From Actinophytocola sp. (GTDB taxonomy: Bacteria; Actinomycetota; Actinomycetes; Mycobacteriales; Pseudonocardiaceae): a stretch of DNA of 64,000 nucleotides. Where the stretch lies: NCBI RefSeq assembly GCF_035942955.1, contig NZ_DASZCQ010000160.1, forward strand, positions 18,878-82,877, given 5' to 3'. The translations under genes were made by a program, and so were the position numbers. Under the pieces are notes generated by a model. The model saw only the letters and a program-made list of their open reading frames with translations, made no database searches and was not told the origin of the DNA. Shown here piece by piece: positions 1 through 64,000 of the stretch (position 1 is its first letter; each line of letters begins with the position of its first letter).

Positions 1-1
1 C

Positions 2-910
2 GCCGACCCGTCCGGGCGGGACCTGCCCGCCTGGACGCCGGGCGCACACATCGATCTCGTCCTCCCGGACCTCGACCTGACCCGGCAGTACTCGCTGTGC
101 GGTGATCCGGCCGACCGGTCCGAGTGGCAGATCGGCGTGCTCCAGCAGCCGGACGGCCGCGGCGGGTCGCGGTACGTGCACGAGGCGCTCCAGGTCGGCG
201 CGAGCGTCGAGGTCCGGGGGCCGCGAAACAACTTCCCGTTGCTCCCGGCCGAGCGTTACCTGTTCATCGCCGGCGGCATCGGCATCACCCCGATCCGGCC
301 GATGATCGCGGCGGTGACGGCCGACGGCCGGCCGTGGGAGCTGCTGTACGGCGGGCGCAGCCGCCGGTCGATGGCCTTCCTCGAGGACCTTGCGGCCTAC
401 GGCGACCGGGTGCGGGTGCATCCGGAGGACGAGGCGGGCCTGCTGCCGCTGGCCACGTTCCTCCTCGATCTCACCGCTGAGCTCGAGAACCCGCTTGCCG
501 TCGCGCTGCCGGACTGCCTGGTCTACTGCTGCGGGCCCGAGCCGTTGCTCAAGGCGATCGAGGACTGGTGCTCCGGTTGGCCGCCCGGCATCCTGCGCAC
601 CGAACGGTTCGCCGCCCGCCGCGATCCCTCCGGGCAGGGGGACACGGGCTTCGACGTGGTGTGCAACCGTTCCGGGCTCACCCTGCACGTCCCCGCGGGC
701 CGGTCCATCCTCGAGGTCGCCGAGGCGGCCGGCATCCCGGCCCTGTCGGTGTGCCGCGAAGGCGTTTGCGGGACGTGCGAGACCGTCGTCGTCGACGGCC
801 GTCCGGAACACCGCGACTCGCTGCTCACCCCGGCCGAACGGGAGGCCGGCCAGACGATGATGATCTGTGTCTCACGCTCGTCGAGCGCACAGCTGGTACT
901 GGACCTCTGA
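2..910 (+). CDS. PDR/VanB-family oxidoreductase (flavin/NAD-binding reductase fused to 2Fe-2S ferredoxin); 5' end lies outside the window
   Basis: The frame is open from the window edge. Motifs: 'RQYSLCGDP', 'FIAGGIGITPIRPM', and a C-terminal 'CREGVCGTCET' Cys cluster (ORF 137..910). Confidence 0.8.
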   Translation, partial: ADPSGRDLPAWTPGAHIDLVLPDLDLTRQYSLCGDPADRSEWQIGVLQQPDGRGGSRYVHEALQVGASVEVRGPRNNFPLLPAERYLFIAGGIGITPIRPMIAAVTADGRPWELLYGGRSRRSMAFLEDLAAYGDRVRVHPEDEAGLLPLATFLLDLTAELENPLAVALPDCLVYCCGPEPLLKAIEDWCSGWPPGILRTERFAARRDPSGQGDTGFDVVCNRSGLTLHVPAGRSILEVAEAAGIPALSVCREGVCGTCETVVVDGRPEHRDSLLTPAEREAGQTMMICVSRSSSAQLVLDL

Positions 911-921
911 CGGAGGGGCTC

Positions 922-1653
922 ATGAAGGACACGACGAGGAGGGAGGTCATCGCCGTCCGGCACGTCGCTTTCGAGGACCTGGGACTGTTCGAGGAGGTGC
1001 TGACCGAACGCGGCTTTCGGGTCAGGTACGTGGATGTCGCGCGCGATCACCTCCTGCAGCAGCTCCGGGAGAGCGATCCGTCGTTGCTGGTCCTGCTCGG
1101 CGGACCGGTCAGCGCCTATGAGGACGAGAGTTATCCGTTCCTCAAGGCGGAGAAGGCACTCGTCCGGGACCGGGTGGCCCGCCGGCGGCCGTTGCTGGGA
1201 ATCTGCCTGGGCGCTCAGGTGATCGCGTCCGCGCTGGGCGCCCGGGTGTACCCGGCGCGGCCGAAGGAGATCGGCTGGGCGCCGGTGCAGCTCACCGAGG
1301 CGGGAGCCGGCTCGCCGCTGGGCGAGCTGACCGGGCCGGTGCTGCACTGGCACGGCGACACCTTCGACCTCCCCGAGGGGGCGATTCACCTCGCCTCGAC
1401 GCCGGCCTACCGGAACCAGGCCTTCGCCCTCGGACCGCACGTCCTGGGGGTGCAGTTCCACCCCGAGGTATCCAGTGACGCTCAGGAGCCCTGGCTGGTC
1501 GGGCACGCCCACGAGATCGCACACACCCCCGGGGTGACCGCAATCGGGCTGCGCGCGGCCGCCAGAGAGCAAGCCGGCATCCCGCGGCGGCAGGGCCGTC
1601 TGTTCTTCGGCCGCTGGCTCGACTGCCTGACGCATGCTCGGCTTCTGGAATGA
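922..1653 (+). CDS. type 1 glutamine amidotransferase domain protein (GMP synthase-like GATase1)
   Basis: The start is the internal ATG of ORF 568..1653, after a GGAGGGG site. Motifs: 'LLGICLGAQ' nucleophile elbow and 'GVQFHPE'. Confidence 0.8.
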   Translation: MKDTTRREVIAVRHVAFEDLGLFEEVLTERGFRVRYVDVARDHLLQQLRESDPSLLVLLGGPVSAYEDESYPFLKAEKALVRDRVARRRPLLGICLGAQVIASALGARVYPARPKEIGWAPVQLTEAGAGSPLGELTGPVLHWHGDTFDLPEGAIHLASTPAYRNQAFALGPHVLGVQFHPEVSSDAQEPWLVGHAHEIAHTPGVTAIGLRAAAREQAGIPRRQGRLFFGRWLDCLTHARLLE

Positions 1654-1701
1654 GCGCCGGTGTCGGACGTGCCACGCTCGGTGCCTGGGCCGGCCGGGTG
1701 G

Positions 1702-2259
1702 CTAGCACTTCTCGTGCTGGGGGGCGGAGCTGGAGGGGCCGGAGTCGAGCTTCCACGCGCCGTCCTCCATGGTGAGGGGGATGACCACCCGCCAGTGGAT
1801 GCAGGGTTCGGGAAGCTCGAGGGGGGCGTCGGCGACGTCCTGGACGCTGGTGAAGCTGATCAGCACGCGGCCATCGGCGGGGCCCGTCTCGATCCGCCAG
1901 ATCGCGATGCTTCCATCCTTTGTGGACCGATAGTCGGTGCGCCACTTGAGCTCGGGCTGGTTGCCGGCGCGCCGGTCGCTGACCACGGTGCGCCAGCGGG
2001 CGTAGTCCCGGGCGTTGATCGCGTCGAAGTAGGTTTGCAGGAGGCCGCGGACGGTCTCGTAGCGCGGGTGCGCGGCGGCTTCCTCGGTGGGCATCACGGT
2101 GGGGCTGCCGGGCTGGTCGCTCGGCGGGACCGTGCCGGCGCTCGGCACCGCCGCGGCGGGCGGGGCGGGCTCGGGCGAGGCGTAGACCTGCCGCGCGACC
2201 AGGCCGCCGACCGCCGCCGCCAGCAGCGCGAGCAGCACCATGGGAAGCACCCAGCGCAT
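1702..2259 (-). CDS. hypothetical membrane-anchored protein (N-terminal TM helix, Pro/Ala linker, NTF2/SnoaL-like C-domain)
   Basis: ORF of 185 aa with N-terminal 'VLPMVLLALLAAAVGGLV' and coding-like composition. Confidence 0.6.
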   Translation of the reverse strand: MRWVLPMVLLALLAAAVGGLVARQVYASPEPAPPAAAVPSAGTVPPSDQPGSPTVMPTEEAAAHPRYETVRGLLQTYFDAINARDYARWRTVVSDRRAGNQPELKWRTDYRSTKDGSIAIWRIETGPADGRVLISFTSVQDVADAPLELPEPCIHWRVVIPLTMEDGAWKLDSGPSSSAPQHEKC

Positions 2260-2274
2260 GGGCCGAGCGTACGG

Positions 2275-2778
2275 TCAGCCGACGCGGTGCAGCCAGGTGA
2301 CCGGGGCGCCGTCGCCGGCCCGGCGGAACGGCTCGAGCGCGGCGTCCCAGGAGGCGCCGAGCAGCTCGTCGACGCTGTGCGCGAACGACTCGCCGGCGCG
2401 GCTGGACGCGGCAAGGGCGCGCAGCTGATCCTCGCCGACCACGATGTCGCCGTTGGCGCTGGTGCGCGCCCGCCACAGGCCGAGGGTGGGCGCGAAGCAG
2501 TACCGCTCGCCGTCCACGCCGGGGCTGGGCTCCTCGGTGACCTCGAAGCGCAGCATCGGCCAGGCCTTGAGCGCGGACACCAGCTTGCCGGCGGTGCCGG
2601 GCTCGGCGGTCCAGGAGCACTCGGCGCGCAGCTGGCCGGGGGCCGCCGGCTGGGCGGTCCACTGTAGATCGACCCGGGTTCCAAGGGTGCCCGAAATAGC
2701 CCACTCGACGTGCGGACATACCGCAGCCGGCGACGAGTGGACGTACACCACGCCTCGGGTGTTGCCACGGGTGCTCAC
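2275..2778 (-). CDS. DUF3145 domain-containing protein (conserved actinobacterial)
   Basis: ORF of 167 aa beginning 'VVYVHSSPAAVCPHVEWAI...'. I recognise this family from memory; it is typical of core actinobacterial regions. Confidence 0.7.
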   Translation of the reverse strand: MSTRGNTRGVVYVHSSPAAVCPHVEWAISGTLGTRVDLQWTAQPAAPGQLRAECSWTAEPGTAGKLVSALKAWPMLRFEVTEEPSPGVDGERYCFAPTLGLWRARTSANGDIVVGEDQLRALAASSRAGESFAHSVDELLGASWDAALEPFRRAGDGAPVTWLHRVG

Positions 2779-2884
2779 TGCTGACCTCCGCTGCTCGACG
2801 AGGATCGTCTTCCCCTACGTCCTCACGAGCGGCGTGGTGTCAGGCCCTATTGTGCCCTGCCACCCTGCACTTTGGCCACATTGG

Positions 2885-4360
2885 TCACGCGTGTGCGCCG
2901 AGCAGGGTAGCCGCGGCGACCGTGTCGACCAGCCCCACCCCCTTGTCGAAGCTCGACGTGTACGGCCCGACCTGTTGGTACGCGGCGCCGTTGGTGAACT
3001 TGTACGCGGTGGACTTCAGCGCGTCCTCGATCTCCGCGGGGGTGGCCGCCGGCTTGGCCTGGAACAGCTGCGCCACGATCCCGGTGATCTGCGGGGCGGC
3101 CATCGATGTGCCGCTGATCACGTTGTACGTGCCGATGTCCAGCAGCCCCGGACCGTTGCGCGGGTCCAGGCCCGTCGAGCAGATCGGCAGGTACAGCCGG
3201 CAGGCGGAGATGATGTTCTCGCCGGGCGCGGAGATGTCCGGCCAGGTCTGCGGCCGGGTGCGGTCGCCGCGCGAGGAGAACGACGACACCTGGCCGTCGC
3301 GGGTCCCGGTGCTCAGGTCGTTGTACGAGGCGACGGACAGGATGCCCGGGGTCGGGTCCTGGCCGGGCGGGTTGGACAGGTTGGCCGTCCCGTCTTGGGC
3401 ACTGTCGCCGTCGTTGCCGTTCGCCCACACGGTGACCACGCCCTCCGCGGCCAGCGCGCGCTGCAGCCGGGCGGTCGCGGAGTTGGGGTCGAACTCGCCG
3501 CCGCCGCTCGGGCCGTAGGAGTTGTTGATCACCTTGATCGGCGGGCAGGTGGCCGCCGGAACCCCGGCGCCGCACGGGGCCCGGTGGTTCTCCAGCACCC
3601 AGTTCAGCGCCGCGTCCGCGCCGATGATCACGATCACCGCGCCGGTGGAGATGGACACGATCTTGGCGCCCGGGGCGGAGCCGCCGACCCTGGTCCCGTC
3701 GGTCAGGGTGAGCGGGCGGCCCGCGGCGATCCCGTTGACGTGGGTGCCGTGCCCGCCGAGCGCGAGCAGGTCGGTGTCCACAGTGGTCGGCACGTCCAGG
3801 ATGCAGCCGGTGCCGGTGCTGCTCTCGTCGACGCAGACGCTCTTGAGGCTGCGCACCACGCGGGTCTGGCCGTCGGCCCCGCGGAACGCCGGATGGGTCG
3901 GGTCGATGCCGGAGTCGATCACCGCGACCGACACGCCGCGGCCGTCCAGCGGGCGGCCGTCTGCGCCGAGCAGGGTCTGCTGCGCGGCCAGGCTCCTGGT
4001 CGCCGTGGTGCCGGGGCTGGCGAAGAACCGGAGTGGGTCGTTGTGCTCGACGTACCGGACGCCGGGCCGCGCGCGGGCGGCCCGCACCTGGGCGGCGGTG
4101 CCGCCGGCCGCCACGACGCCGATCCGGTCGAAGCTGGTCACCCGGGTCAGGCCGGTTGCCCGGACGGCGGCGTCGGCCGCGGCGAGGTCGGCGCCGTGCA
4201 CGAGCACGGTCATCGGCAGGGCGTCGGCCGCGGTGGCCAGCAGCCCGGACAGGGAGGCGGACACCGGCGCGAGCGGGCCGGGCGCGGCGGATGCGGGCAC
4301 GCCGGCGCCGAACGTGGCGGCGACGAGCGCGGTGGCCAGGGCGGCAACCGTGGTGCGCAT
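2885..4360 (-). CDS. secreted S8 family (subtilisin-like) serine peptidase
   Basis: The start is the internal ATG of ORF 2885..5755, preceded by AAGGAGGA. It has a signal peptide 'MRTTVAALATALVAATFGAGVPASA' and the triad motifs 'VAVIDSGID', 'GGHGTHVNG', 'SGTSMAAP'. Confidence 0.9.
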   Translation of the reverse strand: MRTTVAALATALVAATFGAGVPASAAPGPLAPVSASLSGLLATAADALPMTVLVHGADLAAADAAVRATGLTRVTSFDRIGVVAAGGTAAQVRAARARPGVRYVEHNDPLRFFASPGTTATRSLAAQQTLLGADGRPLDGRGVSVAVIDSGIDPTHPAFRGADGQTRVVRSLKSVCVDESSTGTGCILDVPTTVDTDLLALGGHGTHVNGIAAGRPLTLTDGTRVGGSAPGAKIVSISTGAVIVIIGADAALNWVLENHRAPCGAGVPAATCPPIKVINNSYGPSGGGEFDPNSATARLQRALAAEGVVTVWANGNDGDSAQDGTANLSNPPGQDPTPGILSVASYNDLSTGTRDGQVSSFSSRGDRTRPQTWPDISAPGENIISACRLYLPICSTGLDPRNGPGLLDIGTYNVISGTSMAAPQITGIVAQLFQAKPAATPAEIEDALKSTAYKFTNGAAYQQVGPYTSSFDKGVGLVDTVAAATLLGAHA

Positions 4361-4528
4361 GGGGTCCTCCTTACCGGGAACCGGGGTGTCCAACTCAACG
4401 AGTGACACCCGGACCGGTGACGGAGAAAAGTGAAGGTGATTCGGCCCAATCCATACGGCACTCATCGCGGCTCGGCGATAACGTGGGAGCCGGCCCACCC
4501 GGCAACGCGAGGGTCTGGGAGGTACGCG

Positions 4529-5827
4529 GTGCGGCTGATTCGGCTCGGCGACGCGACATCGGACGTCGGCGTGGACGTGCGGGCGGCGCTGGCCTCGTGG
4601 GGGCGCGGCGACCCGGTCGTCGGTGGGATCGCGCTCACCGGGGTCAGGCCGCCCGGTTGCCCGCACCCGGTCGAGGCGATCGTGGTGCTGCCCCGCGGGA
4701 TCCTCGTCGTGATCGGCGTGGACCTGCCCGATCCCGCGGTCCGGCTGGACGCTCCGCTGTCCGGCCAGTGGAAGACCGACGGCTGGCCGCTGGTCCGCGG
4801 CGACGGCGCGGTGAATCCCGGGGTCGAGGCCATGGCCGTGGCCGACGCGGTCCGGGCCCACCTGGAGCGGGCCAGGGTCGAGCCGCTGCCGGTCGGCACG
4901 GTGATCGCGGTCGGCCCGTACGTGTCCCAGGTGTTCCAGCCGACCGCCGACCTGCTGCGCGGCGTGCGGATTCTGCACCCGGAGCCGATGACGCTGCTTG
5001 GCGCCGCCCGTGAGCTGGCCGTGTACCAGGGGCGGTGCTCGGTCGACGGGGCGCGGCGGATCCTGGCCGCGCTCGACGCCGGTGCCGAGCTGGATCCGGC
5101 CGAGCTGGCCGCGGAGGGTTTCTCCACCGCCGCCGCTCCGGACCTGACCGCGGCCAGCACCACGCTGATCCCGAAGGTCACCGACCCCGAGCCGGTGCTC
5201 CCGCCGCCGGTCCGTCCCGTGCGCCCGAACGGTCAGCTGCGCTGGCTGCCGGTGGGCGCGGCGATCCTGGTGGCGCTGCTGCTGCTCACCGGGATCGTGG
5301 TGGCGGTGGTGTCCGCCGGGTCGGGCGCGACCGGCGCCACCAACCCACCGGCGCCAACGGCCCCGCCGACGCCCACCGGGATCCAGGTCGACGGCGTGTC
5401 GTTCGACCCCAAGGGCAGCAGCCGGGCCGAGGACTGCGCCAACCACGCCTACGGCGACCTGCAGGTCCGGCTGCAGCGCAGCACGTGCAGCCAGCTGATC
5501 CGGCTGCGCTACGAATCCACTTCGGACAACCACAAGGCCGCGATCCTGGTCGCGGTGCTGCGCTTCCCGGACAGCGCGTCGGCCGACGAGCTGCGCGCGG
5601 TGGCGGACAAGCCGGGCAGCGGCGCGGTGTCCGACGTCTCGGTCGAGGGCACCCCGTGGCCCGACGGCGGCAAGCCGTTCTTCGAGTCGGCCGCCTACGC
5701 CAGCGGCCGGGAGGGCACCAGCGTCAAGCTGGTGCAGGCGGTCTGGATGGACCAACCGTCCACACCGGACGACAAGACGCTCAAAGGCCTGGCGACACGG
5801 GCGCTGCAGCTGCCGGTGGAGGACTAG
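4529..5827 (+). CDS. hypothetical single-pass membrane protein (cytoplasmic N-domain, Pro-rich linker, TM, extracytoplasmic C-domain)
   Basis: From ORF 4430..5827. A GTG at 4529 follows GGGAGG; the alternative start is 4430. The TM helix is 'WLPVGAAILVALLLLTGIVVAVV'. Confidence 0.6.
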   Translation: MRLIRLGDATSDVGVDVRAALASWGRGDPVVGGIALTGVRPPGCPHPVEAIVVLPRGILVVIGVDLPDPAVRLDAPLSGQWKTDGWPLVRGDGAVNPGVEAMAVADAVRAHLERARVEPLPVGTVIAVGPYVSQVFQPTADLLRGVRILHPEPMTLLGAARELAVYQGRCSVDGARRILAALDAGAELDPAELAAEGFSTAAAPDLTAASTTLIPKVTDPEPVLPPPVRPVRPNGQLRWLPVGAAILVALLLLTGIVVAVVSAGSGATGATNPPAPTAPPTPTGIQVDGVSFDPKGSSRAEDCANHAYGDLQVRLQRSTCSQLIRLRYESTSDNHKAAILVAVLRFPDSASADELRAVADKPGSGAVSDVSVEGTPWPDGGKPFFESAAYASGREGTSVKLVQAVWMDQPSTPDDKTLKGLATRALQLPVED

Positions 5828-6831
5828 CCGCGCACCGCGGCGATCAGCTCGGGGGCGTAGCCGAACAGGCCGGGCAGGCCACCGGTGTGCAGGAACACCA
5901 CGGTCTCGTTCGCGCCGATGTCCCCGGAGCGGACCGCGTCGATCAGCGCGGCGGCGGCCTTGCCGGTGTAGACCGGATCAAGGGTGATGCCCTCCGTGCG
6001 GCCGAACAGCCGGATCGCCTCCCACACGGCCTCGGTCGGCACGCCGTAGCCGGGGCCGAGCGCCCGGTCGGTCACCCGCACGTGATCCAGCGCCGGGACG
6101 GGCACGCCGAGCAGGGCCGCGGATTCGGCGGCCAGGCGGCGGATGTCGGCCAGCGACTCGTCTGGCGGGTGCGACACCGACGCGGCGTCCAGGCGCACCG
6201 GCCAGTCCAGCAGCGCGGTGCCGAGCGCGAGCCCGGCGGCGGTGCCGGCGCTGCCGATCGGGCACACGATCCGGTCCGGGCCCGGATCTCCCACCTGTGA
6301 CCGCAGCTCCGCCGCGGCGGCGACGTAGCCGAGCGCGCCGACCCCGTTGGACCCGCCGACCGGCAGCGTGACCACGGACCGCCCGGCGGCCCGCGCCTCG
6401 GCGACCACCCGCCGGTAGGTGGCCGCGGTCTGCTCGTCGTCCTGGCAGATGTGCACGGCGGCGCCGTACAGCAGGTCGAGCGCGACGTTGCCGGAGCGCT
6501 CGTAGGCCTCCCCGGAACGCGGCACGGATCTGGTGAGCACCAGCTCGCAGCGCAGCCCGAGCCGGGCGCAGGCGGCCGCGGTCTGCCGGCCGTGGTTGGT
6601 CTGCACCCCACCGAAGGTGATCACCGTGTCCGCGCCGCCTTCCACCGCCTCGCCAAGCAGGAACTCCAGCTTGCGCAGCTTGTTGCCGCCGACGCCGAGC
6701 CCGTTCACGTCGTCCCGCTTGACCAGGATCCGCGGCCCGCCCAGCGCCGCGGACAGGCGCGGGCACTCCTCGAGCGGGGTCGGCCAGGCGCCCAGCGCGA
6801 TCCGGGCGAACCGGGACAGGTCGACCGGCAT
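5824..6831 (-). CDS. 1-aminocyclopropane-1-carboxylate deaminase / D-cysteine desulfhydrase family PLP enzyme
   Basis: ORF of 335 aa with the 'GGNKLRKLEFLL' PLP-lysine motif and 'FLHTGG'. Confidence 0.85.
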   Translation of the reverse strand: MPVDLSRFARIALGAWPTPLEECPRLSAALGGPRILVKRDDVNGLGVGGNKLRKLEFLLGEAVEGGADTVITFGGVQTNHGRQTAAACARLGLRCELVLTRSVPRSGEAYERSGNVALDLLYGAAVHICQDDEQTAATYRRVVAEARAAGRSVVTLPVGGSNGVGALGYVAAAAELRSQVGDPGPDRIVCPIGSAGTAAGLALGTALLDWPVRLDAASVSHPPDESLADIRRLAAESAALLGVPVPALDHVRVTDRALGPGYGVPTEAVWEAIRLFGRTEGITLDPVYTGKAAAALIDAVRSGDIGANETVVFLHTGGLPGLFGYAPELIAAVRG

Positions 6832-6841
6832 TCGGACCTCC

Positions 6842-7210
6842 TTACGTCGCGAACGAAGCCGTGGTCGAGTAGCCGAGGACCGCCGCGCCGATGCCGGCCA
6901 CCACGGTGAACGCCACGTTGGCCACGGCGAGGAACCGGGCCCGCTCCTGGGCCAGCCGGACGGTCTCGTAGCCGAAGGTGCTGTACGTGGTCAGCGCGCC
7001 GCAGAAGCCGGTGCCGAGGAACGCGGCCAGGTTGCCGGGCAGCGCGGTGCCGATCCCGGCGAGCACCCCGAGCAGCGCGGCGCCGGCGACGTTGACCGTG
7101 GTGGTGCCCCACGGAAACACCGAGTCGTGGCGCTGCTGGACGAACCGGTCGGCCAGGTAGCGCAGCGGCGCGCCGACCGCACCGCCGAGCGCCACCAGCA
7201 GCAGGATCAT
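6842..7210 (-). CDS. crcB: fluoride channel CrcB/FluC subunit
   Basis: ORF of 122 aa with four hydrophobic segments and 'GFCGALTTYSTF'. It is paired with a second crcB through a 4-nt overlap. Confidence 0.85.
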   Translation of the reverse strand: MILLLVALGGAVGAPLRYLADRFVQQRHDSVFPWGTTTVNVAGAALLGVLAGIGTALPGNLAAFLGTGFCGALTTYSTFGYETVRLAQERARFLAVANVAFTVVAGIGAAVLGYSTTASFAT

Positions 7211-7695
7211 CGGGCCACCGCCGCGCGCCGGGTGGCCAGGCGGGTCAGGTGGACGCCCACCCAGACCGCCAGCACCGCGGCGGCGACCGTGCCGGCCAGG
7301 TAGGCGAGGCCGGTGAGCTCCGATCCGGGACGGAGCAGGGCACGCACGTCCTCCGCATAGGTGGAGAACGTGGTGAACCCGCCCAGCACGCCGACGCCGA
7401 GGAACGGGCGCAGCAGCAGACTCGTCCGGTACACCTCGGTCACCAGCACCATGAGCGCGCCGATCAGCAGGCAGCCGCCCACGTTGACCAGAAAGGTGGC
7501 CAGCGGGAACCCGCCGGGCGGCACGGCGATCGCGGCGGTCAGCGCGTAGCGGCCGAGCGCGCCGAGCGCCCCGCCGAGCGAGATGACGGCCAGCACGGCG
7601 CCGTGCGTGCGGGCGAGCTCCTGGCGCTGCTCCGGGATGTGCAGATCGATGTCCGGGTCGACCGGCCCGCCGGCCCAGTCGTGATCACCTGGCAA
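7207..7695 (-). CDS. crcB: fluoride channel CrcB/FluC subunit (second paralogue, N-terminal extension)
   Basis: From ORF 7207..8106, motif 'GVLGGFTTFSTY'. A TTG at 7695 follows GAAGGAGG; the alternative ATG is at 7749. The start is uncertain. Confidence 0.75.
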   Translation of the reverse strand: MPGDHDWAGGPVDPDIDLHIPEQRQELARTHGAVLAVISLGGALGALGRYALTAAIAVPPGGFPLATFLVNVGGCLLIGALMVLVTEVYRTSLLLRPFLGVGVLGGFTTFSTYAEDVRALLRPGSELTGLAYLAGTVAAAVLAVWVGVHLTRLATRRAAVAR

Positions 7696-7811
7696 CTCGC
7701 CTCCTTCGAGTGATGGCCATGCCGCCACACCGCGCCATTTGCCCCTCATCCCGCCGCCCGACCGATATTCTGCGTGCCGGCATGTGAACCGGATGCACCT
7801 GGAGGGACATC

Positions 7812-8147
7812 GTGGCGCAGAAGACCGTTGTCGAGCTGGTCGACGATCTCGACGGTGGACAGGCCGCCGAGACCGTGTTCTTCGCCCTCGATGGCGTGGA
7901 CTTCCGCATCGACCTGTCGAGCGAGAACGCCGCCCGGCTGCGCGACACCCTGGCGGAGTACGTGGGTCACGCGCGCCGCGTCGGATCCCACAACCAGAAG
8001 GGTCGCGCCGGCACGCGGCGCAACGGCGACAAGCCCGACGTTCAGGCGATCCGGGAGTGGGCCCGCAACCAGGGCGAGACCGTCGCCGAGCGCGGCCGCC
8101 TGTCACACGATCTGCTGACCCGGTTCCAGGAAGCGCACAGCAACTAG
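7812..8147 (+). CDS. lsr2: Lsr2 family nucleoid-associated protein
   Basis: ORF of 111 aa with a GTG start after GGAGGGA. Motifs: 'AQKTVVELVDDLDG...' N-domain and a C-terminal 'IREWARNQG..V..RGR' AT-hook-like DNA-binding motif. Confidence 0.9.
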   Translation: MAQKTVVELVDDLDGGQAAETVFFALDGVDFRIDLSSENAARLRDTLAEYVGHARRVGSHNQKGRAGTRRNGDKPDVQAIREWARNQGETVAERGRLSHDLLTRFQEAHSN

Positions 8148-8497
8148 CTGGGGTTTCGCCCCGCGGGGCGGGTGGGGGCGCCCTGGTTTGTGGGGTGGTC
8201 GGGTGGCGTCTGCGGGTTGGGCTTCAGCGGAGTCCGGCGTGTCCGCCTTCCCGCAGGCAGGTTCGGCACTCGTGCAGCCGTGTGACGCGTTCCGGTGGCC
8301 GACCTTGCCGGGGCCCTTGGTTTCCGGGGTGGTTTGGTGGCGTTGTCGGGCCGGGGTTCCAGCGTGGTCCGGCGCAGTGCTCACTGTTCGGGCGGGGAAT
8401 TGCCGGTTCGGGCATTTTCGCGCCGGAATGGCGATCATGGGCGTCTTAGCATGACGGCGGGTCCGGCGGAGTAAACCGTGAATTAAGGTTGCTCCTT

Positions 8498-9625
8498 GTG
8501 AAGATCGCCGTACCTGCCGAGACGATGCCGGGCGAGCGGCGGGTCGCCCTCGTGCCGGAGCTCGTCTCCCGCCTGACCGATGCCGGCCTCGAGGTCGCGG
8601 TGGAACCCGCGGCCGGGGCGGCGGCTCGCTATTCCGATGATGCCTACCGTTCCGCCGGCGCCGCGGTCGAAGCCGACGCGCTGGACGGGGCGCAGGCCCT
8701 GCTGTGCGTGCAACCGCCCGCGATCGAGCAGGTGCACCGGCTCGACAAGGACGCGATCACGATCTCGTTCCTGCCGACCGCCCGTGAGCTGGAGCTGGTG
8801 CGGGCGCTGCGCGATGCCGGGACGACGGCGTTCGCCATGGAGCTGGTGCCGAGGGTGTCGCGGGCGCAGGCGATGGACGCCCTGTCGTCCCAGGCGCTCG
8901 TCGCCGGGTACCGGTCCGCTCTCATCGCCGCGGAGCGGCTGCCGCGGTTCTTCCCGCTGCTGATGACCGCCGCGGGCACCGTGCCGCCTGCGCGGGTGCT
9001 CGTGCTGGGCGCGGGCGTGGCCGGGTTGCAGGCCATCGCCACCGCGCGCCGGCTCGGCGCGGTCGTGCGCGCCTACGACGTGCGCGCGGCGGCGGCCGAG
9101 GAGGTGCGCAGCGTGGGCGCGGAGTTCATCGACCTGGACCTGCCGACGTTGGAGGGCGCCGGCGGGTACGCCAGGGAGGCGACCGAGGAGCGGGCTCGGC
9201 GGCAGCGGGAGCTGCTCGCGCCGCACGTGGCCGACGCCGACGCGTTGATCACCACGGCCGCGGTGCCGGGCCGGCCGGCGCCACTGCTGGTCACCCGGGA
9301 GATGGTGGAGGCCATGAAGCCGGGCTCGATCGTGGTGGACCTGGCCGCGGAGTCGGGTGGCAACGTGGAGGGCTCGAAGCCGGGCGAGGAGCTGACCGTC
9401 GGCAACGCCCGGGTCTGGGGCGGGCGCAACGTACCCAGCCAGATGCCGGGGCAGGCCAGCCGGTTGTACGCCACCAACGTGGTCAACCTGCTGCTGCTGA
9501 TGAACGCCGACGGTGAGCTCAAGCCCGACCTGTCCGACGAGGTGCTCGCCGGGTGCTGCGTCACCCACGCCGGCGAGGTGCGGCACGGCCCGACCCGCGA
9601 GCTGCTCGGCGAGGACGCCGAGTGA
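8498..9625 (+). CDS. pntAA: NAD(P) transhydrogenase subunit alpha part 1
   Basis: From ORF 8489..9625 (GTG at 8498). Rossmann motif 'VLVLGAGVAGLQAIATARRLGA'; the gene order is pntAA-AB-B. Confidence 0.9.
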   Translation: MKIAVPAETMPGERRVALVPELVSRLTDAGLEVAVEPAAGAAARYSDDAYRSAGAAVEADALDGAQALLCVQPPAIEQVHRLDKDAITISFLPTARELELVRALRDAGTTAFAMELVPRVSRAQAMDALSSQALVAGYRSALIAAERLPRFFPLLMTAAGTVPPARVLVLGAGVAGLQAIATARRLGAVVRAYDVRAAAAEEVRSVGAEFIDLDLPTLEGAGGYAREATEERARRQRELLAPHVADADALITTAAVPGRPAPLLVTREMVEAMKPGSIVVDLAAESGGNVEGSKPGEELTVGNARVWGGRNVPSQMPGQASRLYATNVVNLLLLMNADGELKPDLSDEVLAGCCVTHAGEVRHGPTRELLGEDAE

Positions 9626-9930
9626 TGGACGGGGTCGCCCTGCTGACCGTGTTCGTGCTGGCGATCTTCGTGGGCTACGAGGTCATCTCGAAGGTGTCGT
9701 CGACCCTGCACACGCCGCTGATGTCCGGATCCAACGCGATCAGCGGCATCATCCTGGTCGGCACGATCGCGGTCGCCGCGCACACCGAGTCGGAGCTGAT
9801 CTTCGCGCTCGAGCTCGTCGCCGTGGCACTGGCCGCGGTGAACCTGGTCGGCGGCTTCGTGGTGACCGACCGGATGCTGCGGATGTTCCGCGGCCGCCGG
9901 GAACGCCGGGAGGAGAACGTCAAGCTGTGA
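9625..9930 (+). CDS. pntAB: NAD(P) transhydrogenase subunit alpha part 2 (membrane)
   Basis: The internal ATG of ORF 9553..9930 overlaps the pntAA stop (TGATG). The ~100-aa product is hydrophobic, with 'LHTPLMSGSNAISGI'. Confidence 0.9.
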   Translation: MDGVALLTVFVLAIFVGYEVISKVSSTLHTPLMSGSNAISGIILVGTIAVAAHTESELIFALELVAVALAAVNLVGGFVVTDRMLRMFRGRRERREENVKL

Positions 9931-10021
9931 GCGGAGCTTGCGGAGCGAACCATTCAACGCTGCCCCGTCGCCGAGGGACGAGGCGACGGGGTTGCCATCA
10001 CCGAGCTTGCGAGGAGAGGGA

Positions 10022-11395
10022 GTGACCGCCACCGGGGCCTCGCTGGGCTATCTGCTGGCCTCGGTGTGCTTCATCGTCGCGCTCAAGGGCCTGTCCTCGC
10101 CGAAGTCGGCCCGGCTGGGCAACGCGATCGGCGCGGCCGGCGCGCTGGTCGCCGTCGTGGTGGTGTCGCTCGTCGCGCGGCCGGACCGGCTGGCGCTGAT
10201 CCTGCTGGCGATCCTGGTGGGCGGGGCGATCGGGGTGATCGCCGCCGAGCGCGTGCGGATGACCGCGATGCCGCAGATGGTGGCGCTGTTCAACGGCGTC
10301 GGCGGGGCGGCGGGCGCGCTCGTCGCGCTGCTGGAGCTGGCCGAGACCGGCGGCCGCGGCGACGTCGACCAGCTGGCAGTGGCGGCGTTCACCGTGCTGA
10401 TCGGCTCGGTGACGTTCTCCGGTTCGGTGCTCACCTTCGCCAAGCTGCAGGAGCTGGTCACCGGCCGGCCGCTGATCTTCCCGGGAATGCGCCCGGTGGC
10501 CGCGCTGGCCGTGGCCGGGGCGCTGGCCGCCGGGATCCTGGTCCCGATCGGGACCCCGCTAGTCGTGGTGGTGCTGCTGGCCTTCGTCAGCCTCGGGCTC
10601 GGGCTGCTGCTGGTGCTTCCGGTCGGCGGCGCCGACGTGCCCATCGTGATCTCACTGCTGAACGCGTTCAGCGGCATCACGGTGACCGCGAGCGGCTACG
10701 TGCTCGGCAACGTGCTGATGATCGTGGCCGGCACCCTGGTCGGCGCCTCCGGCATGCTGCTGACCAAGCTCATGGCCAACGCCATGGGGCGGTCGCTGGT
10801 CAACATCATGTTCGGCGCGTTCGCCGGACCGTCCACTTTGGGCAGTACGGTGGAGACCGACCGGCCGGTCCGCTCGGCCGGCCCGGCGGACATCGCGATC
10901 CTGCTCGGGTACGCCCGCAAGGTGATCGTGGCCCCCGGGTACGGGCTCGCGGTCGCACAGGCCCAGCACACCCTGCGGGACCTCACCGACGAGCTGGAGC
11001 GGCGCGGGGTGACGGTGGAGTACGCGATCCATCCGGTCGCCGGCCGGATGCCCGGCCACATGAACGTGCTGCTGGCCGAGGCCGACGTGCCGTACCACAA
11101 GCTCAAGGAGATGTCCGTGATCAATCCGGAGTTCCGGACCGCGGACGTCGCGCTCGTCGTCGGCGCCAACGACGTGGTCAACCCGGCCGCGCACACCACC
11201 CCCGGCTCCCCGATCTACGGCATGCCCATCCTGGCCGCCGAGGACGCGGCCGCGATCGTGTTCCTCAAGCGGTCGCTGCGCCCGGGTTTCGCCGGCATCG
11301 ACAACGAGCTGCTGCACGGCCCCAAGACCACCCTGCTGTTCGGCGACGCCAAGGACTCGCTGGCCAACCTCGTCGCCGCGGTCAAGGCTCTCTGA
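10022..11395 (+). CDS. pntB: NAD(P) transhydrogenase subunit beta
   Basis: From ORF 9938..11395; a GTG at 10022 follows GGAGAGGGAG. It is polytopic, with the C-terminal NADP domain 'IVAPGYGLAVAQAQH', 'GRMPGHMNVLLAEA', 'VVGANDVVNPAA'. Confidence 0.9.
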   Translation: MTATGASLGYLLASVCFIVALKGLSSPKSARLGNAIGAAGALVAVVVVSLVARPDRLALILLAILVGGAIGVIAAERVRMTAMPQMVALFNGVGGAAGALVALLELAETGGRGDVDQLAVAAFTVLIGSVTFSGSVLTFAKLQELVTGRPLIFPGMRPVAALAVAGALAAGILVPIGTPLVVVVLLAFVSLGLGLLLVLPVGGADVPIVISLLNAFSGITVTASGYVLGNVLMIVAGTLVGASGMLLTKLMANAMGRSLVNIMFGAFAGPSTLGSTVETDRPVRSAGPADIAILLGYARKVIVAPGYGLAVAQAQHTLRDLTDELERRGVTVEYAIHPVAGRMPGHMNVLLAEADVPYHKLKEMSVINPEFRTADVALVVGANDVVNPAAHTTPGSPIYGMPILAAEDAAAIVFLKRSLRPGFAGIDNELLHGPKTTLLFGDAKDSLANLVAAVKAL

Positions 11396-11439
11396 GCGGG
11401 TACGGTAATGATCCGGAGCTACTGGGAGGCAGGCAATCC

Positions 11440-11643
11440 ATGGTGAACGAGTCCGAGGTCAAGGACACCATCCAGGTGGCCACCGACGTGACGGTGGACC
11501 ATCTCGGCCGAATCGCGTCGATCATCGCCGGAGCCGTCCGGGACATCGCGCAGGAACTCGGCAGCTGGGCCAACGACATCCTCGAGGCGAGGGACACGGC
11601 CCAGCGCAGCCGCGCCGACGAGACCGTCGTCGACCCCGAATAA
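11440..11643 (+). CDS. small hypothetical protein (67 aa, acidic)
   Basis: An ATG after GGGAGG, in the tail of frame 10066..11643. I recognise no family. Confidence 0.45.
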   Translation: MVNESEVKDTIQVATDVTVDHLGRIASIIAGAVRDIAQELGSWANDILEARDTAQRSRADETVVDPE

Positions 11644-11645
11644 TC

Positions 11646-11693
11646 GTCTAGCAGTTCTAGACATTATGTGAGATGTCTAGTTAGCCTAGACAT
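11646..11693. promoter_or_regulatory. two tandem palindromic operator-like sites, GTCTAG-N5-CTAGAC (11646-11662) and ATGTCTAG-N5-CTAGACAT (11673-11693)
   Basis: Read directly from an AT-rich 50-nt intergenic patch. The centres are 29 bp apart, and site 2 ends 2 nt before the ATG at 11695. Confidence 0.6.
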
Positions 11694-11694
11694 C

Positions 11695-12237
11695 ATGGTG
11701 ATCGATGACGGGCTGCTCCGACGGGCCCGCGAGGCCGCCGCACGCCTGGCCGACGCGCAGCGCCAGACCGATCTCGCCAAGGCCGACTACCACCACGCGG
11801 TGCGGCGGCTCCACTTCGCCGGCGCGTCCATGCGGGAGATCGCCGACGCGCTCGAGCTCAGCCACCAGCGGGTGCACCAGATCATCGAGGCGACCGGCGG
11901 CACCGGCGGCTGGAAGGCGCGCAAGAAGGCCACCGCCGACCTGGCGTGCAGCTTCTGCGGCCTGCCCAAGGACGAGGTCACCAAGCTCGTCGCCGGACCG
12001 GGCGTGTTCATCTGCGACGAGTGCGTCCGCCTCGTGCACCGGGCCCGCAGCGGTTCGGTGGAAACCTCCCGCACCCGACTGGATCCGGTGCCGGCCGGCA
12101 GTCGCCTGGAATGCTCGTTCTGCGGTAAGGCCGCGCCGAAGGCGTCCACCCTGATAGCCGGGCCGGGCGTGCGCATTTGCGCCGAATGCCTGCAGCTGTG
12201 CGACGACGTCCTCGCCGCGTCAGAACCGCAGTCGTGA
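11695..12237 (+). CDS. HTH domain protein with two ClpX-type C4 zinc-finger domains
   Basis: From ORF 11668..12237 (ATG at 11695). HTH '[21 protein letters not shown]'; 'CSFCG..(19)..CDEC' and 'CSFCG..(19)..CAEC' match the ClpX N-terminal zinc-binding domain pattern. Confidence 0.7.
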
Positions 12238-12810
12238 ACCTTGGCGATCGTCGAGCTCGGGAATGCTCAGCCGCCTCAGCACGTTCTCCACGAACTCCGT
12301 CTTGCCGGCCGTATACGCTTCTCGGTCGTCGCCGTGCTGCTGAGCGAGCCGACGTTTCAGTTCCACGTACCGCTGTGCGAGCTGGCCGTCGCGACGTAGC
12401 GCGTCCCGGAATCTGACCATCTCCGCCCATTGGGGGTCCCCGGCCCGGACCAGGTGCAAATGCGCCTTCCGCCGTCGCTTCGAAGCGTCCGGCTTGACGA
12501 AGAAGCGCCGCCACGGTCGACAATCCAGTTCTGGAGGTATTAAACACCAACCGTCCGCCGCGAGTAACTCCGATGCTTGGTCAACCACCAGATTCAGATC
12601 GCCCACCGAGGCCATCAGGTCGATGATCGGCTTGGCGGCGAGCCCCGCGACCGCCGTGGATCCGATGTGCTCGACGCCATCGACCAGCCATGGCCCCAGC
12701 AACTCGGTCAGCCGTTCAGATTCCACCCTCGCCCGGACCGCCCACCGAGGATCATGCGGATGCACCTCAGGCCGTTCATATGCCCATGCAGGAGTAGGAC
12801 CATTCATCAC
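12220..12810 (-). CDS. GrpB family protein (UPF0157)
   Basis: ORF of 196 aa with '[21 protein letters not shown]', 'HLHLV', and 'FRDALR......YV.LKRRLA'. Confidence 0.8.
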
Positions 12811-12897
12811 ATCATCACTCTACCTTGACCAGGTGACAACGAGCGGCCATCGCGTGGACAAATGGCTGCGTCGTCGCACCTTGGAAGGACGCACGAT

Positions 12898-13365
12898 CTA
12901 GCCTGACGAACCGTTGTCGGCAGTAAGGCAATTTCGTACCTGATCTAGGTGGACAAGGTCCTTGGGTCGTTGAAGCAGGAACTTGTAGTAAAGTACGCAC
13001 TCAAGCCGAACAAACCGAAATCCACTCAGCCACTCGGCCTGGTCGATAAGCAGGTCGGTCTCCCAGTACCGCGGTAACCACTCGCTGAACACTTCTATCT
13101 TGCCGCCCCAGAACTGGATCAGCGGAATACCACGCAAGGGTCCGAAAACGGATACGCCGAGCCGCCGCGCCCGATCCCAGGCGGGGCCCCGGGCAATGAT
13201 ATCCAGATCCCCGATGGTCGGAATCATGCCGCGAACGTAGAGTGGTGCGCTACCGAAGATGGCGAAGTGATCCCGATCGAGATCCAGCTCGATCAGGCGG
13301 TTGAACAAGGAGTGTTCGGTAGGATCGAAAGACACCCGACTCGACGACATGACCGCTTCCTTCAT
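12898..13365 (-). CDS. Pol-beta-superfamily nucleotidyltransferase-like protein
   Basis: ORF of 155 aa with 'FGSAPLYVRG...IGDLDII' (GS...DxD pattern). GC is lower than in the flanks. Confidence 0.5.
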   Translation of the reverse strand: MKEAVMSSSRVSFDPTEHSLFNRLIELDLDRDHFAIFGSAPLYVRGMIPTIGDLDIIARGPAWDRARRLGVSVFGPLRGIPLIQFWGGKIEVFSEWLPRYWETDLLIDQAEWLSGFRFVRLECVLYYKFLLQRPKDLVHLDQVRNCLTADNGSSG

Positions 13366-13372
13366 CGCTCAA

Positions 13373-14047
13373 TTAAGAGGTAGGAGTTTCGCCACGAGCG
13401 ATTGACTGCAGGGTATCCAAGTCAAGAATCGTGATGCTCTGACGTCCTACTGAGAGTATGCCTCGTGCTTTCAAGGGACGAACGACCTTCTTCACTGAAT
13501 CAGTTGAAATCCCGGCGAGTTCGGCCAGGTCGATTTGGCTGAAGCGGAGAACCTTCTTCCCGCCGGTGGTAATTCCAAGGCCTCTTGTCCAGAGGTCGAC
13601 TATTGACTTGGCCAGTTTCTGGGCGCCGGCCAGTTGCGACTCGACCGTCATGTGGGTCGACTCCGCCAGTCGCTCCTGCAAGGTGTTGACCAGGGCCAAT
13701 GTCGCGCGGAAATTGCTCTCCAGAAAAGTCAACCACTTGGTCGCCGAGAGATGGAGTGCCTCAACCTCTTCCAGGGCGAAAATACTGGCCGATCGCGGCT
13801 TGTTGCGAATTGCGGCCATCTCTCCGACCAGATCACCGGGACCGCGTATGGCGACGACTCGACGTGGAGAGCCGGCAACGACCTTGACATGCCCCTTGCG
13901 AATAAGCAGGACGAAGGTCGTCGTCTCGCCTTCTCCCATGAGAATGTTGCCCTTGGGAAAGCGGATCACATCCCCTATCGCCTCCAAAGTGGAGATTTCC
14001 TCCTCCGTGAGGCGGACGTCTAGCTGATAATGGGCGACATCCTCCAT
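13373..14047 (-). CDS. Crp/Fnr family transcriptional regulator (cNMP-binding + HTH)
   Basis: The start is the internal ATG of ORF 13373..14410. cNMP-like motif 'FPKGNILMGEGE....L.KG.VKV', 'GDLVGEMA', C-terminal HTH 'SQIDLAELAGISTDSVKKVVRPLKARG'. The region is low in GC. Confidence 0.8.
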   Translation of the reverse strand: MEDVAHYQLDVRLTEEEISTLEAIGDVIRFPKGNILMGEGETTTFVLLIRKGHVKVVAGSPRRVVAIRGPGDLVGEMAAIRNKPRSASIFALEEVEALHLSATKWLTFLESNFRATLALVNTLQERLAESTHMTVESQLAGAQKLAKSIVDLWTRGLGITTGGKKVLRFSQIDLAELAGISTDSVKKVVRPLKARGILSVGRQSITILDLDTLQSIARGETPTS

Positions 14048-14268
14048 GCAGCTAAGTGTACTCCTACACCTAGCTTGGTGCCAAGGTCCAGCTTCCGGAT
14101 CATGGCGGCCGAACTCCGCCCCAGAGATCAATCCAGTACGCGCGCGGAACCAGCTGATCGAGCAGGGCTTGCTCCCGCCGGGGCAGATCGGCAACGCGCC
14201 GCCACCGATCGGCCGCCAGCCCGACCCCATCGCAACGGAAAGACCCCGCGGGTGAGACTGTCCAATCT

Positions 14269-15064
14269 CTACAGCCGAATGTTCAGTGGGCACCGCGGCC
14301 GGGCGAGGATTCGGCGAGTCGAGGGGCGCCGGGTTGATGGCCTCGTCGACCGCGAAAGCCGGCGTCGCGGGTCCTGCCGACCCGGACTGCGGCGCAACAC
14401 CAACCCTCATGACCGCGAACGGTTTCGGGCCTGGGATGCGGATGGGCTAGACGGGGATGTTGCCGTGGGGCGCCGCGGCCGGCGGAGGCGGCGGCGAACT
14501 TGCGGCGGGTGTGGACCGGGCCGATGACCTCGTCCACCACAAGAGCCGGTGTCGAGTCCCTGCCGACCCAGACCGTGGGGAGAGGCTGTTGCCACGCCGC
14601 GCGCGGCGCGGCAACGACCGCATGACCGCGAACGGTTCGGGCCCGTGGTGTGGATGGCTACAGCCGAATGTTCCGTGGGCGGCGTGGGCGGCGGCGAGCT
14701 TGCGGCGGGTGTGGACCGGGCCGGTGACCTCGTCCACCACGAGAGCGGCGTCGCGCCCCCTGCCGACCCAGGCCATGTGAAGAGGTTGGTGCTGCGCAGC
14801 GCGCTGCGCGCGCGGCGCAGCAAACAACCTCACGATCGCGAACATGTTCGCGCCCGTGGATGGCTACCGGGAATGCTCCCGTGAGCGCGGCCGGCGAGGG
14901 TTCGGCGAGTTGAGGGGCGCCGGGTTGATGGCCTCGTCGACCGCGAAAGCCGGCGTCGCGGGTCCTGCCGACCCGGACCGCGGGGGAGAGGTTGTTGTCG
15001 CGGCGCGCGGCGCGACAACAACCGCACGGCCGCGAACGGGGTTGGGCCTGGGGGTGTGGATGGG
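14269..15064 (-). repeat. four tandem degenerate ~190-205 bp units, each holding a remnant of the last ~110-130 nt of the adjacent carboxyltransferase gene, a spacer and (in three units) a GC hairpin
   Basis: Pseudo-stops 'cta' lie at 14269, 14457, 14658 and 14864; the real stop is at 15065. Units 1 and 4 are near-identical, as are units 2 and 3. Hairpins lie at 14588-14615, 14784-14829 and 14990-15023. Confidence 0.85.
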
Positions 15065-16492
15065 CTAGAGGGGGATGTTGCCGTGGGCGCCGCGGCCGGC
15101 GGGGGCGGCGGCGAGGGCCTCGGCGAGTTTGCGGCGGGTTTGGGCGGGGTCGATGACCTCGTCGACGACGCCGATGGCCATGGCGCGGTCGACGCCGCCG
15201 GCGATCATCTCGTGCTCCTCGGTGAGGCGGGCGTGGAGGGCTTCGCGCTCCTCCTCGGGGGCGGCGGCGAGCTTCTTGCGGTGCAGGATGCCGACCGCGG
15301 CCTTGGCGCCCATGACGGCGACCTCGGCCTCCGGCCAGGCGAACACCGTGGTGGCGCCGAGCGCGCGGGAGTTCATCGCGATGTACGCGCCGCCATAAGC
15401 CTTGCGGGTCACCAGCGTCACCCGGGGCACGACGGCCTCGGCGAAGGCGTGCAGGAGCTTGGCGCCGCGCCGGACCACACCTTCCCACTCCTGGCCGACG
15501 CCGGGAAGGTAGCCGGGCACGTCCACCACGACCAGCAGTGGCACGCCGAACGAGTCGCACATGCGCACGAACCGGGCGGCCTTCTCGGCCGACAGCGAGT
15601 CGAGGCAGCCGCCCTTGCGCAGCGGGTTGTTGGCGATCACGCCGACGGTGCGCCCGCCGAGCCGGCCGAGCCCGACCACGATGTTGGGCGCCCACTTGGC
15701 CTGCAGCTCCTCGAACATGGAGACGTCGCCGTCGTGGTCGAGGATGCCGCGCAGCAGCGGCTTGACGTCGTATGCGCGGTTGGCCTGCTCGGGCAGCAGC
15801 ACCCGCAGGTTCTCCTCCTTGCGCACGGTGTGCAGGTCGAACAGGCCGGGCCGGGCGAACAGCGAGGTGATCCGCCGGGCCCGCCGGTAGGCGTCAGCCT
15901 CGTCGGTGGCGAGCACGTGCACCACGCCGGAGCGCCGGCCGTGCGCCTCGGCGCCGCCGAGGCCCTCCTGGTCGATCTGCTCACCGGTGACGCTGCGTAC
16001 CACGTCCGGCCCGGTGACGAACACCCGCCCCTCCGGCGACATGATCACCACGTCGGTCAGCGCCGGCCCGTAGGCGGCGCCCCCGGCGGCCGGGCCGACC
16101 ACCACCGAGATCTGCGGGATCCGGCCGGACGCCCGGATCATCGCGGCGAACACCTGGCCGACCGCGTCCAGCGACTCCACGCCCTCGGCCAGCCGCGCCC
16201 CGCCGCAGTGCCAGACCCCGAGCACGGGGCAGCGCTCCCGCACCGCGGTGTCGATCGCCTCGACGATGTGCCGGCACCCCTCGGTGCCCATCGCGCCACC
16301 CATCTTGGTGGCGTCGGTGCAGTAGGCGATCACCTTGGTGCCGTCGATGCGCCCACGCACCGCGTACACCCCGGACGAGTCGGCCGGGTGCAGCGGTGCC
16401 ATCGAGCCGGGGTCGAGCAGTGCGGTGAGCCGGACCTCCGGTTCTCGGGGGTCGAGCTGGCGCGCACCGGGCCGCGTGGCCACTGCGGTCAT
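15065..16492 (-). CDS. acyl-CoA carboxylase carboxyltransferase beta subunit (AccD6-like, last gene of the fab operon)
   Basis: From ORF 15065..16522; an ATG at 16492 follows GAGGAG. Motifs: 'DATKMGGAMG', 'GGARLAEG', 'GPAAGGAAYGPALTD', 'RKAYGGAYIAM'. The gene order resembles fabD-acpM-kasA-kasB-accD6. Confidence 0.85.
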   Translation of the reverse strand: MTAVATRPGARQLDPREPEVRLTALLDPGSMAPLHPADSSGVYAVRGRIDGTKVIAYCTDATKMGGAMGTEGCRHIVEAIDTAVRERCPVLGVWHCGGARLAEGVESLDAVGQVFAAMIRASGRIPQISVVVGPAAGGAAYGPALTDVVIMSPEGRVFVTGPDVVRSVTGEQIDQEGLGGAEAHGRRSGVVHVLATDEADAYRRARRITSLFARPGLFDLHTVRKEENLRVLLPEQANRAYDVKPLLRGILDHDGDVSMFEELQAKWAPNIVVGLGRLGGRTVGVIANNPLRKGGCLDSLSAEKAARFVRMCDSFGVPLLVVVDVPGYLPGVGQEWEGVVRRGAKLLHAFAEAVVPRVTLVTRKAYGGAYIAMNSRALGATTVFAWPEAEVAVMGAKAAVGILHRKKLAAAPEEEREALHARLTEEHEMIAGGVDRAMAIGVVDEVIDPAQTRRKLAEALAAAPAGRGAHGNIPL

Positions 16493-16529
16493 CAAGTGCT
16501 CCTCGGATAAGTGGACATCCACAACCGGA

Positions 16530-17774
16530 TCAGGCGGCGGTGAAGGCCAGGGCGACGTTGTGGCCGCCGAAGCCGAACGAGTCGTTCACCGCCGCGGACA
16601 GCTCGAGCTTGCGCGGCTCGCCGGCCACCACGTCGAGCAGCACCTTCGGATCGAGGTTGTCCAGGTTCAGCGTGGCGGGAACGACCCCGTCGTGAATGGA
16701 CAGCACCGTGATGATCGCCTCGACCGCGCCGGCGGCGCCAAGCAGGTGCCCGAACGAGCTCTTCGGCGCGGTGAGCACCGGGTGGTCGCCGATGGCCTTG
16801 CGGATGGCGACGGTCTCGGCCACGTCGCCGACCGGGGTCGCGGTGGCGTGGCAGTTCACGTGGCCGACGTCGGCCGGGTCGATCCCGCCGCTGCGCAGCG
16901 CCGACGCGATGGCCCGGGACTGGCCGACGCCCTCGGGATCCGGGGCGGTGATGTGGTAGGAGTCCGCGCTGGTGCCGATGCCGGCGAGCTTGGCGTACAC
17001 CTTGGCCCCGCGGGCCGCCGCGTGGTCGGCCCGCTCGAGCACCACGACGCCCGCGCCCTCGCCGAGCACGAAGCCGTCCCGGTGCACGTCGAACGGCCGG
17101 GACGCCTTCGTCGGCTCCTCGTTGCGCGTGCTCATGGTCCTGGCCTGGGCGAAGCCGGCCAGGGTGATGCTGGTGATGGCCGCCTCCGCGCCACCGGCCA
17201 CCACCACGTCGGCCTCGCCGGAGCGGATCATCCGCCAGCCCCAGGCGAGGGCCTCGGCCCCGGACGCGCAGGCCGACACCGGGGCGTGCACCCCGGCACG
17301 CGCCTTGAGGTCGAGGCCGACGTGCGCGGCGGGCCCGTTGGGCATGAGCATCGGCACGGTCAGCGGCGACACCTTGCGCAGGCCGGCGTTCTCCAGCAGG
17401 TCGTCCTGGGCGAGCACGGTCAGCACGCCGCCGATGCCGGTGCCGATCACCACGCCGAGCCGGTCGGGGTCGACCTGGTCGACATCGCCCGGCTCGCCGA
17501 GCCCGGCGTGCCGCCACGCCTGCCGCGCGGCGACGACCGCGACCTGCTCGCAGCGGTCAAGGCGGCGTGCCTCGACCCGCGGCAGGACCTCTGTCGGCTC
17601 CACCGCGAGCCGGGCCGCGATGCGCACCGGCAGCTCGTAGCGGTCGATCCACTCGTCTTCCAGAGTGGTCACCCCGCTCCGCCCGGCAAGCATGCCGTCC
17701 CACGTGGACTGGACATCCCCACCGAGCGGTGTGGTGGCGCCCAGTCCGGTGACAACAACCTCGACGTCGCTCAC
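16530..17774 (-). CDS. fabF: beta-ketoacyl-ACP synthase II (KasA/FabF)
   Basis: ORF of 414 aa with active-site 'ACASGAEA', 'NCHATATPVGD' and 'SFGFGGHN'. Confidence 0.9.
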   Translation of the reverse strand: MSDVEVVVTGLGATTPLGGDVQSTWDGMLAGRSGVTTLEDEWIDRYELPVRIAARLAVEPTEVLPRVEARRLDRCEQVAVVAARQAWRHAGLGEPGDVDQVDPDRLGVVIGTGIGGVLTVLAQDDLLENAGLRKVSPLTVPMLMPNGPAAHVGLDLKARAGVHAPVSACASGAEALAWGWRMIRSGEADVVVAGGAEAAITSITLAGFAQARTMSTRNEEPTKASRPFDVHRDGFVLGEGAGVVVLERADHAAARGAKVYAKLAGIGTSADSYHITAPDPEGVGQSRAIASALRSGGIDPADVGHVNCHATATPVGDVAETVAIRKAIGDHPVLTAPKSSFGHLLGAAGAVEAIITVLSIHDGVVPATLNLDNLDPKVLLDVVAGEPRKLELSAAVNDSFGFGGHNVALAFTAA

Positions 17775-17796
17775 TGCCCCTCCGTAGCGAGAAAAC

Positions 17797-18063
17797 TCAT
17801 GCGTTCTTGGAGACGTAACTCACCGCATCGCCGACGGTCTTGAGGTTGGCGAGCTCGTCGTCCGGGATCTTCACGCCGAACCGGTCCTCGGCCTGGACGG
17901 CGATCTCGACCATCGACAGCGAGTCGATGTCCAGGTCGTCCACGAAGGACTTCTCGGCGGTCACGTCCTCGACCGCGACGCCGGCGACCTCCTCGACGAT
18001 CTCGGCCAGACCCTCGAGGATCTCGTCCTCGCTCAGGCCCTTGGCGCTGCTCTCGTTCTCCAT
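17797..18063 (-). CDS. acpP: acyl carrier protein
   Basis: The start is the internal ATG of ORF 17797..18129, after GGAAGGGAAG. The phosphopantetheine site is 'DLDIDSLSMVE'. Confidence 0.9.
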   Translation of the reverse strand: MENESSAKGLSEDEILEGLAEIVEEVAGVAVEDVTAEKSFVDDLDIDSLSMVEIAVQAEDRFGVKIPDDELANLKTVGDAVSYVSKNA

Positions 18064-18139
18064 CGAGTCTTCCCTTCCGTGCTTGTAACTACTGGTCGTC
18101 CACCGGGGTAAGCTACCCGCCGGAGCCATTGGCGTTGCG

Positions 18140-19114
18140 CTACGGGCAGATCACGACCTGGCCCGCGTAGGACAGCCCGGCGCCGAACCCGATCAGCAGG
18201 GTGACGTCGCCGGAGTGGATCCGCCCGGCGGCCCGCATGTGGTCCATGGCCATCGGGATGGATGCCGATGAGGTGTTGCCCGAGTACACGATGTCGTCGG
18301 CGACCACCATGTCGTCCCGGGCGCCCTGCTTGCGCAGCCGCTTGGCGATCGCCTCCACGATCCGCAGGTTCGCCTGGTGCGGGATCAGAACGTCCACATC
18401 GGACGGCTGCAGCCCGGCCGCCTCCAGCGCCCGCAGGGCGATCGGCGCGATCTGCGTCGTGGCCCAGCGGAAGACCGACTGGCCTTCCTGGAAGATGTAC
18501 TTGCCGTCCCGCATGTAGATCATGTCGACCAGGTCGCCCGCGGTGCCCCAGACCACCGGGCCGATGCCCGGCTCCTCGGCCGGGCCGACCACCGCGGCGC
18601 CGGCCGCGTCGGCGAAGATGATGGCGGTGCTGCGATCCACCGGGTCCACCACGTCGGTCAGCTTCTCCGACCCGATCACCAGGGTCCGCTTGGACGATCC
18701 GCAGCGCACCAGGTCGGAGGCGACCCCGAGGCCGTAGCAGAAGCCGGCGCAGGCGGCGTTGAGGTCGAAGGCGCCGGCCCGCTTGATGCCGATCCGGTCC
18801 GCGACCGGCGCGGCGTAGTTGGGGATGGGTGTCAGCGACGTGCAGTTGGCCAGGATCACGGTGTCCACATCGGACGGTGAGAGACCGGCGTCGGCGAGCG
18901 CCTTGGAACCGGCGACCACGGCCATGTCCTCGGCGCTCTCGTCCTTGGCGGCGAACCGGCGCTCGATGATGCCGACCCGCTCGCGGATCCACTGGTCGGT
19001 GGTGTCCATGACCTTCGACAGGTCCTCGTTGGTGACCACCTGCTCCGGCTGGGTGCTGCCGATCCCCAGGATCCTGGTCGCCTGCGCCCCGCGCGCCAGC
19101 CGCAGTGTGCTCAC
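18140..19114 (-). CDS. fabH: beta-ketoacyl-ACP synthase III
   Basis: ORF of 324 aa with 'AACAGFCYGL', 'IPHQANLRI' and 'GNTSSASIP'. Confidence 0.9.
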   Translation of the reverse strand: MSTLRLARGAQATRILGIGSTQPEQVVTNEDLSKVMDTTDQWIRERVGIIERRFAAKDESAEDMAVVAGSKALADAGLSPSDVDTVILANCTSLTPIPNYAAPVADRIGIKRAGAFDLNAACAGFCYGLGVASDLVRCGSSKRTLVIGSEKLTDVVDPVDRSTAIIFADAAGAAVVGPAEEPGIGPVVWGTAGDLVDMIYMRDGKYIFQEGQSVFRWATTQIAPIALRALEAAGLQPSDVDVLIPHQANLRIVEAIAKRLRKQGARDDMVVADDIVYSGNTSSASIPMAMDHMRAAGRIHSGDVTLLIGFGAGLSYAGQVVICP

Positions 19115-20040
19115 GTTCCGCTCCCCTCGCTGGTCAGCTCGGCCACCTTGGCCAGGTCATCGGGCACCTTCAGCGCCACGGTCGGGGTTCCCTTCAGCTC
19201 GCGCTTGGCCAGTCCGGTCAGCGTGCCCGCGGGCGGCAGCTCGGCGATCGCGTCGACGCCCAGCTCCGCCATGGTCGCCATGCAGGCGTCCCACCGCACC
19301 GGGCTGGTGACCTGCGCGACCAGCCGGCCGAGCACCTCGGCGCCGCCGGTCACCGGCCGACCGTCGGCGTTGGACAGCAGGGTCCTGGTCGGATCGGCGA
19401 CCCGGACGTCCTTGGCCCGCTTCTCCATGGCGGCCCGCGCCGGCGCCATGTACCGGGTGTGGAACGCGCCGGCCACCTTCAGTTTGATGATCTTGGACGC
19501 CGGGCGCTCCTTGGCCTCGGCGATCTTGTCAAGCGCGTCAAGCGGACCCGCCGCGACGATCTGCCCCGCGCCGTTGCGGTTGGCGGCCACCAGGTCGAAC
19601 CCGCCCAGCCACGCCTGGACCTCGTCCGGGTCGCCGCCCATCACGGCGGCCATCCCGGTCGGCTCCAGCGCGCACGCGGCCGCCATCTCGCGACCCCGCA
19701 CGGCGGCCAGCGCCACGGCGTCGTCCTGGCCGAGCACCCCGGCCATGGCCGCGGCGGCCAGCTCGCCGACCGAGTGGCCGGCGACGACGACGTCCGCGGG
19801 CAGCGTCACCCGCCGCTCCAGCTCACCGAAGGCGAGCAGCGCAAGAGCCACCACGAGCGGCTGGGTGACGGCGGTGTCCTTGATCTCCTCGGCGTCCGCC
19901 TCGGTGCCGAGGCGGATCAGGTCAAGGCCGGTGAGCTCGGACCACCTGATGACCGTGTCGCGCGCCCCCTCCAGCTCGAGCCAAGGGGAGAGCATGCCGG
20001 GAGACTGGGAGCCCTGACCGGGCGCGAGCAACGCGAGCAC
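19111..20040 (-). CDS. fabD: malonyl CoA-ACP transacylase
   Basis: ORF of 309 aa with 'FPGQGSQ'-like 'APGQGSQSPGM', 'GHSVGELAA' and 'AFHTRYM'. Confidence 0.9.
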   Translation of the reverse strand: MLALLAPGQGSQSPGMLSPWLELEGARDTVIRWSELTGLDLIRLGTEADAEEIKDTAVTQPLVVALALLAFGELERRVTLPADVVVAGHSVGELAAAAMAGVLGQDDAVALAAVRGREMAAACALEPTGMAAVMGGDPDEVQAWLGGFDLVAANRNGAGQIVAAGPLDALDKIAEAKERPASKIIKLKVAGAFHTRYMAPARAAMEKRAKDVRVADPTRTLLSNADGRPVTGGAEVLGRLVAQVTSPVRWDACMATMAELGVDAIAELPPAGTLTGLAKRELKGTPTVALKVPDDLAKVAELTSEGSGT

Positions 20041-20108
20041 CTGTCCACTCTCCCGGCTGCTCCCGGCACCCAGCCATGTCGACAGGTACGAAATCTAGTA
20101 CGGGCGTC

Positions 20109-20125
20109 TTGTAGGTATCCTACAA
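20109..20125. promoter_or_regulatory. palindrome TTGTAGG-TAT-CCTACAA in the fasR-fabD intergenic region (candidate FasR operator / fab promoter element)
   Basis: Read directly; it lies 69 nt upstream of the fabD start, in an AT-richer intergenic patch. Confidence 0.4.
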
Positions 20126-20183
20126 AGGTTACCGTCGCATGAACCTTCTTTACCAAGAAACGTTGTTCACTGCGTACCCCTGG

Positions 20184-21374
20184 CTACCAGATCCCGCGGG
20201 ACCGCGACAGCCGCCCGACCGCCAGCGCCACGCGGAGCACCAGCGCGTCGCGGGGCTGGCTGGCGTTGCAGCCGGTCAGCTCCGCGGCCTTGCGCAACCG
20301 GTAGCGGACCGTGTTCGGGTGGACGAACAGGGTGCGGGCGCAGCTCTCCAGCACGCCGCCGGTCTCAAGGTAAGCCTCGACGGTCTCCAGCAGCCCGCCC
20401 CCGGCCTGCTCGAGGGGTTTGGCGACGCGCTCGATGAGCTGACGCTCCGCCTCCGGGTCGCCGGCAAGCGCCCGCTCGGGCAGCAGGTCGGTCGAGCGCA
20501 CCGGGCGCGGGGCCGCCGGCCAGGCCACCACGGCCCGCAGGCCGGACAGCGCGTCGGCCGCGCTGCGGTGCGCGTCGGCGATGCTCGACACGGTCGGGCC
20601 GGCCACCACCGGCCCGCCGCCGAACGAGTTGCCCATCTTCGCCAGCACCTTGGCGTCGGCCGGCAGCTCGGTCGGGCCGGCGAGCAGCACCACCAGCCGG
20701 GCGCCCTGCACGCCGAGCAGCACCGGCCGACCCACCCTGGCCGCCCGGCTGCGCACCTCGTAGATCACCGTCGGCGGGTCGTCCGACGGCGGGTTGCCGA
20801 CCAGCACCGTGGCCGCCGCCTCCATCTCCCAGCCCAGCGCGGCCGCCCGGGACAGCAGCGACTCCTCGGCGTCGCCGCGCACGATCCCGTCGACCACCGA
20901 GGCCTCCAGCCGGGCGTCCCACGCGCCGCGCGCCTCGGCCGCGCTCGCGTAGGACATGGCCGAGGTGAACGCCACCTCCCGGCCGTAGCGCAGCACCGCC
21001 TCGGACAGGATCTGCCGCTCGGTCTCGTCCGCGGCCAGGTCGGGCACCTGGCGCTCGAACACCTCCAGCGCCACCCGGACCAGCTCCACGGTCTGCCGCA
21101 GGCTGATCCACCGCGACAGATCCTGGGCGTCCGCCCCCCGGAACGCGTCCGCGGTCAGCTTCAACGCCTGACGCTGATCGCGCAGCCACGCGGTGAACCC
21201 GGCCACCCCGGTCTGCGCGATGAACAGCACGCTGGCCCGCTGATCGGCCGGCATCCGGGAGAACCACGGAAACTGCTCGTCCATGGCGGCCACCGCGGCG
21301 GAGGCGAGCTTGCCGGACGCATGATCGAGCGCCCCGAACGTCTCGGCCGACAGCCCACCCGCGGAACCGCTCAT
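20184..21374 (-). CDS. fasR: PucR-family transcriptional regulator, FasR-like (fatty-acid synthesis activator)
   Basis: ORF of 396 aa with the C-terminal PucR HTH 'LFVHPNTVRYRLRKAAELTG'. It sits immediately upstream of fabD, as in Streptomyces fasR. Confidence 0.75.
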   Translation of the reverse strand: MSGSAGGLSAETFGALDHASGKLASAAVAAMDEQFPWFSRMPADQRASVLFIAQTGVAGFTAWLRDQRQALKLTADAFRGADAQDLSRWISLRQTVELVRVALEVFERQVPDLAADETERQILSEAVLRYGREVAFTSAMSYASAAEARGAWDARLEASVVDGIVRGDAEESLLSRAAALGWEMEAAATVLVGNPPSDDPPTVIYEVRSRAARVGRPVLLGVQGARLVVLLAGPTELPADAKVLAKMGNSFGGGPVVAGPTVSSIADAHRSAADALSGLRAVVAWPAAPRPVRSTDLLPERALAGDPEAERQLIERVAKPLEQAGGGLLETVEAYLETGGVLESCARTLFVHPNTVRYRLRKAAELTGCNASQPRDALVLRVALAVGRLSRSRGIW

Positions 21375-21688
21375 AAGGCCAGCGTAGGCGGCCCATCCCG
21401 GTCGAGACCGAACAGGCCGCCTGGCGAACTCGGTGCGCTCGATGCCAGGCGGCCCATCTCCCCGGTCCCCACCGGTTCCTCCACTATGGACGGATATTGA
21501 TCACCGTGCCACCCACGTCCCCCGATCGTGGCATGTCGCCTTGCCCGGCCCCGGGTTCCGGCCGGCATTCGGCGGAGTGTCCAGTGTGGACAAGGAGGCG
21601 CAGAGCCACCCGGGGCGCCGGAGAGAAGCTCGCCAAGCTGAAGCGCGCCGCCGCGCGCTGCGCGCGGCGGCGGCACGCCCCAGCAATT

Positions 21689-21900
21689 GCGACTGCGCTG
21701 CACCCGCATCGGGGTCGGGGAGCGAAGGTGGCCTTCCCTGCGATGGCGGCCGCCTTCGCCTGCCCTACAGGGCTCCCTGCAGCAGGGCGCGGTGTGCGGC
21801 CACCCAGTCGTAGCCGGCGCGTGCGTGCGCCAGCCTCGATTCCGCCAGCAGCGGTCCTGCCACCACAGGATGGTGTCCGCCAAAGAATCGCGGTCGACGG
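21689..21900 (-). pseudogene. degenerate tandem copy of the 3' end (~135 nt, with an internal deletion) plus ~75 nt downstream flank of the phosphotransferase gene at 21991..22725
   Basis: 'gcgactgcg...ggggtcgggg...gcctgccCTAcagggctccctgcagcagggcgcggtgtgcggc' at 21689-21800 matches 21909-22027. The period is 220 bp. Confidence 0.8.
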
Positions 21901-21990
21901 TTCATTCAGCGACTGCGGCGGCTGTGCGCCCGCCGGGGTCGGGGGAGCGGAGGTGGCCTTCCCCGGCGATGAGGGCCGCCTCCGCCTGCC

Positions 21991-22725
21991 TCACAGGGCT
22001 CCCTGCAGCAGGGCGCGGTGTGCGGCGACCCAGTCGTAGGCGGCGTGCACGGCGGCGGACGCGCCGGAGTCGCGCAGGTGCGCCATTGCCGGGTCGCCGT
22101 TGGCCGCGCCGGCCTCGATGCCGCGCCAGCAGCGGTCCTGCCACCACAGGATGGTGTCCACCAGATGGGCCCGGTCGAACGGGCCGTAGGCGTCGCACAT
22201 CGCGCGCAACCGGCTCACGGTCGCGCCGAGGTCGGTCACGGACGGGCCGAGGTCGAGATAGGTCCAGCACATGTGCGCCACGTCGTGCACGCGGTCGCCG
22301 GGCGCGGCGATGTCCCAGTCGATGAAGGCGACGGGGATCAGGCCCCGGCCGCCGTCGTCCCGGTACACCGTGTTCTTGGGCGACAGGTCGTTGTGGCACA
22401 CCACCTCGTGCGGCGCGGCCAGCGAGGTCCCGGCCGTCAGGTCGTGGAACTGGCGGACCAGCCGGGCGACGGTGACCAGGCTCCTGGTCGAGCAGACCCC
22501 GTCCGTCGGTGACCGCCAGGCGACGTAGCCGTCCACGAACGACAGGACCTCGCGGCCGTGAGCGTCCACACCGAGCAGTCGCGGGGCGCCCGGCCATCCG
22601 TGCCGCTCGAAATGCCGCAGCAACCGGTGGACGAACTCGGCGCGGTGCCCCGGCCGGCGGCGCACCGTGTCACCGACCCGGACCACGTCGCTGACGAAGC
22701 CACCGGGCAGCGGAAGCTCGGTCAC
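21991..22725 (-). CDS. aminoglycoside/choline-kinase-type phosphotransferase family protein
   Basis: ORF of 244 aa with the 'VCHNDLSPKN' catalytic loop and 'FIDWDIAAPGDRVHDVA'. Confidence 0.8.
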   Translation of the reverse strand: MTELPLPGGFVSDVVRVGDTVRRRPGHRAEFVHRLLRHFERHGWPGAPRLLGVDAHGREVLSFVDGYVAWRSPTDGVCSTRSLVTVARLVRQFHDLTAGTSLAAPHEVVCHNDLSPKNTVYRDDGGRGLIPVAFIDWDIAAPGDRVHDVAHMCWTYLDLGPSVTDLGATVSRLRAMCDAYGPFDRAHLVDTILWWQDRCWRGIEAGAANGDPAMAHLRDSGASAAVHAAYDWVAAHRALLQGAL

Positions 22726-22737
22726 CGCGGCGGCGGG

Positions 22738-25524
22738 TCAGGCGACGCCGGGGTCGGAGGTCTGCGGACCCGCGGCGGACACGTCGTCGATGCGGTACCG
22801 GCGGGCCGCGTCCACCACCGCCGACCGGTCCACCTCGCCCCGCCGGGCCAGCGCGGCCAGCGTGCCGACCGTGATCGACTCGGCGTCGACGAGGAAGTGC
22901 CGCCGGGCCGCCGGGCGGGTGTCGGAGAAGCCGAACCCGTCGGTGCCGAGCGTGACCATGTCGGTGGGCACCCACGGCCGGATCAGGTCGGGCACCGCAC
23001 GCATCCAGTCCGACACCGCGATCACCGGGCCGGACGCTCCGGCCAGCGTCCTGGTCACGTACGGCACCCGGGGCTCGGCCTCGGGGTGCAGCAGGTTGTG
23101 CCGGTCCACCTCGACGGCGTCCCGGCGCAGCTCCGACCACGACGTGGCGGACCACACGTCGGCCCGCACGCCCCACTCGCCGGCCAGCAGCTCCTGGGCC
23201 TTCAGCGCCGACGGCATGGTCACGCCGGACACCAGGATCTGCGCCCGCGGCCCGTCGCCGTCGGCGGCCGGCCGGTACCGGTAGAGCCCGCGCAGCAACC
23301 CTTCCACGTCGAGGTTCTCCGGCTCGGCCGGCTGGACGTACGGTTCGTTGTAGACGGTCAGGTAGTAGAAGATGTCCTCGGCCTGCTCGCCGTACATCCG
23401 GCGCAGCCCGTCCCGCACGATGTGCGCGATCTCGAACGACCACGCGGGATCGTAGGACACGACCGCCGGGTTGGACGCCGCCAGCAGCAGCGAGTGGCCG
23501 TCGTTGTGCTGCAGCCCCTCGCCGGTCAGCGTGGTCCGCCCGGCGGTGGCGCCCAGCAGGAACCCGCGGGCCTGCTGGTCGGCGGCGGCCCACAGCTCGT
23601 CGCCGGTGCGCTGGAAGCCGAACATCGAGTAGAAGATGTAGATCGGGATCATCGGCTCGCCGTGCGTGGCGTACGCGCTGCCGGCCGCGATGAACGACGC
23701 CGTGGAGCCGGCCTCGTTGATCCCCTCGTGCAGGATCTGGCCCTGCTCGCTCTCCTTGTAGGACAGCATCAGCGACGCGTCGACCGACGTGTACAGCTGG
23801 CCGAGCGGGTTGTAGATCTTCTGGGTCGGGAACATGGAGTCCATGCCGAACGTGCGCGCCTCGTCCGGGATGATCGGCACCAGCCGCGGGCCGACCTCCG
23901 GGTCCTTGGCCAGGTCCCGGACCAGCCGGACGAACGCCATCGTGGTGGCGACCTCCTGCTTGCCCGAGCCGCGCCGGATCACGTCGTAGACCTTGTCGCC
24001 GGGCAGCACCAGCGCCTTGGACTTGCCCCTGCGCTCCGGCACGAACCCGCCGAGCTGGCGGCGCCGCTCCAGCAGGTACTGGATCTCCGGCGCGTCCGGG
24101 CCCGGGTGGTAGTACGGCGGCAGGTACGGGTCGCGCTCGAGGTCGGCGTCGGAGATCGGGATGCGCAGCGTGTCCCGGAACAGCTTCAGGTCGTCCAGCG
24201 CCATCTTCTTCATCTGGTGGGTGGCGTTGCGCGCCTCGAAGTGCGGCCCGAGCCCGTAGCCCTTGATGGTCTTGGCGAGGATCACCGTCGGCTGGCCGTG
24301 GTGCTCGGTGGCCGCCTGGTAGGCCGCGTACACCTTGCGGTAGTCGTGGCCGCCCCGCTTGAGGTTCCAGATGTCCTGGTCGGTCATGTTCGCGACCAGC
24401 TCCTTGGTGCGGGGGTCCCGCCCGAAGAAGTGCTCGCGGACGAACGCGCCGTCGTTGGCCTTGTAGGTCTGGTAGTCGCCGTCCGGGGTGGTGTTCATCA
24501 GGTTGATCAGCGCGCCGTCCCGGTCGGCGTGCAGCAGCGCGTCCCACTCCCGGCCCCAGATCACCTTGATCACGTTCCAGCCGGCGCCCCGGAAGAACGA
24601 CTCCAGCTCCTGGATGATCTTCCCGTTCCCGCGGACCGGCCCGTCGAGCCGCTGCAGGTTGCAGTTGATCACGAACGTGAGGTTGTCCAGGTCCTCGTTG
24701 GCCGCGACCTGGATCAGCCCGCGGGACTCCGGCTCGTCCATCTCGCCGTCGCCGAGGAAGGCCCAGACGCGCTGGTCGGAGGTGTCCCTGATGCCCCGGT
24801 CGTGCAGGTACCGGTTGAACCGCGCCTGGAAGATCGCGTTCATCGGACCGAGCCCCATCGACACGGTGGGGAACTCCCAGAAGTCCGGCATCAGCCGGGG
24901 ATGCGGGTAGGACGGCAGCCCGCCACCAGGGCCGGCGTGCGACAGCTCCTGGCGGAACCCGTCGAGCTGATCGGTGGACAGCCGGCCCTCAAGGAAGGCG
25001 CGAGCGTAGATGCCGGGGGAGGCGTGCCCCTGGATGTAGATCTGGTCGCCGCCGCCCGGGTGGTCCTTGCCGCGGAAGAACCAGTTGAAGCCGACCTCGT
25101 AGAGCGTGGCGGAGGAGGCGTAGGTGGAGATGTGCCCGCCGACGCCGACGCCGGGGCGCTGCGCGCGGTGCACGGTCATGGCCGCGTTCCACCGGATCCA
25201 CGCCCGGTAGCGGCGCTCCACCTCCTCGTCGCCGGGGAACCACGGCTCCCTGTCGGTCGGGATCGTGTTGACGTAGTCCGTGCTGGTCAGCGCCGGTACG
25301 CCGACCCGGCTCTCCCGGGCCCGCTCGAGCAGCCGGAGCATGAGGTACCTGGCGCGCTGCTGCCCGCCGCTGGCGAGCACGCCGTCGAAGGACTCCAGCC
25401 ACTCGGCCGTCTCCTCGGGATCGATGTCCGGGAGGTAGGCCGCCAGCCCGTCGCGGATAACCCGGACCCGCTCCGGTTTGCCGACGCCGCTCGCACTGCT
25501 GTTGGTAGCCAAAGGGATCTCCAT
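22738..25524 (-). CDS. aceE: pyruvate dehydrogenase E1 component (homodimeric type)
   Basis: The start is the internal ATG of ORF 22738..25572. Motifs: '[22 protein letters not shown]', '[10 protein letters not shown]', '[11 protein letters not shown]'. Confidence 0.9.
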
Positions 25525-25742
25525 TGCCTCCGGTGTTGACAACCACGCTACTGCTCCGGCCTGACATGCCAACGTGGTCTCTCTCCATCGTCGTCTTGAT
25601 CGGTCCGGGCGTCATCCCTACCGGCCAGTAGCGCTCGTTCCGGCGAGTAGGTCACGAGTTCCGGCGTGTCGGCGTATGGACGGTTGCGCAGGTGGGCTGT
25701 GCCAGTGTTCGCTGTCGCCAGACCTTGTTTCGCAATGCGCAG

Positions 25743-26189
25743 ATGGAGGAGCAGACCGTGGTCGCCGCGGAAGACGCCGGCAAGATCGGTGTCGCCGAAA
25801 GGCTCGGGATCGAACCGAACATGGTGGTCCAGGAGATCGGTTGGGACGAGGACGTCGACGACGACGTGCGCGCCGCGATCGAGGAGAAGATCGGCGGTGA
25901 CCTCCTCGACGAGGACACCGACGAGGTCGTCGACGTCGTGCTCCTCTGGTGGCGCGAGGACGACGGCGACCTGGTGGACGCCCTGATGGATGCGATCAGC
26001 CCGCTGGCGGAGAACGGTGTGATCTGGGTGCTCACACCGAAGACCGGGCGGCCGGGCCACGTCGAACCGAGCGAGATCGCCGAGGCCGTGCCCACCGCCG
26101 GCCTGGCGCAGACCTCCACCACGAGCATCAGCGACGACTGGACGGCGACCCGGCTGGTCTCTCCCAAGTCGGCCAAGTCGAGGCGCTGA
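25743..26189 (+). CDS. DUF3052 domain-containing protein
   Basis: The start is the internal ATG of ORF 25692..26189, beginning 'LGIEPNMVVQEIGWDEDVDDD'. It is the conserved actinobacterial neighbour of aceE and ahpE. Confidence 0.75.
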   Translation: MEEQTVVAAEDAGKIGVAERLGIEPNMVVQEIGWDEDVDDDVRAAIEEKIGGDLLDEDTDEVVDVVLLWWREDDGDLVDALMDAISPLAENGVIWVLTPKTGRPGHVEPSEIAEAVPTAGLAQTSTTSISDDWTATRLVSPKSAKSRR

Positions 26190-26267
26190 GCACACTCGCG
26201 TCGTGCGCCGTGCCCTAGGCTGGGTTTGGTCGACAATCGGGGCGGACACCGCGGGAGGATCGTGGCC

Positions 26268-26732
26268 ATGGCGGTCGAGGTCGGAACGAAGGCACCGGAC
26301 TTCACCCTCAACGACTACAACAAGCAGCCCGTCACGCTGTCCTCGTTCCAGGGCGCGCAGAACGTGCTGCTCGTCTTCTACCCCTTCGCCTTCAGCCGCA
26401 TCTGCACCGGCGAGCTCTGCCAGGTGCGCGACGAGCTCGCCGACTACACGTCCCGCAACGTCCAGGTCCTCGGCATCTCGGTCGACTCGCCGTTCGCCCT
26501 GAAGGCCTGGGCCGACCAGGAGGGCTACAAGTTCCCGCTGCTCTCCGACTTCTGGCCGCACGGCGCCGTCGCCAAGACCTACGGCGTCTTCAACGACAAA
26601 GCCGGCCTGGCCGTGCGCGGCACCTTCCTGATCGACACCACCGGCACCGTCCGCTACTCCGAAGCCACCTCACCCGGCGAACCCCGCAACCAACAATCCT
26701 GGAAGAACGCCATCGCCTCCCTCACCCCCTGA
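26268..26732 (+). CDS. ahpE: peroxiredoxin (AhpE-like 1-Cys Prx)
   Basis: The start is the internal ATG of ORF 26226..26732, after GGGAGGA. Motifs: 'APDFTL' and the 'FYPFAFSRICTGEL' peroxidatic Cys. Confidence 0.85.
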   Translation: MAVEVGTKAPDFTLNDYNKQPVTLSSFQGAQNVLLVFYPFAFSRICTGELCQVRDELADYTSRNVQVLGISVDSPFALKAWADQEGYKFPLLSDFWPHGAVAKTYGVFNDKAGLAVRGTFLIDTTGTVRYSEATSPGEPRNQQSWKNAIASLTP

Positions 26733-26738
26733 CCCCCG

Positions 26739-26813
26739 GGGCGCATAGCTCAGCGGAAGAGCACTCGGTTTACACCCGAGCGGTCGCAGGTTCAAGTCCT
26801 GCTGCGCCCACCA
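26739..26813 (+). tRNA. tRNA-Val (anticodon TAC), CCA encoded
   Basis: A cloverleaf can be read by hand: GGGCGCA/TGCGCCC acceptor, GCTC-AGCGGAA-GAGC D arm, CTCGG-TTTACAC-CCGAG anticodon arm, GCAGG-TTCAAGT-CCTGC T arm. Confidence 0.9.
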
Positions 26814-26894
26814 TCACGTCGTGACTCCAACCCCGTCCCGCAAGGGCCGGGGCCAACACCTGACAGATCAGCCTGCCCGCTGGCTATCTGGAGT

Positions 26895-27023
26895 ATGCCG
26901 CTGGCGGACCGGTTGGTTGACGATCCGGTGGCGGTAGGCACGCTGACGGAACGGTTCGCCGTGCTGAGAAATCAGGCCATGTCCGAGCACGACAGCATGG
27001 ACTTCATCAGAGGATGGGCATGA
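26895..27023 (+). pseudogene. short remnant ORF (42 aa), possibly the C-terminus of an XRE/DUF5753-type regulator
   Basis: '...RNQAMSEHDSMDFIRGWA*' sits directly upstream of a DUF397 remnant. That pairing is typical of actinomycetes. Confidence 0.3.
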
Positions 27024-27038
27024 AAGAAGGCGAGCACA

Positions 27039-27128
27039 ATGGAACAGACAGAGCCGCGCTGGCGGAAGTCGAGTCGCAGTGGGCCGGATAACCAGTACAT
27101 TGAGGTGAGCTCAGCAAGATCGGCTTGA
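27039..27128 (+). pseudogene. truncated DUF397 gene (29 aa)
   Basis: 'MEQTEPRWRKSSRSGPDNQYIEVSS' matches the DUF397 core W(R/K)KSS.S....C.EV. The Cys is replaced and there is an early stop. Confidence 0.5.
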
Positions 27129-27386
27129 GGTAAGCGGTTCTGCCTGTGTCTGTGGGGATGGCTGGCTTAGCGGCTTGATTTGGCCGCACCTGACGGTTTG
27201 ATTGGCCCCACCTGGAGGGTTGACGGGAGCGCTACCCGGTCTACCTCAGGGCGTCGTCGAGCGGCGCCGCGAGCTGGACACGACCATCGCCGCCGATCGC
27301 GCACTGATGGACCGCATCGCCGACCTCCAGGCGGCGCACCTCCACCAGCTCGCCGCGCTCCCGACGGCCGCCCGCCCGGCCAGCAC

Positions 27387-28376
27387 CTAGCTCTTCGGGC
27401 TCCCCGGGCTTTCCGGCGCGACGGTGATCACGACGTTGCCGATCTTCTGTCCGGTCTCGACGTACCGGTAGGCGTCGACGATCCGGTCCAGCGGGTACCG
27501 CCGGTCGATGACCGGCTTGAACTTCCCGGACTCGATCAGCTCCCGCAGGTGGCGCACGATGGCCTGGTCGTTCCGCGGGAACGGGAACTTGACCTTCCTA
27601 CCGCGCAGCAGCGGGGTGACCAATGCCAGCATCGGGTTCTGGGCCCAGGGACCCAGCTCAGCGGACACGTACACCCCGCCGGGCTTGAGCAGCCGTTTGC
27701 AGCGGCCGAACGTGCTCTTGCCCACCGCGTCGTACACCGCGTCGTAGGTCTGCTCGTCGGCGGTGAAGTCCCCGGCGGTGTAGTCGACGACCCGGTCGGC
27801 GCCCAACCCCCGCACCAGCGCCAGGTTCTCGGTGGCACACACCGCGGTCACGGTGACGTCGAGACTCTTCAACAACTGCACGGCCGCCGAACCGATCCCA
27901 CCGGTCGCGCCGTAGACGAGGACGTCGTGCCCGGCCCGGGTTCCCGCGTGCCTGATGCACGCGAGCGCGTAGTGCGCACCCTCGGTCGCGGGCGCGATCT
28001 GCTCGAAGGTGACCCCCTCCGGCACGGTCGCGATCGAACCGTCCTGCGGCACCGAAAGGTACTCGGCGTGCGCGCCGAACGCTCCCTCGTTGTACCCGAA
28101 CACCCGCTCGCCGACCGCGAACGACGTGACATCGCGGCCAACCGCCTCGACCACACCGGCGAACTCGGTCCCCATGATCGTCCGCCGGGGTCGGGTGAGG
28201 CCGGTCAGTAGTCGCATGAAGAAGGGCCTGGCCGCCCGGTAGGCGCAGTCCGTCCGGTTCACCGTCGTCGCGTACACCCGGACGAGCACGTCCCGGTCCC
28301 CCACCGCCGGCCGGTCCACCTCCCGAATCCGCACGACCTCCGGCGGCCCGTACCTGGTATGCACCGCAGCCTTCAC
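27387..28376 (-). CDS. NAD(P)H-dependent medium-chain (zinc-type/quinone) oxidoreductase
   Basis: ORF of 329 aa with 'VLVRVYATTVNRTD', 'VLVYGATGGIGSAAVQL', and a C-terminal 'GKIGNVVI'. Confidence 0.85.
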   Translation of the reverse strand: MKAAVHTRYGPPEVVRIREVDRPAVGDRDVLVRVYATTVNRTDCAYRAARPFFMRLLTGLTRPRRTIMGTEFAGVVEAVGRDVTSFAVGERVFGYNEGAFGAHAEYLSVPQDGSIATVPEGVTFEQIAPATEGAHYALACIRHAGTRAGHDVLVYGATGGIGSAAVQLLKSLDVTVTAVCATENLALVRGLGADRVVDYTAGDFTADEQTYDAVYDAVGKSTFGRCKRLLKPGGVYVSAELGPWAQNPMLALVTPLLRGRKVKFPFPRNDQAIVRHLRELIESGKFKPVIDRRYPLDRIVDAYRYVETGQKIGNVVITVAPESPGSPKS

Positions 28377-28518
28377 CGCGCAACGATAGCGCCGCCCCAG
28401 GTCAGGCTCGCTGGATGCTCGAGAAGTACCGTGTCCAGCTTCGGGCCCAGCAGCTCGGCACCGCGCAGACGCATCAGCGATGCCCGCATCCGCACGATGC
28501 TCCAGTCCGTAGCCGGCC

Positions 28519-29247
28519 CTACTCAGGGCCCCGTGCCTCGATCAGGTCGAGGTCGCGGACGCAGAAGCGGTGGTGCTCGAAGGTCTCGTTGAGCACCGTG
28601 GCGACGCACTGCCGCACCGAGCGGCCCCGGGCGTACGGCGGCCAGACATCGTCGTCGGGCACCGGCGCTGGCGCTGCGAGCTGCACAGCGGTGACCTCGT
28701 CGAGCCAGGCCTCGAGCTCGGCGGCCTGTGCGTCACGCACGCTGATGATCTCGTCGAGGGCCGGATCGAGCGAGAGGTCAAGCCCGTGCGCTCCACGGTA
28801 GGGCTCGACGGTCGTCCCGATGCCCATCGGCGTGAACAGCTCCGTCGAGCCCAGGCAGCAGCGGCGGAACCACGAGTCGTGGACGAAGACCAGGTGGCGC
28901 ATCGTCTGCACCGCCGACCACTCGTCGTTCACGCTGCGGCGCTCGATGCCGGGCGTACGGCGGATTCGCTCGATCGTGGCGGCCCAGCCGGCATGGAGCT
29001 GACGCGCTGCCTCGCGCAGATCGGCAGGGTCCTCGGAGCGGATCAGCACCCGCACCGGATGACGCCGGTCGAGCTCCGCCTCGACGTACTCGGTGACCTC
29101 GACACCGTTCACCACGAGATTGGTGATGAGCCCGTCGATCACGGCATCCTGCATGACGACGCCGATCAGGCGTGCCCCGGTCAGATCGCACTCGCGGAAC
29201 TCCACACCGGACAGATCCTCGTCGACATACCGGGTCATGCTCCGCAT
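28519..29247 (-). CDS. DinB-family protein with N-terminal pentapeptide-repeat segment
   Basis: From ORF 28519..29382; the start is uncertain (ATG at 29247 or 29238). Motifs: 'DLSGVEFRECDLTGARLIGV' and the DinB-like 'WSAVQTMRHLVFVHDSW'. Confidence 0.6.
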   Translation of the reverse strand: MRSMTRYVDEDLSGVEFRECDLTGARLIGVVMQDAVIDGLITNLVVNGVEVTEYVEAELDRRHPVRVLIRSEDPADLREAARQLHAGWAATIERIRRTPGIERRSVNDEWSAVQTMRHLVFVHDSWFRRCCLGSTELFTPMGIGTTVEPYRGAHGLDLSLDPALDEIISVRDAQAAELEAWLDEVTAVQLAAPAPVPDDDVWPPYARGRSVRQCVATVLNETFEHHRFCVRDLDLIEARGPE

Positions 29248-29583
29248 ACTAGGTCCGAGCACCGACAAGTCAGCCTCCCGGCTTGATACGGCCTCTTCCA
29301 GATCCTGACCGAGCGCGAAGAACGCCACAGCTTCGCGATCGCCTCCAACGAATCCTTCTGGCGGATGGACCAAGACCTTCACCGATCCACACTTGTGCGC
29401 GGGCCATCGTCGACCGGCTCACCTACGGCGGCAACATCATCGAGATCGGCACACCCCCTACCGCCTTGCCCAGACCCGCTCCCGTGGCGTTGCTCAGCGT
29501 CGCTCAGCCGGTGGGCCAGTGCCTGGCTCCGACGCTCCGGTGAGCGCACGCTACGTACCGATGGCTGCTCATCGCCGCTGGCG

Positions 29584-29596
29584 CGTTCAAGTCCTC
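29584..29596 (+). repeat. copy of the tRNA-Val T-arm core (cGTTCAAGTCCTc), candidate att remnant
   Basis: The 11-mer GTTCAAGTCCT is identical to 26790-26800, and the 13-mer is identical to 51827-51839. It lies ~170 nt from the integrase remnant. Confidence 0.3.
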
Positions 29597-29764
29597 GGAG
29601 CGCTTCGCCCAGCTCATGCAGGAGGTCGGAGCGGTTGGAACAAGCAATAAGAAGGCCGACTGTTTCGCAGGTCGTGGGCGCCTTTGGGATCCGCCGTTCG
29701 TGCCCCGTCTTGCCCGCGACCGTCGATTTGCCGTCGAAACTCGTCTCCCGCGGTCGGGGTTTGA

Positions 29765-30076
29765 TCATCTCCAGTACCTCGGCGCCTGTTTCGGTCGTCG
29801 TGGCGGTGCGATGTAGTGCTTCTCGGCCACCGCCCTGGTGTTGCCGAGCTGCTCAGCGATGTCCTCGGAACCGCGATCGACTGAGGGAACAGCGGGCCGG
29901 GCGCCGGCTGAGGCTTTTCGCCGCAACCACATGTCCTCCGACCGGCTCGGCACACGCACGAGAATCCCGGGGCGTTTGCTTGTGCGGCGGCCCGGCACCC
30001 GGTGGATGTTCTTGCCGCTGTCGACCACGAGGTGAGCATTGATGTAGGCCGGCCATGAGGCTGAGAACGTTGACAA
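29765..30076 (-). pseudogene. tyrosine recombinase/integrase C-terminal remnant
   Basis: 'RGSEDIAEQLGNTRAVAEKHYIAP' resembles the integrase C-terminal box (..I...LGH......Y). Upstream integrase motifs are missing or frameshifted. Confidence 0.4.
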
Positions 30077-30164
30077 CCCGTGCTGGGAATCCCACGAATG
30101 GACACCATGGTGCGGCGGTTGCCGACGCAGCGCCGGACGAGCCGGAGTGATGAGGATCCCATTA

Positions 30165-32297
30165 TCAGGGAGTCGTTTGGTACTCGCGCATTGTCCGGGT
30201 TGGCAGCAGGGTTCGCGGGTCGAGGAGGCGGCTTAGGCGGCGGCCGAAACTCATGCCCTTGTGCAGTTCGGTGCGAATGGCGTCGTTGCATTGCCAGGCG
30301 AGTTCCGCGGCGTGGTCGAGGATTCCTTCCGGGGAGTAGGCAGCCCGGTCCACGATCTCGGCCAGTGGCCGCAGAAAGGGTTGCAGCGGACCGTGGACGA
30401 CCCCGATCACCTGGCCGGTGGTCGACCGGGGGCCGACGGGGATTCCGGCCCAACGCAGAGCGTCTATCGTGTCGCGCCAGGCCGCGATGGTGCGGCGGCG
30501 CGGGGTTCCGTTGTTACGGGCCCGTCGTCGCCGCACGATCCGGACGAGCGGAATCAGCCCGAGGCACAGGACCAGCGCGATGGCGACGATCGTGGCGAGG
30601 GTCGCCAAGCCGGACATGGAGTTGGCTGGCTGGGAAGAGAGATCGCCCTGGGCGTCGGCGGTGGCATCGGGTGGTTCCTCGGGAACCTGCTGGTCGGGCG
30701 ATGGTATGTCGTCGAGGGCGTCGGCCGGTGTGGGTTGCTGGACGGTCTTGCCTTGCCCATCAATGGATTGGGTCGGGCTCGGGTTGACCGGAATCCAGCC
30801 CAGCCGTTGGAACCGTACCTCGGCCCAGGCGAACACGTTCGCGCCACGGATGTGTAGGCGGTCTCCGTCCCAGGTCGGGCGGAATCCGAGGACGACGCGC
30901 GCGTCCCAGCCTAGATGGCGACTCAGCAGCGCGAACATCGAGGCGTACTGCTCGCTGGTGCCTCGTTTGGTGTTCACCAGGTCGGTGATCTGGCGTACCC
31001 CGTGGCCGCCGCGGGCCTGCGGGGAGTTGTCGTAGCTGAAGCCGCTGGTGCTCGTCATGGCCTGGTACAGGCCGAGCAACTGACCCAGACCGGCGGAACG
31101 TCCGGCTGTCGCGGTGTCGACGAACGCGAGCACCTCGGGCGGCAGCGGCAGGCGGCTTGCTTCGCTGGTGGCCGGGTCGTCGATGCCGACGTCGTTCGCC
31201 TCGAGGATGGGCTCGCGGCCGGTGATGCGGTAGGCGGCGGGAGTGTTCCGGTCGGCGGGCACCACGACATCACCGCTGGTGGCGTCGAATCCGAGGTCCG
31301 CCACGCTGATCTGGGTCGGCCGGCCAACGCGGGGTAGCCATCCGACGCTGTCGGGCGTCAGCACTTGCAGGTCGAGTGAGACGTCCCGGGTCGGGACCGC
31401 GGAGTCGGGAGTGGACAGCCGGGTACCGGCCCGCCGGTAGCTGGCTCCGATCGTCCAGGTCTGGCCGTCGAACCGGTCGAGCGTCACCATGCGGATGAGC
31501 TCGAGCCGCTCGCTCGCGGTGCCGGCGATCTCCAATGGCAGGAGGTTGTCCCGCAGCGCGAGGTAGCGCGCCATCGGATTCGTGTCCTCTTTGGGCAGCA
31601 CGGGCGCATCGACCAGAGCCTGCAGGCTGGTCGGGGGACGGTCGGCGGCGACGAGTGGCCCCAGCACGAGTCCGGACGCGGTCGCGATGAGCACGACCGC
31701 GGCGCCGGTCACCAGTCGCCCTTTCCCGAGTGCTCCCGCGAGCGCGGCTTCCCGGCCGGCCAGCACGACCGCCATGGCGACGACGGCGAAGACCGGCCCG
31801 TACCATGCGGCCGGTGCGCCGACGGTCGCGCTCAGCCCGAGACCGAGCAGCAGGCAGCACAGCGGGGGGAGCAGCGGCAGCCAGGCATTCCGCGGGCCCA
31901 GCGCCAGCCGGACGGCGATCAGCGCGGTGAAGCCGGCGATGGTCGAAATGGTTGCCAGTTCCGGACCGGATGGATCCACCGGGAGTGTCCCGGTCAGCAA
32001 CCGGGACGGTCCGAGCCGCACGTCCGCACCCGGCCTGGTCGCCAGCGCGACCGCGATGGCCACCGACAGCACGGCCAGCGCCACCGGGCCGTTGCCAAGG
32101 GCACGCCGGCCGAGCGGCACCGCAAGGCATCCCCAGCCGGCGGCCACCGCGACGGGCGCCAGGATCGCCAGGAGCAGCGGCGGTTCCGCGCCGTCGCCGA
32201 AGGTGGCCCGGAATGACCAGGCGGACAGTGCCGACAGCCCGGCCGCGAGGACGACTCGGACGAGGGCAATGCCCCGGCCGCCAAGCATCGCTGACAT
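30165..32297 (-). CDS. transglutaminase-like polytopic membrane protein (TgpA/DUF3488-like) with substituted catalytic triad
   Basis: From ORF 30165..32333. The ATG at 32297 overlaps the DUF58 stop (TGATG); the alternative start is 32333. It has N-terminal TM helices, a core 'KRGTSEQYASMFALLSRHLGWDARVVLGF...FAWAEV...WIPVNPSP', and a C-terminal TM. Confidence 0.8.
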   Translation of the reverse strand: MSAMLGGRGIALVRVVLAAGLSALSAWSFRATFGDGAEPPLLLAILAPVAVAAGWGCLAVPLGRRALGNGPVALAVLSVAIAVALATRPGADVRLGPSRLLTGTLPVDPSGPELATISTIAGFTALIAVRLALGPRNAWLPLLPPLCCLLLGLGLSATVGAPAAWYGPVFAVVAMAVVLAGREAALAGALGKGRLVTGAAVVLIATASGLVLGPLVAADRPPTSLQALVDAPVLPKEDTNPMARYLALRDNLLPLEIAGTASERLELIRMVTLDRFDGQTWTIGASYRRAGTRLSTPDSAVPTRDVSLDLQVLTPDSVGWLPRVGRPTQISVADLGFDATSGDVVVPADRNTPAAYRITGREPILEANDVGIDDPATSEASRLPLPPEVLAFVDTATAGRSAGLGQLLGLYQAMTSTSGFSYDNSPQARGGHGVRQITDLVNTKRGTSEQYASMFALLSRHLGWDARVVLGFRPTWDGDRLHIRGANVFAWAEVRFQRLGWIPVNPSPTQSIDGQGKTVQQPTPADALDDIPSPDQQVPEEPPDATADAQGDLSSQPANSMSGLATLATIVAIALVLCLGLIPLVRIVRRRRARNNGTPRRRTIAAWRDTIDALRWAGIPVGPRSTTGQVIGVVHGPLQPFLRPLAEIVDRAAYSPEGILDHAAELAWQCNDAIRTELHKGMSFGRRLSRLLDPRTLLPTRTMREYQTTP

Positions 32298-33466
32298 CAG
32301 CCCGCCACCCCACCGAGCACGAAATGGTTCCATGCCGCCATCGCCTCGGCGCCGGTTCGGCCGCTCAGCACGACCATCCCGGGCCGGCGGTACGGCGCCG
32401 GCAACGGCAGGCCCGCGGCCACGACCGTGATCACGACGACCGGCGCGAAGCGGCGGCGCTGTTCGGCCAGCCGGGCGACCACGGCCGGCTCGCCCGCTCC
32501 GGTGACGACGACCAGCGCACCGCCCGGTTCGGCTCGGTCCACCTCTTCCAGCAGGTGCACGGGTTCGGCATCCGGTTCGCGGACCGCTGCGGCCAGTCTG
32601 TCCAAGAGCGACACCGCGCCGGCGGCGATCACCGCGGGCACATCCTCGCCGAGGATCTGGATCCGGGCCGGCCGGCCACCGTCGACCGTGCCCTGCGCCA
32701 CCGATGCGGCCACCTCAACGGCGTGTTCGAACATCGCCGCGTCGAGCACCGACGACCGGGTGTCCAGGACGATGGTGACCGCCGGCTCCATGGTGTCCGT
32801 GGACTCCCGCACGATCAGTTGTCCGGTGTGGGCGGTGGAGCGCCAGTGGATCCGGCGTGGATCATCGCCGGGGACGTACTCCCGCAGCGAGGAGAACCAG
32901 GTCGTGCCGGCCTTCGACAGCTCGGCCCGGCCTTCGAAGTCGGGCACCGTCCCCACCGGTACGGGATACGACGGATGGACCCGGGGATGCACCCAGAGCA
33001 CGCCCGTGTCGCGATGCAGCTGCGCGCGGCGGAACAGGCCGAACGGATCCTGCCGTTCGACGCTCAACGGTCCCAGGGGCAACCGTCCCCGGCGATCGGT
33101 GGGGATGGGGTAGTGCACGGTGCGGGACCCGCCGGCTCGGAGGACGGGCACCTGTATCCCATGTGGACGGTCATCGACCCGGTCCACCACGACCATGGCG
33201 GGCAACGGCCACCGGGCCAGGTTGCGCACGACCAGCCGGCCCGCGGCGGGCTCGCCCACGCTGATCCGGTCCGGCGCCACGCTTCGGGTCAGCCGCAGGC
33301 TCGGCCGGACCACCACGGTGACCCCGGCCAGTGCGAGGACGGCAAGGCCGGTCAGGCCGAGCGTCACCAGCACCGGGTACCCCCAGGCCCGACCGACCAG
33401 CCCCAAGATCACGGCGGCGGCCACGACGCACCAGCCGCTGCCGGTCAGCGGAATCCGGCGGCTCAT
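32297..33466 (-). CDS. DUF58 domain-containing protein (vWA-like partner of MoxR)
   Basis: The start is the internal ATG of ORF 32297..33832, 2 nt after the moxR stop. It has two N-terminal TM helices and 'REYVPGDDPRRIHWRSTAHTGQLIVRE'. Confidence 0.85.
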   Translation of the reverse strand: MSRRIPLTGSGWCVVAAAVILGLVGRAWGYPVLVTLGLTGLAVLALAGVTVVVRPSLRLTRSVAPDRISVGEPAAGRLVVRNLARWPLPAMVVVDRVDDRPHGIQVPVLRAGGSRTVHYPIPTDRRGRLPLGPLSVERQDPFGLFRRAQLHRDTGVLWVHPRVHPSYPVPVGTVPDFEGRAELSKAGTTWFSSLREYVPGDDPRRIHWRSTAHTGQLIVRESTDTMEPAVTIVLDTRSSVLDAAMFEHAVEVAASVAQGTVDGGRPARIQILGEDVPAVIAAGAVSLLDRLAAAVREPDAEPVHLLEEVDRAEPGGALVVVTGAGEPAVVARLAEQRRRFAPVVVITVVAAGLPLPAPYRRPGMVVLSGRTGAEAMAAWNHFVLGGVAG

Positions 33467-33468
33467 GA

Positions 33469-34464
33469 TCAGCCGACCGCCGCCGGCGCCGGGGCCGGGA
33501 CCGAGGCCATGATCTCGGCGAGGATGTCGCCGGTCTTGATGCCGTGCACCTCCGCCTGTGCGGTGAGCACGAGCCGGTGGGCGAGCACGGGCGCGGCGAC
33601 CGCGCGCACGTCGTCCGGCACGACGAAGTGCCGACCGAGGCCGAGCGCGAACGCCTGGGCCGCGCGCAACAGGGCGAGGCTGCCACGGGTGCTCATGCCC
33701 AGCCGCAGGGCCTTGTGCTCCCGGGTGGCGTGCGCCAGCAACGCCACGTAGCGGACGACCTCCGGCGCCGCGTAGATCGACGAGGCCACCTGGTGCTGCA
33801 GCGCGGCGATCTGGTCGAGGCTGGCGACGCACCGCACGGCGGGCGCGGCGGCCTGCGCGCGGCCGGTCAGGATCTCGGTTTCGACGTCCAGATTCGGGTG
33901 GCCCAACGAGATCCGCATGAGGAACCGGTCCAGCTGCGCCTCGGGGAGCTGGTAGGTGCCTTCGAGATCGATCGGATTCTGCGTGGCGACGACGAGAAAT
34001 GGGGTGGGGACCGGACGGCCGCGCCCGTCCACCGTCACCTGGCCCTCCTCCATGACCTCGAGCAGGGCGGACTGCGTCTTCGGACTGGCCCGGTTGATCT
34101 CGTCGGCCAGCACGATGTTGGCGAACACCGGGCCGGGACGGAAGGTGAACTCCTGCTCGCCCTGATTCCAGACCGAGACGCCGGTGATGTCACCGGGCAG
34201 CAGGTCGGGCGTGAACTGGATCCGTTGCCAGCTGCCGGCGATGCTGGTGGCCAGCGCCTTGGCCAGCGACGTCTTGCCGGTGCCGGGCACGTCCTCGATC
34301 AGCAGGTGGCCGTTGGCGAACAGGCAGGCCAGGGCCAGCCGGACGGCCGCGGTCTTGCCGCGGATGGCACGTTCGACCTCCGCGAGCACGGCGTCGTGCA
34401 CGCTGCGGAACATCTGCTGCGGATCGCCCGGGATCACGGCGGGCGCGGTGTGCTGGTTGGTCAC
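33469..34464 (-). CDS. moxR: MoxR-family AAA+ ATPase
   Basis: From ORF 33469..35487; a GTG at 34464 follows AAGGAAA. Motifs: Walker A 'GTGKTS', Walker B 'LADEINRA', 'ATQNPIDLEGTYQLPEAQLDRF'. Confidence 0.9.
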   Translation of the reverse strand: MTNQHTAPAVIPGDPQQMFRSVHDAVLAEVERAIRGKTAAVRLALACLFANGHLLIEDVPGTGKTSLAKALATSIAGSWQRIQFTPDLLPGDITGVSVWNQGEQEFTFRPGPVFANIVLADEINRASPKTQSALLEVMEEGQVTVDGRGRPVPTPFLVVATQNPIDLEGTYQLPEAQLDRFLMRISLGHPNLDVETEILTGRAQAAAPAVRCVASLDQIAALQHQVASSIYAAPEVVRYVALLAHATREHKALRLGMSTRGSLALLRAAQAFALGLGRHFVVPDDVRAVAAPVLAHRLVLTAQAEVHGIKTGDILAEIMASVPAPAPAAVG

Positions 34465-34490
34465 GGATTTCCTTGGGATTGGTTGGGGTT

Positions 34491-36851
34491 TCAGCGCGGC
34501 AGGCAGGCCGGTCCGGCCGATGGTTCGGAGGGAGTGGTCACGCCGAGCGCGATCACGACGTAGCAGGCGGATGGCAGCGGATCGAGGTCCGGGAAGCTGA
34601 CGATGGCGCTGGGCACCGAATCGAGCAACTGTCCATTGCGGAGGATGACGAACGAGGTCAGTCCAGGCAGCTCGCGGGATTCGGGCGGCCAGGACAGCGT
34701 GACCCGCCCATCCGCGGTGTCGATCCGCACCGGCACCTTGTGGTCGGTACCGGGGAGCGTGGTCGTGGTGGGGGGCGGGGTGATCCGATCGGTGGAGTCG
34801 CGCTGGCCGACCCAGATTCCCACGCCGATGCCCAGAGCGGCGACCAGCCCGGCGATGGCGGTCAGCACCAGCCAGCGCCGCCGGGCCCGCCGGCGGTCCG
34901 GCGGCTCGGCGGGACGGGGATGCGGCGGATGGGCGCTGATCTCGGTCGGCGTCACTCCGGAGTGGACGGTGGCGTGCGGGTCGACCGGCTGCGGCGCCAC
35001 GTCGGGGGAGCTCAGCCAGGGCGGTTCCGCCGGCACGGCGATGCGCACGGTGCTCTCCGCGTCGATGACCGGGACCGGTTGAGCCGGTCCCGTCAGCAGG
35101 AGCTCCCTTGCCAGGTCGCTGAGCACCTCGGAGGCTTCGAGCGCGGTGGGGCGTCCGCGCGGATCCTTGGCCAGGCACGCCGCGAGAAACGACCACGCCG
35201 CCTCGGGCAGGTCCGGCGGGCGGGGCGGCGTGCGCAGCTGGTGCTGCCGGAGGATGTCCTCCGTGCTGCCGGCGAACGGGCGGTGTCCGGCCAGCACCTC
35301 GTACGTGGTGATGCCCAGCGCGTAGATGTCGCTGGCCGGGGTCGGCGACTCCCGGTTGACCAGCTCGGGTGCGATGTAGGGCGGTGAGCCGGGCAGATAG
35401 CCGAGTTGGGTGACCGGGGCTCCGTCGACCGCCTTCACCAGACCGAAATCGGTGAGCAGTGCCCGAGTCCGGCCATTCTGCTCGCACACCAGGATGTTCG
35501 CCGGCTTGAGGTCGCGATGGACGACGCCGCTCGCGTGCACGGCGGTCAGCCCGGAGGCGACCTCGGACAGCAGCCGCAGGCCCTCGGCCCGGTCGAGCTC
35601 CCCGGCCACCAGCAGCCGCCGCAGGTCGGTGCCCTCGACCAGGTCCATGATGACGGCCGCTTCGCCCTTGCCCTTGGCGATGTAGAGGTCACGCACCCGC
35701 ACCAGGTGCGGGTGGTCCAGGTCCTGCACCACCGATGCCTCGCGCACCAGCCGCATCAGGCTGTCGGGATCGGTGACCAGGTCCGGACGCAGCAGCTTGG
35801 CGGCCACGAGCATCCCGTCGGCTCGCCGCCGAGCCCGCCACACGGTGCCCATGCCGCCCTCGCCGATCCTCGCCAGCAGCTCGTACTCGCCGCCCAGCGA
35901 TCGCGGAAGTTCGGCGCCACGGTGCTCCGAGGGCACGGTGCTCCGGACGTCTATTGTGGACTGCGGATCCCGCAGGTGCTTGGCGAAAGCGGCCACCGAC
36001 GGTGGTCGGGAGCCCGGTTCGCTGGACAGCGCCCACCGCAACGCGGTGGTGAACTTCGCCGCGGCCTCGGGCAACTGGCCCACCGGGCTCTGCCCGGCGA
36101 ACAGCACCCGCTCGGCCCGGCTGCCGGAGAACGGTGGCCGGCCGCTGAGCAGGGTCCACAGCGTGGAGGCCAAGGCGTAGACCTCGCCGGCCGGCGTCCA
36201 GTCCTGCCCGGCGAGCTGCTCCGGTGGCTCGTGGCCGGTGCCCTCCGTGGTGGCCGCGGCAATCTCGGCGAGCGCCGGCAGCAGCGGGCAGTCCAGCACG
36301 ACGTGGCCGGTGGGCTGACGCAGCAGCGCGGCCGGGCTGATCGCCTGATGGACGGTGTCGTTGCGATGCAACAACTCCAGCCCGCTCGCGGCAGCCAGGA
36401 CGGCCTGCAGCGCCTCGGCGACGGGGAGCGGCCCGCGGGCGGCGAGCTCGTCGGCGAGCGACCGTCCTCGTCGAGCGGTGACCAGAACCGGGCGGCCGCC
36501 GGCATCCCGATCATGGTGCAGTAGCGGAAGAACGAAGGGGTTGCGGCTGACGGCGAGCACATTGTCCAGTGCCGCGGCCTCGTCCCGAACGCGCCGCAGC
36601 TGCGTCCGGTCCAGCTTGGCCACGACGACTCGCACGGTGACTTCGGTTCCGTCGTCCCGGATCGCCGGAGCGACCGCGAACAACCCGTCGTCGGTTGGTT
36701 CGCTCAACAGGCGGTAGCCGTCAAGCGGTCCGGCGGCCACTCCTGCGCCACCCCCACGAGAAAACGTCGATCTACCAACGCCGAACACATCACGCACGGC
36801 GTGCGGGCCGTTACACAGTACCCGCGGCCGGTGGTCGATCGTCGCGGTCAT
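34491..36851 (-). CDS. membrane Ser/Thr protein kinase with N-terminal pseudokinase domain, canonical kinase domain, one TM helix and an Fn3-like ectodomain
   Basis: ORF of 786 aa. The active domain has 'GEGGMGTVW', 'VAAKLL', 'HRDLKPANIL', 'DFGL', 'SPPYIAPE'. The N-domain has 'HQAISPAALL' and 'LDCPL' instead. The TM helix is 'WLVLTAIAGLVAALGIGVGIWVG'. Confidence 0.85.
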   Translation of the reverse strand: MTATIDHRPRVLCNGPHAVRDVFGVGRSTFSRGGGAGVAAGPLDGYRLLSEPTDDGLFAVAPAIRDDGTEVTVRVVVAKLDRTQLRRVRDEAAALDNVLAVSRNPFVLPLLHHDRDAGGRPVLVTARRGRSLADELAARGPLPVAEALQAVLAAASGLELLHRNDTVHQAISPAALLRQPTGHVVLDCPLLPALAEIAAATTEGTGHEPPEQLAGQDWTPAGEVYALASTLWTLLSGRPPFSGSRAERVLFAGQSPVGQLPEAAAKFTTALRWALSSEPGSRPPSVAAFAKHLRDPQSTIDVRSTVPSEHRGAELPRSLGGEYELLARIGEGGMGTVWRARRRADGMLVAAKLLRPDLVTDPDSLMRLVREASVVQDLDHPHLVRVRDLYIAKGKGEAAVIMDLVEGTDLRRLLVAGELDRAEGLRLLSEVASGLTAVHASGVVHRDLKPANILVCEQNGRTRALLTDFGLVKAVDGAPVTQLGYLPGSPPYIAPELVNRESPTPASDIYALGITTYEVLAGHRPFAGSTEDILRQHQLRTPPRPPDLPEAAWSFLAACLAKDPRGRPTALEASEVLSDLARELLLTGPAQPVPVIDAESTVRIAVPAEPPWLSSPDVAPQPVDPHATVHSGVTPTEISAHPPHPRPAEPPDRRRARRRWLVLTAIAGLVAALGIGVGIWVGQRDSTDRITPPPTTTTLPGTDHKVPVRIDTADGRVTLSWPPESRELPGLTSFVILRNGQLLDSVPSAIVSFPDLDPLPSACYVVIALGVTTPSEPSAGPACLPR

Positions 36852-39800
36852 CGGGCATCACCCGGCCCACCAACCAGGTCCTCGGTCAGGTGCAGCGGCA
36901 CCTGCGCCAACGTAGCCTGTCCACGAAGCACCAGTAGACCGCGCCCGGGTGGCCAGCCGCCCGCCATGGACCGGGACAGCCGCACGTCGAAGACCTCGCC
37001 GGCGAGATGGCTCGCCGGGTTGAGCAGCAGCCCGCTGCGCGCCCGGCGGGCCTGGGCCAGCCACCCGCGATACCGGTTGATCAACAGGTCGTCGGTCGTG
37101 GCCGCCGCCACGAGCACCGACCCGGTCTCCCGTGCCTCGAGGAGGAAACGTTCCAACGCCTCGCCCAGCGCAAGCTCGTCGACCAGCTCGCCGTCGTCAA
37201 CGACCACGGCGACCGGACCGCCGGCGGACAGGACCAGATCGTCGAACTCCGCCGGGGCCGCGCCGGTGGTCACGCCGAGCACACCGGCCAGGTCGGCCAC
37301 CTGCCGCAGCGGCGACGGCCGCGGTGTCACCAGCACGACCGGAAGCCGGCCGTCGGGACGGCCGGCAAGGCCGTGCACGATGGTGGCCAGCGTGCTGGAC
37401 CGTCCCGATCGGCCAGGACCGGCGACGACGAACGTTCCACCGACCTCGGCGAGATCGACGTCGACCGGGCCCGCGTGGTCTCCGCCGACGGCCGGAGTGC
37501 AGACGGTGGCGGCCGGCGACCGGGTGGCTCCCCTGAGCGCCTCGGCCTCGGCGATGGAGATCCGGTCCGGCAGCGGATCTATGCGGTGCGGCAACAACGC
37601 CGGGTCCAGGTCGTCCGCAGCGGCGCGCAGGCGTGCGGCGAGCCCGGCCAGCGCCCGGATCTGTGCGGCCCCGGACGGGTCTGCGTCGAGGAGCGGGAGC
37701 TGGACCTCCTCTCCGGCGGCCGTCCAGATCGCCCGGCCCGCCGGCATCCGGGCCGGCACGGCCCGCGGCGAAAGCCCGAAGACCGCGACGTCGTCCCGAT
37801 CCGCCTGGCGCAGCACCAACCGGTGCTCGATGGCGGTGGCGATCCGTGGTCCGAACGCGGTGCGGTCCGTGCTCAGCACCGTCACCAGCCCGACGGCCGG
37901 TCCCCGGCGCAGCAGTCCCTCCAGCAGCTCCACCAGGCGGCCGCCGTCGTGCTCGTCGAAGGCGGATCGGAATCCCTCCAACCGATCCAGCAGCAGGATC
38001 AGGTAGGGCAACCGGTCCGCCGGCGCGGCGGCCCGGCGTTGCTCGGCAAGACCGCTGTACCCGCCGGCCAGCACGCGTTGCCGGCGGCGCACCTCACCGT
38101 CCAGCCAGTCCAGCAGGCGCGCCACCCGCATCGAGTCCTCGGCATCCACAATGGCGCCGCTGTGCGGCAGCTCGGCGAGCGGCGCCAGGGCCCGATTGCC
38201 GCAGTCCAGGCCGTAGATGTGCACGGTGTCCGGTCCGGTGGCCGCGCACAGGCCGGCGGCGATGGCGCGCAACGCGGTGGAGCGACCGGTCCGCACCGTG
38301 CCACCCACTGCGATCGGCCCGGTCCGCTCGAGATCGAGCTCGAAGGCGTCCTGTGCCTGCGCGGTGGGCCGATCGACGAGTCCTAATAGGACACAGAGCG
38401 GCGGCCGTTGGGAACCCGGCGAGAGTTCCGCGGTGACGACGTCGGGCAGCGGCGGCAGCCACGGGCGCCGCGGACTGCTCAGGCCCAGCTGCCGCGCGGC
38501 CACTCGGCTCGCGGCCACGAGGGCGGTCAGATCGGTGTGCCCATCGGCGTCCACGTCGGCGGCCGCGCTCGCGCCCGCCCTGGGCGAGCGGCCGAGCTCC
38601 GTCGTCCGCCGGGGGCGCACGGACACCGGCTCCGGGCCCGGCGACTCGGCATCGGCGGCCCTGGGCCAGCCGACCCGGGCGGCCTGGAAGGCAGTCAGGT
38701 CGCCGTGGCCGGTGCGCAGGTATGCCCGGCCCGGTTGACGCGAGGTGATGCGGGCGGCATCCGGTGCGTCGATCACGTCCACCGACTCGCTCTCCGCGGT
38801 GACCCGCAAGCAGATCCTCAGGTTGAGGTTGGCCCGCAGGTCGGCGGTCACCACGCCGCCCGGACGCTGGGTGGCGAGCACCACGTGCACGCCGAGGCTT
38901 CGGCCGCGCATGCCGATGCCCACCACGCCCGGAACGAACTCCGGGACCTCCTCGATCAGCGAGGCGAACTCGTCCACCACGATCACCAGCCGGGGCAACC
39001 GGTCTCCGGTGCGGGCCCAGTAGTCGTCGATGTCCTTCGCCTCGGCGTCGGCGAGCAGCTTCTCCCGGCGGCGGAGCTCGGCCGACAGCGAGTCCAGCGC
39101 GCGGCCGACCAGGTGCCCGTCGAGGTCGGTGATCAACCCGACGCAGTGTGGAAGCTCCGCGCAGGCGGCGAATGCGCTCCCGCCCTTGTAGTCGACCAGG
39201 ACGAAGGTCAGCGCGTCGGGCATGTTGCGCACGGCCAGCGACGCGATCAGGGTCTGCAGCAGCTCGGATTTCCCGGCGCCCGACGTGCCGGCGATCAGCG
39301 CGTGCGGGCCGTCCCGGCGAAGGTCGACGGTGAGCGGCCCGGACGGGCCGACGCCAAGCACGGCCGTGGTGGACCGGCCCTCGGGTGAGCCCGCCCACGC
39401 CGCGCGGACCAGCTCGCCGTCGGTCTCCCGGCCCGAGATCGCCAGCCCGGCCAGCTCGGTGAACCGGACCCGCTCCGGCAGCGCCTCCGCACCCGCGGGC
39501 ACGCCGAGCGTGTCGAGCGGCGCCAGCGCCAGCGCCATCCGCATGGCGTGGCCCGGCTCGAGGCCGTCCACCAGGAGGTCCTCGATGACCGGCAGGTCGG
39601 CGCGACGCAGCCGGGCCCGGCTTCCGGACGGGCTGGTCAGCACGGCGGTCGCGCCGCATTCCGCCGGCAGCGCCGTCTCGTCGTCATCCAGGCAGAGGGC
39701 GTACACACCGGCGGTGGGCCCGTCGGCCAGCAGCTCGGCCAGCCCGGGCAGTCCGCGCATCCGCCGGGCGCCGTCCACGACGACGAGGAACTCCCGGCCG

Positions 39801-41290
39801 GCCGAGCGTCCCGTGCGCAGCGAGGAGCGTTGCCGCACAAGGCGTTCCGCGACCAGTGCGCGCAGTTCGGACAGCCTCGACTCGGCCTGGGCGCCGTCCG
39901 TGGCGACCAGGCGAGAGCTGCCGAACGTCGGGCCGGACGGCCGGGTGTGCGGCAGCCAGGTCGCCCATTCCCAGTCAGCGGATTCGTCCTGCCCGGTGAT
40001 GACGACGACGCCCAGGTCCCGCGGCGCGTGCAGCCCGCCCGCCTGGGTCACGACTGCCCGCGCGGCGGCGAGCAGGCCACGGCGTTCCCCGGCCATGCCG
40101 AGGACTCCGACCCGGCGCAGCTCGACCGTCGCGGGAACGTCGCGCACGGTGGGCACCGCGGGCAACTCGGCCGAGCCACCGCGGGGTTGCGGATAGCGGG
40201 GATCGAACCGCAGCCGCAGCTCGGCCTGCCGGTCGTGCAAGCCCAGCCGCAGCCGAAGGAAGTCGGGATCGCTCGGGCGCCTTTCCCATAGCCGTGCGGA
40301 TGGTGCGCACGCGGCAGCGGCGACCCAGGACGGATCGGGGTGGACGGCACGCGCCCGGCGCTCGTCCGCGGCGCACGCGGCGGCGAGTGCGCCGCGGAAC
40401 GTCTCGAGCGCCAGGTCGTACTCCTTCTTCCGCGCCGCGTACTCCCGGCGCCCCGAACGCCGGTCCCCGATCAGGTTGGCCAGCACCATGACCGGGCTGA
40501 GCAGCATGATCAGCAGGAAGTAGCCGGCGTTGGGCAGCAGGACGTACAGCCCCCCGCCGAACAGCAGCGGCAGCAGCACGGCGATCCACGGGAACCGGAA
40601 ACCGCTGGGCTTGTCCGGTTCCACCGGCACCAGCAGCGCGTGGGGCGGCTCCGGCATGGAGATCCGCGGCGGCCGGTTGAACCAGCGCGTACCGTTTCCC
40701 GGTTCGGCCGTGACGTCCGCGTCCGCAAGCACCGTCGGGCGCAGGCCGAGCACCGTCTCGCCCAGGCCGGCCACGTCGCCGACGGCGAGCCGGGCCGGTT
40801 CGGTCAGCCGCCATCCCTGCCAGCGGATTCCGTTGTGGGAGTTGGCATCCGCCAGCCATACGACACCGTCCGCGCCGACCGAGATCGTGGCGTGGACACG
40901 GCTGACCTCCGGATCGGCAATCGCCAGGTCGGCCTCCGGTCCGCGGCCCAACCGCAGTTCGGTGCCGGGATACAGCAGGCGGCTCGGTCCGCCATGCAGG
41001 CCGCCGACGACCGAGATCTCCGGAATCTCCCCACTGGTCACGCCGTGGCCGGAGGTCAGCAGCGGTTGGCCGACCCCGACCACGGCGCCGTTGGCGAGTC
41101 CCGAATCCGCCACCGACACGTCACCCGGTACCGGCATGGTCCCCAGATACAGGGGACCGGCGGCCCGGTCGCCGAGGTGCTCGGCCAGAGCCGCGGTCAG
41201 GTCCGCGATGCGGTGGGACGGTGCGGCCGTGACGACCACCGGACGCGACACGCCGTCCGGGCCGACACAGACCAGCTCGATCTCGGTCAT
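36848..41290 (-). CDS. EssC/EccC-like type VII secretion FtsK/SpoIIIE ATPase: ubiquitin-like N-domain, FHA domain, 2 TM helices, three P-loop domains
   Basis: ORF of 1480 aa. FHA: 'LRLGRGPEADLAIADPEVSRVHATI...ADANSHNGI'. D1: 'GTSGAGKS', 'VIVVDEFA', 'LATQRP'. D2: 'GGTVRTGRST'. D3: 'GPGRSGRSS', 'VVVVDDGE'. Confidence 0.85.
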   Translation of the reverse strand: MTEIELVCVGPDGVSRPVVVTAAPSHRIADLTAALAEHLGDRAAGPLYLGTMPVPGDVSVADSGLANGAVVGVGQPLLTSGHGVTSGEIPEISVVGGLHGGPSRLLYPGTELRLGRGPEADLAIADPEVSRVHATISVGADGVVWLADANSHNGIRWQGWRLTEPARLAVGDVAGLGETVLGLRPTVLADADVTAEPGNGTRWFNRPPRISMPEPPHALLVPVEPDKPSGFRFPWIAVLLPLLFGGGLYVLLPNAGYFLLIMLLSPVMVLANLIGDRRSGRREYAARKKEYDLALETFRGALAAACAADERRARAVHPDPSWVAAAACAPSARLWERRPSDPDFLRLRLGLHDRQAELRLRFDPRYPQPRGGSAELPAVPTVRDVPATVELRRVGVLGMAGERRGLLAAARAVVTQAGGLHAPRDLGVVVITGQDESADWEWATWLPHTRPSGPTFGSSRLVATDGAQAESRLSELRALVAERLVRQRSSLRTGRSAGREFLVVVDGARRMRGLPGLAELLADGPTAGVYALCLDDDETALPAECGATAVLTSPSGSRARLRRADLPVIEDLLVDGLEPGHAMRMALALAPLDTLGVPAGAEALPERVRFTELAGLAISGRETDGELVRAAWAGSPEGRSTTAVLGVGPSGPLTVDLRRDGPHALIAGTSGAGKSELLQTLIASLAVRNMPDALTFVLVDYKGGSAFAACAELPHCVGLITDLDGHLVGRALDSLSAELRRREKLLADAEAKDIDDYWARTGDRLPRLVIVVDEFASLIEEVPEFVPGVVGIGMRGRSLGVHVVLATQRPGGVVTADLRANLNLRICLRVTAESESVDVIDAPDAARITSRQPGRAYLRTGHGDLTAFQAARVGWPRAADAESPGPEPVSVRPRRTTELGRSPRAGASAAADVDADGHTDLTALVAASRVAARQLGLSSPRRPWLPPLPDVVTAELSPGSQRPPLCVLLGLVDRPTAQAQDAFELDLERTGPIAVGGTVRTGRSTALRAIAAGLCAATGPDTVHIYGLDCGNRALAPLAELPHSGAIVDAEDSMRVARLLDWLDGEVRRRQRVLAGGYSGLAEQRRAAAPADRLPYLILLLDRLEGFRSAFDEHDGGRLVELLEGLLRRGPAVGLVTVLSTDRTAFGPRIATAIEHRLVLRQADRDDVAVFGLSPRAVPARMPAGRAIWTAAGEEVQLPLLDADPSGAAQIRALAGLAARLRAAADDLDPALLPHRIDPLPDRISIAEAEALRGATRSPAATVCTPAVGGDHAGPVDVDLAEVGGTFVVAGPGRSGRSSTLATIVHGLAGRPDGRLPVVLVTPRPSPLRQVADLAGVLGVTTGAAPAEFDDLVLSAGGPVAVVVDDGELVDELALGEALERFLLEARETGSVLVAAATTDDLLINRYRGWLAQARRARSGLLLNPASHLAGEVFDVRLSRSMAGGWPPGRGLLVLRGQATLAQVPLHLTEDLVGGPGDAR

Positions 41291-41295
41291 GGCCG

Positions 41296-41556
41296 TCAGT
41301 GGTTGGCGGCCTGGTCGATCAGGTGCTTGCGCCGGTCGACCTCCTGCGCCGCGCGGCTGAGCTCATCGGCCAGGTTGCGCAGCGCCGGGTTGAACTCGCT
41401 CTCCCACGCCTGCCGGAACCGGTCCGCGGCCGCGCCGGTCCAGGTGGTGGTGTTGATCAGCGTGGTGAGGGCGCGCTGCAGGTCGGTGACCTCCCCACCG
41501 CACACGCCCAAGCGGCGGGACAGCGTCTCCAGCTCGGCCAGCTCCGCCTTGATCAT
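41296..41556 (-). CDS. WXG100-family protein (86 aa)
   Basis: Its size, helical character and central 'TTWTGAAADRFRQAW' (W-x-G) fit the family. Its stop lies 5 nt upstream of the EssC-like start. Confidence 0.65.
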   Translation of the reverse strand: MIKAELAELETLSRRLGVCGGEVTDLQRALTTLINTTTWTGAAADRFRQAWESEFNPALRNLADELSRAAQEVDRRKHLIDQAANH

Positions 41557-41637
41557 GGCAGCTCCTCGGGTCGATTCGTTCCGGTCGGCTCGACGCTAAG
41601 AGGCTTGCGCCGCAATGGAAATGGGAAGCCCTGCCCA

Positions 41638-42309
41638 CTACCTGCCCGGCAGCAGCCGGAGATCGCCGGAGTTGATCAGCCGGCTAGTCAGTGCGTATTC
41701 GGCCAGGTTGCTCAGCGCGTTCGGGCCCGTCATGGCGGGCACACCGGCCTTGTCGAGCCGGCTGCGCAGGTACTCGATCCGCTTCACGAGCGTGGTTCTA
41801 GCCCACCCCAACCGTTTGGCGGCCGCCTCGTACGAGCGCGGGTGCGGGTCGTACCGGTCGCCTTCCTCCAGGTAGCCGGCGAACAGGGCGATCAGCGCCA
41901 GCCGGTCCTGCTGTGTGATCGTCACGTCCTGGCCGATCGTGGTGGGCACGCCGTCGACCGGTAGCTCGACCTGCGGTGTCCGGCGCTCCGGCGCGTCCAC
42001 GCGGAGCAGGTACGGCTTGGGCCGGCTGCCCTGCACCAGAACACGCATGCGGCCTTCCAGGGCGAATTTTCGGCCCGGCGCGAGCACGCTGCGGATCCCG
42101 TGCGTGTCGACCACTTCCAACATGCGAGTAGAGCTCACGTTCACCAGAAACCACGTTCCGTTGTCGGACCGGATGATGCCGGCCGTGCGGGAAATCGCGG
42201 CGTCGTCCGGGGCCAGGCAGTGCGTGCACTGCGTGGACCTGCCGAAACTGAACTCGTGTCCAATCTGGAGGACATATTTGTCCATTTCCGCGTGGACCGT
42301 CACGCTCAT
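41638..42309 (-). CDS. FHA domain / C-terminal HTH regulator
   Basis: ORF of 223 aa with the FHA-like 'FSFGRS....ISRTAGIIRSDNGTWFLVNVSS' and C-terminal 'AAAKRLGWARTTLVKRIEYLRSRL'. Confidence 0.65.
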   Translation of the reverse strand: MSVTVHAEMDKYVLQIGHEFSFGRSTQCTHCLAPDDAAISRTAGIIRSDNGTWFLVNVSSTRMLEVVDTHGIRSVLAPGRKFALEGRMRVLVQGSRPKPYLLRVDAPERRTPQVELPVDGVPTTIGQDVTITQQDRLALIALFAGYLEEGDRYDPHPRSYEAAAKRLGWARTTLVKRIEYLRSRLDKAGVPAMTGPNALSNLAEYALTSRLINSGDLRLLPGR

Positions 42310-42416
42310 GCTCCGGTTACTCCTCGTCCAGTTGGGAAGCGCTCCCTAGTTACACCCCCGCAACGGCTTTTGTATTCTGCCGGACGTCTTCCGCCGCCGA
42401 GGCACAGGAGTAAGAC

Positions 42417-44939
42417 GTGACCATCCTGCGCAGAATGATCGGACGAGGCAGGACCGGGTCGACCGTCCTGGTCGGAACGCTTCTCGCCGGCGTTCTCGCC
42501 GCGTCATTCGGGGTGGGCTACAGCGCGACGACGCCGGAACTGAACGACGGCACCAACCACGTTCCGCACGGCCACGGCATCTCGCAGGTGAACAGCGAGA
42601 CGCAGCGCGTTGAGAACGAGGCCAGGGCGTTGGCGACCGGCAAGGAGGAGATCGAGGTCGTCGAGCTGCAGGACGGCCGGGCCGCCGCGGTGAACAACCG
42701 GACGGGCGAGGTGCGCGTGTACCCGCGCGACCTCGGAACCGACTCCACCGTGACGCCACCCCAGGCCGGCAAGGACAAGCCGGTACCGCCGGGGGAGCAG
42801 CCCGCGGTGGTCGCCGGGAAGGACTCGGGCTACGTCGTCGATCCGACCGGGAACACCGTCCGGCAGCTCGGCGTCGACGGGCCGGCGCCGCCGCCGGTAC
42901 AGATCGACGGCGGCGCCAGCCGGACCGCCGTTCCCGACGGGGCCGGCGGCATCTGGGTGCTGACCGACGACGAGAAGGCCGTGCACGTCGTGCGTGACCG
43001 CATCGTCCACCGGGTCACCGCCCCCGACCCGATCAGGCAGCTCAGCGTGGCCGACGGGCGCCCGGTGGGAATCACCTCGAAGGGGGAGGCGCTCGACATC
43101 GCCGCCCGGCCGCTGCGCGCGATCGCCAGCCGTCCGGTACCGTCCGGGCCGAGCGTCGTGGTCGGGTCCCCGCGTGGGGCGGGCCGCTATCTCCTCGTGC
43201 TGGATCGCAAGGACGGCCGGCTGTTCGCCGTCGACCCGCGAACCCGTGCCGTTCATGACATCGGCACGCTGCCGACCGACTCGCCCAACAGCCTCGGCGC
43301 GCCGGTGATCCTCGACGACCGCGCCTACATCCCGCAGTACGCCCCGCGCAAGCACCGGCTCTTCGTCCGTGAGCTGCCGAGCGGCACCCCGCACGACGAT
43401 GTCCCGGTCCCCGGCGAGCACGAGCGGTTCACCCTCGAGGTGCGCGACCACCGCGTGTGGGCCAACGACCAGTTCGACCGCCGTGTCGTGGTGGTCGGCC
43501 GCGATGGCCGGCCCGCGGTGATCGACAAGGGCGACCGGCCGGGCGTGCAGAGCGACACCACCCAGGGCGAGCACAAGGACCAGGCGCCGCCCAAGGACAC
43601 TCCGCCGAGCACGGTCCCGCCGCCCCCCACGACGGCTCCGCCACCCAGCACCGAGGCAACCGATCCACCACCGTCGCGGGTCACCGTGCCCGAGATCGCG
43701 CGTGGGACTCAACAGGATGTCGCCTGCGACCGCGTCAGGGCCGTCGGCTTGCGTTGCGACATCGTCGAGGTGGGCCCGGGCGGCCCCACCGGAACGGTCC
43801 GCGACACCAAACCGCTCGGCGGAAGCCGGGTCCCCGAGGGCTCGGTCGTGCGGGTCTTCGTGTACGGGCCGGTCTCGGTGCCCAGCGTCGTCAACCTGCT
43901 GTCCGACGCGGCCTGCGCGAAGATTCTGAGCGGCGCGGGGGAACCCGGCGCCGGTGGCCAACTGAAGTGCGTCAAGGAACCCATGCCCGGCACCGGACGT
44001 ACGTGGTCCGATTTGGACGTCGTCGCCGAGCAGAACCCCGCGGCGGGCACGCGTGTCGAGCTCGACACCACGGTCACCATTCGGTTCTGGAACACGGTTC
44101 TCATGGAGAACCTGGCCGGCCGCAACGGCGAGAGCGAGTGCCAGAGAGTCATTGCCTCCTCCCGCAACCGGGTCACTTGCACCATGCAGTTGTCTAGTGG
44201 GCGACACACACCCGACCAGGCCGGCCAAGTCGCGTCGCAGTCACCACCGCCAGGCAGCCCGGTGGGGATCGGGGGTTCGATCGTGCTGGACGTCTACGGC
44301 GCGTCGCCGCCGCCCAGCGTCCCACCTATGGTCGGAACCGAGATCAACGCGGCGTGCCAGGCCGCGAGCAACGCCGGCTACACCTGCGACGCGCGCGCGG
44401 ATGTGCCGCTGTCCAACACCCCCAACGTCGTTCTGTCCCAGGAGCCGCCACCGGGCACGCCACAGCAGGGCGGCAACGTGATCCTGCACTATTCGAACAA
44501 CCAGGGCGCGGGACTCCAACCGCTGTACCGCTTCCGCGCCGCCAACAACGACCCGGTGTGGATCGTCCGGCTGGGCAACGCCCCGGTGGAAGGCTATGCG
44601 AACCCCGTCCATATCGGGTGGGCCTACAACGCGGCGGTCGGTGGAACGTGGACGATCAATGACTTCTACTGTACGGGCAAACCCAGCAACTGCGGTGGCT
44701 TCGAGCGCAATCACTACTACACCAAGAATGATCAACCAGTCATTCCGAACTTCGACAAGCACTACGCCGTGGGCGCCTTTATTCAGGCTCCCGACGGTCA
44801 ATGCGCCCCCGGCCAGCGGCGCATGTACCGCTTCAAGTATCACGCCAATGATGGACGAAGGTACTTTATCGGCGAAGGTCGACCAGACGGCTGGCCGGAT
44901 GACTATGAAGAATGGCTAGGGTGTATCTGGGCGCCGTAG
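42417..44939 (+). CDS. membrane-anchored surface protein: N-terminal TM, ~330-aa beta-rich domain, Pro-rich linker, four PASTA-like repeats, C-terminal Cys/aromatic domain with two 'YRF' repeats
   Basis: ORF of 840 aa with a GTG start after AGGAG. The PASTA-like units begin at 'VTVPEIARGTQQDVAC', 'VSVPSVVNLLSDAAC', 'VLMENLAGRNGESEC' and 'SVPPMVGTEINAAC'. It has no kinase or PBP domain. Confidence 0.7.
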   Translation: MTILRRMIGRGRTGSTVLVGTLLAGVLAASFGVGYSATTPELNDGTNHVPHGHGISQVNSETQRVENEARALATGKEEIEVVELQDGRAAAVNNRTGEVRVYPRDLGTDSTVTPPQAGKDKPVPPGEQPAVVAGKDSGYVVDPTGNTVRQLGVDGPAPPPVQIDGGASRTAVPDGAGGIWVLTDDEKAVHVVRDRIVHRVTAPDPIRQLSVADGRPVGITSKGEALDIAARPLRAIASRPVPSGPSVVVGSPRGAGRYLLVLDRKDGRLFAVDPRTRAVHDIGTLPTDSPNSLGAPVILDDRAYIPQYAPRKHRLFVRELPSGTPHDDVPVPGEHERFTLEVRDHRVWANDQFDRRVVVVGRDGRPAVIDKGDRPGVQSDTTQGEHKDQAPPKDTPPSTVPPPPTTAPPPSTEATDPPPSRVTVPEIARGTQQDVACDRVRAVGLRCDIVEVGPGGPTGTVRDTKPLGGSRVPEGSVVRVFVYGPVSVPSVVNLLSDAACAKILSGAGEPGAGGQLKCVKEPMPGTGRTWSDLDVVAEQNPAAGTRVELDTTVTIRFWNTVLMENLAGRNGESECQRVIASSRNRVTCTMQLSSGRHTPDQAGQVASQSPPPGSPVGIGGSIVLDVYGASPPPSVPPMVGTEINAACQAASNAGYTCDARADVPLSNTPNVVLSQEPPPGTPQQGGNVILHYSNNQGAGLQPLYRFRAANNDPVWIVRLGNAPVEGYANPVHIGWAYNAAVGGTWTINDFYCTGKPSNCGGFERNHYYTKNDQPVIPNFDKHYAVGAFIQAPDGQCAPGQRRMYRFKYHANDGRRYFIGEGRPDGWPDDYEEWLGCIWAP

Positions 44940-44951
44940 CCGCTCGGTGAG

Positions 44952-44988
44952 ACCGCCTCGGACGTGTGGTCCGAGGCGGTTTCTTCTT
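44952..44988 (+). terminator. intrinsic terminator after the PASTA-protein gene
   Basis: An 11-bp perfect stem ACCGCCTCGGA/TCCGAGGCGGT with a 7-nt loop, followed by TTCTTCTT. Confidence 0.8.
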
Positions 44989-45062
44989 GGGGAGCCTTTC
45001 CCGTTTCATCGTACTGACGAGCCGGCCAGACTTCGGGTGAACGAGGCTCGAGGAGGCTGGTG

Positions 45063-45344
45063 ATGGTCAAGAAGGACCCTTCACGAAATGGCGCGGGGGC
45101 GCGGTTCGAGGAGGCGGCGGAGCGGATCGCCGCCGAGATCCGCCGCCTCGATGACATCGGTGACGATGTCCGGCGGCGGCTGCGGGAGCTGCGGTGGACC
45201 GGTCGCTCCGCCGACTCCTTCCGGCGGCACGCCGTGCACCAGGCCGTGCGGGCCGGGCACAACCGCGAACTGATGGAGTCGCTGCGGGTGATGCTGATCC
45301 GGGCGGCCCAGGTAACCAACGCCGCGACGCGGGTGCAGCCATGA
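45063..45344 (+). CDS. WXG100-like small helical protein (93 aa)
   Basis: An ATG 6 nt after AGGAGG (a GTG alternative is at 45060). 'LRWTGRSADSFRRH' resembles the W-T-G-x-x-A-D-x-F-R motif of the protein at 41296..41556. Confidence 0.55.
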   Translation: MVKKDPSRNGAGARFEEAAERIAAEIRRLDDIGDDVRRRLRELRWTGRSADSFRRHAVHQAVRAGHNRELMESLRVMLIRAAQVTNAATRVQP

Positions 45345-46165
45345 CCGCGGCGCTCGTGCTCACCACCGACGAACTTCGGGTGTCGACCACGGTCGCGGGA
45401 GCTCCGGTGCCGGCCGCGCTGCGGGCCGACTGGTCCACAGAGGACATGCCGGTGGCCGACCTGGTCGCGTTGCGCGGGCTGCTCGCTAGGGGGCTGGCGA
45501 GCTCCGGCGCGGGAGACGTCAGCCTGGCCGATGACCTCTCGCTGGCCCTCGGACCATTCCTGACCGGCCGTGTTCTCGTTGACGTGCAACGAGATGGCGC
45601 GGTTCGGCCGGGCCGCCGCCTGATCGCGAAGGGCGCGGCGGGAGTGGTCAGCTGCGCCGAGCACGGACCGGACCTGTGGCAGGTCGAACCAGCCGACCCG
45701 GATCCGGTCGAGCGGCTGGTGGCCGACCTGGTCGATCACCTACCCGACACCGAGGCGTCCCACCCCGGCGTGACCCTGCCCACCGATCTACTCGCCGAGG
45801 CCGAGCGGCGGTCGGCGACCGGGGCCACCGAGCACACGCGTGGAATGTTGGTGCGGCGCGGTTTGCCGCCCGGGACCGCCGAGGTCGTGGCACGGGTGCT
45901 CGGCGACCTGGGCACGACCGTGACCGTGCGGTCCTCGCACCGTAACGGATCCACCACCCGATGCGCGGCGATCACCTGGCTGGAGACCGGTTCGACGGGT
46001 GTCTGGCTCGCCGTACCCGACGACGACCCCCTGGCCGATGTCGACCCCGCCGTGCCGCCGACGGGCCTTGCGGGACACACCAAGCTGCGGCCGGTGAGCA
46101 CCGGCACCCTGCGCGACGAGGTGCGTGACGTGGTGGAAATCCTCGGATCGGAGTGGACGGGATGA
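45341..46165 (+). CDS. EspG-like (ESX secretion-associated chaperone family) protein
   Basis: The start is the internal ATG of ORF 45194..46165, overlapping the upstream stop (ATGA). At ~274 aa, its overall pattern 'LT..EL.......G.P.P..LR...........L..RGL' resembles EspG as I remember it. Confidence 0.45.
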   Translation: MTAALVLTTDELRVSTTVAGAPVPAALRADWSTEDMPVADLVALRGLLARGLASSGAGDVSLADDLSLALGPFLTGRVLVDVQRDGAVRPGRRLIAKGAAGVVSCAEHGPDLWQVEPADPDPVERLVADLVDHLPDTEASHPGVTLPTDLLAEAERRSATGATEHTRGMLVRRGLPPGTAEVVARVLGDLGTTVTVRSSHRNGSTTRCAAITWLETGSTGVWLAVPDDDPLADVDPAVPPTGLAGHTKLRPVSTGTLRDEVRDVVEILGSEWTG

Positions 46166-47505
46166 GCAGGCTCTCCGCGCGTGAGATCGCCGAACATGCC
46201 TACGCGGCCGGCTTTCGCGGTCAGGCGCTGACCACCGCGGTCGCCGTGGCGCTGGCCGAGTCCGGCGGCAATCCCAAGGCCCGCGGGGATACCACGATCA
46301 CCGACGGCACATGGGGTCCGTCGATCGGCCTGTGGCAGATCCGCTCGCTGCGCTCCGACTACGGCACCGGCGACGAGCGCGACGCCAAGGCCAACCTCGA
46401 CCCCGCCACCAACGCCCGGCACGCCTGGTCGATCTCCGATCATGGCACCAACTGGACCCCGTGGTCGGCCTACACCAACGGCAGCTACCGGCGGTATCTC
46501 GACACCGCGCGGGCGGCGGCGCAGCAGGTTGCCGGCGGGCACTCCGGCGGCGGCGGACATTCCAGCGGCGGCGGGCAGTCCGGCGGTGAGCGGTCGGACG
46601 GTGAACGGCGCCGGCGGCCGGCAAGAGGCGACGCTCGCCCGGCCAGCGACCGGATCGTGCTCGACCTGCACGAGCTGCGCGAGCTGCACACGTTCTTCGA
46701 CCGCTGCGCCGACCGGGTCCGGCATGTCCGGCGGGTGGTGGCCGACATCGAACGCGATCTGGAGCCGGCCAGGGCCGCGCTCACCGACACCGCGCTGGCC
46801 GGCCTGATCACGCAGGCCTTCGCCTTCCTCCAGTCGCCTCCCATGTTGCCCAAGGCCGAGGAACGAATGGACTGGCACGCCCGGTTCGCCGAGCGGGTGC
46901 GTCGCCTCGCCGAGCGCGCCGACGGCGCCGACGGCAAGTGGACCCGGTCGGACGCGCTGCGGTTCGCCACCGGCATGGGCCGCGCGGACCGGGCCGAGCG
47001 GGCAGTCCTCGAGGCCCTGATCATGGGCACCATCGTGCGCCGCCGCAGCGACCTGCGGCAGCACCTGCACCGTGACCGTGACCGCGACCACGAACCGCGG
47101 TCCGGCGACGGCACACCGGCCAGGGTCGACGTATCGGGACTGCGTAACGGCCACGTGCCGGCGAGCAGGCTGGCTTCCGTCGGAGACGGCGAGAAGCTGC
47201 TCGAGCCGGTCGCCCGGGCGTTTCGCCGGATGGACGCCGCCGCCCGGGCCGCCGGCCTCGATCTCCATGTCAATTCCGGATATCGAAGCTATGCCGAACA
47301 AGCGCAGCTGTACCGCGACTACCAGAACGGGACCGGCAACCTGGCGGCGCCACCCGGTCGAAGCACGCACGGGCTCGGACTGTCCGCCGACATCAACGTC
47401 ACCAATCCACGAGTCCAGGCCTGGCTACGCGAGAACGCGGCGAAGTACGGCTTCGTCAACGACGTGGCGAGCGAGCCATGGCACTGGACCTACCAGCACA
47501 GGTGA
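46162..47505 (+). CDS. bifunctional cell-wall hydrolase: N-terminal lytic transglycosylase-like domain + C-terminal VanY/M15 D,D-carboxypeptidase-like domain; no signal peptide
   Basis: From ORF 46153..47505, with an ATGA overlap to the upstream gene. Motifs: 'AESGGNP.....TDGTWGPSIGLWQI' (SLT-like) and 'SGYRSYAEQ', 'GRSTHGLGLSADI', 'EPWHW' (M15B/VanY). Confidence 0.7.
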   Translation: MSRLSAREIAEHAYAAGFRGQALTTAVAVALAESGGNPKARGDTTITDGTWGPSIGLWQIRSLRSDYGTGDERDAKANLDPATNARHAWSISDHGTNWTPWSAYTNGSYRRYLDTARAAAQQVAGGHSGGGGHSSGGGQSGGERSDGERRRRPARGDARPASDRIVLDLHELRELHTFFDRCADRVRHVRRVVADIERDLEPARAALTDTALAGLITQAFAFLQSPPMLPKAEERMDWHARFAERVRRLAERADGADGKWTRSDALRFATGMGRADRAERAVLEALIMGTIVRRRSDLRQHLHRDRDRDHEPRSGDGTPARVDVSGLRNGHVPASRLASVGDGEKLLEPVARAFRRMDAAARAAGLDLHVNSGYRSYAEQAQLYRDYQNGTGNLAAPPGRSTHGLGLSADINVTNPRVQAWLRENAAKYGFVNDVASEPWHWTYQHR

Positions 47506-47778
47506 AACCTGGGTACCACGGCCGGTAGGGCTAGGTATCCGTTAAGGTGACCCGCCGTGATGACCACTACTTGACGTCGAACCCCTCAAGCCGCCTGATC
47601 TCGCCGGCCGTCAAGAGCACACAGCGGTGGCGTCGACATTCGGCGCCAGGCCGAGCCATCTGGCCTCACAGCGACAGTCCAGGCTACCGAGCTGTACCGC
47701 GGTCGGAGACCAGTCCCGCATGCCAGAGCGGACGTTCGCGTGGGGTGAGCCCCGCCACCTAATCGTCTCTGGATGACA

Positions 47779-49338
47779 TCAAGCCAAAGTCTCGCCGGCC
47801 ACCTCCGCCACGAACAGATGGTGGGAGTAGATACCGGGTGACACTGACCGCCAGGTAGATCTGGGGTCGTTGGGATTGCGGAGGTTCAGCAGGTCGTTCC
47901 ATTCGATGAAGGCGTATGCGGACCTCTCTTCCGACCCGGCGAGCGCGCCGACGTCGGACACTCGGCGTTCACCCGTCCTCAGCGCCCGTAACGCCGCGGC
48001 GTGGGTGGGATCTCGGGTGAACGCGTTGATGTTGACTTTGCCGCTGGGGGCCGGGTTCGCCGTGGTAAAGCTGCCCCGCGCCGGGAGTGGCAGTGCGGCG
48101 GCCAATGCCGCGATCGCCGGTGGGAAGGGGCTTACCCGGCTGAGCGCCTGTGCGTCGTTGATCAATCGGGCGTAGCCGATCGCGCGAATCGCCGCTGGGT
48201 CCATCGACCTGGTGCGGATACCAGCCGGGAACGTGCCGAATTGCCCGGTGGTGACGATGTCCGCGGTCACGTTGCTCAGCGGGACGCCGCTGGCCCGGAT
48301 CCCGGCGAGGATCGTCGGGGCTTGGTCGTTGGCATCGAGGATGGTGATGTGGTGGATCAACGAGGCGGGGATCAATCGCCGCCGCAGGGTGGCGGCGAGG
48401 CCGGCGTTGCCGCGGCTGTGCGCGCTCATAGTGATGGCCGAGACGGTTGCGGGACGTCCCGTGCTCGCCAGCGCGTCGACGATCTGCTGAAGCGAGATGG
48501 TGAACGCTCGGCCCTCTTCTCCGCGCACGCCGATGAGAATCTGGCTTCCCGCGTCGGCCGCTCCGCGTAGGCCGTGGTGCTCGACATGTGAGCTTCCGCC
48601 GATCACACCGGCGGCGGAAAAGAAGACATGCACATGGTTGGTAAGGCTGGCGGCCGCACCGGCCGGCACGAAAACCAGGAACTCACCGTAGGTGAACGTC
48701 CGGTCGGCGAGCCGGTCGGTGCCGCCCGGACCGGCCGGGCCTGACTCGTCGGCACGAATCAGGGGCGCCCAGCCGGTCCTCCCGGTTCCCGCCAACGTCG
48801 CCGCCTTGAGCCGGGAAATCCCCGCCATCGTCTCGGGTGTGGGCCCGCCGCCGCTCGCCGCGGCCCGTTCCGTGACGTAGTCGTCATTAGTCAGATGCCA
48901 CCGGGAATGCAGCAGGTCCTGCACCATGAGCACGTCGGCGGCATTGTTCGGTTGCCCGGCACCCACGGCGGCTCCCAGATTGACGCCGTACTGCGCGGCG
49001 GCCACCTCGCGGGGCAGCACCGGCTCCAAGGTCCGACTCAGGGCGCGCCGCAGGAGCGCGAGGTGAGCCGGATCGGTCACTGCGGTGCCGGGGCCGAGCG
49101 CGACGACCGCCGGGTAAATCGCGTCGTAGTCGGCGTTCTCGATGCCCCACAGCACATGCATCCGGTCCAGCACCAACAGGACACCCTCACGATGGTTCGT
49201 GGCGGGCGCGTCGCCGACCCCACCGCCGGACGGCAGATCGACTCGGACCCGTTGGAGCCGCACCGATCTTGACGGCGCAAGCAGCCCAGCCACCGCCGCA
49301 TTCCCCGCATCTCGCTGAAGCCGCACGACAGGGTGCAT
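47779..49338 (-). CDS. hypothetical toxin-like protein: 'LQRxxGNxAVxxLL' N-terminal leader, alpha/beta-hydrolase-like core
   Basis: The start is the internal ATG of ORF 47779..49530. Motifs: 'VVRLQRDAGNAAVAGLL' and 'ITMSAHSRGNAG' (GxSxG-like elbow). GC3 is low relative to its neighbours. Confidence 0.55.
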   Translation of the reverse strand: MHPVVRLQRDAGNAAVAGLLAPSRSVRLQRVRVDLPSGGGVGDAPATNHREGVLLVLDRMHVLWGIENADYDAIYPAVVALGPGTAVTDPAHLALLRRALSRTLEPVLPREVAAAQYGVNLGAAVGAGQPNNAADVLMVQDLLHSRWHLTNDDYVTERAAASGGGPTPETMAGISRLKAATLAGTGRTGWAPLIRADESGPAGPGGTDRLADRTFTYGEFLVFVPAGAAASLTNHVHVFFSAAGVIGGSSHVEHHGLRGAADAGSQILIGVRGEEGRAFTISLQQIVDALASTGRPATVSAITMSAHSRGNAGLAATLRRRLIPASLIHHITILDANDQAPTILAGIRASGVPLSNVTADIVTTGQFGTFPAGIRTRSMDPAAIRAIGYARLINDAQALSRVSPFPPAIAALAAALPLPARGSFTTANPAPSGKVNINAFTRDPTHAAALRALRTGERRVSDVGALAGSEERSAYAFIEWNDLLNLRNPNDPRSTWRSVSPGIYSHHLFVAEVAGETLA

Positions 49339-50491
49339 CGGCACCTTGGATTCGTGACGTACCAGTCTCGTACCCGCGTAGTCGTTCCCGGCCTCCCGAC
49401 GGCGCGACACATCCACATCTACGAGGACAATCCAGCCGGTCCAAACCTGCAATGTTCGTACCGCCGGCCACGAAGGCAAGAGCGATTGCGCGTTCGCGCA
49501 AGCATCGGGACCACACGAGTGCGGGGCCATCCTTGCAGACCACAGATATGGTCAAGTTCTATACCATCGTCAATGCTGGCATGTGACTCGCGGCAGAAGA
49601 TTACGTTGGAACGCCCCGATACCAACTTCGTGGTGTTCCGCATCTCTGGTCGCCGATTACGAGGACTTGCAGGCTTGGCGCGTGGTTGTTGGCCGCGTTG
49701 TGTCTTCTACGGCCGCACCTGCGCACTGTCGGCTCCTGCAACCCGGACCGGAGCTCGTCGACCTTGCTCAGGCGGGGAGCAGCGTTGGACGACCTGTGCT
49801 CAGCCGGGGGCGTTGGGGCAGGTGTGGGAAAGGTGAGGCGCTCACCGGTGACGTTCCTCGGCGTGGGAATGGTGATTTGTTCCCATCCGGTGAGTGTCTC
49901 GCCGGGCTGGCCCCATCGCTGCCACCGGTCGGCACCGTTTTCGTTCCGGGTTCCGGGAAGTCGATGTGCTCCACCGGGGTGCCGGCACCGTCGCTGCGCA
50001 GCCACTTGGTTCGAACGCCGAGCGAGCGCGCACAGCCGTGACGAAAGCCATCAGGTCGGTCATCGCCCACATCATGGCGCACGACCCAGTCCTGGGTGGG
50101 CATCTGCGCCAGGCGATCAACACCGGCACCTGCTGCGCATACATCCCGGACCCCACCGCCCCGCTGCACTCGAGTTTCTGAACCGCGGCTGCCAACCCCT
50201 GACTGGTCGAGCGCAGCACGTCGGTAACCCGGCCGCACATCGAGGGCCGGGGAGAAAGGCGGCCGGTGGTCGTTGAACGGCCAGGGTGACGGGCCCGCCG
50301 CCGGGGACTCCGGTGAGGACCTCGGGCTCGGCATCGGGGCCGCACCCACCGCACGCTGGAAGCGATCATGCCGGCGTCGTCGATGTCGCTGGCGTCCGAG
50401 CCGACACCTGGGTCGCCCACCGTCCCGCGGACGGCCCCACCCGGTTCGGCCACGATGGCGGTGGCCGGTACGAGGGCGGCTCGTACTCGTC

Positions 50492-51100
50492 CTAGCGAGT
50501 GTTTGTCGGGGTGGTGCGGTTGCGCGGGGTGAGCTTGCCGGTGATGTCGTGTACCAGTGCGGTCATGTCGTCGCGCATGCGTCGGGCGGTCTCCTCGTCG
50601 GGCAGCTCCCGCCCGGGGATCCCGGGTCTGGTGTGGTAGCAGCCCACCACCAGGTTGTCGATCTGGAAGCCGGCACTGACGTAGTCGCTGATTCGCTTGA
50701 GCTCCTTGGTGGACAGGTTGTCGCTCATCGTGAGGTCGGACAGGCCGCGGTTGGTGATCTCCAGCGACCCGTGGTTGCCGAGCCGGCTGCGCATCGTCAC
50801 CTCGACGCTGGTGAACCGTGACCGGGGTGTGGTGAACACGCACCGCCGGGAGGGATCGTTGTCCTCGACGAAGTAGCTGTCCTCGAGTGTGGTCTCGCCG
50901 ACCGCACCGCCGAGCAGGGCGGCCACGCGCGAACGGTCGATCATGGAACAGGGTGGCGGCTGGGGAAACCCGTCGCCCACCCGCCACGGGTTGACCACCT
51001 CCGGCGCGCCGCCCCCGGTGATCACCAGGAGCACCCCGAGTACCAGCTCGGCGGCGACCGCCGCCCCGATCGCGAGCGCTGTCCCCAGCCGGCCGGGCAT
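50492..51100 (-). CDS. hypothetical membrane-anchored protein
   Basis: ORF of 202 aa with N-terminal TM 'LGTALAIGAAVAAELVLGVLLVITG'. I recognise no family. Confidence 0.45.
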   Translation of the reverse strand: MPGRLGTALAIGAAVAAELVLGVLLVITGGGAPEVVNPWRVGDGFPQPPPCSMIDRSRVAALLGGAVGETTLEDSYFVEDNDPSRRCVFTTPRSRFTSVEVTMRSRLGNHGSLEITNRGLSDLTMSDNLSTKELKRISDYVSAGFQIDNLVVGCYHTRPGIPGRELPDEETARRMRDDMTALVHDITGKLTPRNRTTPTNTR

Positions 51101-51779
51101 CGGCTCAGGTTATCTGGTTTCCCGGCCGGTGGTTGGGTAGATCCTGTGGCACACCGCCGTTGAGGGCTGACCTCACCCAGACCGCCCCATGCTCGGCATG
51201 CCGACCGCCGACGGTGTCTCCGGATTGGCATACCGCGGGCTTGTGCACTGCCTATAGGCAAACACAAGTACCGGAGTCCAACGGCGCTGTCCGCTGCGCG
51301 GCGGCGCTCGACCGGCTTGGTGCATGGACTCGCGACGGCGCCAGCATCACGGATCTTGTCCCAGAACCACCGCCACACACATCGACCTGTGATGCGGGCT
51401 GCGAGAAACCACCGATGACCGTAGCGGCACCCGCCGGGCCGGGGTGGGAAACACCGTCCGTGGGCGAGACGACCTCGGTTGGGTAGTTGCGTGTCCGGGC
51501 GTCATCACGATGGTGTGGACGCCACCGGGTCCGCGATGATCAACTGTTGTCCCGCGGGCTCGTGGACAGGAAGGGCGGTTTGCGTCGGGTGACTAGACCG
51601 AACGGGGATACCTCGGTTGCTGCGGTGGCAAGAGTTAGGCCGAATGGGCCATCCTGGACGATGCGGGAGCCGGTAGGGCCGGCGCGGGACGGGTCGATCT
51701 CGTGCGTGGAACACCGGACGGACGAGCGGGTCGTGCGGGACTGCTCGGGGTTTCGCCTGGCCGGAGGGATCGGTGCTGG

Positions 51780-52907
51780 GTGACTAGGTCCTGGGCCCAC
51801 CGCTACGCCGACCTTTCCGCCCACCCCGTTCAAGTCCTCACCGCTCTGACCGTCCTGGGCACGACCACGGTCTGCGCATCGGACTTGGCCGCGGCACTGG
51901 ATGTGCCAGTGGCTGACGTCGAAGCCGCGGTCGCGTTGTTGCAGCAGGCCGGATGGTTCGAGGAGCAGGCGGCCGGCGCGGACCCGCGGTTGCGGGAGGC
52001 CGCGCGAATCTGGCTGACCTATGACGCGCCCGAGCGGCCCGATGCCCCTACCGCCGCGGCGATCGCCGGACGTTTCCTGGCGTACGTCGGCGCCGGACTC
52101 GACCCGGGCCGGCATGAACCGGACGACATCGTCGAATGGGCGCGCCGGCATGCCGACGGGATCGTCCGGGCGATCCGGGCGGGCGTGCGGGCCGGGTTGC
52201 ACGCGGCCGCGACCGCGGTGGCCGCTTCGGCCTGGCGGGTGGCTGATCGGGTTGCCAACCCGGCGTGGTGGCACCAGTTGGCCCGGCACGGGGAGGACGC
52301 CGCCACCAGGGCGGGCGACACCGTTGCCTTGATCGGGCTGCTGACCAGCAGCGCGGACGTCTACGCCGATGCCGGTGACATGCCGGCCGCGGAGATTCAA
52401 CGGGTGCGCGCCTGCCGGCTGGCCTTCGAAATCGCCGACCACGACCGCATCGTGGCGGCCCTGACCGGCTTGATCGAGCTGTATCGCCGCTGGAAGAGGC
52501 CGGAAGGTGCGCTCGACACGTTACAAGAACTGGGCGACACCCAGCACCGTGCCGGCAACCCGGTCGGTGAGGCGGCGGCGCTGGCCGAGATCGGTGAGAT
52601 CATGCTGGCTGCTGACCGGCCGAACCGAGCCGAGGCCTACTTCTCCAGAGCGGACGAGATCCTCAATGAGCAACCGGCAAATATCGTGTCGCCAAGGAGG
52701 CATGCGCGGATCCTCGAGCAGTGGGGACGGGCGCAATGGCGTCTCGGACACCGGATTGTGGCACGAAAATGCTTTCAGCGAGCGCTCGACCTTCTCACCG
52801 ACGTCGACGCCGCGGCGGCCGCACGTGTCCAAGCCCTGATCGACACCCGCACCGACGCTGACACTCTGCCCGGCGAAGAACCTGGCGCAGACAGCGAAAC
52901 CGGCTAG
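51780..52907 (+). CDS. hypothetical helical-repeat (TPR-like) protein with N-terminal winged-helix-like segment
   Basis: From ORF 51702..52907; a GTG at 51780 follows GGAGGGA. The C-terminal half is helical-repeat-like ('ALDTLQELGDTQHRAGNPVGEAAALAEIGEIML'). Confidence 0.5.
   Translation: MTRSWAHRYADLSAHPVQVLTALTVLGTTTVCASDLAAALDVPVADVEAAVALLQQAGWFEEQAAGADPRLREAARIWLTYDAPERPDAPTAAAIAGRFLAYVGAGLDPGRHEPDDIVEWARRHADGIVRAIRAGVRAGLHAAATAVAASAWRVADRVANPAWWHQLARHGEDAATRAGDTVALIGLLTSSADVYADAGDMPAAEIQRVRACRLAFEIADHDRIVAALTGLIELYRRWKRPEGALDTLQELGDTQHRAGNPVGEAAALAEIGEIMLAADRPNRAEAYFSRADEILNEQPANIVSPRRHARILEQWGRAQWRLGHRIVARKCFQRALDLLTDVDAAAAARVQALIDTRTDADTLPGEEPGADSETG
51827..51839 (+). repeat. second copy of the tRNA-Val T-arm core (cGTTCAAGTCCTc), candidate att remnant
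   Basis: Identical as a 13-mer to 29584-29596 and as an 11-mer to the tRNA T arm at 26790-26800. Confidence 0.25.
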
Positions 52908-53090
52908 GAATGCCGCAAGAAGCTCACGATGGCGGCCACGACTTGAATCAGGCCGGCGACCGGCTGAAACCAACGGAATTCTCGACGGAAACGCCGACGG
53001 CCTCGGTTCGTGTAGCGGCGGTGCCGTCCTTGTGGACTTCTGGTCACAACGATCCCTTTCGGTTCATCATGATGGGTCACGGTGACACGG

Positions 53091-54311
53091 TCAGCCGGCT
53101 GATGACTGACGTTCAGGGCCGGGCGAGGGAACCAGCGTGAGCAGGCGCGCGATATCGGTGGCCACGATCGCTTTCCCGGAAATCGTCTCCTCTGCCTGAA
53201 ACCCCAGCGTTTTCAGGTCGACAAACTCCACCAGACCCTCCTTGTGGAGTCGTCGAGCAACCTCGACTGCATGATTTCCGGTCACACCACAGAGCTCCGG
53301 GATCTCCCGGACCAGGATCATGGGCCGGTCGATCAGCGCCTCGGCCAACCGCACCGCCGCGGTTCTCCGCGCGACCTTGGCGACCGTACCGCGGTGCACG
53401 TCGGTCAACTCGGCGACAAGCTCGATCTGCTGATAGCAGGCCTCGCGGATCGCCTCGGCCGCGATGACCATCAACTCGTCGGGATCACCCCGGTCCAGCA
53501 CGCCGCGGATGACCGCGAGGTACCGCTCCTCGTGGCGCCGCAACCAGGTCGCCAAGGGCAACACCGGATCGCGCAACACGCCGGCGCGCATCAACATCAG
53601 GATGGGGAACTGCCGAGCCAGATGCGCGCTGCCCGGGAACGGCGAAATGAGGAGGAACTGGATCTGCGCCAAAATGATCGTGACCAACGGCGGCAACTCG
53701 CGCTGCTCCCTCACCCACACGCACCACTGTTCGGTCGCCACCCGCAACTCCGCCCCCGGCGGTGCGTGAACGATGAGATCCTCTCCGGCAGGAGAGTTGG
53801 TCCAGGTGATGTGCCTGCGCCACGGTAGCTCCTCGGCAAATGCGTCGTCCGGCACATCCGACCCCGACATTGCCGCGCTCATCCTGGCCCACACGGTGGG
53901 ATCCAAAGACCGGTCGGACCGCGCCAACTCCACGATCATCTCGCTCACTCGTTGGTAGCCCGGCCACCGCGGATGGGGATCGGCTGCCACAGCCCCCGGC
54001 ATCGCGGCGGCCAACACCTCACGGCGACCGACGATCACCCCATCCATCGCCGCCGACGACCGGGTATCCAACGCCTGCAGCATCCGCGACACCGTCGCCC
54101 GATGCGGCACCTGCGCCATCGCGGCATCCAGCCGCCCCACCGCCTCCTGGGCCGCCATCAGCTCGCCGTACGTGCTGGGCCGCAAGACAATCCCGGACGG
54201 CAGGGGGTCCGGCAGAAACGCCTTCCGCTGGCGCACCGCCGCGGGGAGATCGTCACGATCGGCAAGAGAGAACTGTCGCCCGCGGAACACCGCCCGCTGC
54301 TTATCCAACAC
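53091..54311 (-). CDS. Fic-family-like protein with degenerate Fic motif and C-terminal winged HTH
   Basis: ORF of 406 aa with overall Fic architecture. 'ISPFPGSAHLARQ' sits at the position of HPFxDGNGRxxR. Confidence 0.5.
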   Translation of the reverse strand: MLDKQRAVFRGRQFSLADRDDLPAAVRQRKAFLPDPLPSGIVLRPSTYGELMAAQEAVGRLDAAMAQVPHRATVSRMLQALDTRSSAAMDGVIVGRREVLAAAMPGAVAADPHPRWPGYQRVSEMIVELARSDRSLDPTVWARMSAAMSGSDVPDDAFAEELPWRRHITWTNSPAGEDLIVHAPPGAELRVATEQWCVWVREQRELPPLVTIILAQIQFLLISPFPGSAHLARQFPILMLMRAGVLRDPVLPLATWLRRHEERYLAVIRGVLDRGDPDELMVIAAEAIREACYQQIELVAELTDVHRGTVAKVARRTAAVRLAEALIDRPMILVREIPELCGVTGNHAVEVARRLHKEGLVEFVDLKTLGFQAEETISGKAIVATDIARLLTLVPSPGPERQSSAG

Positions 54312-54996
54312 ACGCAGATCGTCGCGTACTCCGATTTATGGCGGAAAACCGGGGTCACACGAAAACCTACCTTCCGTAGAAGCGCGCTAGGCCAGTCGTG
54401 GACTCGATGCCAATCCCGGCCTTTGGTCTATTCTCCCAGGTCAGGGCTCGTACGACCGACTCGCGAACATCAACACTTCGCGCGGCGCCGGCCGTTGCCC
54501 GAGCCGCGACACGGTCCAGCGACCCCTGAGGGGCACGAGCGCAACTTTTTGGCCAGGAAGATGCACCAGATTGGGTGACGTCACCCGCACAGCGAACAGA
54601 AGCGCGCCCGGGCGAGATCGACCGTGACTGCGGTCCGCCACGGCCGGCGCGATCACCTTTGACCGCATGCCCAAGATCAACGAGGCGTTGACGAGTCAAG
54701 CTCAGCGCAGAGCGGGGTGGTTCGCGGCGCGGCTACCGGCGGTGTGCCGGCGCTGCCCCGCAACCCGACCACCCGCGGTGCGCCCCGGCGCCTTCGCCCG
54801 GGTGCTCGCCGGCCGCACCCGGACCTACGCCTACCGGTTCGCGCACCGGACCGGGCCCGGCCCCACCCCGATATCCGGCTACGTATGAGGCCGGAGTGTC
54901 GCCGGCCGTACGGACGAAGCATGCGTACCGGCCGGGGCCGCCGCAGCACCGACCGCGGTCGTCTGATCGTTTGAACAGTGGGCTTTTCGGGAACCC

Positions 54997-55491
54997 GTGT
55001 TCATGGTTGTCACTAGAACGCGTCGCCGCACCGCGACCGGTGTGGCCACGATTGTGGCCTTCCTCCTCGTTCTGGTGTTCGGTAGCCCCATCTTCGTGGA
55101 CTGGGTCAACGACAACACCAGAGCCGACACCGCCGGCGGGCTGTTCCTGCGAACGCTGGCGTGGCCGGCTTGGTCCTTCGACGCCGACATGCCCGTGCGG
55201 GACGTGTTGGCGCAGGACCTCAAGGCGATTCTCTTCATCGTGTTCGTCGCCCTGTTCGTGAGCCTCCTCGCCGGGGCGGAGCTGTCGCGGGCCCGCGGGA
55301 CTCTCGCCGACCTGTTCAGCGGGTGGGGCGCCGTGATCTTCGCGGCGGCTCTCGCCGGCTTCCTCACCGCCTTTCTCTCGGTACAGGCCGGTTTCTACAC
55401 GGCGCTGCTGTGGGCGTTGAGCGGTGCGGGATACGGCCTGATCACGGGCTGGATCATCGCCCTCGCCCAGATGGGCACCCGCCGCCCGTAG
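54997..55491 (+). CDS. hypothetical integral membrane protein (4 TM)
   Basis: ORF of 164 aa with four clear hydrophobic helices. Confidence 0.6.
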   Translation: MFMVVTRTRRRTATGVATIVAFLLVLVFGSPIFVDWVNDNTRADTAGGLFLRTLAWPAWSFDADMPVRDVLAQDLKAILFIVFVALFVSLLAGAELSRARGTLADLFSGWGAVIFAAALAGFLTAFLSVQAGFYTALLWALSGAGYGLITGWIIALAQMGTRRP

Positions 55492-55556
55492 CAGGTATGC
55501 CAGATGAGGGCGCCCCTCGCCAGAGGGGCGCCCTCATCAGGACCGTGACCCCTCGG

Positions 55557-56924
55557 TCAGTTCCGGCATACGGCGCACGACGGCGTCCCGGCCACCGGTG
55601 TGCCGAGTCGCGACGTCTGCAGCGGCACGTTGATCCGCAGCGGTATCGCGGTGTGGTCGTCCGGGGACCCGCCGGCCTCGATCGCGAATGCCCGCACCAG
55701 CCGCTCCACCCGGTAGGCGCCCGGCCGGTCACCGCGACGCAGCAAGCCGGCGTCCATCAACTCGTCGGCGAGCTCGCCCTCGTCGTGCAGGACCGAGTTC
55801 GGGTCGCAGCGAAACGGAAGCCGCGCGACTCGCCTCAGCAGGGTCTTGGCGGCGTCGCTGACCTCCTGGTACGCCGATCTCAGCGACTCGCGCAGGGACA
55901 GGTCGCCGATGCGTAGCCAGTTCAGCGCCCCGTCGCGTTCCATCAGCTTGGCGGTCGCCGTGCACAGCGGCAGGTCGGGCCGCGCGACCAGCTTGCGCAG
56001 CGCGATGTCCAGTGCCAGCGGCAGGTCGCCGCACAGCTCGGCGAGCCGGTCGCACTCCTGCGGCTCGGCCTCGGCCCGCTCGGGTACGGCTGCGGTGATC
56101 ATCGCGATCGAGTCGGCCCGCGGCGGCACGTCCAGCCGGATGCGGCGGACGCCGCCCAACCCCAGCAGGGGCCTGCGGCTGATCACCAGGGTCACGCTGT
56201 GCCGCGACTCGGCCAGCAGCGGGCGCACCTGCCGCTCGTCGCGAACGTTGTCCAGCAGCACCAGCAGCCTCCGCTCGGCCAACAGGGAGCGGTACAGCCC
56301 GGCGCGCTGGTCCACCATGCCCGGCAGCTGATCGGCGGGCACACCCAGGGCGCGCAGGAACCCGTCGAGCACGTACCCGGCGTCCGCCGCGGTGCCGGTC
56401 AGCGGCCCGAGGTCGGCGTACAACTGGCCGTCGACCATGTCGGCGGCGATGCGGTGCGCGTAGTGCAGTGCGAAGTCGCTCTTGCCGATCCCGACCGGAC
56501 CGGTGATCACCACCGGGGTCGGCGCGGGTGCGGAGAGCCGGTCCAGCTCGGTCCGCCTGCCGACGAACCCGCTTGGCCGCAACGGTAGTTGGGCCGGCCG
56601 GGGCATTGCCTGGTCGGCAGGCGAGTTCCTATATCGGCCGCGGGTCGGGGCGTCGGAGTTGGTGAGGCTCGCGGCGCGCATCCAGCGGCGCCGCCATTCC
56701 TCGCGGTCACCGCCGCACGCCGCCACGAACCCGAGCGTGACCTGCAACGTCGGTAATCGTGTGCCGCTTGCCGCGCTGGACAACACGGACGAGGAGAACA
56801 ACGCTGAGCGTGCCATGTCCCGGTAGGTCGGGTTGCCCGCCCGTGCGCGCAGTTCGCGCAGCTCGTTGGCAAAACTGGCCACCACCCCGCCGGTGACATC
56901 AACAGGCTTCTCCGGTCTCGCCAT
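55557..56924 (-). CDS. XRE-type HTH + NB-ARC (STAND) ATPase regulator
   Basis: ORF of 455 aa with N-terminal 'FANELRELRARAGNPTYRDMA', the P-loop 'GPVGIGKSDFA' and 'LLVLLDNV'. Confidence 0.75.
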   Translation of the reverse strand: MARPEKPVDVTGGVVASFANELRELRARAGNPTYRDMARSALFSSSVLSSAASGTRLPTLQVTLGFVAACGGDREEWRRRWMRAASLTNSDAPTRGRYRNSPADQAMPRPAQLPLRPSGFVGRRTELDRLSAPAPTPVVITGPVGIGKSDFALHYAHRIAADMVDGQLYADLGPLTGTAADAGYVLDGFLRALGVPADQLPGMVDQRAGLYRSLLAERRLLVLLDNVRDERQVRPLLAESRHSVTLVISRRPLLGLGGVRRIRLDVPPRADSIAMITAAVPERAEAEPQECDRLAELCGDLPLALDIALRKLVARPDLPLCTATAKLMERDGALNWLRIGDLSLRESLRSAYQEVSDAAKTLLRRVARLPFRCDPNSVLHDEGELADELMDAGLLRRGDRPGAYRVERLVRAFAIEAGGSPDDHTAIPLRINVPLQTSRLGTPVAGTPSCAVCRN

Positions 56925-57313
56925 GACGGAATCCCCTCCACATCAACCCGGCTACGCTTCGTCGGACGCTGGACCCACCAATACCATTGGTCCCGTGGAT
57001 GAAAGTTGACAAAAATTTGCCCCCAGGCTTGTTGTCGATCATTGCACCGCCGGCTATTCCAGTCGATGGGGGCGTTGAACGGCAGGGTTGATCGGCCCGA
57101 ACAATCAACCAAGCCGGACTCGTCAAAGGCGACGAAATCACCCGCATGGCGGTTGCTGCGACCACGCTATCACCGTAGGTGGTTGTCAGGACGGGAACGC
57201 GGCAACCACCCGCGACACGGGGTCACCCCGCGGGCGGCGGATTGGCGGGCGCAACATCGCCGTGAGTAATTGTCGCGTTTTTCGTCACCACGACCGCGTA
57301 CAGATTCGGGAAC

Positions 57314-57610
57314 TCAGATGTTGATGATCATCTCGTGGTCGATCTCCACGATCTCCACCGCGAGCTCGGCGAACCGGCCCGCGATGAGCTCTTTGTACGC
57401 CGCGGAGCCGGTATGTACGTCATAGGCCTCCTGGTCGGCGAAGTTCTCGACGAACAGCAGGTAATCCGGGCGCGCCGGATCGCGGTACACCCGAAAGGAC
57501 AGCGTCGCGGGCTCCTGCTCGGGGCCCCACCGGGCGAACTGCCGGACGAGCTCCTCGGCCTCGGCCTGCTTGCCGGGCTTGAGCGGGACCGATAGAACCT
57601 TGGTGAGCAC
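57314..57610 (-). CDS. antibiotic-biosynthesis-monooxygenase (ABM) domain protein
   Basis: From ORF 57314..57700; a GTG at 57610 lies 5 nt after AGGAGG. At ~98 aa it has a ferredoxin-like ABM pattern ('FVENFADQEAYDVH..S..Y'). Confidence 0.7.
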   Translation of the reverse strand: MLTKVLSVPLKPGKQAEAEELVRQFARWGPEQEPATLSFRVYRDPARPDYLLFVENFADQEAYDVHTGSAAYKELIAGRFAELAVEIVEIDHEMIINI

Positions 57611-57759
57611 AGGATCCTCCTGGGTAGGACGCGCAACGAGCCGTGGACACGACGATAGAATTGCCGAGCCGCAGGGAAGTGTCTGGTCAGATGCGGACAA
57701 CTCGGCGGTGTCCGGGTATGGCTGGCGGGCCGGCGGCGGTCCCTTGATAAGTCTGCGAC

Positions 57760-59142
57760 ATGGCGACGTTCAGGGCGGTGGTCACCACCGGCATCTACTG
57801 CCGGCCCGGGTGCGCGGCCAGGCCGCTCGCCGAGAACGTCCGCACATTCGAGCTGGCCGCCACCGCGGAGGCGGCCGGGTACCGCGCCTGTCTGCGCTGC
57901 CGCCCGTACCGGGTCGCCGGTCCGGTCAGCACCGATTCGCCGGAACTGATCTGCCGCGCGGTGCGGCTGATCCTCGACGGGGTGCTCGACGGCGGCACCG
58001 AGGGCACCCTCGGGGCTCGGCTGGCCGTGTCCCCGCGCCACCTGCGCAGGCTGTTCAACGACCACCTCGGCGTGACCCCGGACCAGCTCGCGCGGTCGCG
58101 CCGCGCGCACTTTGCCCGCCGGCTGCTGGACGACTCCGACCTCGCCGTCGCCGACGTGGCGTTCGCCTCGGGGTTCGGCAGCCTGCGGCAGTTCAACCGC
58201 GAGATGCGCCAAGTGTTCCTGGCCTCGCCGAGCGAGCTGCGGATGCGCAGGCGCCGGGCCGACCGGCTGGCCGCCGACGGCGGGCTGGCGATGCGGTTGC
58301 CGTTCCAACCGCCATTCGACTGGGACGGCATCCTCGGCTACCTTGCCGATCGGGCAGTGCCGGGTGTCGAGTCGGTCGACGGACGCGGGTACCGGCGGAC
58401 GATCAGCCTGGACGGCGATGCGGGCATGCTGGAGGTGCACCCGGGCGACCAGGGCAATCTCGTTCTGCGGGCGCACCTGCCGTACTGGGAGGGGCTGATC
58501 CACGTCGTGGAACGGGCGAGCCGGATGGTCGGGATCGACGTGGACAACGGCCCGGCGGTGGCTGCTCTGTCGGCAGATCCGGTGATCGGGCCACTGGTGT
58601 CCGCCCGGCCGGGGCTGCGGGTACCCGGCGCGTGGGGCGAATTCGAGGTGGCCGTGCACACCGTCATCGCCCAGCACTGCGGCCTGCCGATGGCCAGGAG
58701 CCGGATGGGCGCGCTGGTCCGGCGATTCGGACAGCCGGTGCCCGGCCTGACCCACGGGCTGACCCACCTTTTCCCGTCGGCCGAGGTGCTGGCGGGTGCG
58801 GACATCACCGAGCTCGGCCTGCCTTACCGCACCGCCGTTGCCGTCCGGGCGCTGGCCGAGCACGTGGCCGCGGGGGACGTCGTGCTTGACAGCGGCGCCA
58901 TCACGGCCGAGCTGGTGTCCTGCCTGTCCGCGATCGAGGGGATCGGCGCGGATGCCGCCGAGCAGATCGCGCTGCGCCTCGGCCAGCGGGACGCGTTCCC
59001 GCACAGCGCTCCGTACGTCCGCCGCGCGTTGCGGGAACTCGGCGTCCTAGAACCGGTTCTGGTCGCCGAGGGGTGGCGGCCGTGGCGCGCGGTCGCGGTG
59101 GCGCACCTGACCGCCTACGGGGCCGCGGCCGGAGCCAGGTGA
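57760..59142 (+). CDS. Ada-type methylphosphotriester sensor / AraC HTH fused to AlkA-like HhH-GPD domain
   Basis: ORF of 460 aa with 'YCRPGCAARP...ACLRCRP' (Ada Zn site), the AraC HTH 'FGSLRQFNREMRQVF', and the HhH 'IEGIGADAAEQIALR'. Confidence 0.8.
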   Translation: MATFRAVVTTGIYCRPGCAARPLAENVRTFELAATAEAAGYRACLRCRPYRVAGPVSTDSPELICRAVRLILDGVLDGGTEGTLGARLAVSPRHLRRLFNDHLGVTPDQLARSRRAHFARRLLDDSDLAVADVAFASGFGSLRQFNREMRQVFLASPSELRMRRRRADRLAADGGLAMRLPFQPPFDWDGILGYLADRAVPGVESVDGRGYRRTISLDGDAGMLEVHPGDQGNLVLRAHLPYWEGLIHVVERASRMVGIDVDNGPAVAALSADPVIGPLVSARPGLRVPGAWGEFEVAVHTVIAQHCGLPMARSRMGALVRRFGQPVPGLTHGLTHLFPSAEVLAGADITELGLPYRTAVAVRALAEHVAAGDVVLDSGAITAELVSCLSAIEGIGADAAEQIALRLGQRDAFPHSAPYVRRALRELGVLEPVLVAEGWRPWRAVAVAHLTAYGAAAGAR

Positions 59143-59255
59143 TGAACCCAGCGTAGAGTCGCCAAACGCCGCTATGGCACCGATTTTCCGGGCACGGGCC
59201 GGACATGCGTTGCCGTGCAAGAACGTTGTCGAGTGAGAACACAGAGGAGAGAAGC

Positions 59256-60089
59256 GTGGTAGACAAGGCGCAGCAAGCCAAGGCGGAGTCGTTGCGGTCG
59301 CTGCACGGTAGCGGGGTTCTCGTTCTGCCCAACGCGTGGGACGCGGGCAGTGCGGCGGTGATCGCGGCGGCCGGGGCGAAGGCGATCGCCACGACGAGCG
59401 GTGGGGTCGCCTGGTCGCTGGGCCGCACCGATGGACACGGGCTGACCAGGGAGGAGATGGTCGAGCAGGTCCGGCGGATCGCGGGCGCGGTGGACGTCCC
59501 GGTGACGGCCGACGTCGAGGGCGGGTACGGCCCGACACCCGATGACGTGGCCAAGACCGTCGAGGCGGTCGTCGAGGCCGGCGCGGTGGGCGTGAACATC
59601 GAGGATTCGCGTGCCCCCGGCGGGCCGCTGTTCGAGGTGCGGGAGCAGGCCGAGCGGCTGCGCGCGGCTCGTGCCGCGGCGCGGCGGGCCGGGCTGCCCG
59701 AGCTGGTGATCAACGTGCGCACCGACGTCTTTCTGTTCGGCATCGGCGAGCCGGCGGGCCGGCTGGACGACGTGATCGCCAGGGCCGCCGGATACGCGGA
59801 GGCGGGCGCGGACTGCCTGTTCGTGCCCGGCCTGATCGACCTGGACGCGCTGGCCTCGCTGGTGAACGCGACTTCCCTGCCGGTCAACGTGATGGCGTGG
59901 CCGGGCGCGCCGACCGTCGCCGAGTTCGAGGCTGCGGGGGTGCGCCGGGTGAGCCTCGGCACCGCCGTCACCCAGGCGGCCTACACCCTCGCCCAGCGCG
60001 CGGCCGCCGAGGCGCTGACCAAGGGCACGTACGACGAACTGGACGGCGCACTCGACTTCGGCACCCTGAACGGCTTCTTCGCTCGCTGA
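59256..60089 (+). CDS. isocitrate lyase/PEP mutase superfamily protein (methylisocitrate lyase / oxaloacetate decarboxylase-like)
   Basis: From ORF 59205..60089; a GTG at 59256 follows AGAGGAGAG. Motifs: 'LPNAWDAGSA', 'ADVEGGYG', 'GVNIEDS'. Confidence 0.75.
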   Translation: MVDKAQQAKAESLRSLHGSGVLVLPNAWDAGSAAVIAAAGAKAIATTSGGVAWSLGRTDGHGLTREEMVEQVRRIAGAVDVPVTADVEGGYGPTPDDVAKTVEAVVEAGAVGVNIEDSRAPGGPLFEVREQAERLRAARAAARRAGLPELVINVRTDVFLFGIGEPAGRLDDVIARAAGYAEAGADCLFVPGLIDLDALASLVNATSLPVNVMAWPGAPTVAEFEAAGVRRVSLGTAVTQAAYTLAQRAAAEALTKGTYDELDGALDFGTLNGFFAR

Positions 60090-60200
60090 TCCGCCCACGG
60101 CGTTTCCTCGGTTGATTGTCCGGCTCGGTCAATCCTTTCGGCCAACCGGCCAGGTGGCTTGAATCGGAAGACATCAGCGCAGCCGAGGGAAAGCGATCGA

Positions 60201-61445
60201 ATGACAGCCACATATGTTCCGCCCAGCCCGGCCGGGGCAGGTACCGATCCGGTGGCACCTGCCTCGTCCGCGGCGGAGATCCTGGCCCGTGCCAAGGCAG
60301 TCGCGCCGCTGCTGCGGGAGCGCGCAGCCGAAATCGAGCGCGAGCGGCGGTTGCCTGCCGACGTGGTGGAGATGCTGCGCGGCACGGGCGTGTTCCGGAT
60401 GGGGTTCGGCCGGAGCTGGGGCGGTCCCGAGCTGAGCTCGATGGAACAGACCGAGGTGATCGAGGCACTGTCCTATGGGGACGCGGCCGCCGGCTGGTGC
60501 GCGATGATCGGCTCGGACTCCGGGTTGTACGCCCAGTTTCTTGACGAGTCGGTCGCCAAGGAGATGTTCACCAGCCTGGACATGGTCACCGCGGGACTGC
60601 TGTTCCCCACCGGCCGGGCCGAGCTGGTCCCCGGCGGTTACCGGCTCACCGGCCGCTGGCAGTTCGGCAGCGGCATCACGCACGCCGACTGGGTGATCTC
60701 CGGGGCGTTCATCTACCGGGACGGACAGCCGGAGCCGGGCCCGGACGGCGACCCGCACGACTCGAAGCTGTTCATCGTGCCGAGCGCCGACGTCGAGGTG
60801 ATCGACACCTGGCACAGCACCGGCCTGGCCGGCAGCGGCAGTTGCGACTACACCATCACCGATGTGTTCGTGCCCGAGAGCCGCACCGTCACCTTCGACG
60901 CCGTGCGCAACGGCGCGGGGCCGCTCGCCCAGCCGGAGGTGCACATGCGCAACATGCCTGGCGTACCGCTCGGTGTCGCCCGTGCCGCGTTGGACCACGT
61001 CCGCGAGATCGCCGCCACCCGCGTGAGCCCGGTGACCGGTGCGATGGCCGACGACTACCGCACCCAGGTCACCATCGCCGACTGCGAGGCCGACCTCGCC
61101 GCCACCAGGCACGCGGTGTACGCCGCCATGCGCCGGCAGCACGACGTGCTGGCCGCGGGCGGCACGCTTGAGGACCTCACCCCGAACGAGCGGGCCGCGC
61201 TCCCGCTGTCCCGTAGGCACGCCTTCCGCACCGCGCGTTCGATCGTGGCCCGGCTGTACGACCTGCTCCAGACCACCTCGATCTACCAGCGGTCCCCGAT
61301 GGACCGGTGGCTGCGGGACACGAACACGATGTGCCAGCACATCGTGGCCCAGGACCGCATCCTGCAGTCTGCGGGTGCCTACCTGCTGGGCGGCAAGCCT
61401 TCGTTCGCGCTGTCGCTCGGCATCACCGGGGCGACCGGCCGCTGA
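60201..61445 (+). CDS. acyl-CoA dehydrogenase-fold flavin-dependent monooxygenase/oxidase
   Basis: From ORF 60159..61445 (ATG at 60201). It has the group D flavoprotein pattern 'TGRWQFGSGITHADW', 'WHSTGLAGSGS'. Confidence 0.7.
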   Translation: MTATYVPPSPAGAGTDPVAPASSAAEILARAKAVAPLLRERAAEIERERRLPADVVEMLRGTGVFRMGFGRSWGGPELSSMEQTEVIEALSYGDAAAGWCAMIGSDSGLYAQFLDESVAKEMFTSLDMVTAGLLFPTGRAELVPGGYRLTGRWQFGSGITHADWVISGAFIYRDGQPEPGPDGDPHDSKLFIVPSADVEVIDTWHSTGLAGSGSCDYTITDVFVPESRTVTFDAVRNGAGPLAQPEVHMRNMPGVPLGVARAALDHVREIAATRVSPVTGAMADDYRTQVTIADCEADLAATRHAVYAAMRRQHDVLAAGGTLEDLTPNERAALPLSRRHAFRTARSIVARLYDLLQTTSIYQRSPMDRWLRDTNTMCQHIVAQDRILQSAGAYLLGGKPSFALSLGITGATGR

Positions 61446-61609
61446 CGCCGGACGGCGCCTTGGCGGACGCGCAATTCCTTTCAGTACAAGGCGATCGTCG
61501 GCGAGATAGTTCGTCCCAAATGGACAGATGTGCGATCGCCGTACAGACACAAGGATCTCGGCGAGCTCGCCGCCCGGCGGGCGAGCCGACCAAATAGTCA
61601 GGTGGGAAT

Positions 61610-62896
61610 GTGACTGGGCAAGATGTCGATGTTCTGATGATCGGAGCAGGGCCGGCGAATCTGGCGCTCGCGGTTGCGATCGAGGAGTCCGGTGCGCTCC
61701 AGGTGGCTGAGAACGCCCTGATGCTGGAGCAGTATCCGGACATCAAGTGGCAGCGCGACCTGCTGCTGCCGTGGGCGCGCAGCCAGGTGTCCTTCCTCAA
61801 GGACCTGGTGACCCTGCGGAACCCGCGGAGCCGCTTCTCATTCCTGAACTACCTGCACCAGCAGGGGCAGCTCGACGACTTCGTGAACCTGTCCACCTTC
61901 AACCCCTACCGCTGGCAGCTGTCGGCCTACCAGCAGTGGGTCGCCGAGAGCCTTGAGCACGTCCGGATCCGCTTCAATGCCCGCACCGAGCGGATCGACC
62001 CGCGGTACGCCGAGGACGGCTCGATCAACGGGTGGACCGTCACCCTGTCCGACGGCGACACCATCGGCTGCCGCGATCTGGTCGTCGGCACCGGCAGGGA
62101 CGTGCACATCCCGGAGGTCTTCCGCGACGTGCCCGCGGACCGCGTCGTGCACAGCACCCGGTACGCCAGCAGGGTCACCCGGCTGGCGCCGACCGAGCGG
62201 CCGCTGCGCCCGGTGGTCATCGGTGGTGCGCAGAGCGCCGCGGAGATGTTCATGGCGCTGCACCAGGACATCCCGGACTGCGAGCCCACGATGATCATGC
62301 GGTCGGTCGGGCTGAAGAACTACCAGACGAGCAAGTTCGTCAACGAGCTGTTCTACCCGTCGTTCGTCGACGAGTTCTACAACATGCCGCCGGAGACGCG
62401 GATGCAGGTGCTCGACGAGATGCACCTGACCAACTACGCCGGCCTGGCGCCGCCGTTCCTGGATGAGATCTACTCGATGCTGTACCAGCAGAAGATGCTG
62501 GGCCGGCAGCGGTCAACGGTGCGGCACATGACCGAGGTCGTCGGCGCCCGGATGGACCACGACGAGGTCGTGCTCGACCTGCGCGACCGCAAGACCGGCA
62601 AGATCGAGCCGCTGCGCTGCGACGTGGTGTTCCTCGGCACCGGGTACGCCCCCCGGATGCCCGCCATGGTGGCCGACCTGGCGAAGCGGGTCGGGATAGC
62701 GGACATCAACGTCAGCCGGCGCTACCGGGTGGACCTCGGTGACTCGGCCTGGGGTGCGATCTACCTGCAGGGGGTCAACGAGCAGACCCACGGCATCGCC
62801 GACTCGCTGATCAGCGTGCTGGCCCACCGCTCCCAGGAGATCACCGAGGACCTGCTCGACCGGCGGGCGGTCGCCGAAGCCGCCGTGGAGGTGTGA
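61610..62896 (+). CDS. L-lysine/L-ornithine N-hydroxylase (SidA/IucD/PvdA family flavin monooxygenase)
   Basis: ORF of 428 aa with 'IGAGPANLALA' (FAD), 'IGGAQSAAE' (NADPH) and 'FLGTGY'. Confidence 0.85.
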   Translation: MTGQDVDVLMIGAGPANLALAVAIEESGALQVAENALMLEQYPDIKWQRDLLLPWARSQVSFLKDLVTLRNPRSRFSFLNYLHQQGQLDDFVNLSTFNPYRWQLSAYQQWVAESLEHVRIRFNARTERIDPRYAEDGSINGWTVTLSDGDTIGCRDLVVGTGRDVHIPEVFRDVPADRVVHSTRYASRVTRLAPTERPLRPVVIGGAQSAAEMFMALHQDIPDCEPTMIMRSVGLKNYQTSKFVNELFYPSFVDEFYNMPPETRMQVLDEMHLTNYAGLAPPFLDEIYSMLYQQKMLGRQRSTVRHMTEVVGARMDHDEVVLDLRDRKTGKIEPLRCDVVFLGTGYAPRMPAMVADLAKRVGIADINVSRRYRVDLGDSAWGAIYLQGVNEQTHGIADSLISVLAHRSQEITEDLLDRRAVAEAAVEV

Positions 62897-63273
62897 CCGA
62901 CATGATCGAGATCCGCAACCTGGACCGGGCCAACCTCACCAAGGCGTACGGCCTGGACTCCCAGCGCCTGTTGCCCTGGCCCGCGCTCAACGCCCCGTTC
63001 GAGGGTGCGTGGTGCATCCTGCGCTCCGGCGACGAGTCCACGCCGCACTCCCACCACGAGTACGAGATCTTCATCGCGATGTCGGGCGCCGCCCAACTGG
63101 ACGTCGACGGGCAGCGGTATGACTTCGTCGCCGGCGACATCGTGCACCTGCCCCCGGGCTGCACGCACAAGGTCGTCAACGACAGCCCGGCCGACTTCGA
63201 GTACTACGGCATCTGGTGGGACACCGAGATGTCCGAGAAGTTCCTCGCCATGCACGAGGAGCAGTCCAGATGA
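62893..63273 (+). CDS. cupin domain protein
   Basis: ORF of 126 aa with the 'HSHHEYEIFIAMSG' and 'GDIVHLPPGCTHK' cupin motifs. It overlaps both neighbours by 4 nt. Confidence 0.8.
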   Translation: MTDMIEIRNLDRANLTKAYGLDSQRLLPWPALNAPFEGAWCILRSGDESTPHSHHEYEIFIAMSGAAQLDVDGQRYDFVAGDIVHLPPGCTHKVVNDSPADFEYYGIWWDTEMSEKFLAMHEEQSR

Positions 63274-64000
63274 GCCGGACGACGCTGATCATCTCGCCGG
63301 CCCCCACGGCCAACGGCGATCTGCATCTCGGCCACATCGCCGGCCCGTTCCTCGCAGCCGACGTCCACACCCGCTACCTGCGGGCCACCGGCCGCAACGT
63401 CCTACTGGCCACGGGGTTCCAGGACACCTCGACCTACGTGGTCACCACCGCGCGGCGGCTGGGCATGACGCCGAAGGCGCTCGTGGCCAGGTCGGCGGAG
63501 CAGATCGAGACGACCCTGGCCGCGGTCGGGGTCGGCGTCGACGGGTTCACCGGCGACGAGGACCGGTTCGTCAAGACGGTGCTGGGGTTCATGGAGCAGT
63601 TGCACGCCGCCGGCAAGTTCGAGCTGCGCACGATGACCTTCCCGTACTCGCCGGCGACCGGTGAGTACCTTGTGGACGGTTACGCGCGGGGCGGCTGCCC
63701 GCTCTGCCTCGCCGACGGGTGCGCCGGACTGTGCGAAAGCTGCGGCAACCCGATCGCCGCGGGTGACCTGATCGATCCGAAGTCGACGATGAACCCCGAC
63801 GACCCGGTGGAGCTGCGCGAGGCACAGGTGCTCGTGCTGCCCATGGAGCGGTACCGCGGGCGGATCCGCGCGCACTTCGCCGAGCACGGCAAGGCGATGC
63901 GTCCGCACATGGTCCAGGCGATCGAGGAGATGCTGTCCCGGCCGCTACCGGACTACCCGATCACCTACCCGATCTCGTGGGGCATTCCGGCGCCGTTCCA
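63270..64000 (+). CDS. methionyl-tRNA synthetase-like class I ligase (standalone paralogue); 3' end lies outside the window
   Basis: The frame is open from the ATG at 63270 (ATGA overlap) to the window end. Motifs: 'PAPTANGDLHLGHIAG' (HIGH) and the 'CPLCLADGCAGLCESCG' zinc knuckle. Confidence 0.8.
   Translation, partial: MSRTTLIISPAPTANGDLHLGHIAGPFLAADVHTRYLRATGRNVLLATGFQDTSTYVVTTARRLGMTPKALVARSAEQIETTLAAVGVGVDGFTGDEDRFVKTVLGFMEQLHAAGKFELRTMTFPYSPATGEYLVDGYARGGCPLCLADGCAGLCESCGNPIAAGDLIDPKSTMNPDDPVELREAQVLVLPMERYRGRIRAHFAEHGKAMRPHMVQAIEEMLSRPLPDYPITYPISWGIPAPF

Follow-up and report, generated by a model that had tools for sequence, protein, structure and literature searches.

A PASTA-repeat protein with a predicted beta-propeller is a candidate extracytoplasmic sensor of a probable Esr/PFNA-type locus in Actinophytocola

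To our knowledge, PASTA repeats have been studied nearly always within PknB-type kinases and penicillin-binding proteins (PBPs). Two reports describe muropeptide binding by the PASTA domains of PknB and PrkC (PMC3145798, PMC5786024), and the PASTA domain of PonA2 shows no peptidoglycan binding (PMC6273383).

An epibiont sensing and response (Esr) pathway has been described in Schaalia odontolytica and is known from a single preprint (Wang et al., bioRxiv 10.64898/2026.09.08.750141). There, EsrA combines an export signal, an N-terminal beta-propeller and a stalk made of varied repeat classes; the propeller is the sensing part and is reported to be among the most diverse elements, and the repeats form an exchangeable stalk. 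The rest of the set comprises MoxR and vWA proteins, the transglutaminase EsrD, the kinase EsrE, the PP2C phosphatase EsrF and the FHA output EsrG, commonly as a fusion with EccC, and esx genes adjoin 40% of these pathways. The pathway features signal-dependent Thr phosphorylation of the FHA output and transglutaminase-dependent surface retention, and the Esr1 regulon takes in surface proteins (bioRxiv 10.64898/2026.09.08.750141). In bifidobacteria, the PFNA operon has the order pkb2-fn3-aaa-atp-duf58-tgm (PMC8430577). Lastly, in the MoxR-vWA-beta-propeller ternary systems, found mostly in Bacteroidetes, Planctomycetes and Proteobacteria, the propeller is fused to vWA (Kaur et al., 2020).

We analyzed 64,000 nucleotides of Actinophytocola sp. 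DNA (NZ_DASZCQ010000160.1:18878-82877; hereafter the window), which contain a gene for a PASTA-repeat protein (Table 1). Its GTG start at 42417 is preceded, 6 nt upstream, by an AGGAG at 42406-42410; the database record of the protein (P0002) starts instead at ATG 42435 and gives 834 aa. The 107-bp region from which this gene and the minus-strand genes diverge (42310-42416) was confirmed as the first-pass annotation had drawn it. That annotation also proposed a strong terminator at the end of the gene, and the hairpin at 44949-44983 bears this out (dG -33.3 kcal/mol, z -5.5). It is likely an intrinsic terminator, though a simple terminator scan made no call there because the U-tract is short.

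Table 1. Features of the PASTA-protein locus, in positions of the window.
Feature	Position	Strand	Remarks
PASTA protein gene	42417..44939	+	open ORF, 840 aa, GTG start
N-terminal hydrophobic helix, aa 13-36	42453..42524	+	signal-anchor or signal peptide
Beta-propeller, 7-bladed, aa 45-375, 28 strands	42549..43541	+	AF2 pLDDT about 90
Pro/Thr-rich disordered linker, aa 381-416	43557..43664	+	pLDDT <50; 25% family identity
Four PASTA units, aa 421-484, 485-559, 560-630, 631-693	43677..44495	+	Pfam, AF2, Foldseek
C-domain, all-beta, three ~48-aa repeats, aa 697-840	44505..44936	+	pLDDT 86
Stem-loop, 15-bp, directly 3' of the PASTA gene stop	44949..44983	+	predicted intrinsic terminator
Palindrome TGGGAAGCGCTCCCTA in the divergent intergenic region	42333..42348	.	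candidate operator
Second palindrome copy TGGGAAGCCCTGCCCA, between the FHA-HTH and WXG100 genes	41622..41637	.	
Third, weaker palindrome copy TGGGGAGCCTTTCCCG, between the terminator and the next + strand operon	44988..45003	.	
-10-like hexamer TATTCT	42373..42378	+	read by eye
FHA-like + HTH-like protein, 223 aa	41638..42309	-	invariable divergent partner of the PASTA gene
WXG100 protein, optional member	41296..41556	-	Pfam 35.2 bits vs 27.3 cut-off
FHA-TM-FtsK/SpoIIIE (EssC/EccC-like) ATPase, 1480 aa, optional member	36848..41290	-	
Ser/Thr kinase: degenerate kinase fold + active kinase + one TM	34491..36851	-	
MoxR-type AAA+ ATPase	33469..34470	-	start approximate
DUF58 (vWA-like) protein	32297..33466	-	start approximate
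TgpA-like transglutaminase-fold membrane protein	30165..32333	-	Cys/His/Asp -> Ser/Phe/Asn

As the first-pass annotation had it, the protein has a single hydrophobic segment, at residues 13-36. No segment of the family is better conserved than this helix, at 57% mean pairwise identity, and V26, A29, G32, G34 and Y35 are almost invariant. Because conservation peaks here and the conserved residues recur every 3-4 positions, the helix is probably kept in the membrane as an anchor. It may instead be cleaved, in which case the geometry that we propose below would be inverted.

The beta-rich N-terminal domain of about 330 aa that had been suspected from the sequence fits a seven-bladed beta-propeller in the AF2 model, and Foldseek matches it to the AztD, YVTN, NirF and Kelch propellers (E about 1e-9). 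Searching with the propeller only (aa 40-380) returned PASTA-bearing relatives alone, with no link to other EsrA-type stalks. Beyond the linker, the identity of the four repeats is secure: they reach 65.4 bits against a cut-off of 23.2 for Pfam PASTA (PF03793) in four stretches, and 27.3, 20.3, 21.5 and 20.6 bits when scanned singly (units 2-4, E <= 5e-4). The modeled structure, in which each unit has one helix plus strands, likewise recovers the PASTA fold. Its top Foldseek match in the PDB is PknB PASTA 2-4 (5e12_A, E 3.9e-10), and 2kui and 3m9g are among the others. The conserved Cys pairs that had been noticed in these units (C437/C447, C500/C518, C575/C588 and C647/C657) are invariant in 21 homologues, each with one Cys in the helix and its partner in the next strand; the whole protein has exactly 12 Cys, which would allow for six predicted disulfides. 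Mean pairwise identity falls from the membrane helix through PASTA1 (51%), the propeller (46%), PASTA2 (41%) and PASTA3 (37%) to the C-terminal domain (C-domain; 34%).

These repeats share a polypeptide with neither a kinase nor a transpeptidase, as first claimed: Pfam gives PASTA alone, Pfam and NCBIfam find no transpeptidase domain, and the NCBIfam model PknB_PASTA_kin scores 40.3 bits against a cut-off of 450, in a match limited to the model's PASTA end. Like PknB, PrkC and StkP, then, the protein would place four tandem PASTA units outside the membrane, and wall-associated signaling through a Hanks-type kinase and FHA proteins is common to those systems and this locus. It differs from them in having no kinase domain, the kinase being a separate polypeptide, in its N-in/C-out arrangement, in the propeller and linker that part its PASTA units from the membrane helix, and in the Cys pair of each unit. 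With PBP2x-type PBPs it shares extracytoplasmic PASTA units, without their transpeptidase domain.

The C-domain, modeled with nine strands and holding four conserved Cys, is the least conserved folded part of the protein. A likeness to DUF5648 had been proposed for it, and here the evidence divides. Residues 693-840 have no Pfam match, DUF5648 (PF18885) included, even at E <= 10, and a PDB search of the C-domain found no match and no DUF5648 structure. A profile of the C-domain does match P0073, a protein with nine DUF5648 units (E 1.5e-8, seven stretches), and hhalign against a DUF5648 protein gives a probability of 27.6% (E 6.5e-4). DUF5648, a three-bladed domain that binds glycans and is found in BSAP toxins, GH70 enzymes and some endolysins, resembles the C-domain in its length of about 140 aa, its three repeats, its LYR(F/W)...(D/N)H(F/Y)YT-like motifs and its C-terminal placement on exported proteins. 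It is described as beta-alpha, whereas the C-domain model is almost all-beta, and the four conserved Cys are a further difference. Weak profile likeness thus stands without a Pfam match, and we call the C-domain weakly DUF5648-like. The C-domain also serves as ectodomain in another kinase (P0074) and in an HTH-TM protein (P0080), and its family counts 73 representatives among 1.8 billion proteins.

On the minus strand, the gene nearest to the PASTA gene encodes the FHA-HTH protein; its FHA and HTH assignments are sub-threshold Pfam matches in 8 of 12 family members, and the family profile found no match among PDB sequences. The operon kinase has its TM helix at aa 659-683 and an ectodomain of about 100 aa without PASTA; a class-wide search with its degenerate N-terminal fold was uninformative, retrieving ordinary kinases in 397 of 401 genomes. 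For the MoxR protein, the longest ORF extends to 35487, and homologue matches start near residue 340-360 of this long ORF. The same protein gives a bpMoxR match of 29.3 bits, beneath an AAA_3 match of 207 bits, and because of it we considered the ternary system of Kaur et al. (2020); we set that system aside, as the propeller here belongs to an exported protein of its own. None of the eight linked transglutaminase-like proteins examined has the Cys nucleophile. Downstream of the PASTA gene, on the plus strand, adjoins an operon for a candidate hydrolase cargo (SLT-VanY). The genome also has a canonical PknB-type PASTA kinase elsewhere, on contig C132.

The PASTA protein family is rare, with 21 clusters in a search of 5.8 billion proteins, and is conserved over its full length. 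We compared 13 loci from four actinobacterial families, covering Pseudonocardiaceae, Streptosporangiaceae, Dactylosporangium and metagenomes. The PASTA gene has the FHA-HTH gene as its divergent neighbor in 13/13. In 12/13, the operon for the Ser/Thr kinase, MoxR, DUF58 and Cys-less transglutaminase-like proteins adjoins it as well; in the thirteenth genome that operon lies on another contig. Of 201 family genomes sampled, an identical set of five carries the PASTA protein and the 223-aa FHA-HTH gene, and the orthologous transglutaminase-like gene (E < 1e-90) occurs in six, namely those five and a fragmentary assembly (G062). The PASTA protein is genetically tied to the neighboring kinase operon, and the linkage and the division into separate polypeptides hold as they were first described.

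A conserved 16-bp palindrome, TGGGAAG-NN-CTTCCCA, is found at three promoters of the locus, marking the PASTA/FHA-HTH pair, the kinase operon and the downstream operon. With up to two mismatches allowed, the 242 kb of loci contain 22 sites where 0.6 would be expected, and they lie at three fixed positions. In the divergent region, 33 bp separate the palindrome's center from a conserved TAnnnT hexamer downstream; we located this hexamer by eye in the same relative place in 12/12 intergenic regions compared. The tightest link of the PASTA gene is to the FHA-HTH gene and this operator, and it would also be compatible with a regulated output protein.

How does this locus compare with Esr and PFNA? 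The hydrophobic segment, propeller and four PASTA units match the build of EsrA, and Pfam identifies the Esr gene set at the locus: MoxR, vWA-type, transglutaminase-fold, Ser/Thr kinase and FHA proteins. Linkage to esx genes and an FHA-EccC fusion are shared too. On gene content and architecture, with EsrA compared by its description, the locus is most likely of the Esr type. There are clear differences. EsrA is a giant with a stalk of 14 Ig-like domains, whereas the protein here has four PASTA units in 840 aa, an additional three-repeat C-terminal domain and a conserved N-terminal helix that is probably retained. Its propeller is among its better conserved parts, unlike the diverse propeller of EsrA, and its gene diverges from the operon, whereas esrA and fn3 lie inside theirs. 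Where Esr has EsrF, this cluster has no PP2C phosphatase: PF13672 has no match on the locus contig, and the genome's two matches are on other contigs. The transglutaminase-like protein differs from that of Esr in lacking the Cys nucleophile, and the output here includes an FHA-HTH protein with a conserved candidate operator. PFNA shares with the locus the order kinase, MoxR-type AAA ATPase, DUF58 and transglutaminase-like protein; like the locus it encodes a repeat protein of the cell surface, and some species also have an FHA protein there. Its surface protein, however, is an FN3-repeat protein without PASTA, encoded between kinase and ATPase, and PFNA has neither an EccC fusion nor a divergent FHA-HTH gene.

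Since the gene nearly always accompanies an operon for kinase, MoxR, DUF58 and transglutaminase-like proteins, an outside sensor is the most likely role, rather than that of a stray PASTA protein. By analogy, we think it probable, if short of strongly so, that the PASTA protein is the extracytoplasmic sensor or adaptor, in the position of EsrA, of an Esr/PFNA-type envelope threat-sensing pathway. Other roles can be envisaged. If the locus were a split PknB, the four PASTA units would themselves recognize the ligand, muropeptides or lipid II, and switch on the PASTA-less kinase in trans, with the propeller and C-domain as accessories. The secure identity of the repeats, the short non-PASTA ectodomain of the operon kinase, the strict co-occurrence of the PASTA protein and the conservation of PASTA1 all agree with this, as does the muropeptide binding described for the PASTA domains of PknB and PrkC. 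Yet PASTA2 and PASTA3 are poorly conserved, some PASTA domains, such as that of PonA2, do not bind peptidoglycan, and this genome retains its canonical PknB-type PASTA kinase; moreover, in Esr it is the propeller that senses, and stalk repeats are interchangeable. The general idea of a sensor divided from its kinase is partly supported, and the muropeptide-driven version of it seems to us unlikely.

Secretion offers another role, raised in the first-pass annotation, in which the protein is a structural, wall-docking part of the type VII-like apparatus. The genes for WXG100, the FHA-EssC/EccC-like ATPase and the candidate hydrolase cargo adjoin the PASTA gene, and the same palindrome precedes all these units. 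Co-occurrence with EssC-like genes, however, holds in some loci only. Three loci, two in Sphaerisporangium and one in Streptosporangium (L027, L028, L032), have neither the ATPase nor the WXG100 gene, and the WXG100 gene occurs only with a full-length ATPase. In four more the ATPase is reduced: it is shrunk to FHA+TM in Saccharothrix, Actinosynnema and Umezawaea (L001, L003, L024), and in an Actinophytocola (L025) it stops behind its first ATPase domain. The PASTA protein is intact in all seven, which disfavors docking to the point that we think it very improbable. Alternatively, the protein could be a regulated output, a lectin or shield bound to the wall and induced by the FHA-HTH protein, with the kinase or transglutaminase-like ectodomain as sensor. 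The FHA-HTH gene is its closest and sole invariable partner, the two share a palindrome-bearing control region, and in one genome (G123) this pair lies apart from the kinase operon. The PASTA gene also has its own promoter-like hexamer and terminator, and surface proteins are part of the Esr1 regulon. Against this, the cluster would then be without the propeller-type sensor that typifies Esr; the strong conservation of the membrane helix points to a partner in a membrane complex; and the C-domain serves elsewhere as the sensor ectodomain of a kinase and an HTH-TM protein. We give this role little credence, and continue with the sensor/adaptor.

For such a sensor/adaptor, we propose the following arrangement. 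The N-terminal helix would remain in the membrane, so that the propeller would sit on it with the kinase and transglutaminase-like ectodomains as its neighbors. A stalk formed by the linker and the four PASTA units would traverse the peptidoglycan, and the C-domain, the most variable part, would reach the outer wall and bind own or foreign glycan. Ligand binding or wall damage would be relayed to the kinase, with MoxR and DUF58 remodeling the complex, and the kinase would phosphorylate targets that the FHA outputs read. Of these, the FHA-HTH protein would act at the palindromes, and in this genome the FHA-EccC ATPase would export WXG100 and the neighboring SLT-VanY hydrolase cargo. Taken as a whole, this describes an Esr-type branch with a membrane-anchored, wall-threading ‘dipstick’, whose propeller touches the receptor kinase and a dead transglutaminase, whose PASTA stalk is disulfide-stapled, whose variable head binds glycan, and whose outputs are FHA-HTH with its 16-bp operator and FHA-EccC with its hydrolase. 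So complete a picture is tentative, and we consider it possible rather than probable.

If the dipstick model is true, then PASTA repeats would have a role beyond kinases and PBPs, as a ruler that spans the wall or a sensor of its integrity, and the C-domain would found a family of sensor ectodomains common to kinases and membrane-bound HTH regulators. The C-domain is in any event an uncharacterized ectodomain family, confidently folded in the model, that is also present on a kinase and an HTH regulator. A separate PASTA protein beside a PASTA-less kinase is a natural ‘split’ system in which PASTA may serve sensing, anchoring or spacing. The locus, most likely Esr-type, would extend the reach of Esr/PFNA to soil actinomycetes of the Pseudonocardiaceae, Streptosporangiaceae and Dactylosporangium, with a putative sensor that is small and tractable compared with the giant Ig/FN3 proteins. 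It would also offer a compact and testable circuit, made up of an FHA-HTH regulator, its 16-bp operator and an FHA-EccC ATPase whose cargo is a wall hydrolase.

The gene for the PASTA protein would begin at the GTG at 42417, which follows an AGGAG (42406-42410) at a spacing of 6 nt. Its protein record, P0002 (834 aa), starts six codons downstream at ATG 42435, ahead of which no good AGGAG-type site was found (42406-42437). As AGGAG is present only before the GTG, the start chosen in the first-pass annotation looks preferable to that of the record, and the divergent spacer (42310-42416) is, as stated there, 107 bp. The same annotation called a strong terminator. A 15-bp hairpin does lie 3' of the stop codon (44949-44983; dG -33 kcal/mol, z -5.5), but a simple terminator scan makes no call there because the U-tract is short.

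Features of the PASTA protein and its locus
Feature	Position	Strand	Description
PASTA-protein ORF	42417-44939	+	open, 840 aa
Disordered N-terminus	aa 1-42		AF2 model
28 strands	aa 45-375		AF2 model; read as seven four-stranded blades
Pro-rich disordered linker	aa 381-416		AF2 model
Four helix-plus-strands units	aa 421-692		AF2 model
All-beta domain (C-domain)	aa 697-840		AF2 model
Palindrome copy 1	42333-42348		between FHA-HTH and PASTA genes; same position filled in 11/13 loci
Palindrome copy 2	41622-41637		between FHA-HTH and WXG100 genes; same position filled in 11/13 loci
Palindrome copy 3	44988-45003		after PASTA terminator, before next operon; same position filled in 6/13 loci
FHA-HTH/PASTA pair of locus L013 (G123:C126)	12453-13724		adjoins FAD monooxygenase, apart from kinase operon

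Pfam finds PASTA in four stretches of this protein (65.4 bits against a cut-off of 23.2) and no other domain; scanned one by one, the units score 27.3, 20.3, 21.5 and 20.6 bits. The NCBIfam model PknB_PASTA_kin reaches 40 bits against a cut-off of 450, with the match confined to its PASTA end. Thus, the protein carries neither a kinase nor a penicillin-binding domain, consistent with its initial description as an orphan PASTA protein. We built an AF2 model on 21 homologues (mean pLDDT 82), in which the N-terminal strands can be read as a beta-propeller. The top PDB match of the model by Foldseek is PASTA 2-4 of PknB (5e12_A, E 3.9e-10), followed by the beta-propellers AztD, a YVTN propeller, NirF and Kelch, so that the four proposed PASTA units hold up in both profile and structure searches. 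The protein has exactly 12 cysteines. The proposed pair in each unit (437/447, 500/518, 575/588 and 647/657) is indeed conserved, being invariant in 21/21 sequences; in the model one cysteine lies in the helix and its partner in the following strand, making one disulfide per unit plausible.

The C-domain, folded separately with 10 homologues, gave nine strands (pLDDT 86, pTM 0.80). Pfam returned nothing for it, even at E <= 10, and a profile search of 1.84 billion proteins returned just 73 representatives, in all of which it is C-terminal. Outside the PASTA-protein family it forms the end of a Ser/Thr kinase (P0074) and of an HTH_31 protein (P0080), in both cases after a TM segment, and of small TM-Pro-rich proteins (P0057, P0058 and P0060), suggesting that it acts as an ectodomain module. 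As a sensor-type ectodomain, the domain itself makes up a small family that has yet to be named. The profile also matches a nine-repeat DUF5648 protein (E 1.5e-8 over 7 stretches), and hhalign, at a probability of 27.6% (E 6.5e-4), pairs LYRF/LYRW and NHYYT/DHFYT motifs in three successive repeats. A remote relationship is therefore reasonable but weak, and the earlier label 'DUF5648-like' stands as kinship, not as membership. DUF5648 has been described as three-bladed and as implicated in glycan binding (bioRxiv 10.1101/2025.01.06.631476), and also in an endolysin context.

Full-length relatives of the PASTA protein are rare, with 21 clusters among 5.8 billion proteins, and come from Actinosynnema, Saccharothrix, Umezawaea, Lentzea, Actinophytocola, Sphaerisporangium, Streptosporangium, Dactylosporangium and Protofrankia. 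We compared loci by tblastn of the window proteins against fetched sequences, giving 13 distinct loci, window included. The gene for the 223-aa FHA-HTH protein (41638-42309 in the window, minus strand) is adjacent and divergent to the PASTA gene in 13/13, and the operon of kinase, MoxR, DUF58 and transglutaminase-like genes follows it in 12, bearing out the proposed linkage of PASTA protein and kinase as separate polypeptides. In the exception, genome G123, the orthologous transglutaminase-like gene is on another contig (C149); with contamination of 8% in this genome, a contig may have been mis-binned. The genome of the window has the same GTDB family as the Umezawaea contig, which places it in the Pseudonocardiaceae. 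Of a sample of 201 genomes from this family, 5 carry a full-length PASTA homologue, and the FHA-HTH gene is present in exactly those 5. Close transglutaminase-like orthologues (E < 1e-90) occur in the same genomes and in the fragmentary assembly G062, which has a C-domain match alone. In G134, a second genome of the window's genus, a homologous gene survives as a decayed remnant, consisting of PASTA4 and a C-domain interrupted by a frameshift (L016, 8986-9906, minus strand). Neither the FHA-HTH gene nor an orthologous transglutaminase-like gene was found in that genome, which looks like a recent loss of the system.

The FHA-FtsK (EssC/EccC-like) gene is less constant. It is full length in the window (1480 aa; 36848-41290, minus strand), in G099 and G181, and in Lentzea and Dactylosporangium. 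In the comparison Actinophytocola locus (L025) it stops after its first ATPase domain, and in Actinosynnema, Umezawaea and Saccharothrix (L001, L003 and L024) it is reduced to FHA plus TM (about 540 aa). The two loci from Sphaerisporangium and the one from Streptosporangium lack it (L027, L028 and L032). The WXG100 gene (Pfam 35 bits) is kept only alongside the full-length ATPase. Co-occurrence with EssC-like genes thus applies to some PASTA loci and fails in others. The existence of PASTA loci that lack the ATPase also disfavors the suggestion that the PASTA protein is a docking part of a secretion apparatus.

Common to the divergent spacers is a palindrome of 16 bp, TGGGAAG-NN-CTTCCCA, with a TAnnnT hexamer about 25 bp further on; all three copies in the window are promoter-side. 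Sites with <= 2 mismatches number 22 in 242 kb of 12 loci, against 0.6 +/- 0.8 (maximum 4) in 500 shuffles; as the loci are related by descent, the 22 are not independent events. In a whole-genome scan with <= 1 mismatch, 2/5 sites fall in the PASTA locus. Because the FHA-HTH protein is the sole DNA-binding candidate common to all loci, we infer that the palindrome is its candidate operator. This protein has an FHA signature with invariant GR, SR and N-x-S; in its family, sub-threshold FHA matches occur in 8/12 members (best E 1.3e-4) and HTH_8 matches, likewise sub-threshold, in 8/12. The tight link of the PASTA gene to the FHA-HTH gene and candidate operator is compatible with a less likely reading in which the PASTA protein would be a regulated output. 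Another less likely reading compatible with our data is that the PASTA units would sense muropeptides in trans.

A membrane protein of ~182 aa with a lipobox-like N-terminus is encoded 3' of the PASTA gene in three loci (L001 12537-13085, L003 12490-13047, L024 about 12526-13068); in Lentzea its gene instead follows the candidate cargo operon (L029 about 14644-15138). The third palindrome copy precedes this gene. A search of the window yielded no homologue.

The operon kinase combines a degenerate kinase fold, an active kinase domain and one TM segment (aa 659-683) with an ectodomain of ~100 aa that lacks PASTA. The transglutaminase-like protein (30165-32333, minus strand) can be aligned to the periplasmic domain of TgpA from P. 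aeruginosa (6g49), which places Ser/Phe/Asn at the catalytic Cys/His/Asp (residues about 455-515). None of the 8 linked orthologues examined has the catalytic Cys, Ser, Ala or Pro standing in its place; three orthologues keep a Ser-His-Asp set. No PP2C_2 phosphatase was found on the contig of the window.

In gene content and order, the locus matches both the bifidobacterial PFNA operon, pkb2-fn3-aaa-atp-duf58-tgm, with prpC and fha in some species (PMC8430577), and the Esr pathway. In Schaalia odontolytica, EsrA carries a Sec signal and an N-terminal beta-propeller, together with a stalk whose repeats are 'of different classes'; its surface retention depends on the transglutaminase EsrD, and without EsrA the FHA protein EsrG does not undergo its kinase-dependent phosphorylation on Thr (bioRxiv 10.64898/2026.09.08.750141). 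Fusions of EsrG to EccC are frequent, and esx genes adjoin 40% of Esr pathways; 'PASTA' is absent from the main text of that preprint. Judged by gene content and architecture, the PASTA protein fits the position of EsrA, with the PASTA units as stalk.

How such a sensor would be oriented depends on its single hydrophobic segment (aa 13-36). Mean pairwise identity is highest in this TM helix (0.57), followed by PASTA1 (0.51), propeller (0.46), PASTA4 (0.43), PASTA2 (0.41), PASTA3 (0.37), C-domain (0.34) and linker (0.25), and the helix carries near-invariant V26, A29, G32, G34 and Y35, spaced 3-4 positions apart. A signal peptide is not expected to be a protein's best conserved segment. Both observations favor a retained membrane anchor. 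This would place the propeller at the membrane, next to the ectodomains of the kinase and of the transglutaminase-like protein; the linker and PASTA stalk would span the wall, and the variable C-domain head would be outermost. Were the helix cleaved, the geometry would be inverted, with PASTA units and C-domain holding the protein in the wall and the propeller free as its sensing end, the arrangement drawn for EsrA.

The pathway type is already known from the 2026 Esr preprint (bioRxiv 10.64898/2026.09.08.750141) and the PFNA papers. Compared with Esr, the PASTA protein is small, is encoded divergently, and has a conserved, probably retained membrane helix and an extra C-terminal head domain; its cluster lacks a PP2C_2 phosphatase, and the output would be an FHA-HTH protein with a candidate operator. 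What is new is a family of proposed three-domain sensors with a PASTA stalk, the C-terminal domain family, the candidate palindrome operator, and the stepwise reduction of the EccC part from one lineage to another.

Follow-up and report, generated by a model that had tools for sequence, protein, structure and literature searches.

A probable tyrosine-utilising split hydrazine synthetase cassette at the front of a conserved actinobacterial operon in Actinophytocola sp.

The window analysed here, a 64,000-nt stretch of DNA from Actinophytocola sp., ends in a run of genes that a preliminary description had read as hydrazine-forming machinery made up of an N-hydroxylase, a cupin and a methionyl-tRNA synthetase (MetRS)-like ligase (Table 1). 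All three genes are present and intact, with matches to PF13434, Cupin_2 and PF09334. As had been anticipated, the cluster extends past the window, and the contig carries 8.9 kb more. The ligase gene itself runs 811 nt beyond the window; the full gene occupies positions 82147-83688 of contig C160 and encodes 513 aa. Further upstream, the open reading frame of the ACAD-fold protein spans 60159-61445 and opens with a TTG at 60159; its likely start is the ATG at 60201, yielding 414 aa and matching the orthologues.

Cupin and ligase are separate reading frames, not a fusion, as originally described: the cupin ends at 63273 and the ligase opens at 63270. This split layout is not unusual; RHS1, the D5UDN8/D5UDN9 pair, AsnHS and FuzE/FuzG have been described as having it too. 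The 4-nt overlaps reported for these genes hold in part. The cupin and ligase genes do overlap by an ATGA (63270-63273), whereas the N-hydroxylase and cupin genes overlap only if the latter starts at the GTG at 62893, which is also the only start giving the previously stated 126 aa. From the in-frame ATG at 62902, 5 nt past the N-hydroxylase stop, the cupin has 123 aa; orthologous cupins are called at 123 and 122 aa, agreeing with an ATG-type start.

Table 1. Genes and motifs at the 3' end of the window
Feature	Position (nt)	Strand	Pfam match
PEP-mutase/isocitrate-lyase superfamily protein, 294 aa	59205..60089	+	PF13714, E 3e-82
ACAD-fold oxygenase component, putative two-component flavin monooxygenase (HsaA/Rv3094c-like)	60201..61445	+	PF08028, PF02771
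Flavin-dependent amine N-monooxygenase (Lys/Orn N-monooxygenase), 428 aa	61610..62896	+	PF13434, E 2e-87
Standalone putative zinc-cupin (Cupin_2), 123 aa (126 aa if started at GTG 62893)	62902..63273	+	PF07883
MetRS-like putative O-aminoacyl-hydroxylamine synthetase, first 243 of 513 aa	63270..64000	+	PF09334, E 3e-40 (in-window part)
HLGH signature, HIGH-motif equivalent, residues 19-22 of the MetRS-like ligase	63324..63335	+	
Single zinc knuckle C143-P-L-C146 ... C155-E-S-C158, connective-peptide insertion of the ligase	63696..63743	+	

The HIGH-type motif and the zinc knuckle noted earlier in the ligase are both present (H19-L-G-H22 and C143-x2-C146 ... C155-x2-C158), and HLGH and the four knuckle cysteines are invariant in 33 homologues. 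The top PDB sequence match is PyrN-C (9VQ4/9L8V, 2.7e-52), with the best true MetRS at 1.5e-37. In the alignment, H19-LGH22 pairs with PyrN 147-HLGH-150, K336-FSTS340 with 458-KFSTG-462 and the knuckle with PyrN C272/C275/C285/C288; the position of the second PyrN cluster is without cysteines in the ligase. According to Foldseek, PyrN-C is also the best match of the AF2 model (pLDDT 88.6; TM 0.84/0.81), narrowly ahead of the P. abyssi MetRS 1RQG (1.6e-31 versus 3.2e-29).

Given this fold, one might take the ligase for a second, auxiliary MetRS, such as a stress or antibiotic-resistance copy, lying among unrelated neighbours. The full-length protein does match Pfam tRNA-synt_1g (E 1e-58), and the model predicts that the MetRS fold is kept, including the C-terminal helix bundle. 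Yet the ligase reaches 213 bits with the best NCBIfam MetRS model, whose cut-off is 553 bits, and falls below every curated MetRS equivalog cut-off. It is not the full-length housekeeping enzyme, a concern raised in the preliminary description; that gene lies on contig C23 (478 bits to PF09334), and the pocket residues of the two proteins differ at almost all aligned positions. As for the suggested check on the anticodon-binding domain, the Pfam search found neither Anticodon_1 nor Anticodon_3 in the ligase, unlike the C23 MetRS, which has both; however, the model still predicts a helical bundle (residues 377-485), a feature shared with PyrN-C. In addition, the order of the ligase gene with the hydroxylase, cupin and oxidase genes is kept across orders. 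We therefore consider an auxiliary MetRS extremely improbable.

Phylogenetic placement instead puts the ligase in a 100/100-supported group with an experimentally studied hydrazine synthetase component, D5UDN9 (ADG76495.1) from Cellulomonas flavigena DSM 20109. D5UDN9, a MetRS-like protein of 513 aa, and the 122-aa cupin D5UDN8 constitute a split hydrazine synthetase that uses tyrosine (Zhao et al. 2021, PMC8664883). Expressed in E. coli with NbtG, the pair gave an NMR-characterised Lys-Tyr N-N conjugate (PMC8664883, Supp. Fig. 31). The present ligase, also of 513 aa, is 68-69% identical to D5UDN9, and all 11 residues aligned with the PyrN pocket are the same in both (P10, A11, T13, N15, Q51, S54, Y56, D298, N299, P302 and F303). 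Most of these shared pocket residues are invariant across the 33 homologues. The helix NPNAEPAAWSIYC is identical as well, and one pocket-helix position differs, Ala versus Gly.

In the PDB, the cupin matches 4RD7 (1e-42), Plu4264 (4MV2, 7e-31) and RHS1 (5UQP, 2e-6). Its motif H52-x-H54-x3-E58 ... H92 (126-aa numbering; nt 63046-63066 and 63166-63168) has the spacing of RHS1 D63/H65/E69/H103, including the catalytic Glu, and the protein is 75% identical to the Cellulomonas cupin directly upstream of D5UDN9 (the D5UDN8 position). Presumably, it catalyses the rearrangement that forms the N-N bond. The proposal of N-N bond-forming machinery is thus supported by a ligase nearer PyrN-C than MetRS and close to D5UDN9, by its cupin partner and by a DAO-type gene that follows.

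This last gene revises one element of the preliminary description. An ACAD-fold flavoenzyme is indeed encoded upstream, but it does not take the place of a DAO-type oxidase: a sarcosine-oxidase-like DAO-family gene (379 aa) begins 1 nt past the ligase stop, outside the window. By family analogy, its product is a putative C-N-cleaving flavin oxidase of the Spb39/FuzF type. The locus therefore corrects the idea of an ACAD-fold enzyme standing in for the cleavage oxidase. The best PDB matches of the ACAD-fold protein are Rv3094c (1e-48) and HsaA (1e-33), then XiaF and C2-HPAH, and its best NCBIfam match is HsaA, at 154 bits and under the cut-off. Judged by sequence, it is an HsaA/Rv3094c-like two-component monooxygenase, with the flavin reductase of the same cluster as its probable partner.

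Past the DAO-family gene, the contig encodes an ATP-grasp ligase, an avidin-like barrel, a BBE-type oxidase, a flavin reductase, an Eis-like GNAT and an NB-ARC/HTH regulator, in this order. The avidin-like frame, between the ATP-grasp and BBE genes, was recognised via its orthologues, and the GNAT and regulator genes sit between those for the flavin reductase and SBP_bac_5 (family-5 solute-binding protein). Finding genes for a SidA/IucD-family hydroxylase, a GNAT and SBP_bac_5 at one locus could also suggest a pathway to a siderophore or metallophore of the hydroxamate type. In that case, the hydroxylamine would be acylated by the GNAT or ATP-grasp enzyme, the family-5 protein would import the metal complex, and the MetRS-like protein would yield an O- or N-acyl hydroxylamine and no N-N bond; such ligases are known to give hydroxamates as by-products through a non-enzymatic O-to-N shift. 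Yet the IucA/IucC siderophore synthetases considered earlier as possible downstream genes do not occur in the 8.9 kb from window end to contig end, where NRPS genes are also absent; both IucA/IucC genes of the genome are on contig C195. Moreover, the cupin conserves its catalytic Glu and is translationally coupled to the ligase, the orthologous pair yields an N-N product, and most orthologous clusters are without the GNAT. A siderophore pathway is accordingly very unlikely.

At least eight genera of actinobacteria carry the same core set: Cellulomonas, Saccharothrix, Umezawaea, Actinosynnema, Nocardiopsis, Kineosporia, Longispora and Streptomyces (S. ipomoeae). The nearest cluster belongs to an Umezawaea MAG, with 88-91% identity for the cupin-upstream genes and the ligase. 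Every orthologous cluster has the ACAD-fold gene, in some relocated behind the flavin reductase gene, while the GNAT, the NB-ARC regulator, the PEP-mutase-like gene and SBP/MFS are optional parts. The PEP-mutase-family protein scores below all NCBIfam equivalog cut-offs; homologues sharing 67-84% identity with it are encoded beside this cluster in Umezawaea, Nocardiopsis, Cellulomonas, Kineosporia and Streptomyces ipomoeae. Our literature search found no paper reporting the product of this gene cluster type.

Which substrates the cassette uses is a separate question. The top PDB matches of the N-monooxygenase are PvdA (8e-77) and MbtG (3e-67), then SidA and KtzI; as PvdA acts on Orn and MbtG on Lys, similarity does not assign the substrate, and we presume that lysine is hydroxylated, giving N6-hydroxylysine. 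The same machinery might use a modified tyrosine as acceptor, e.g. L-DOPA from the HsaA-like oxygenase and flavin reductase, or N5-hydroxyornithine as donor, Tyr and Lys being surrogates accepted in E. coli. In this regard, the reaction of D5UDN9/D5UDN8 was seen in vivo only, with a foreign lysine hydroxylase, and in vitro reconstitution with Tyr failed (PMC8664883); thus, the native amino acid or hydroxylamine might differ (e.g. hydroxylated tyrosine or ornithine). An aromatic-hydroxylase-like two-component monooxygenase is always in the cluster, the closest solved relative of the N-monooxygenase is the ornithine hydroxylase PvdA, and hydrazine synthetases are promiscuous for hydroxylamines. 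Against this, the Lys-Tyr conjugate of the orthologous pair was isolated and characterised by NMR, and most characterised cassettes use lysine. Overall, we hold modified substrates to be unlikely, and the enzyme set most likely links lysine to tyrosine by an N-N bond.

In our reading, then, the locus is likely a tyrosine-utilising, split-type bacterial hydrazine synthetase cassette that makes up the first half of a conserved NRPS-/PKS-independent biosynthetic operon. The flavin N-monooxygenase would hydroxylate the side-chain amine of L-lysine, or possibly ornithine. The MetRS-like protein would then activate L-tyrosine as an adenylate and esterify the N-OH, a specificity suggested by D5UDN9 and the identical pocket. 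By the mechanism of PyrN and RHS1, and as the orthologous pair does in vivo, the putative zinc cupin would rearrange the O-tyrosyl-hydroxylamine into the N-N-bonded Lys-Tyr hydrazine, from which the DAO/sarcosine-oxidase-type flavoenzyme, by analogy with Spb39/FuzF, would cut the lysine C6-N bond to leave alpha-hydrazino-tyrosine. Later steps are speculative and drawn from family-level analogy. The ATP-grasp ligase may acylate the hydrazine or couple its carboxylate, FuzC being an ATP-grasp precedent for hydrazide formation (PMC13149037); hydroxylation of the phenol ring may fall to the HsaA-like oxygenase and flavin reductase, and oxidation or cyclisation of the intermediate to the avidin-like barrel and BBE-type oxidase; and the GNAT may acetylate an intermediate or give self-protection. 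Tentatively, the nine-gene core (N-hydroxylase, cupin, ligase, DAO-type oxidase, ATP-grasp, avidin-like barrel, BBE oxidase, HsaA-like oxygenase and flavin reductase) could make an N-N natural product that derives from tyrosine and whose structure has yet to be described. One candidate is an alpha-hydrazino-tyrosine/-DOPA hydrazide; such a compound would be related to carbidopa, a synthetic decarboxylase inhibitor, but of natural origin. Another is an N-N heterocycle, with ring closure by the avidin-like/BBE pair.

Among enzymes that form N-N bonds, hydrazine synthetases make up the largest family known, and they are wanted both for biocatalysis and as markers for natural products of the diazo, pyrazole, triazene and hydrazide types. 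Previously, the tyrosine-type enzyme had been demonstrated only as a stand-alone pair in E. coli; here, what is likely an intact copy lies in a full operon. Together with the comparison of core and optional genes, this gives a specific, minimal set of genes to express heterologously in the search for the product. The enzyme set itself is already known, and the locus is a reasonable lead for genome mining.

Among known systems, the Cellulomonas cluster has the same split architecture and shares the nine core genes in the same order. The common order runs ACAD-fold, N-monooxygenase, cupin, ligase, DAO, ATP-grasp, avidin-like, BBE, flavin reductase and SBP_bac_5. The present copy, in another host lineage, adds the Eis-like GNAT and the NB-ARC/HTH regulator, and its PEP-mutase-family gene is co-directional, whereas that of Cellulomonas is divergent. 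The fuz system also has a split cupin and ligase and a flavin oxidoreductase, and its ATP-grasp ligases assemble the product without an NRPS. Yet fuz uses (hydroxy)arginine, includes an Fe/2OG hydroxylase and a tRNA deacylase, and has no BBE, avidin-like or HsaA-like genes. A second hydrazine synthetase cassette in this genome, on contig C194, is closer to fuz than the present cluster is.

Spb38/Spb39/Spb40 (s56-p1), Tri26-28 (triacsin) and AzsL/AzsM/AzsN (azaserine) likewise combine an N-hydroxylase, a cupin and MetRS-like synthetase, and a DAO-type oxidase that frees the hydrazino acid. These synthetases, however, are glycine-type (hydrazinoacetic acid) cupin-MetRS fusions, AzsN also having a carrier domain. 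Their pocket motif is TPDQWMNH, whereas the present ligase starts PA..Q..S, and their downstream chemistry is NRPS, PKS or carrier-protein based, not ATP-grasp/BBE. RHS1 (5UQP), a standalone cupin, shares the spacing of the metal/Glu motif. PyrN (pyrazomycin; PDB 9L8V, 9VQ4, 9VQJ and 9VR2) is the best match of the ligase in both sequence and structure, with HLGH, KFST(G/S) and one zinc knuckle in common, but identity is only about 26-27%. It has two zinc clusters in place of one and uses D-Glu via Arg390 and Arg425, where the present ligase has P302/F303 and small residues, and the cleavage enzyme of its pathway is saccharopine-dehydrogenase-like.

The region has a GC content of ~0.69, and GC3 analysis picks out one clear co-directional series of genes. 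Their Pfam families agree with the preliminary description, but the proposed overlap between the hydroxylase and cupin genes would require a GTG start at 62893; from the in-frame ATG at 62902, the cupin is 123 aa long, the length called in its orthologues. An ATGA overlap joins the cupin stop and the start of the ligase, the protein resembling methionyl-tRNA synthetase (MetRS). The cluster had been expected to run on outside the window, and it does: the assembly comprises 7.44 Mb in 364 contigs, the window is C160:18878-82877, and contig C160 (NZ_DASZCQ010000160.1) extends 8.9 kb further. This sequence completes the ligase (513 aa) and adds the DAO, ATP-grasp, BBE, and flavin reductase genes. 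Since the gene lengths past the window all match those of the orthologues, the operon looks intact.

Features of the locus, of related loci, and of other loci in the genome (window numbering unless a contig or an extracted locus, L, is named)
Feature	Coordinates	Strand	Assignment or position
HTH_31/NB-ARC-type regulator	55557-56924	-	
ABM monooxygenase (-) and Ada/AlkA-type regulator-glycosylase (+)	57314-59142	-/+	upstream of cluster
PEP-mutase/isocitrate-lyase superfamily	59205-60089	+	Pfam
ACAD-fold protein	60159/60201-61445	+	Pfam Acyl-CoA_dh_2
L-lysine/L-ornithine N-monooxygenase family	61610-62896	+	Pfam, E 2e-87
Cupin	62893/62902-63273	+	Pfam Cupin_2
Ligase	63270 to window end	+	Pfam class-I (Met) tRNA-synthetase catalytic domain
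DAO-family flavoenzyme, 379 aa	past window		family assignment; begins one base after ligase stop
ATP-grasp L-amino-acid-ligase-like protein, 432 aa	past window		after DAO gene
Avidin-like ORF, 120 aa	past window		between ATP-grasp and BBE genes
BBE/FAD_binding_4 oxidase, 451 aa	past window		after 120-aa ORF
Flavin reductase	past window		after BBE gene
Eis-like GNAT, 395 aa	past window		start overlaps flavin reductase stop
HTH/NB-ARC regulator	past window		after GNAT, convergent
GNAT and regulator together	L006 10407-12889 (C160 88406-90888)		
Family-5 solute-binding protein (SBP_bac_5)	past window		after HTH/NB-ARC regulator
Avidin-like/BBE fusion, Saccharothrix	L008/L018 13975-15690		single 571-aa protein
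Ligase/ATP-grasp gap, Actinosynnema sp. NPDC059335	L019 11540-11565		no DAO-type oxidase gene
Second cassette	C194:22678-32198 (L007)	-	N-monooxygenase, cupin, MetRS-like ligase, TauD-family dioxygenase, 647-aa NAD_binding_9 flavoenzyme, ATP-grasp ligase, MFS transporter, hotdog thioesterase
Third MetRS-like paralogue, 534 aa	C316:1648-9786	-	neighbours: N-monooxygenase-like gene, DAO-type oxidase, MFS transporter, two ATP-grasp genes
Weak cupin match	C316:2883-3158		directly after C316 ligase
Two IucA/IucC-family genes	C195:8025-10461	-	

The ligase could be a component of a hydrazine synthetase or, alternatively, a housekeeping or auxiliary MetRS, and it carries HLGH (19-22) and KFSTS (336-340) motifs and a single CxxC...CxxC zinc knuckle. 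Against all PDB sequences, its top match is the C-terminal domain of PyrN (9VQ4, 9L8V; E 2.7e-52), described in the depositors' preprint as the O-aminoacyl-hydroxylamine synthetase part of pyrazomycin hydrazine synthetase; the best genuine MetRS is 1RQG, at 1.5e-37. PyrN differs in having a second zinc cluster, which is missing from the ligase. The AF2 model of the ligase (33 homologues; pLDDT 88.6, pTM 0.90) likewise finds its best fold match in this domain (TM 0.84/0.81), with a small lead over archaeal MetRS. The MetRS alternative is ruled out by the best NCBIfam MetRS model, which gives 213 bits against a cut-off of 553, by the lack of Pfam Anticodon_3 or Anticodon_1 matches in the ligase, and by a separate, normal MetRS on contig C23, which scores 478 bits to PF09334 and matches both anticodon families. 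The ligase is therefore distinct from the full-length housekeeping enzyme, as first proposed. Loss of the anticodon-binding domain had been put forward as a further check; Pfam finds no anticodon match, but the model still predicts a C-terminal helix bundle, as in PyrN, so this loss is the wrong discriminator for the family.

A homologue search gathered >100 clusters of standalone proteins (~505-525 aa, 64-92% identity to the ligase) from many actinobacterial genera. Among them is P0050 (ADG76495.1, UniRef D5UDN9) of Cellulomonas flavigena DSM 20109. E. coli carrying D5UDN9 and its cupin, D5UDN8, along with NbtG, which hydroxylates lysine, yields an NMR-characterised lysine-tyrosine conjugate (Zhao et al. 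2021, PMC8664883, Supp. Fig. 31), and in vitro reconstitution of the reaction failed in the same study. The ligase is 68-69% identical to D5UDN9, and the window cupin shares 75% identity with the one at the D5UDN8 position. In a maximum-likelihood tree built from tblastn-anchored reading frames, the ligase and D5UDN9 group, with 100/100 support, among proteins from Saccharothrix, Nocardiopsis, and Kineosporia. The phylogenetic placement suggested earlier is thus obtained for the ligase relative to D5UDN9, in a tree whose characterised members are D5UDN9 and the PyrN domain (from the PDB alignment).

The positions aligned with the PyrN pocket (P10, A11, T13, N15, Q51, S54, Y56, D298, N299, P302, and F303) are the same in the ligase and D5UDN9, the helix NPNAEPAAWSIYC is identical in both, and most of these pocket and helix residues of the ligase are invariant among 33 family members. 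The pocket is unlike the glycine (TPDQWMNH), threonine (SADQWYGH), and glutamate (SFVQALNR) motifs. Given the shared residues and the orthology to D5UDN9, tyrosine is the best-supported substrate, with the reservation that the D5UDN9 reaction failed in vitro. The original proposal of N-N bond-forming machinery is supported by this orthology and by the closer match to PyrN than to MetRS.

The cupin is best matched among solved structures by 4RD7 (E 1e-42), Plu4264 (7e-31), and, more distantly, RHS1 (5UQP; 2e-6), a standalone cupin shown to form an N-N bond, with a zinc site at D63, H65, E69, and H103, of which E69 is essential. Cupin residues H52, H54, E58, and H92 have the same spacing. Among solved structures, the N-monooxygenase resembles ornithine (PvdA) and lysine (MbtG) hydroxylases alike, so we can only infer that lysine is its substrate. 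A siderophore cluster is rejected, since neither an IucA/IucC nor an NRPS gene is adjacent; the genes downstream of the ligase are thus other than IucA/IucC-type, in keeping with the hydrazine proposal. The two IucA/IucC-family genes on contig C195, unlinked to the window cassette, look like a separate NRPS-independent siderophore locus.

The nearest solved relatives of the ACAD-fold protein (Rv3094c, HsaA, XiaF, and the C2 component of p-hydroxyphenylacetate hydroxylase) are group-D two-component monooxygenases, several of which hydroxylate phenols, ruling out an acyl-CoA dehydrogenase. The cluster flavin reductase is HsaB/StyB/HpaC-like. By analogy, hydroxylation of a tyrosine-derived ring is a reasonable candidate role for the ACAD-fold protein. 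It had been taken to stand in for a DAO-type oxidase, a suggestion that we abandon: it is two-component monooxygenase-like, and a DAO gene directly follows the ligase. The DAO-family protein is sarcosine-oxidase-like and would fit the role of Spb39/FuzF, which release the hydrazino acid by C-N cleavage. The Actinosynnema sp. NPDC059335 cluster lacks this gene and is otherwise complete; either cleavage is done elsewhere, or the strain stops at the Lys-linked hydrazine.

The ATP-grasp protein is closest to L-amino-acid ligases; FuzC shows that such an enzyme can acylate a hydrazine (PMC13149037). The BBE-type enzyme is closest to Clz9/Tcz9 and EncM. Although it is short relative to the Saccharothrix protein, a frameshift is ruled out by a separate upstream ORF, an arrangement shared with Cellulomonas. 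The product of this ORF has no Pfam or PDB sequence match, but AF2 models it (pLDDT 88.8) as a barrel of eight strands, matched by avidins at TM 0.60-0.65, and its orthologues bear a precomputed Avidin_like match. The two ORFs overlap here and in most genera, and their fusion in Saccharothrix argues for the two proteins acting together.

The core (ACAD-fold oxygenase, N-monooxygenase, cupin, ligase, DAO, ATP-grasp, avidin-like, BBE, and flavin reductase) recurs, mostly in the same order, in Cellulomonas, Saccharothrix, an Umezawaea MAG, Actinosynnema, Nocardiopsis, Kineosporia, Longispora, and Streptomyces ipomoeae. The nearest cluster is that of the Umezawaea MAG, with 88-91% identity for the ACAD-fold protein and ligase; a related-locus search with one protein as query returned 11 loci, all close relatives. 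When 400 genomes were sampled evenly across the class, a Tyr-type orthologue turned up in just one other genome, so the cluster is widespread yet sparse. The PEP-mutase-like, SBP_bac_5, MFS transporter, and DJ-1/AraC regulator genes vary among clusters.

Most orthologous clusters lack the GNAT, which is translationally coupled to the flavin reductase here; its position with the HTH/NB-ARC regulator, between the flavin reductase and SBP_bac_5 genes, is found in this genome only. In Longispora fulva the GNAT adjoins the cupin, at 83% identity, above every core protein between the two genomes, which suggests that the GNAT and regulator form a mobile accessory module. The regulator at 55557 and the one following the GNAT, which flank the locus, are 45% identical to each other. 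Both may be cluster-situated regulators, since related proteins recur at clusters in other genera. Synteny extends to the ABM monooxygenase and Ada/AlkA genes in Saccharothrix, Actinosynnema sp. NPDC059335, and Umezawaea alone, so these two genes probably lie outside the biosynthetic cluster.

Together with those on C194 and C316, there are three such cassettes in this genome. The C194 cupin and ligase are 59% and 53% identical to those of the window; the ligase pocket begins TP..D..Q, like glycine-type enzymes, and the gene arrangement is reminiscent of the fuscazine cluster. A type I PKS, represented by its C-terminal part with KR and DH domains, lies about 10 kb upstream and is followed by a 4HBT_2 thioesterase. 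The C316 paralogue scores 124 bits to PF09334 and sits on a very long branch; the cupin match after it has 27% identity.

A full-text literature search turned up nothing on the end product of the tyrosine-type cluster. Split hydrazine synthetases and the Tyr-specific pair have already been published. The locus is a good but unsurprising genome-mining lead. Our results support its being an orthologue of the characterised tyrosine-type hydrazine synthetase pair, within a conserved operon.
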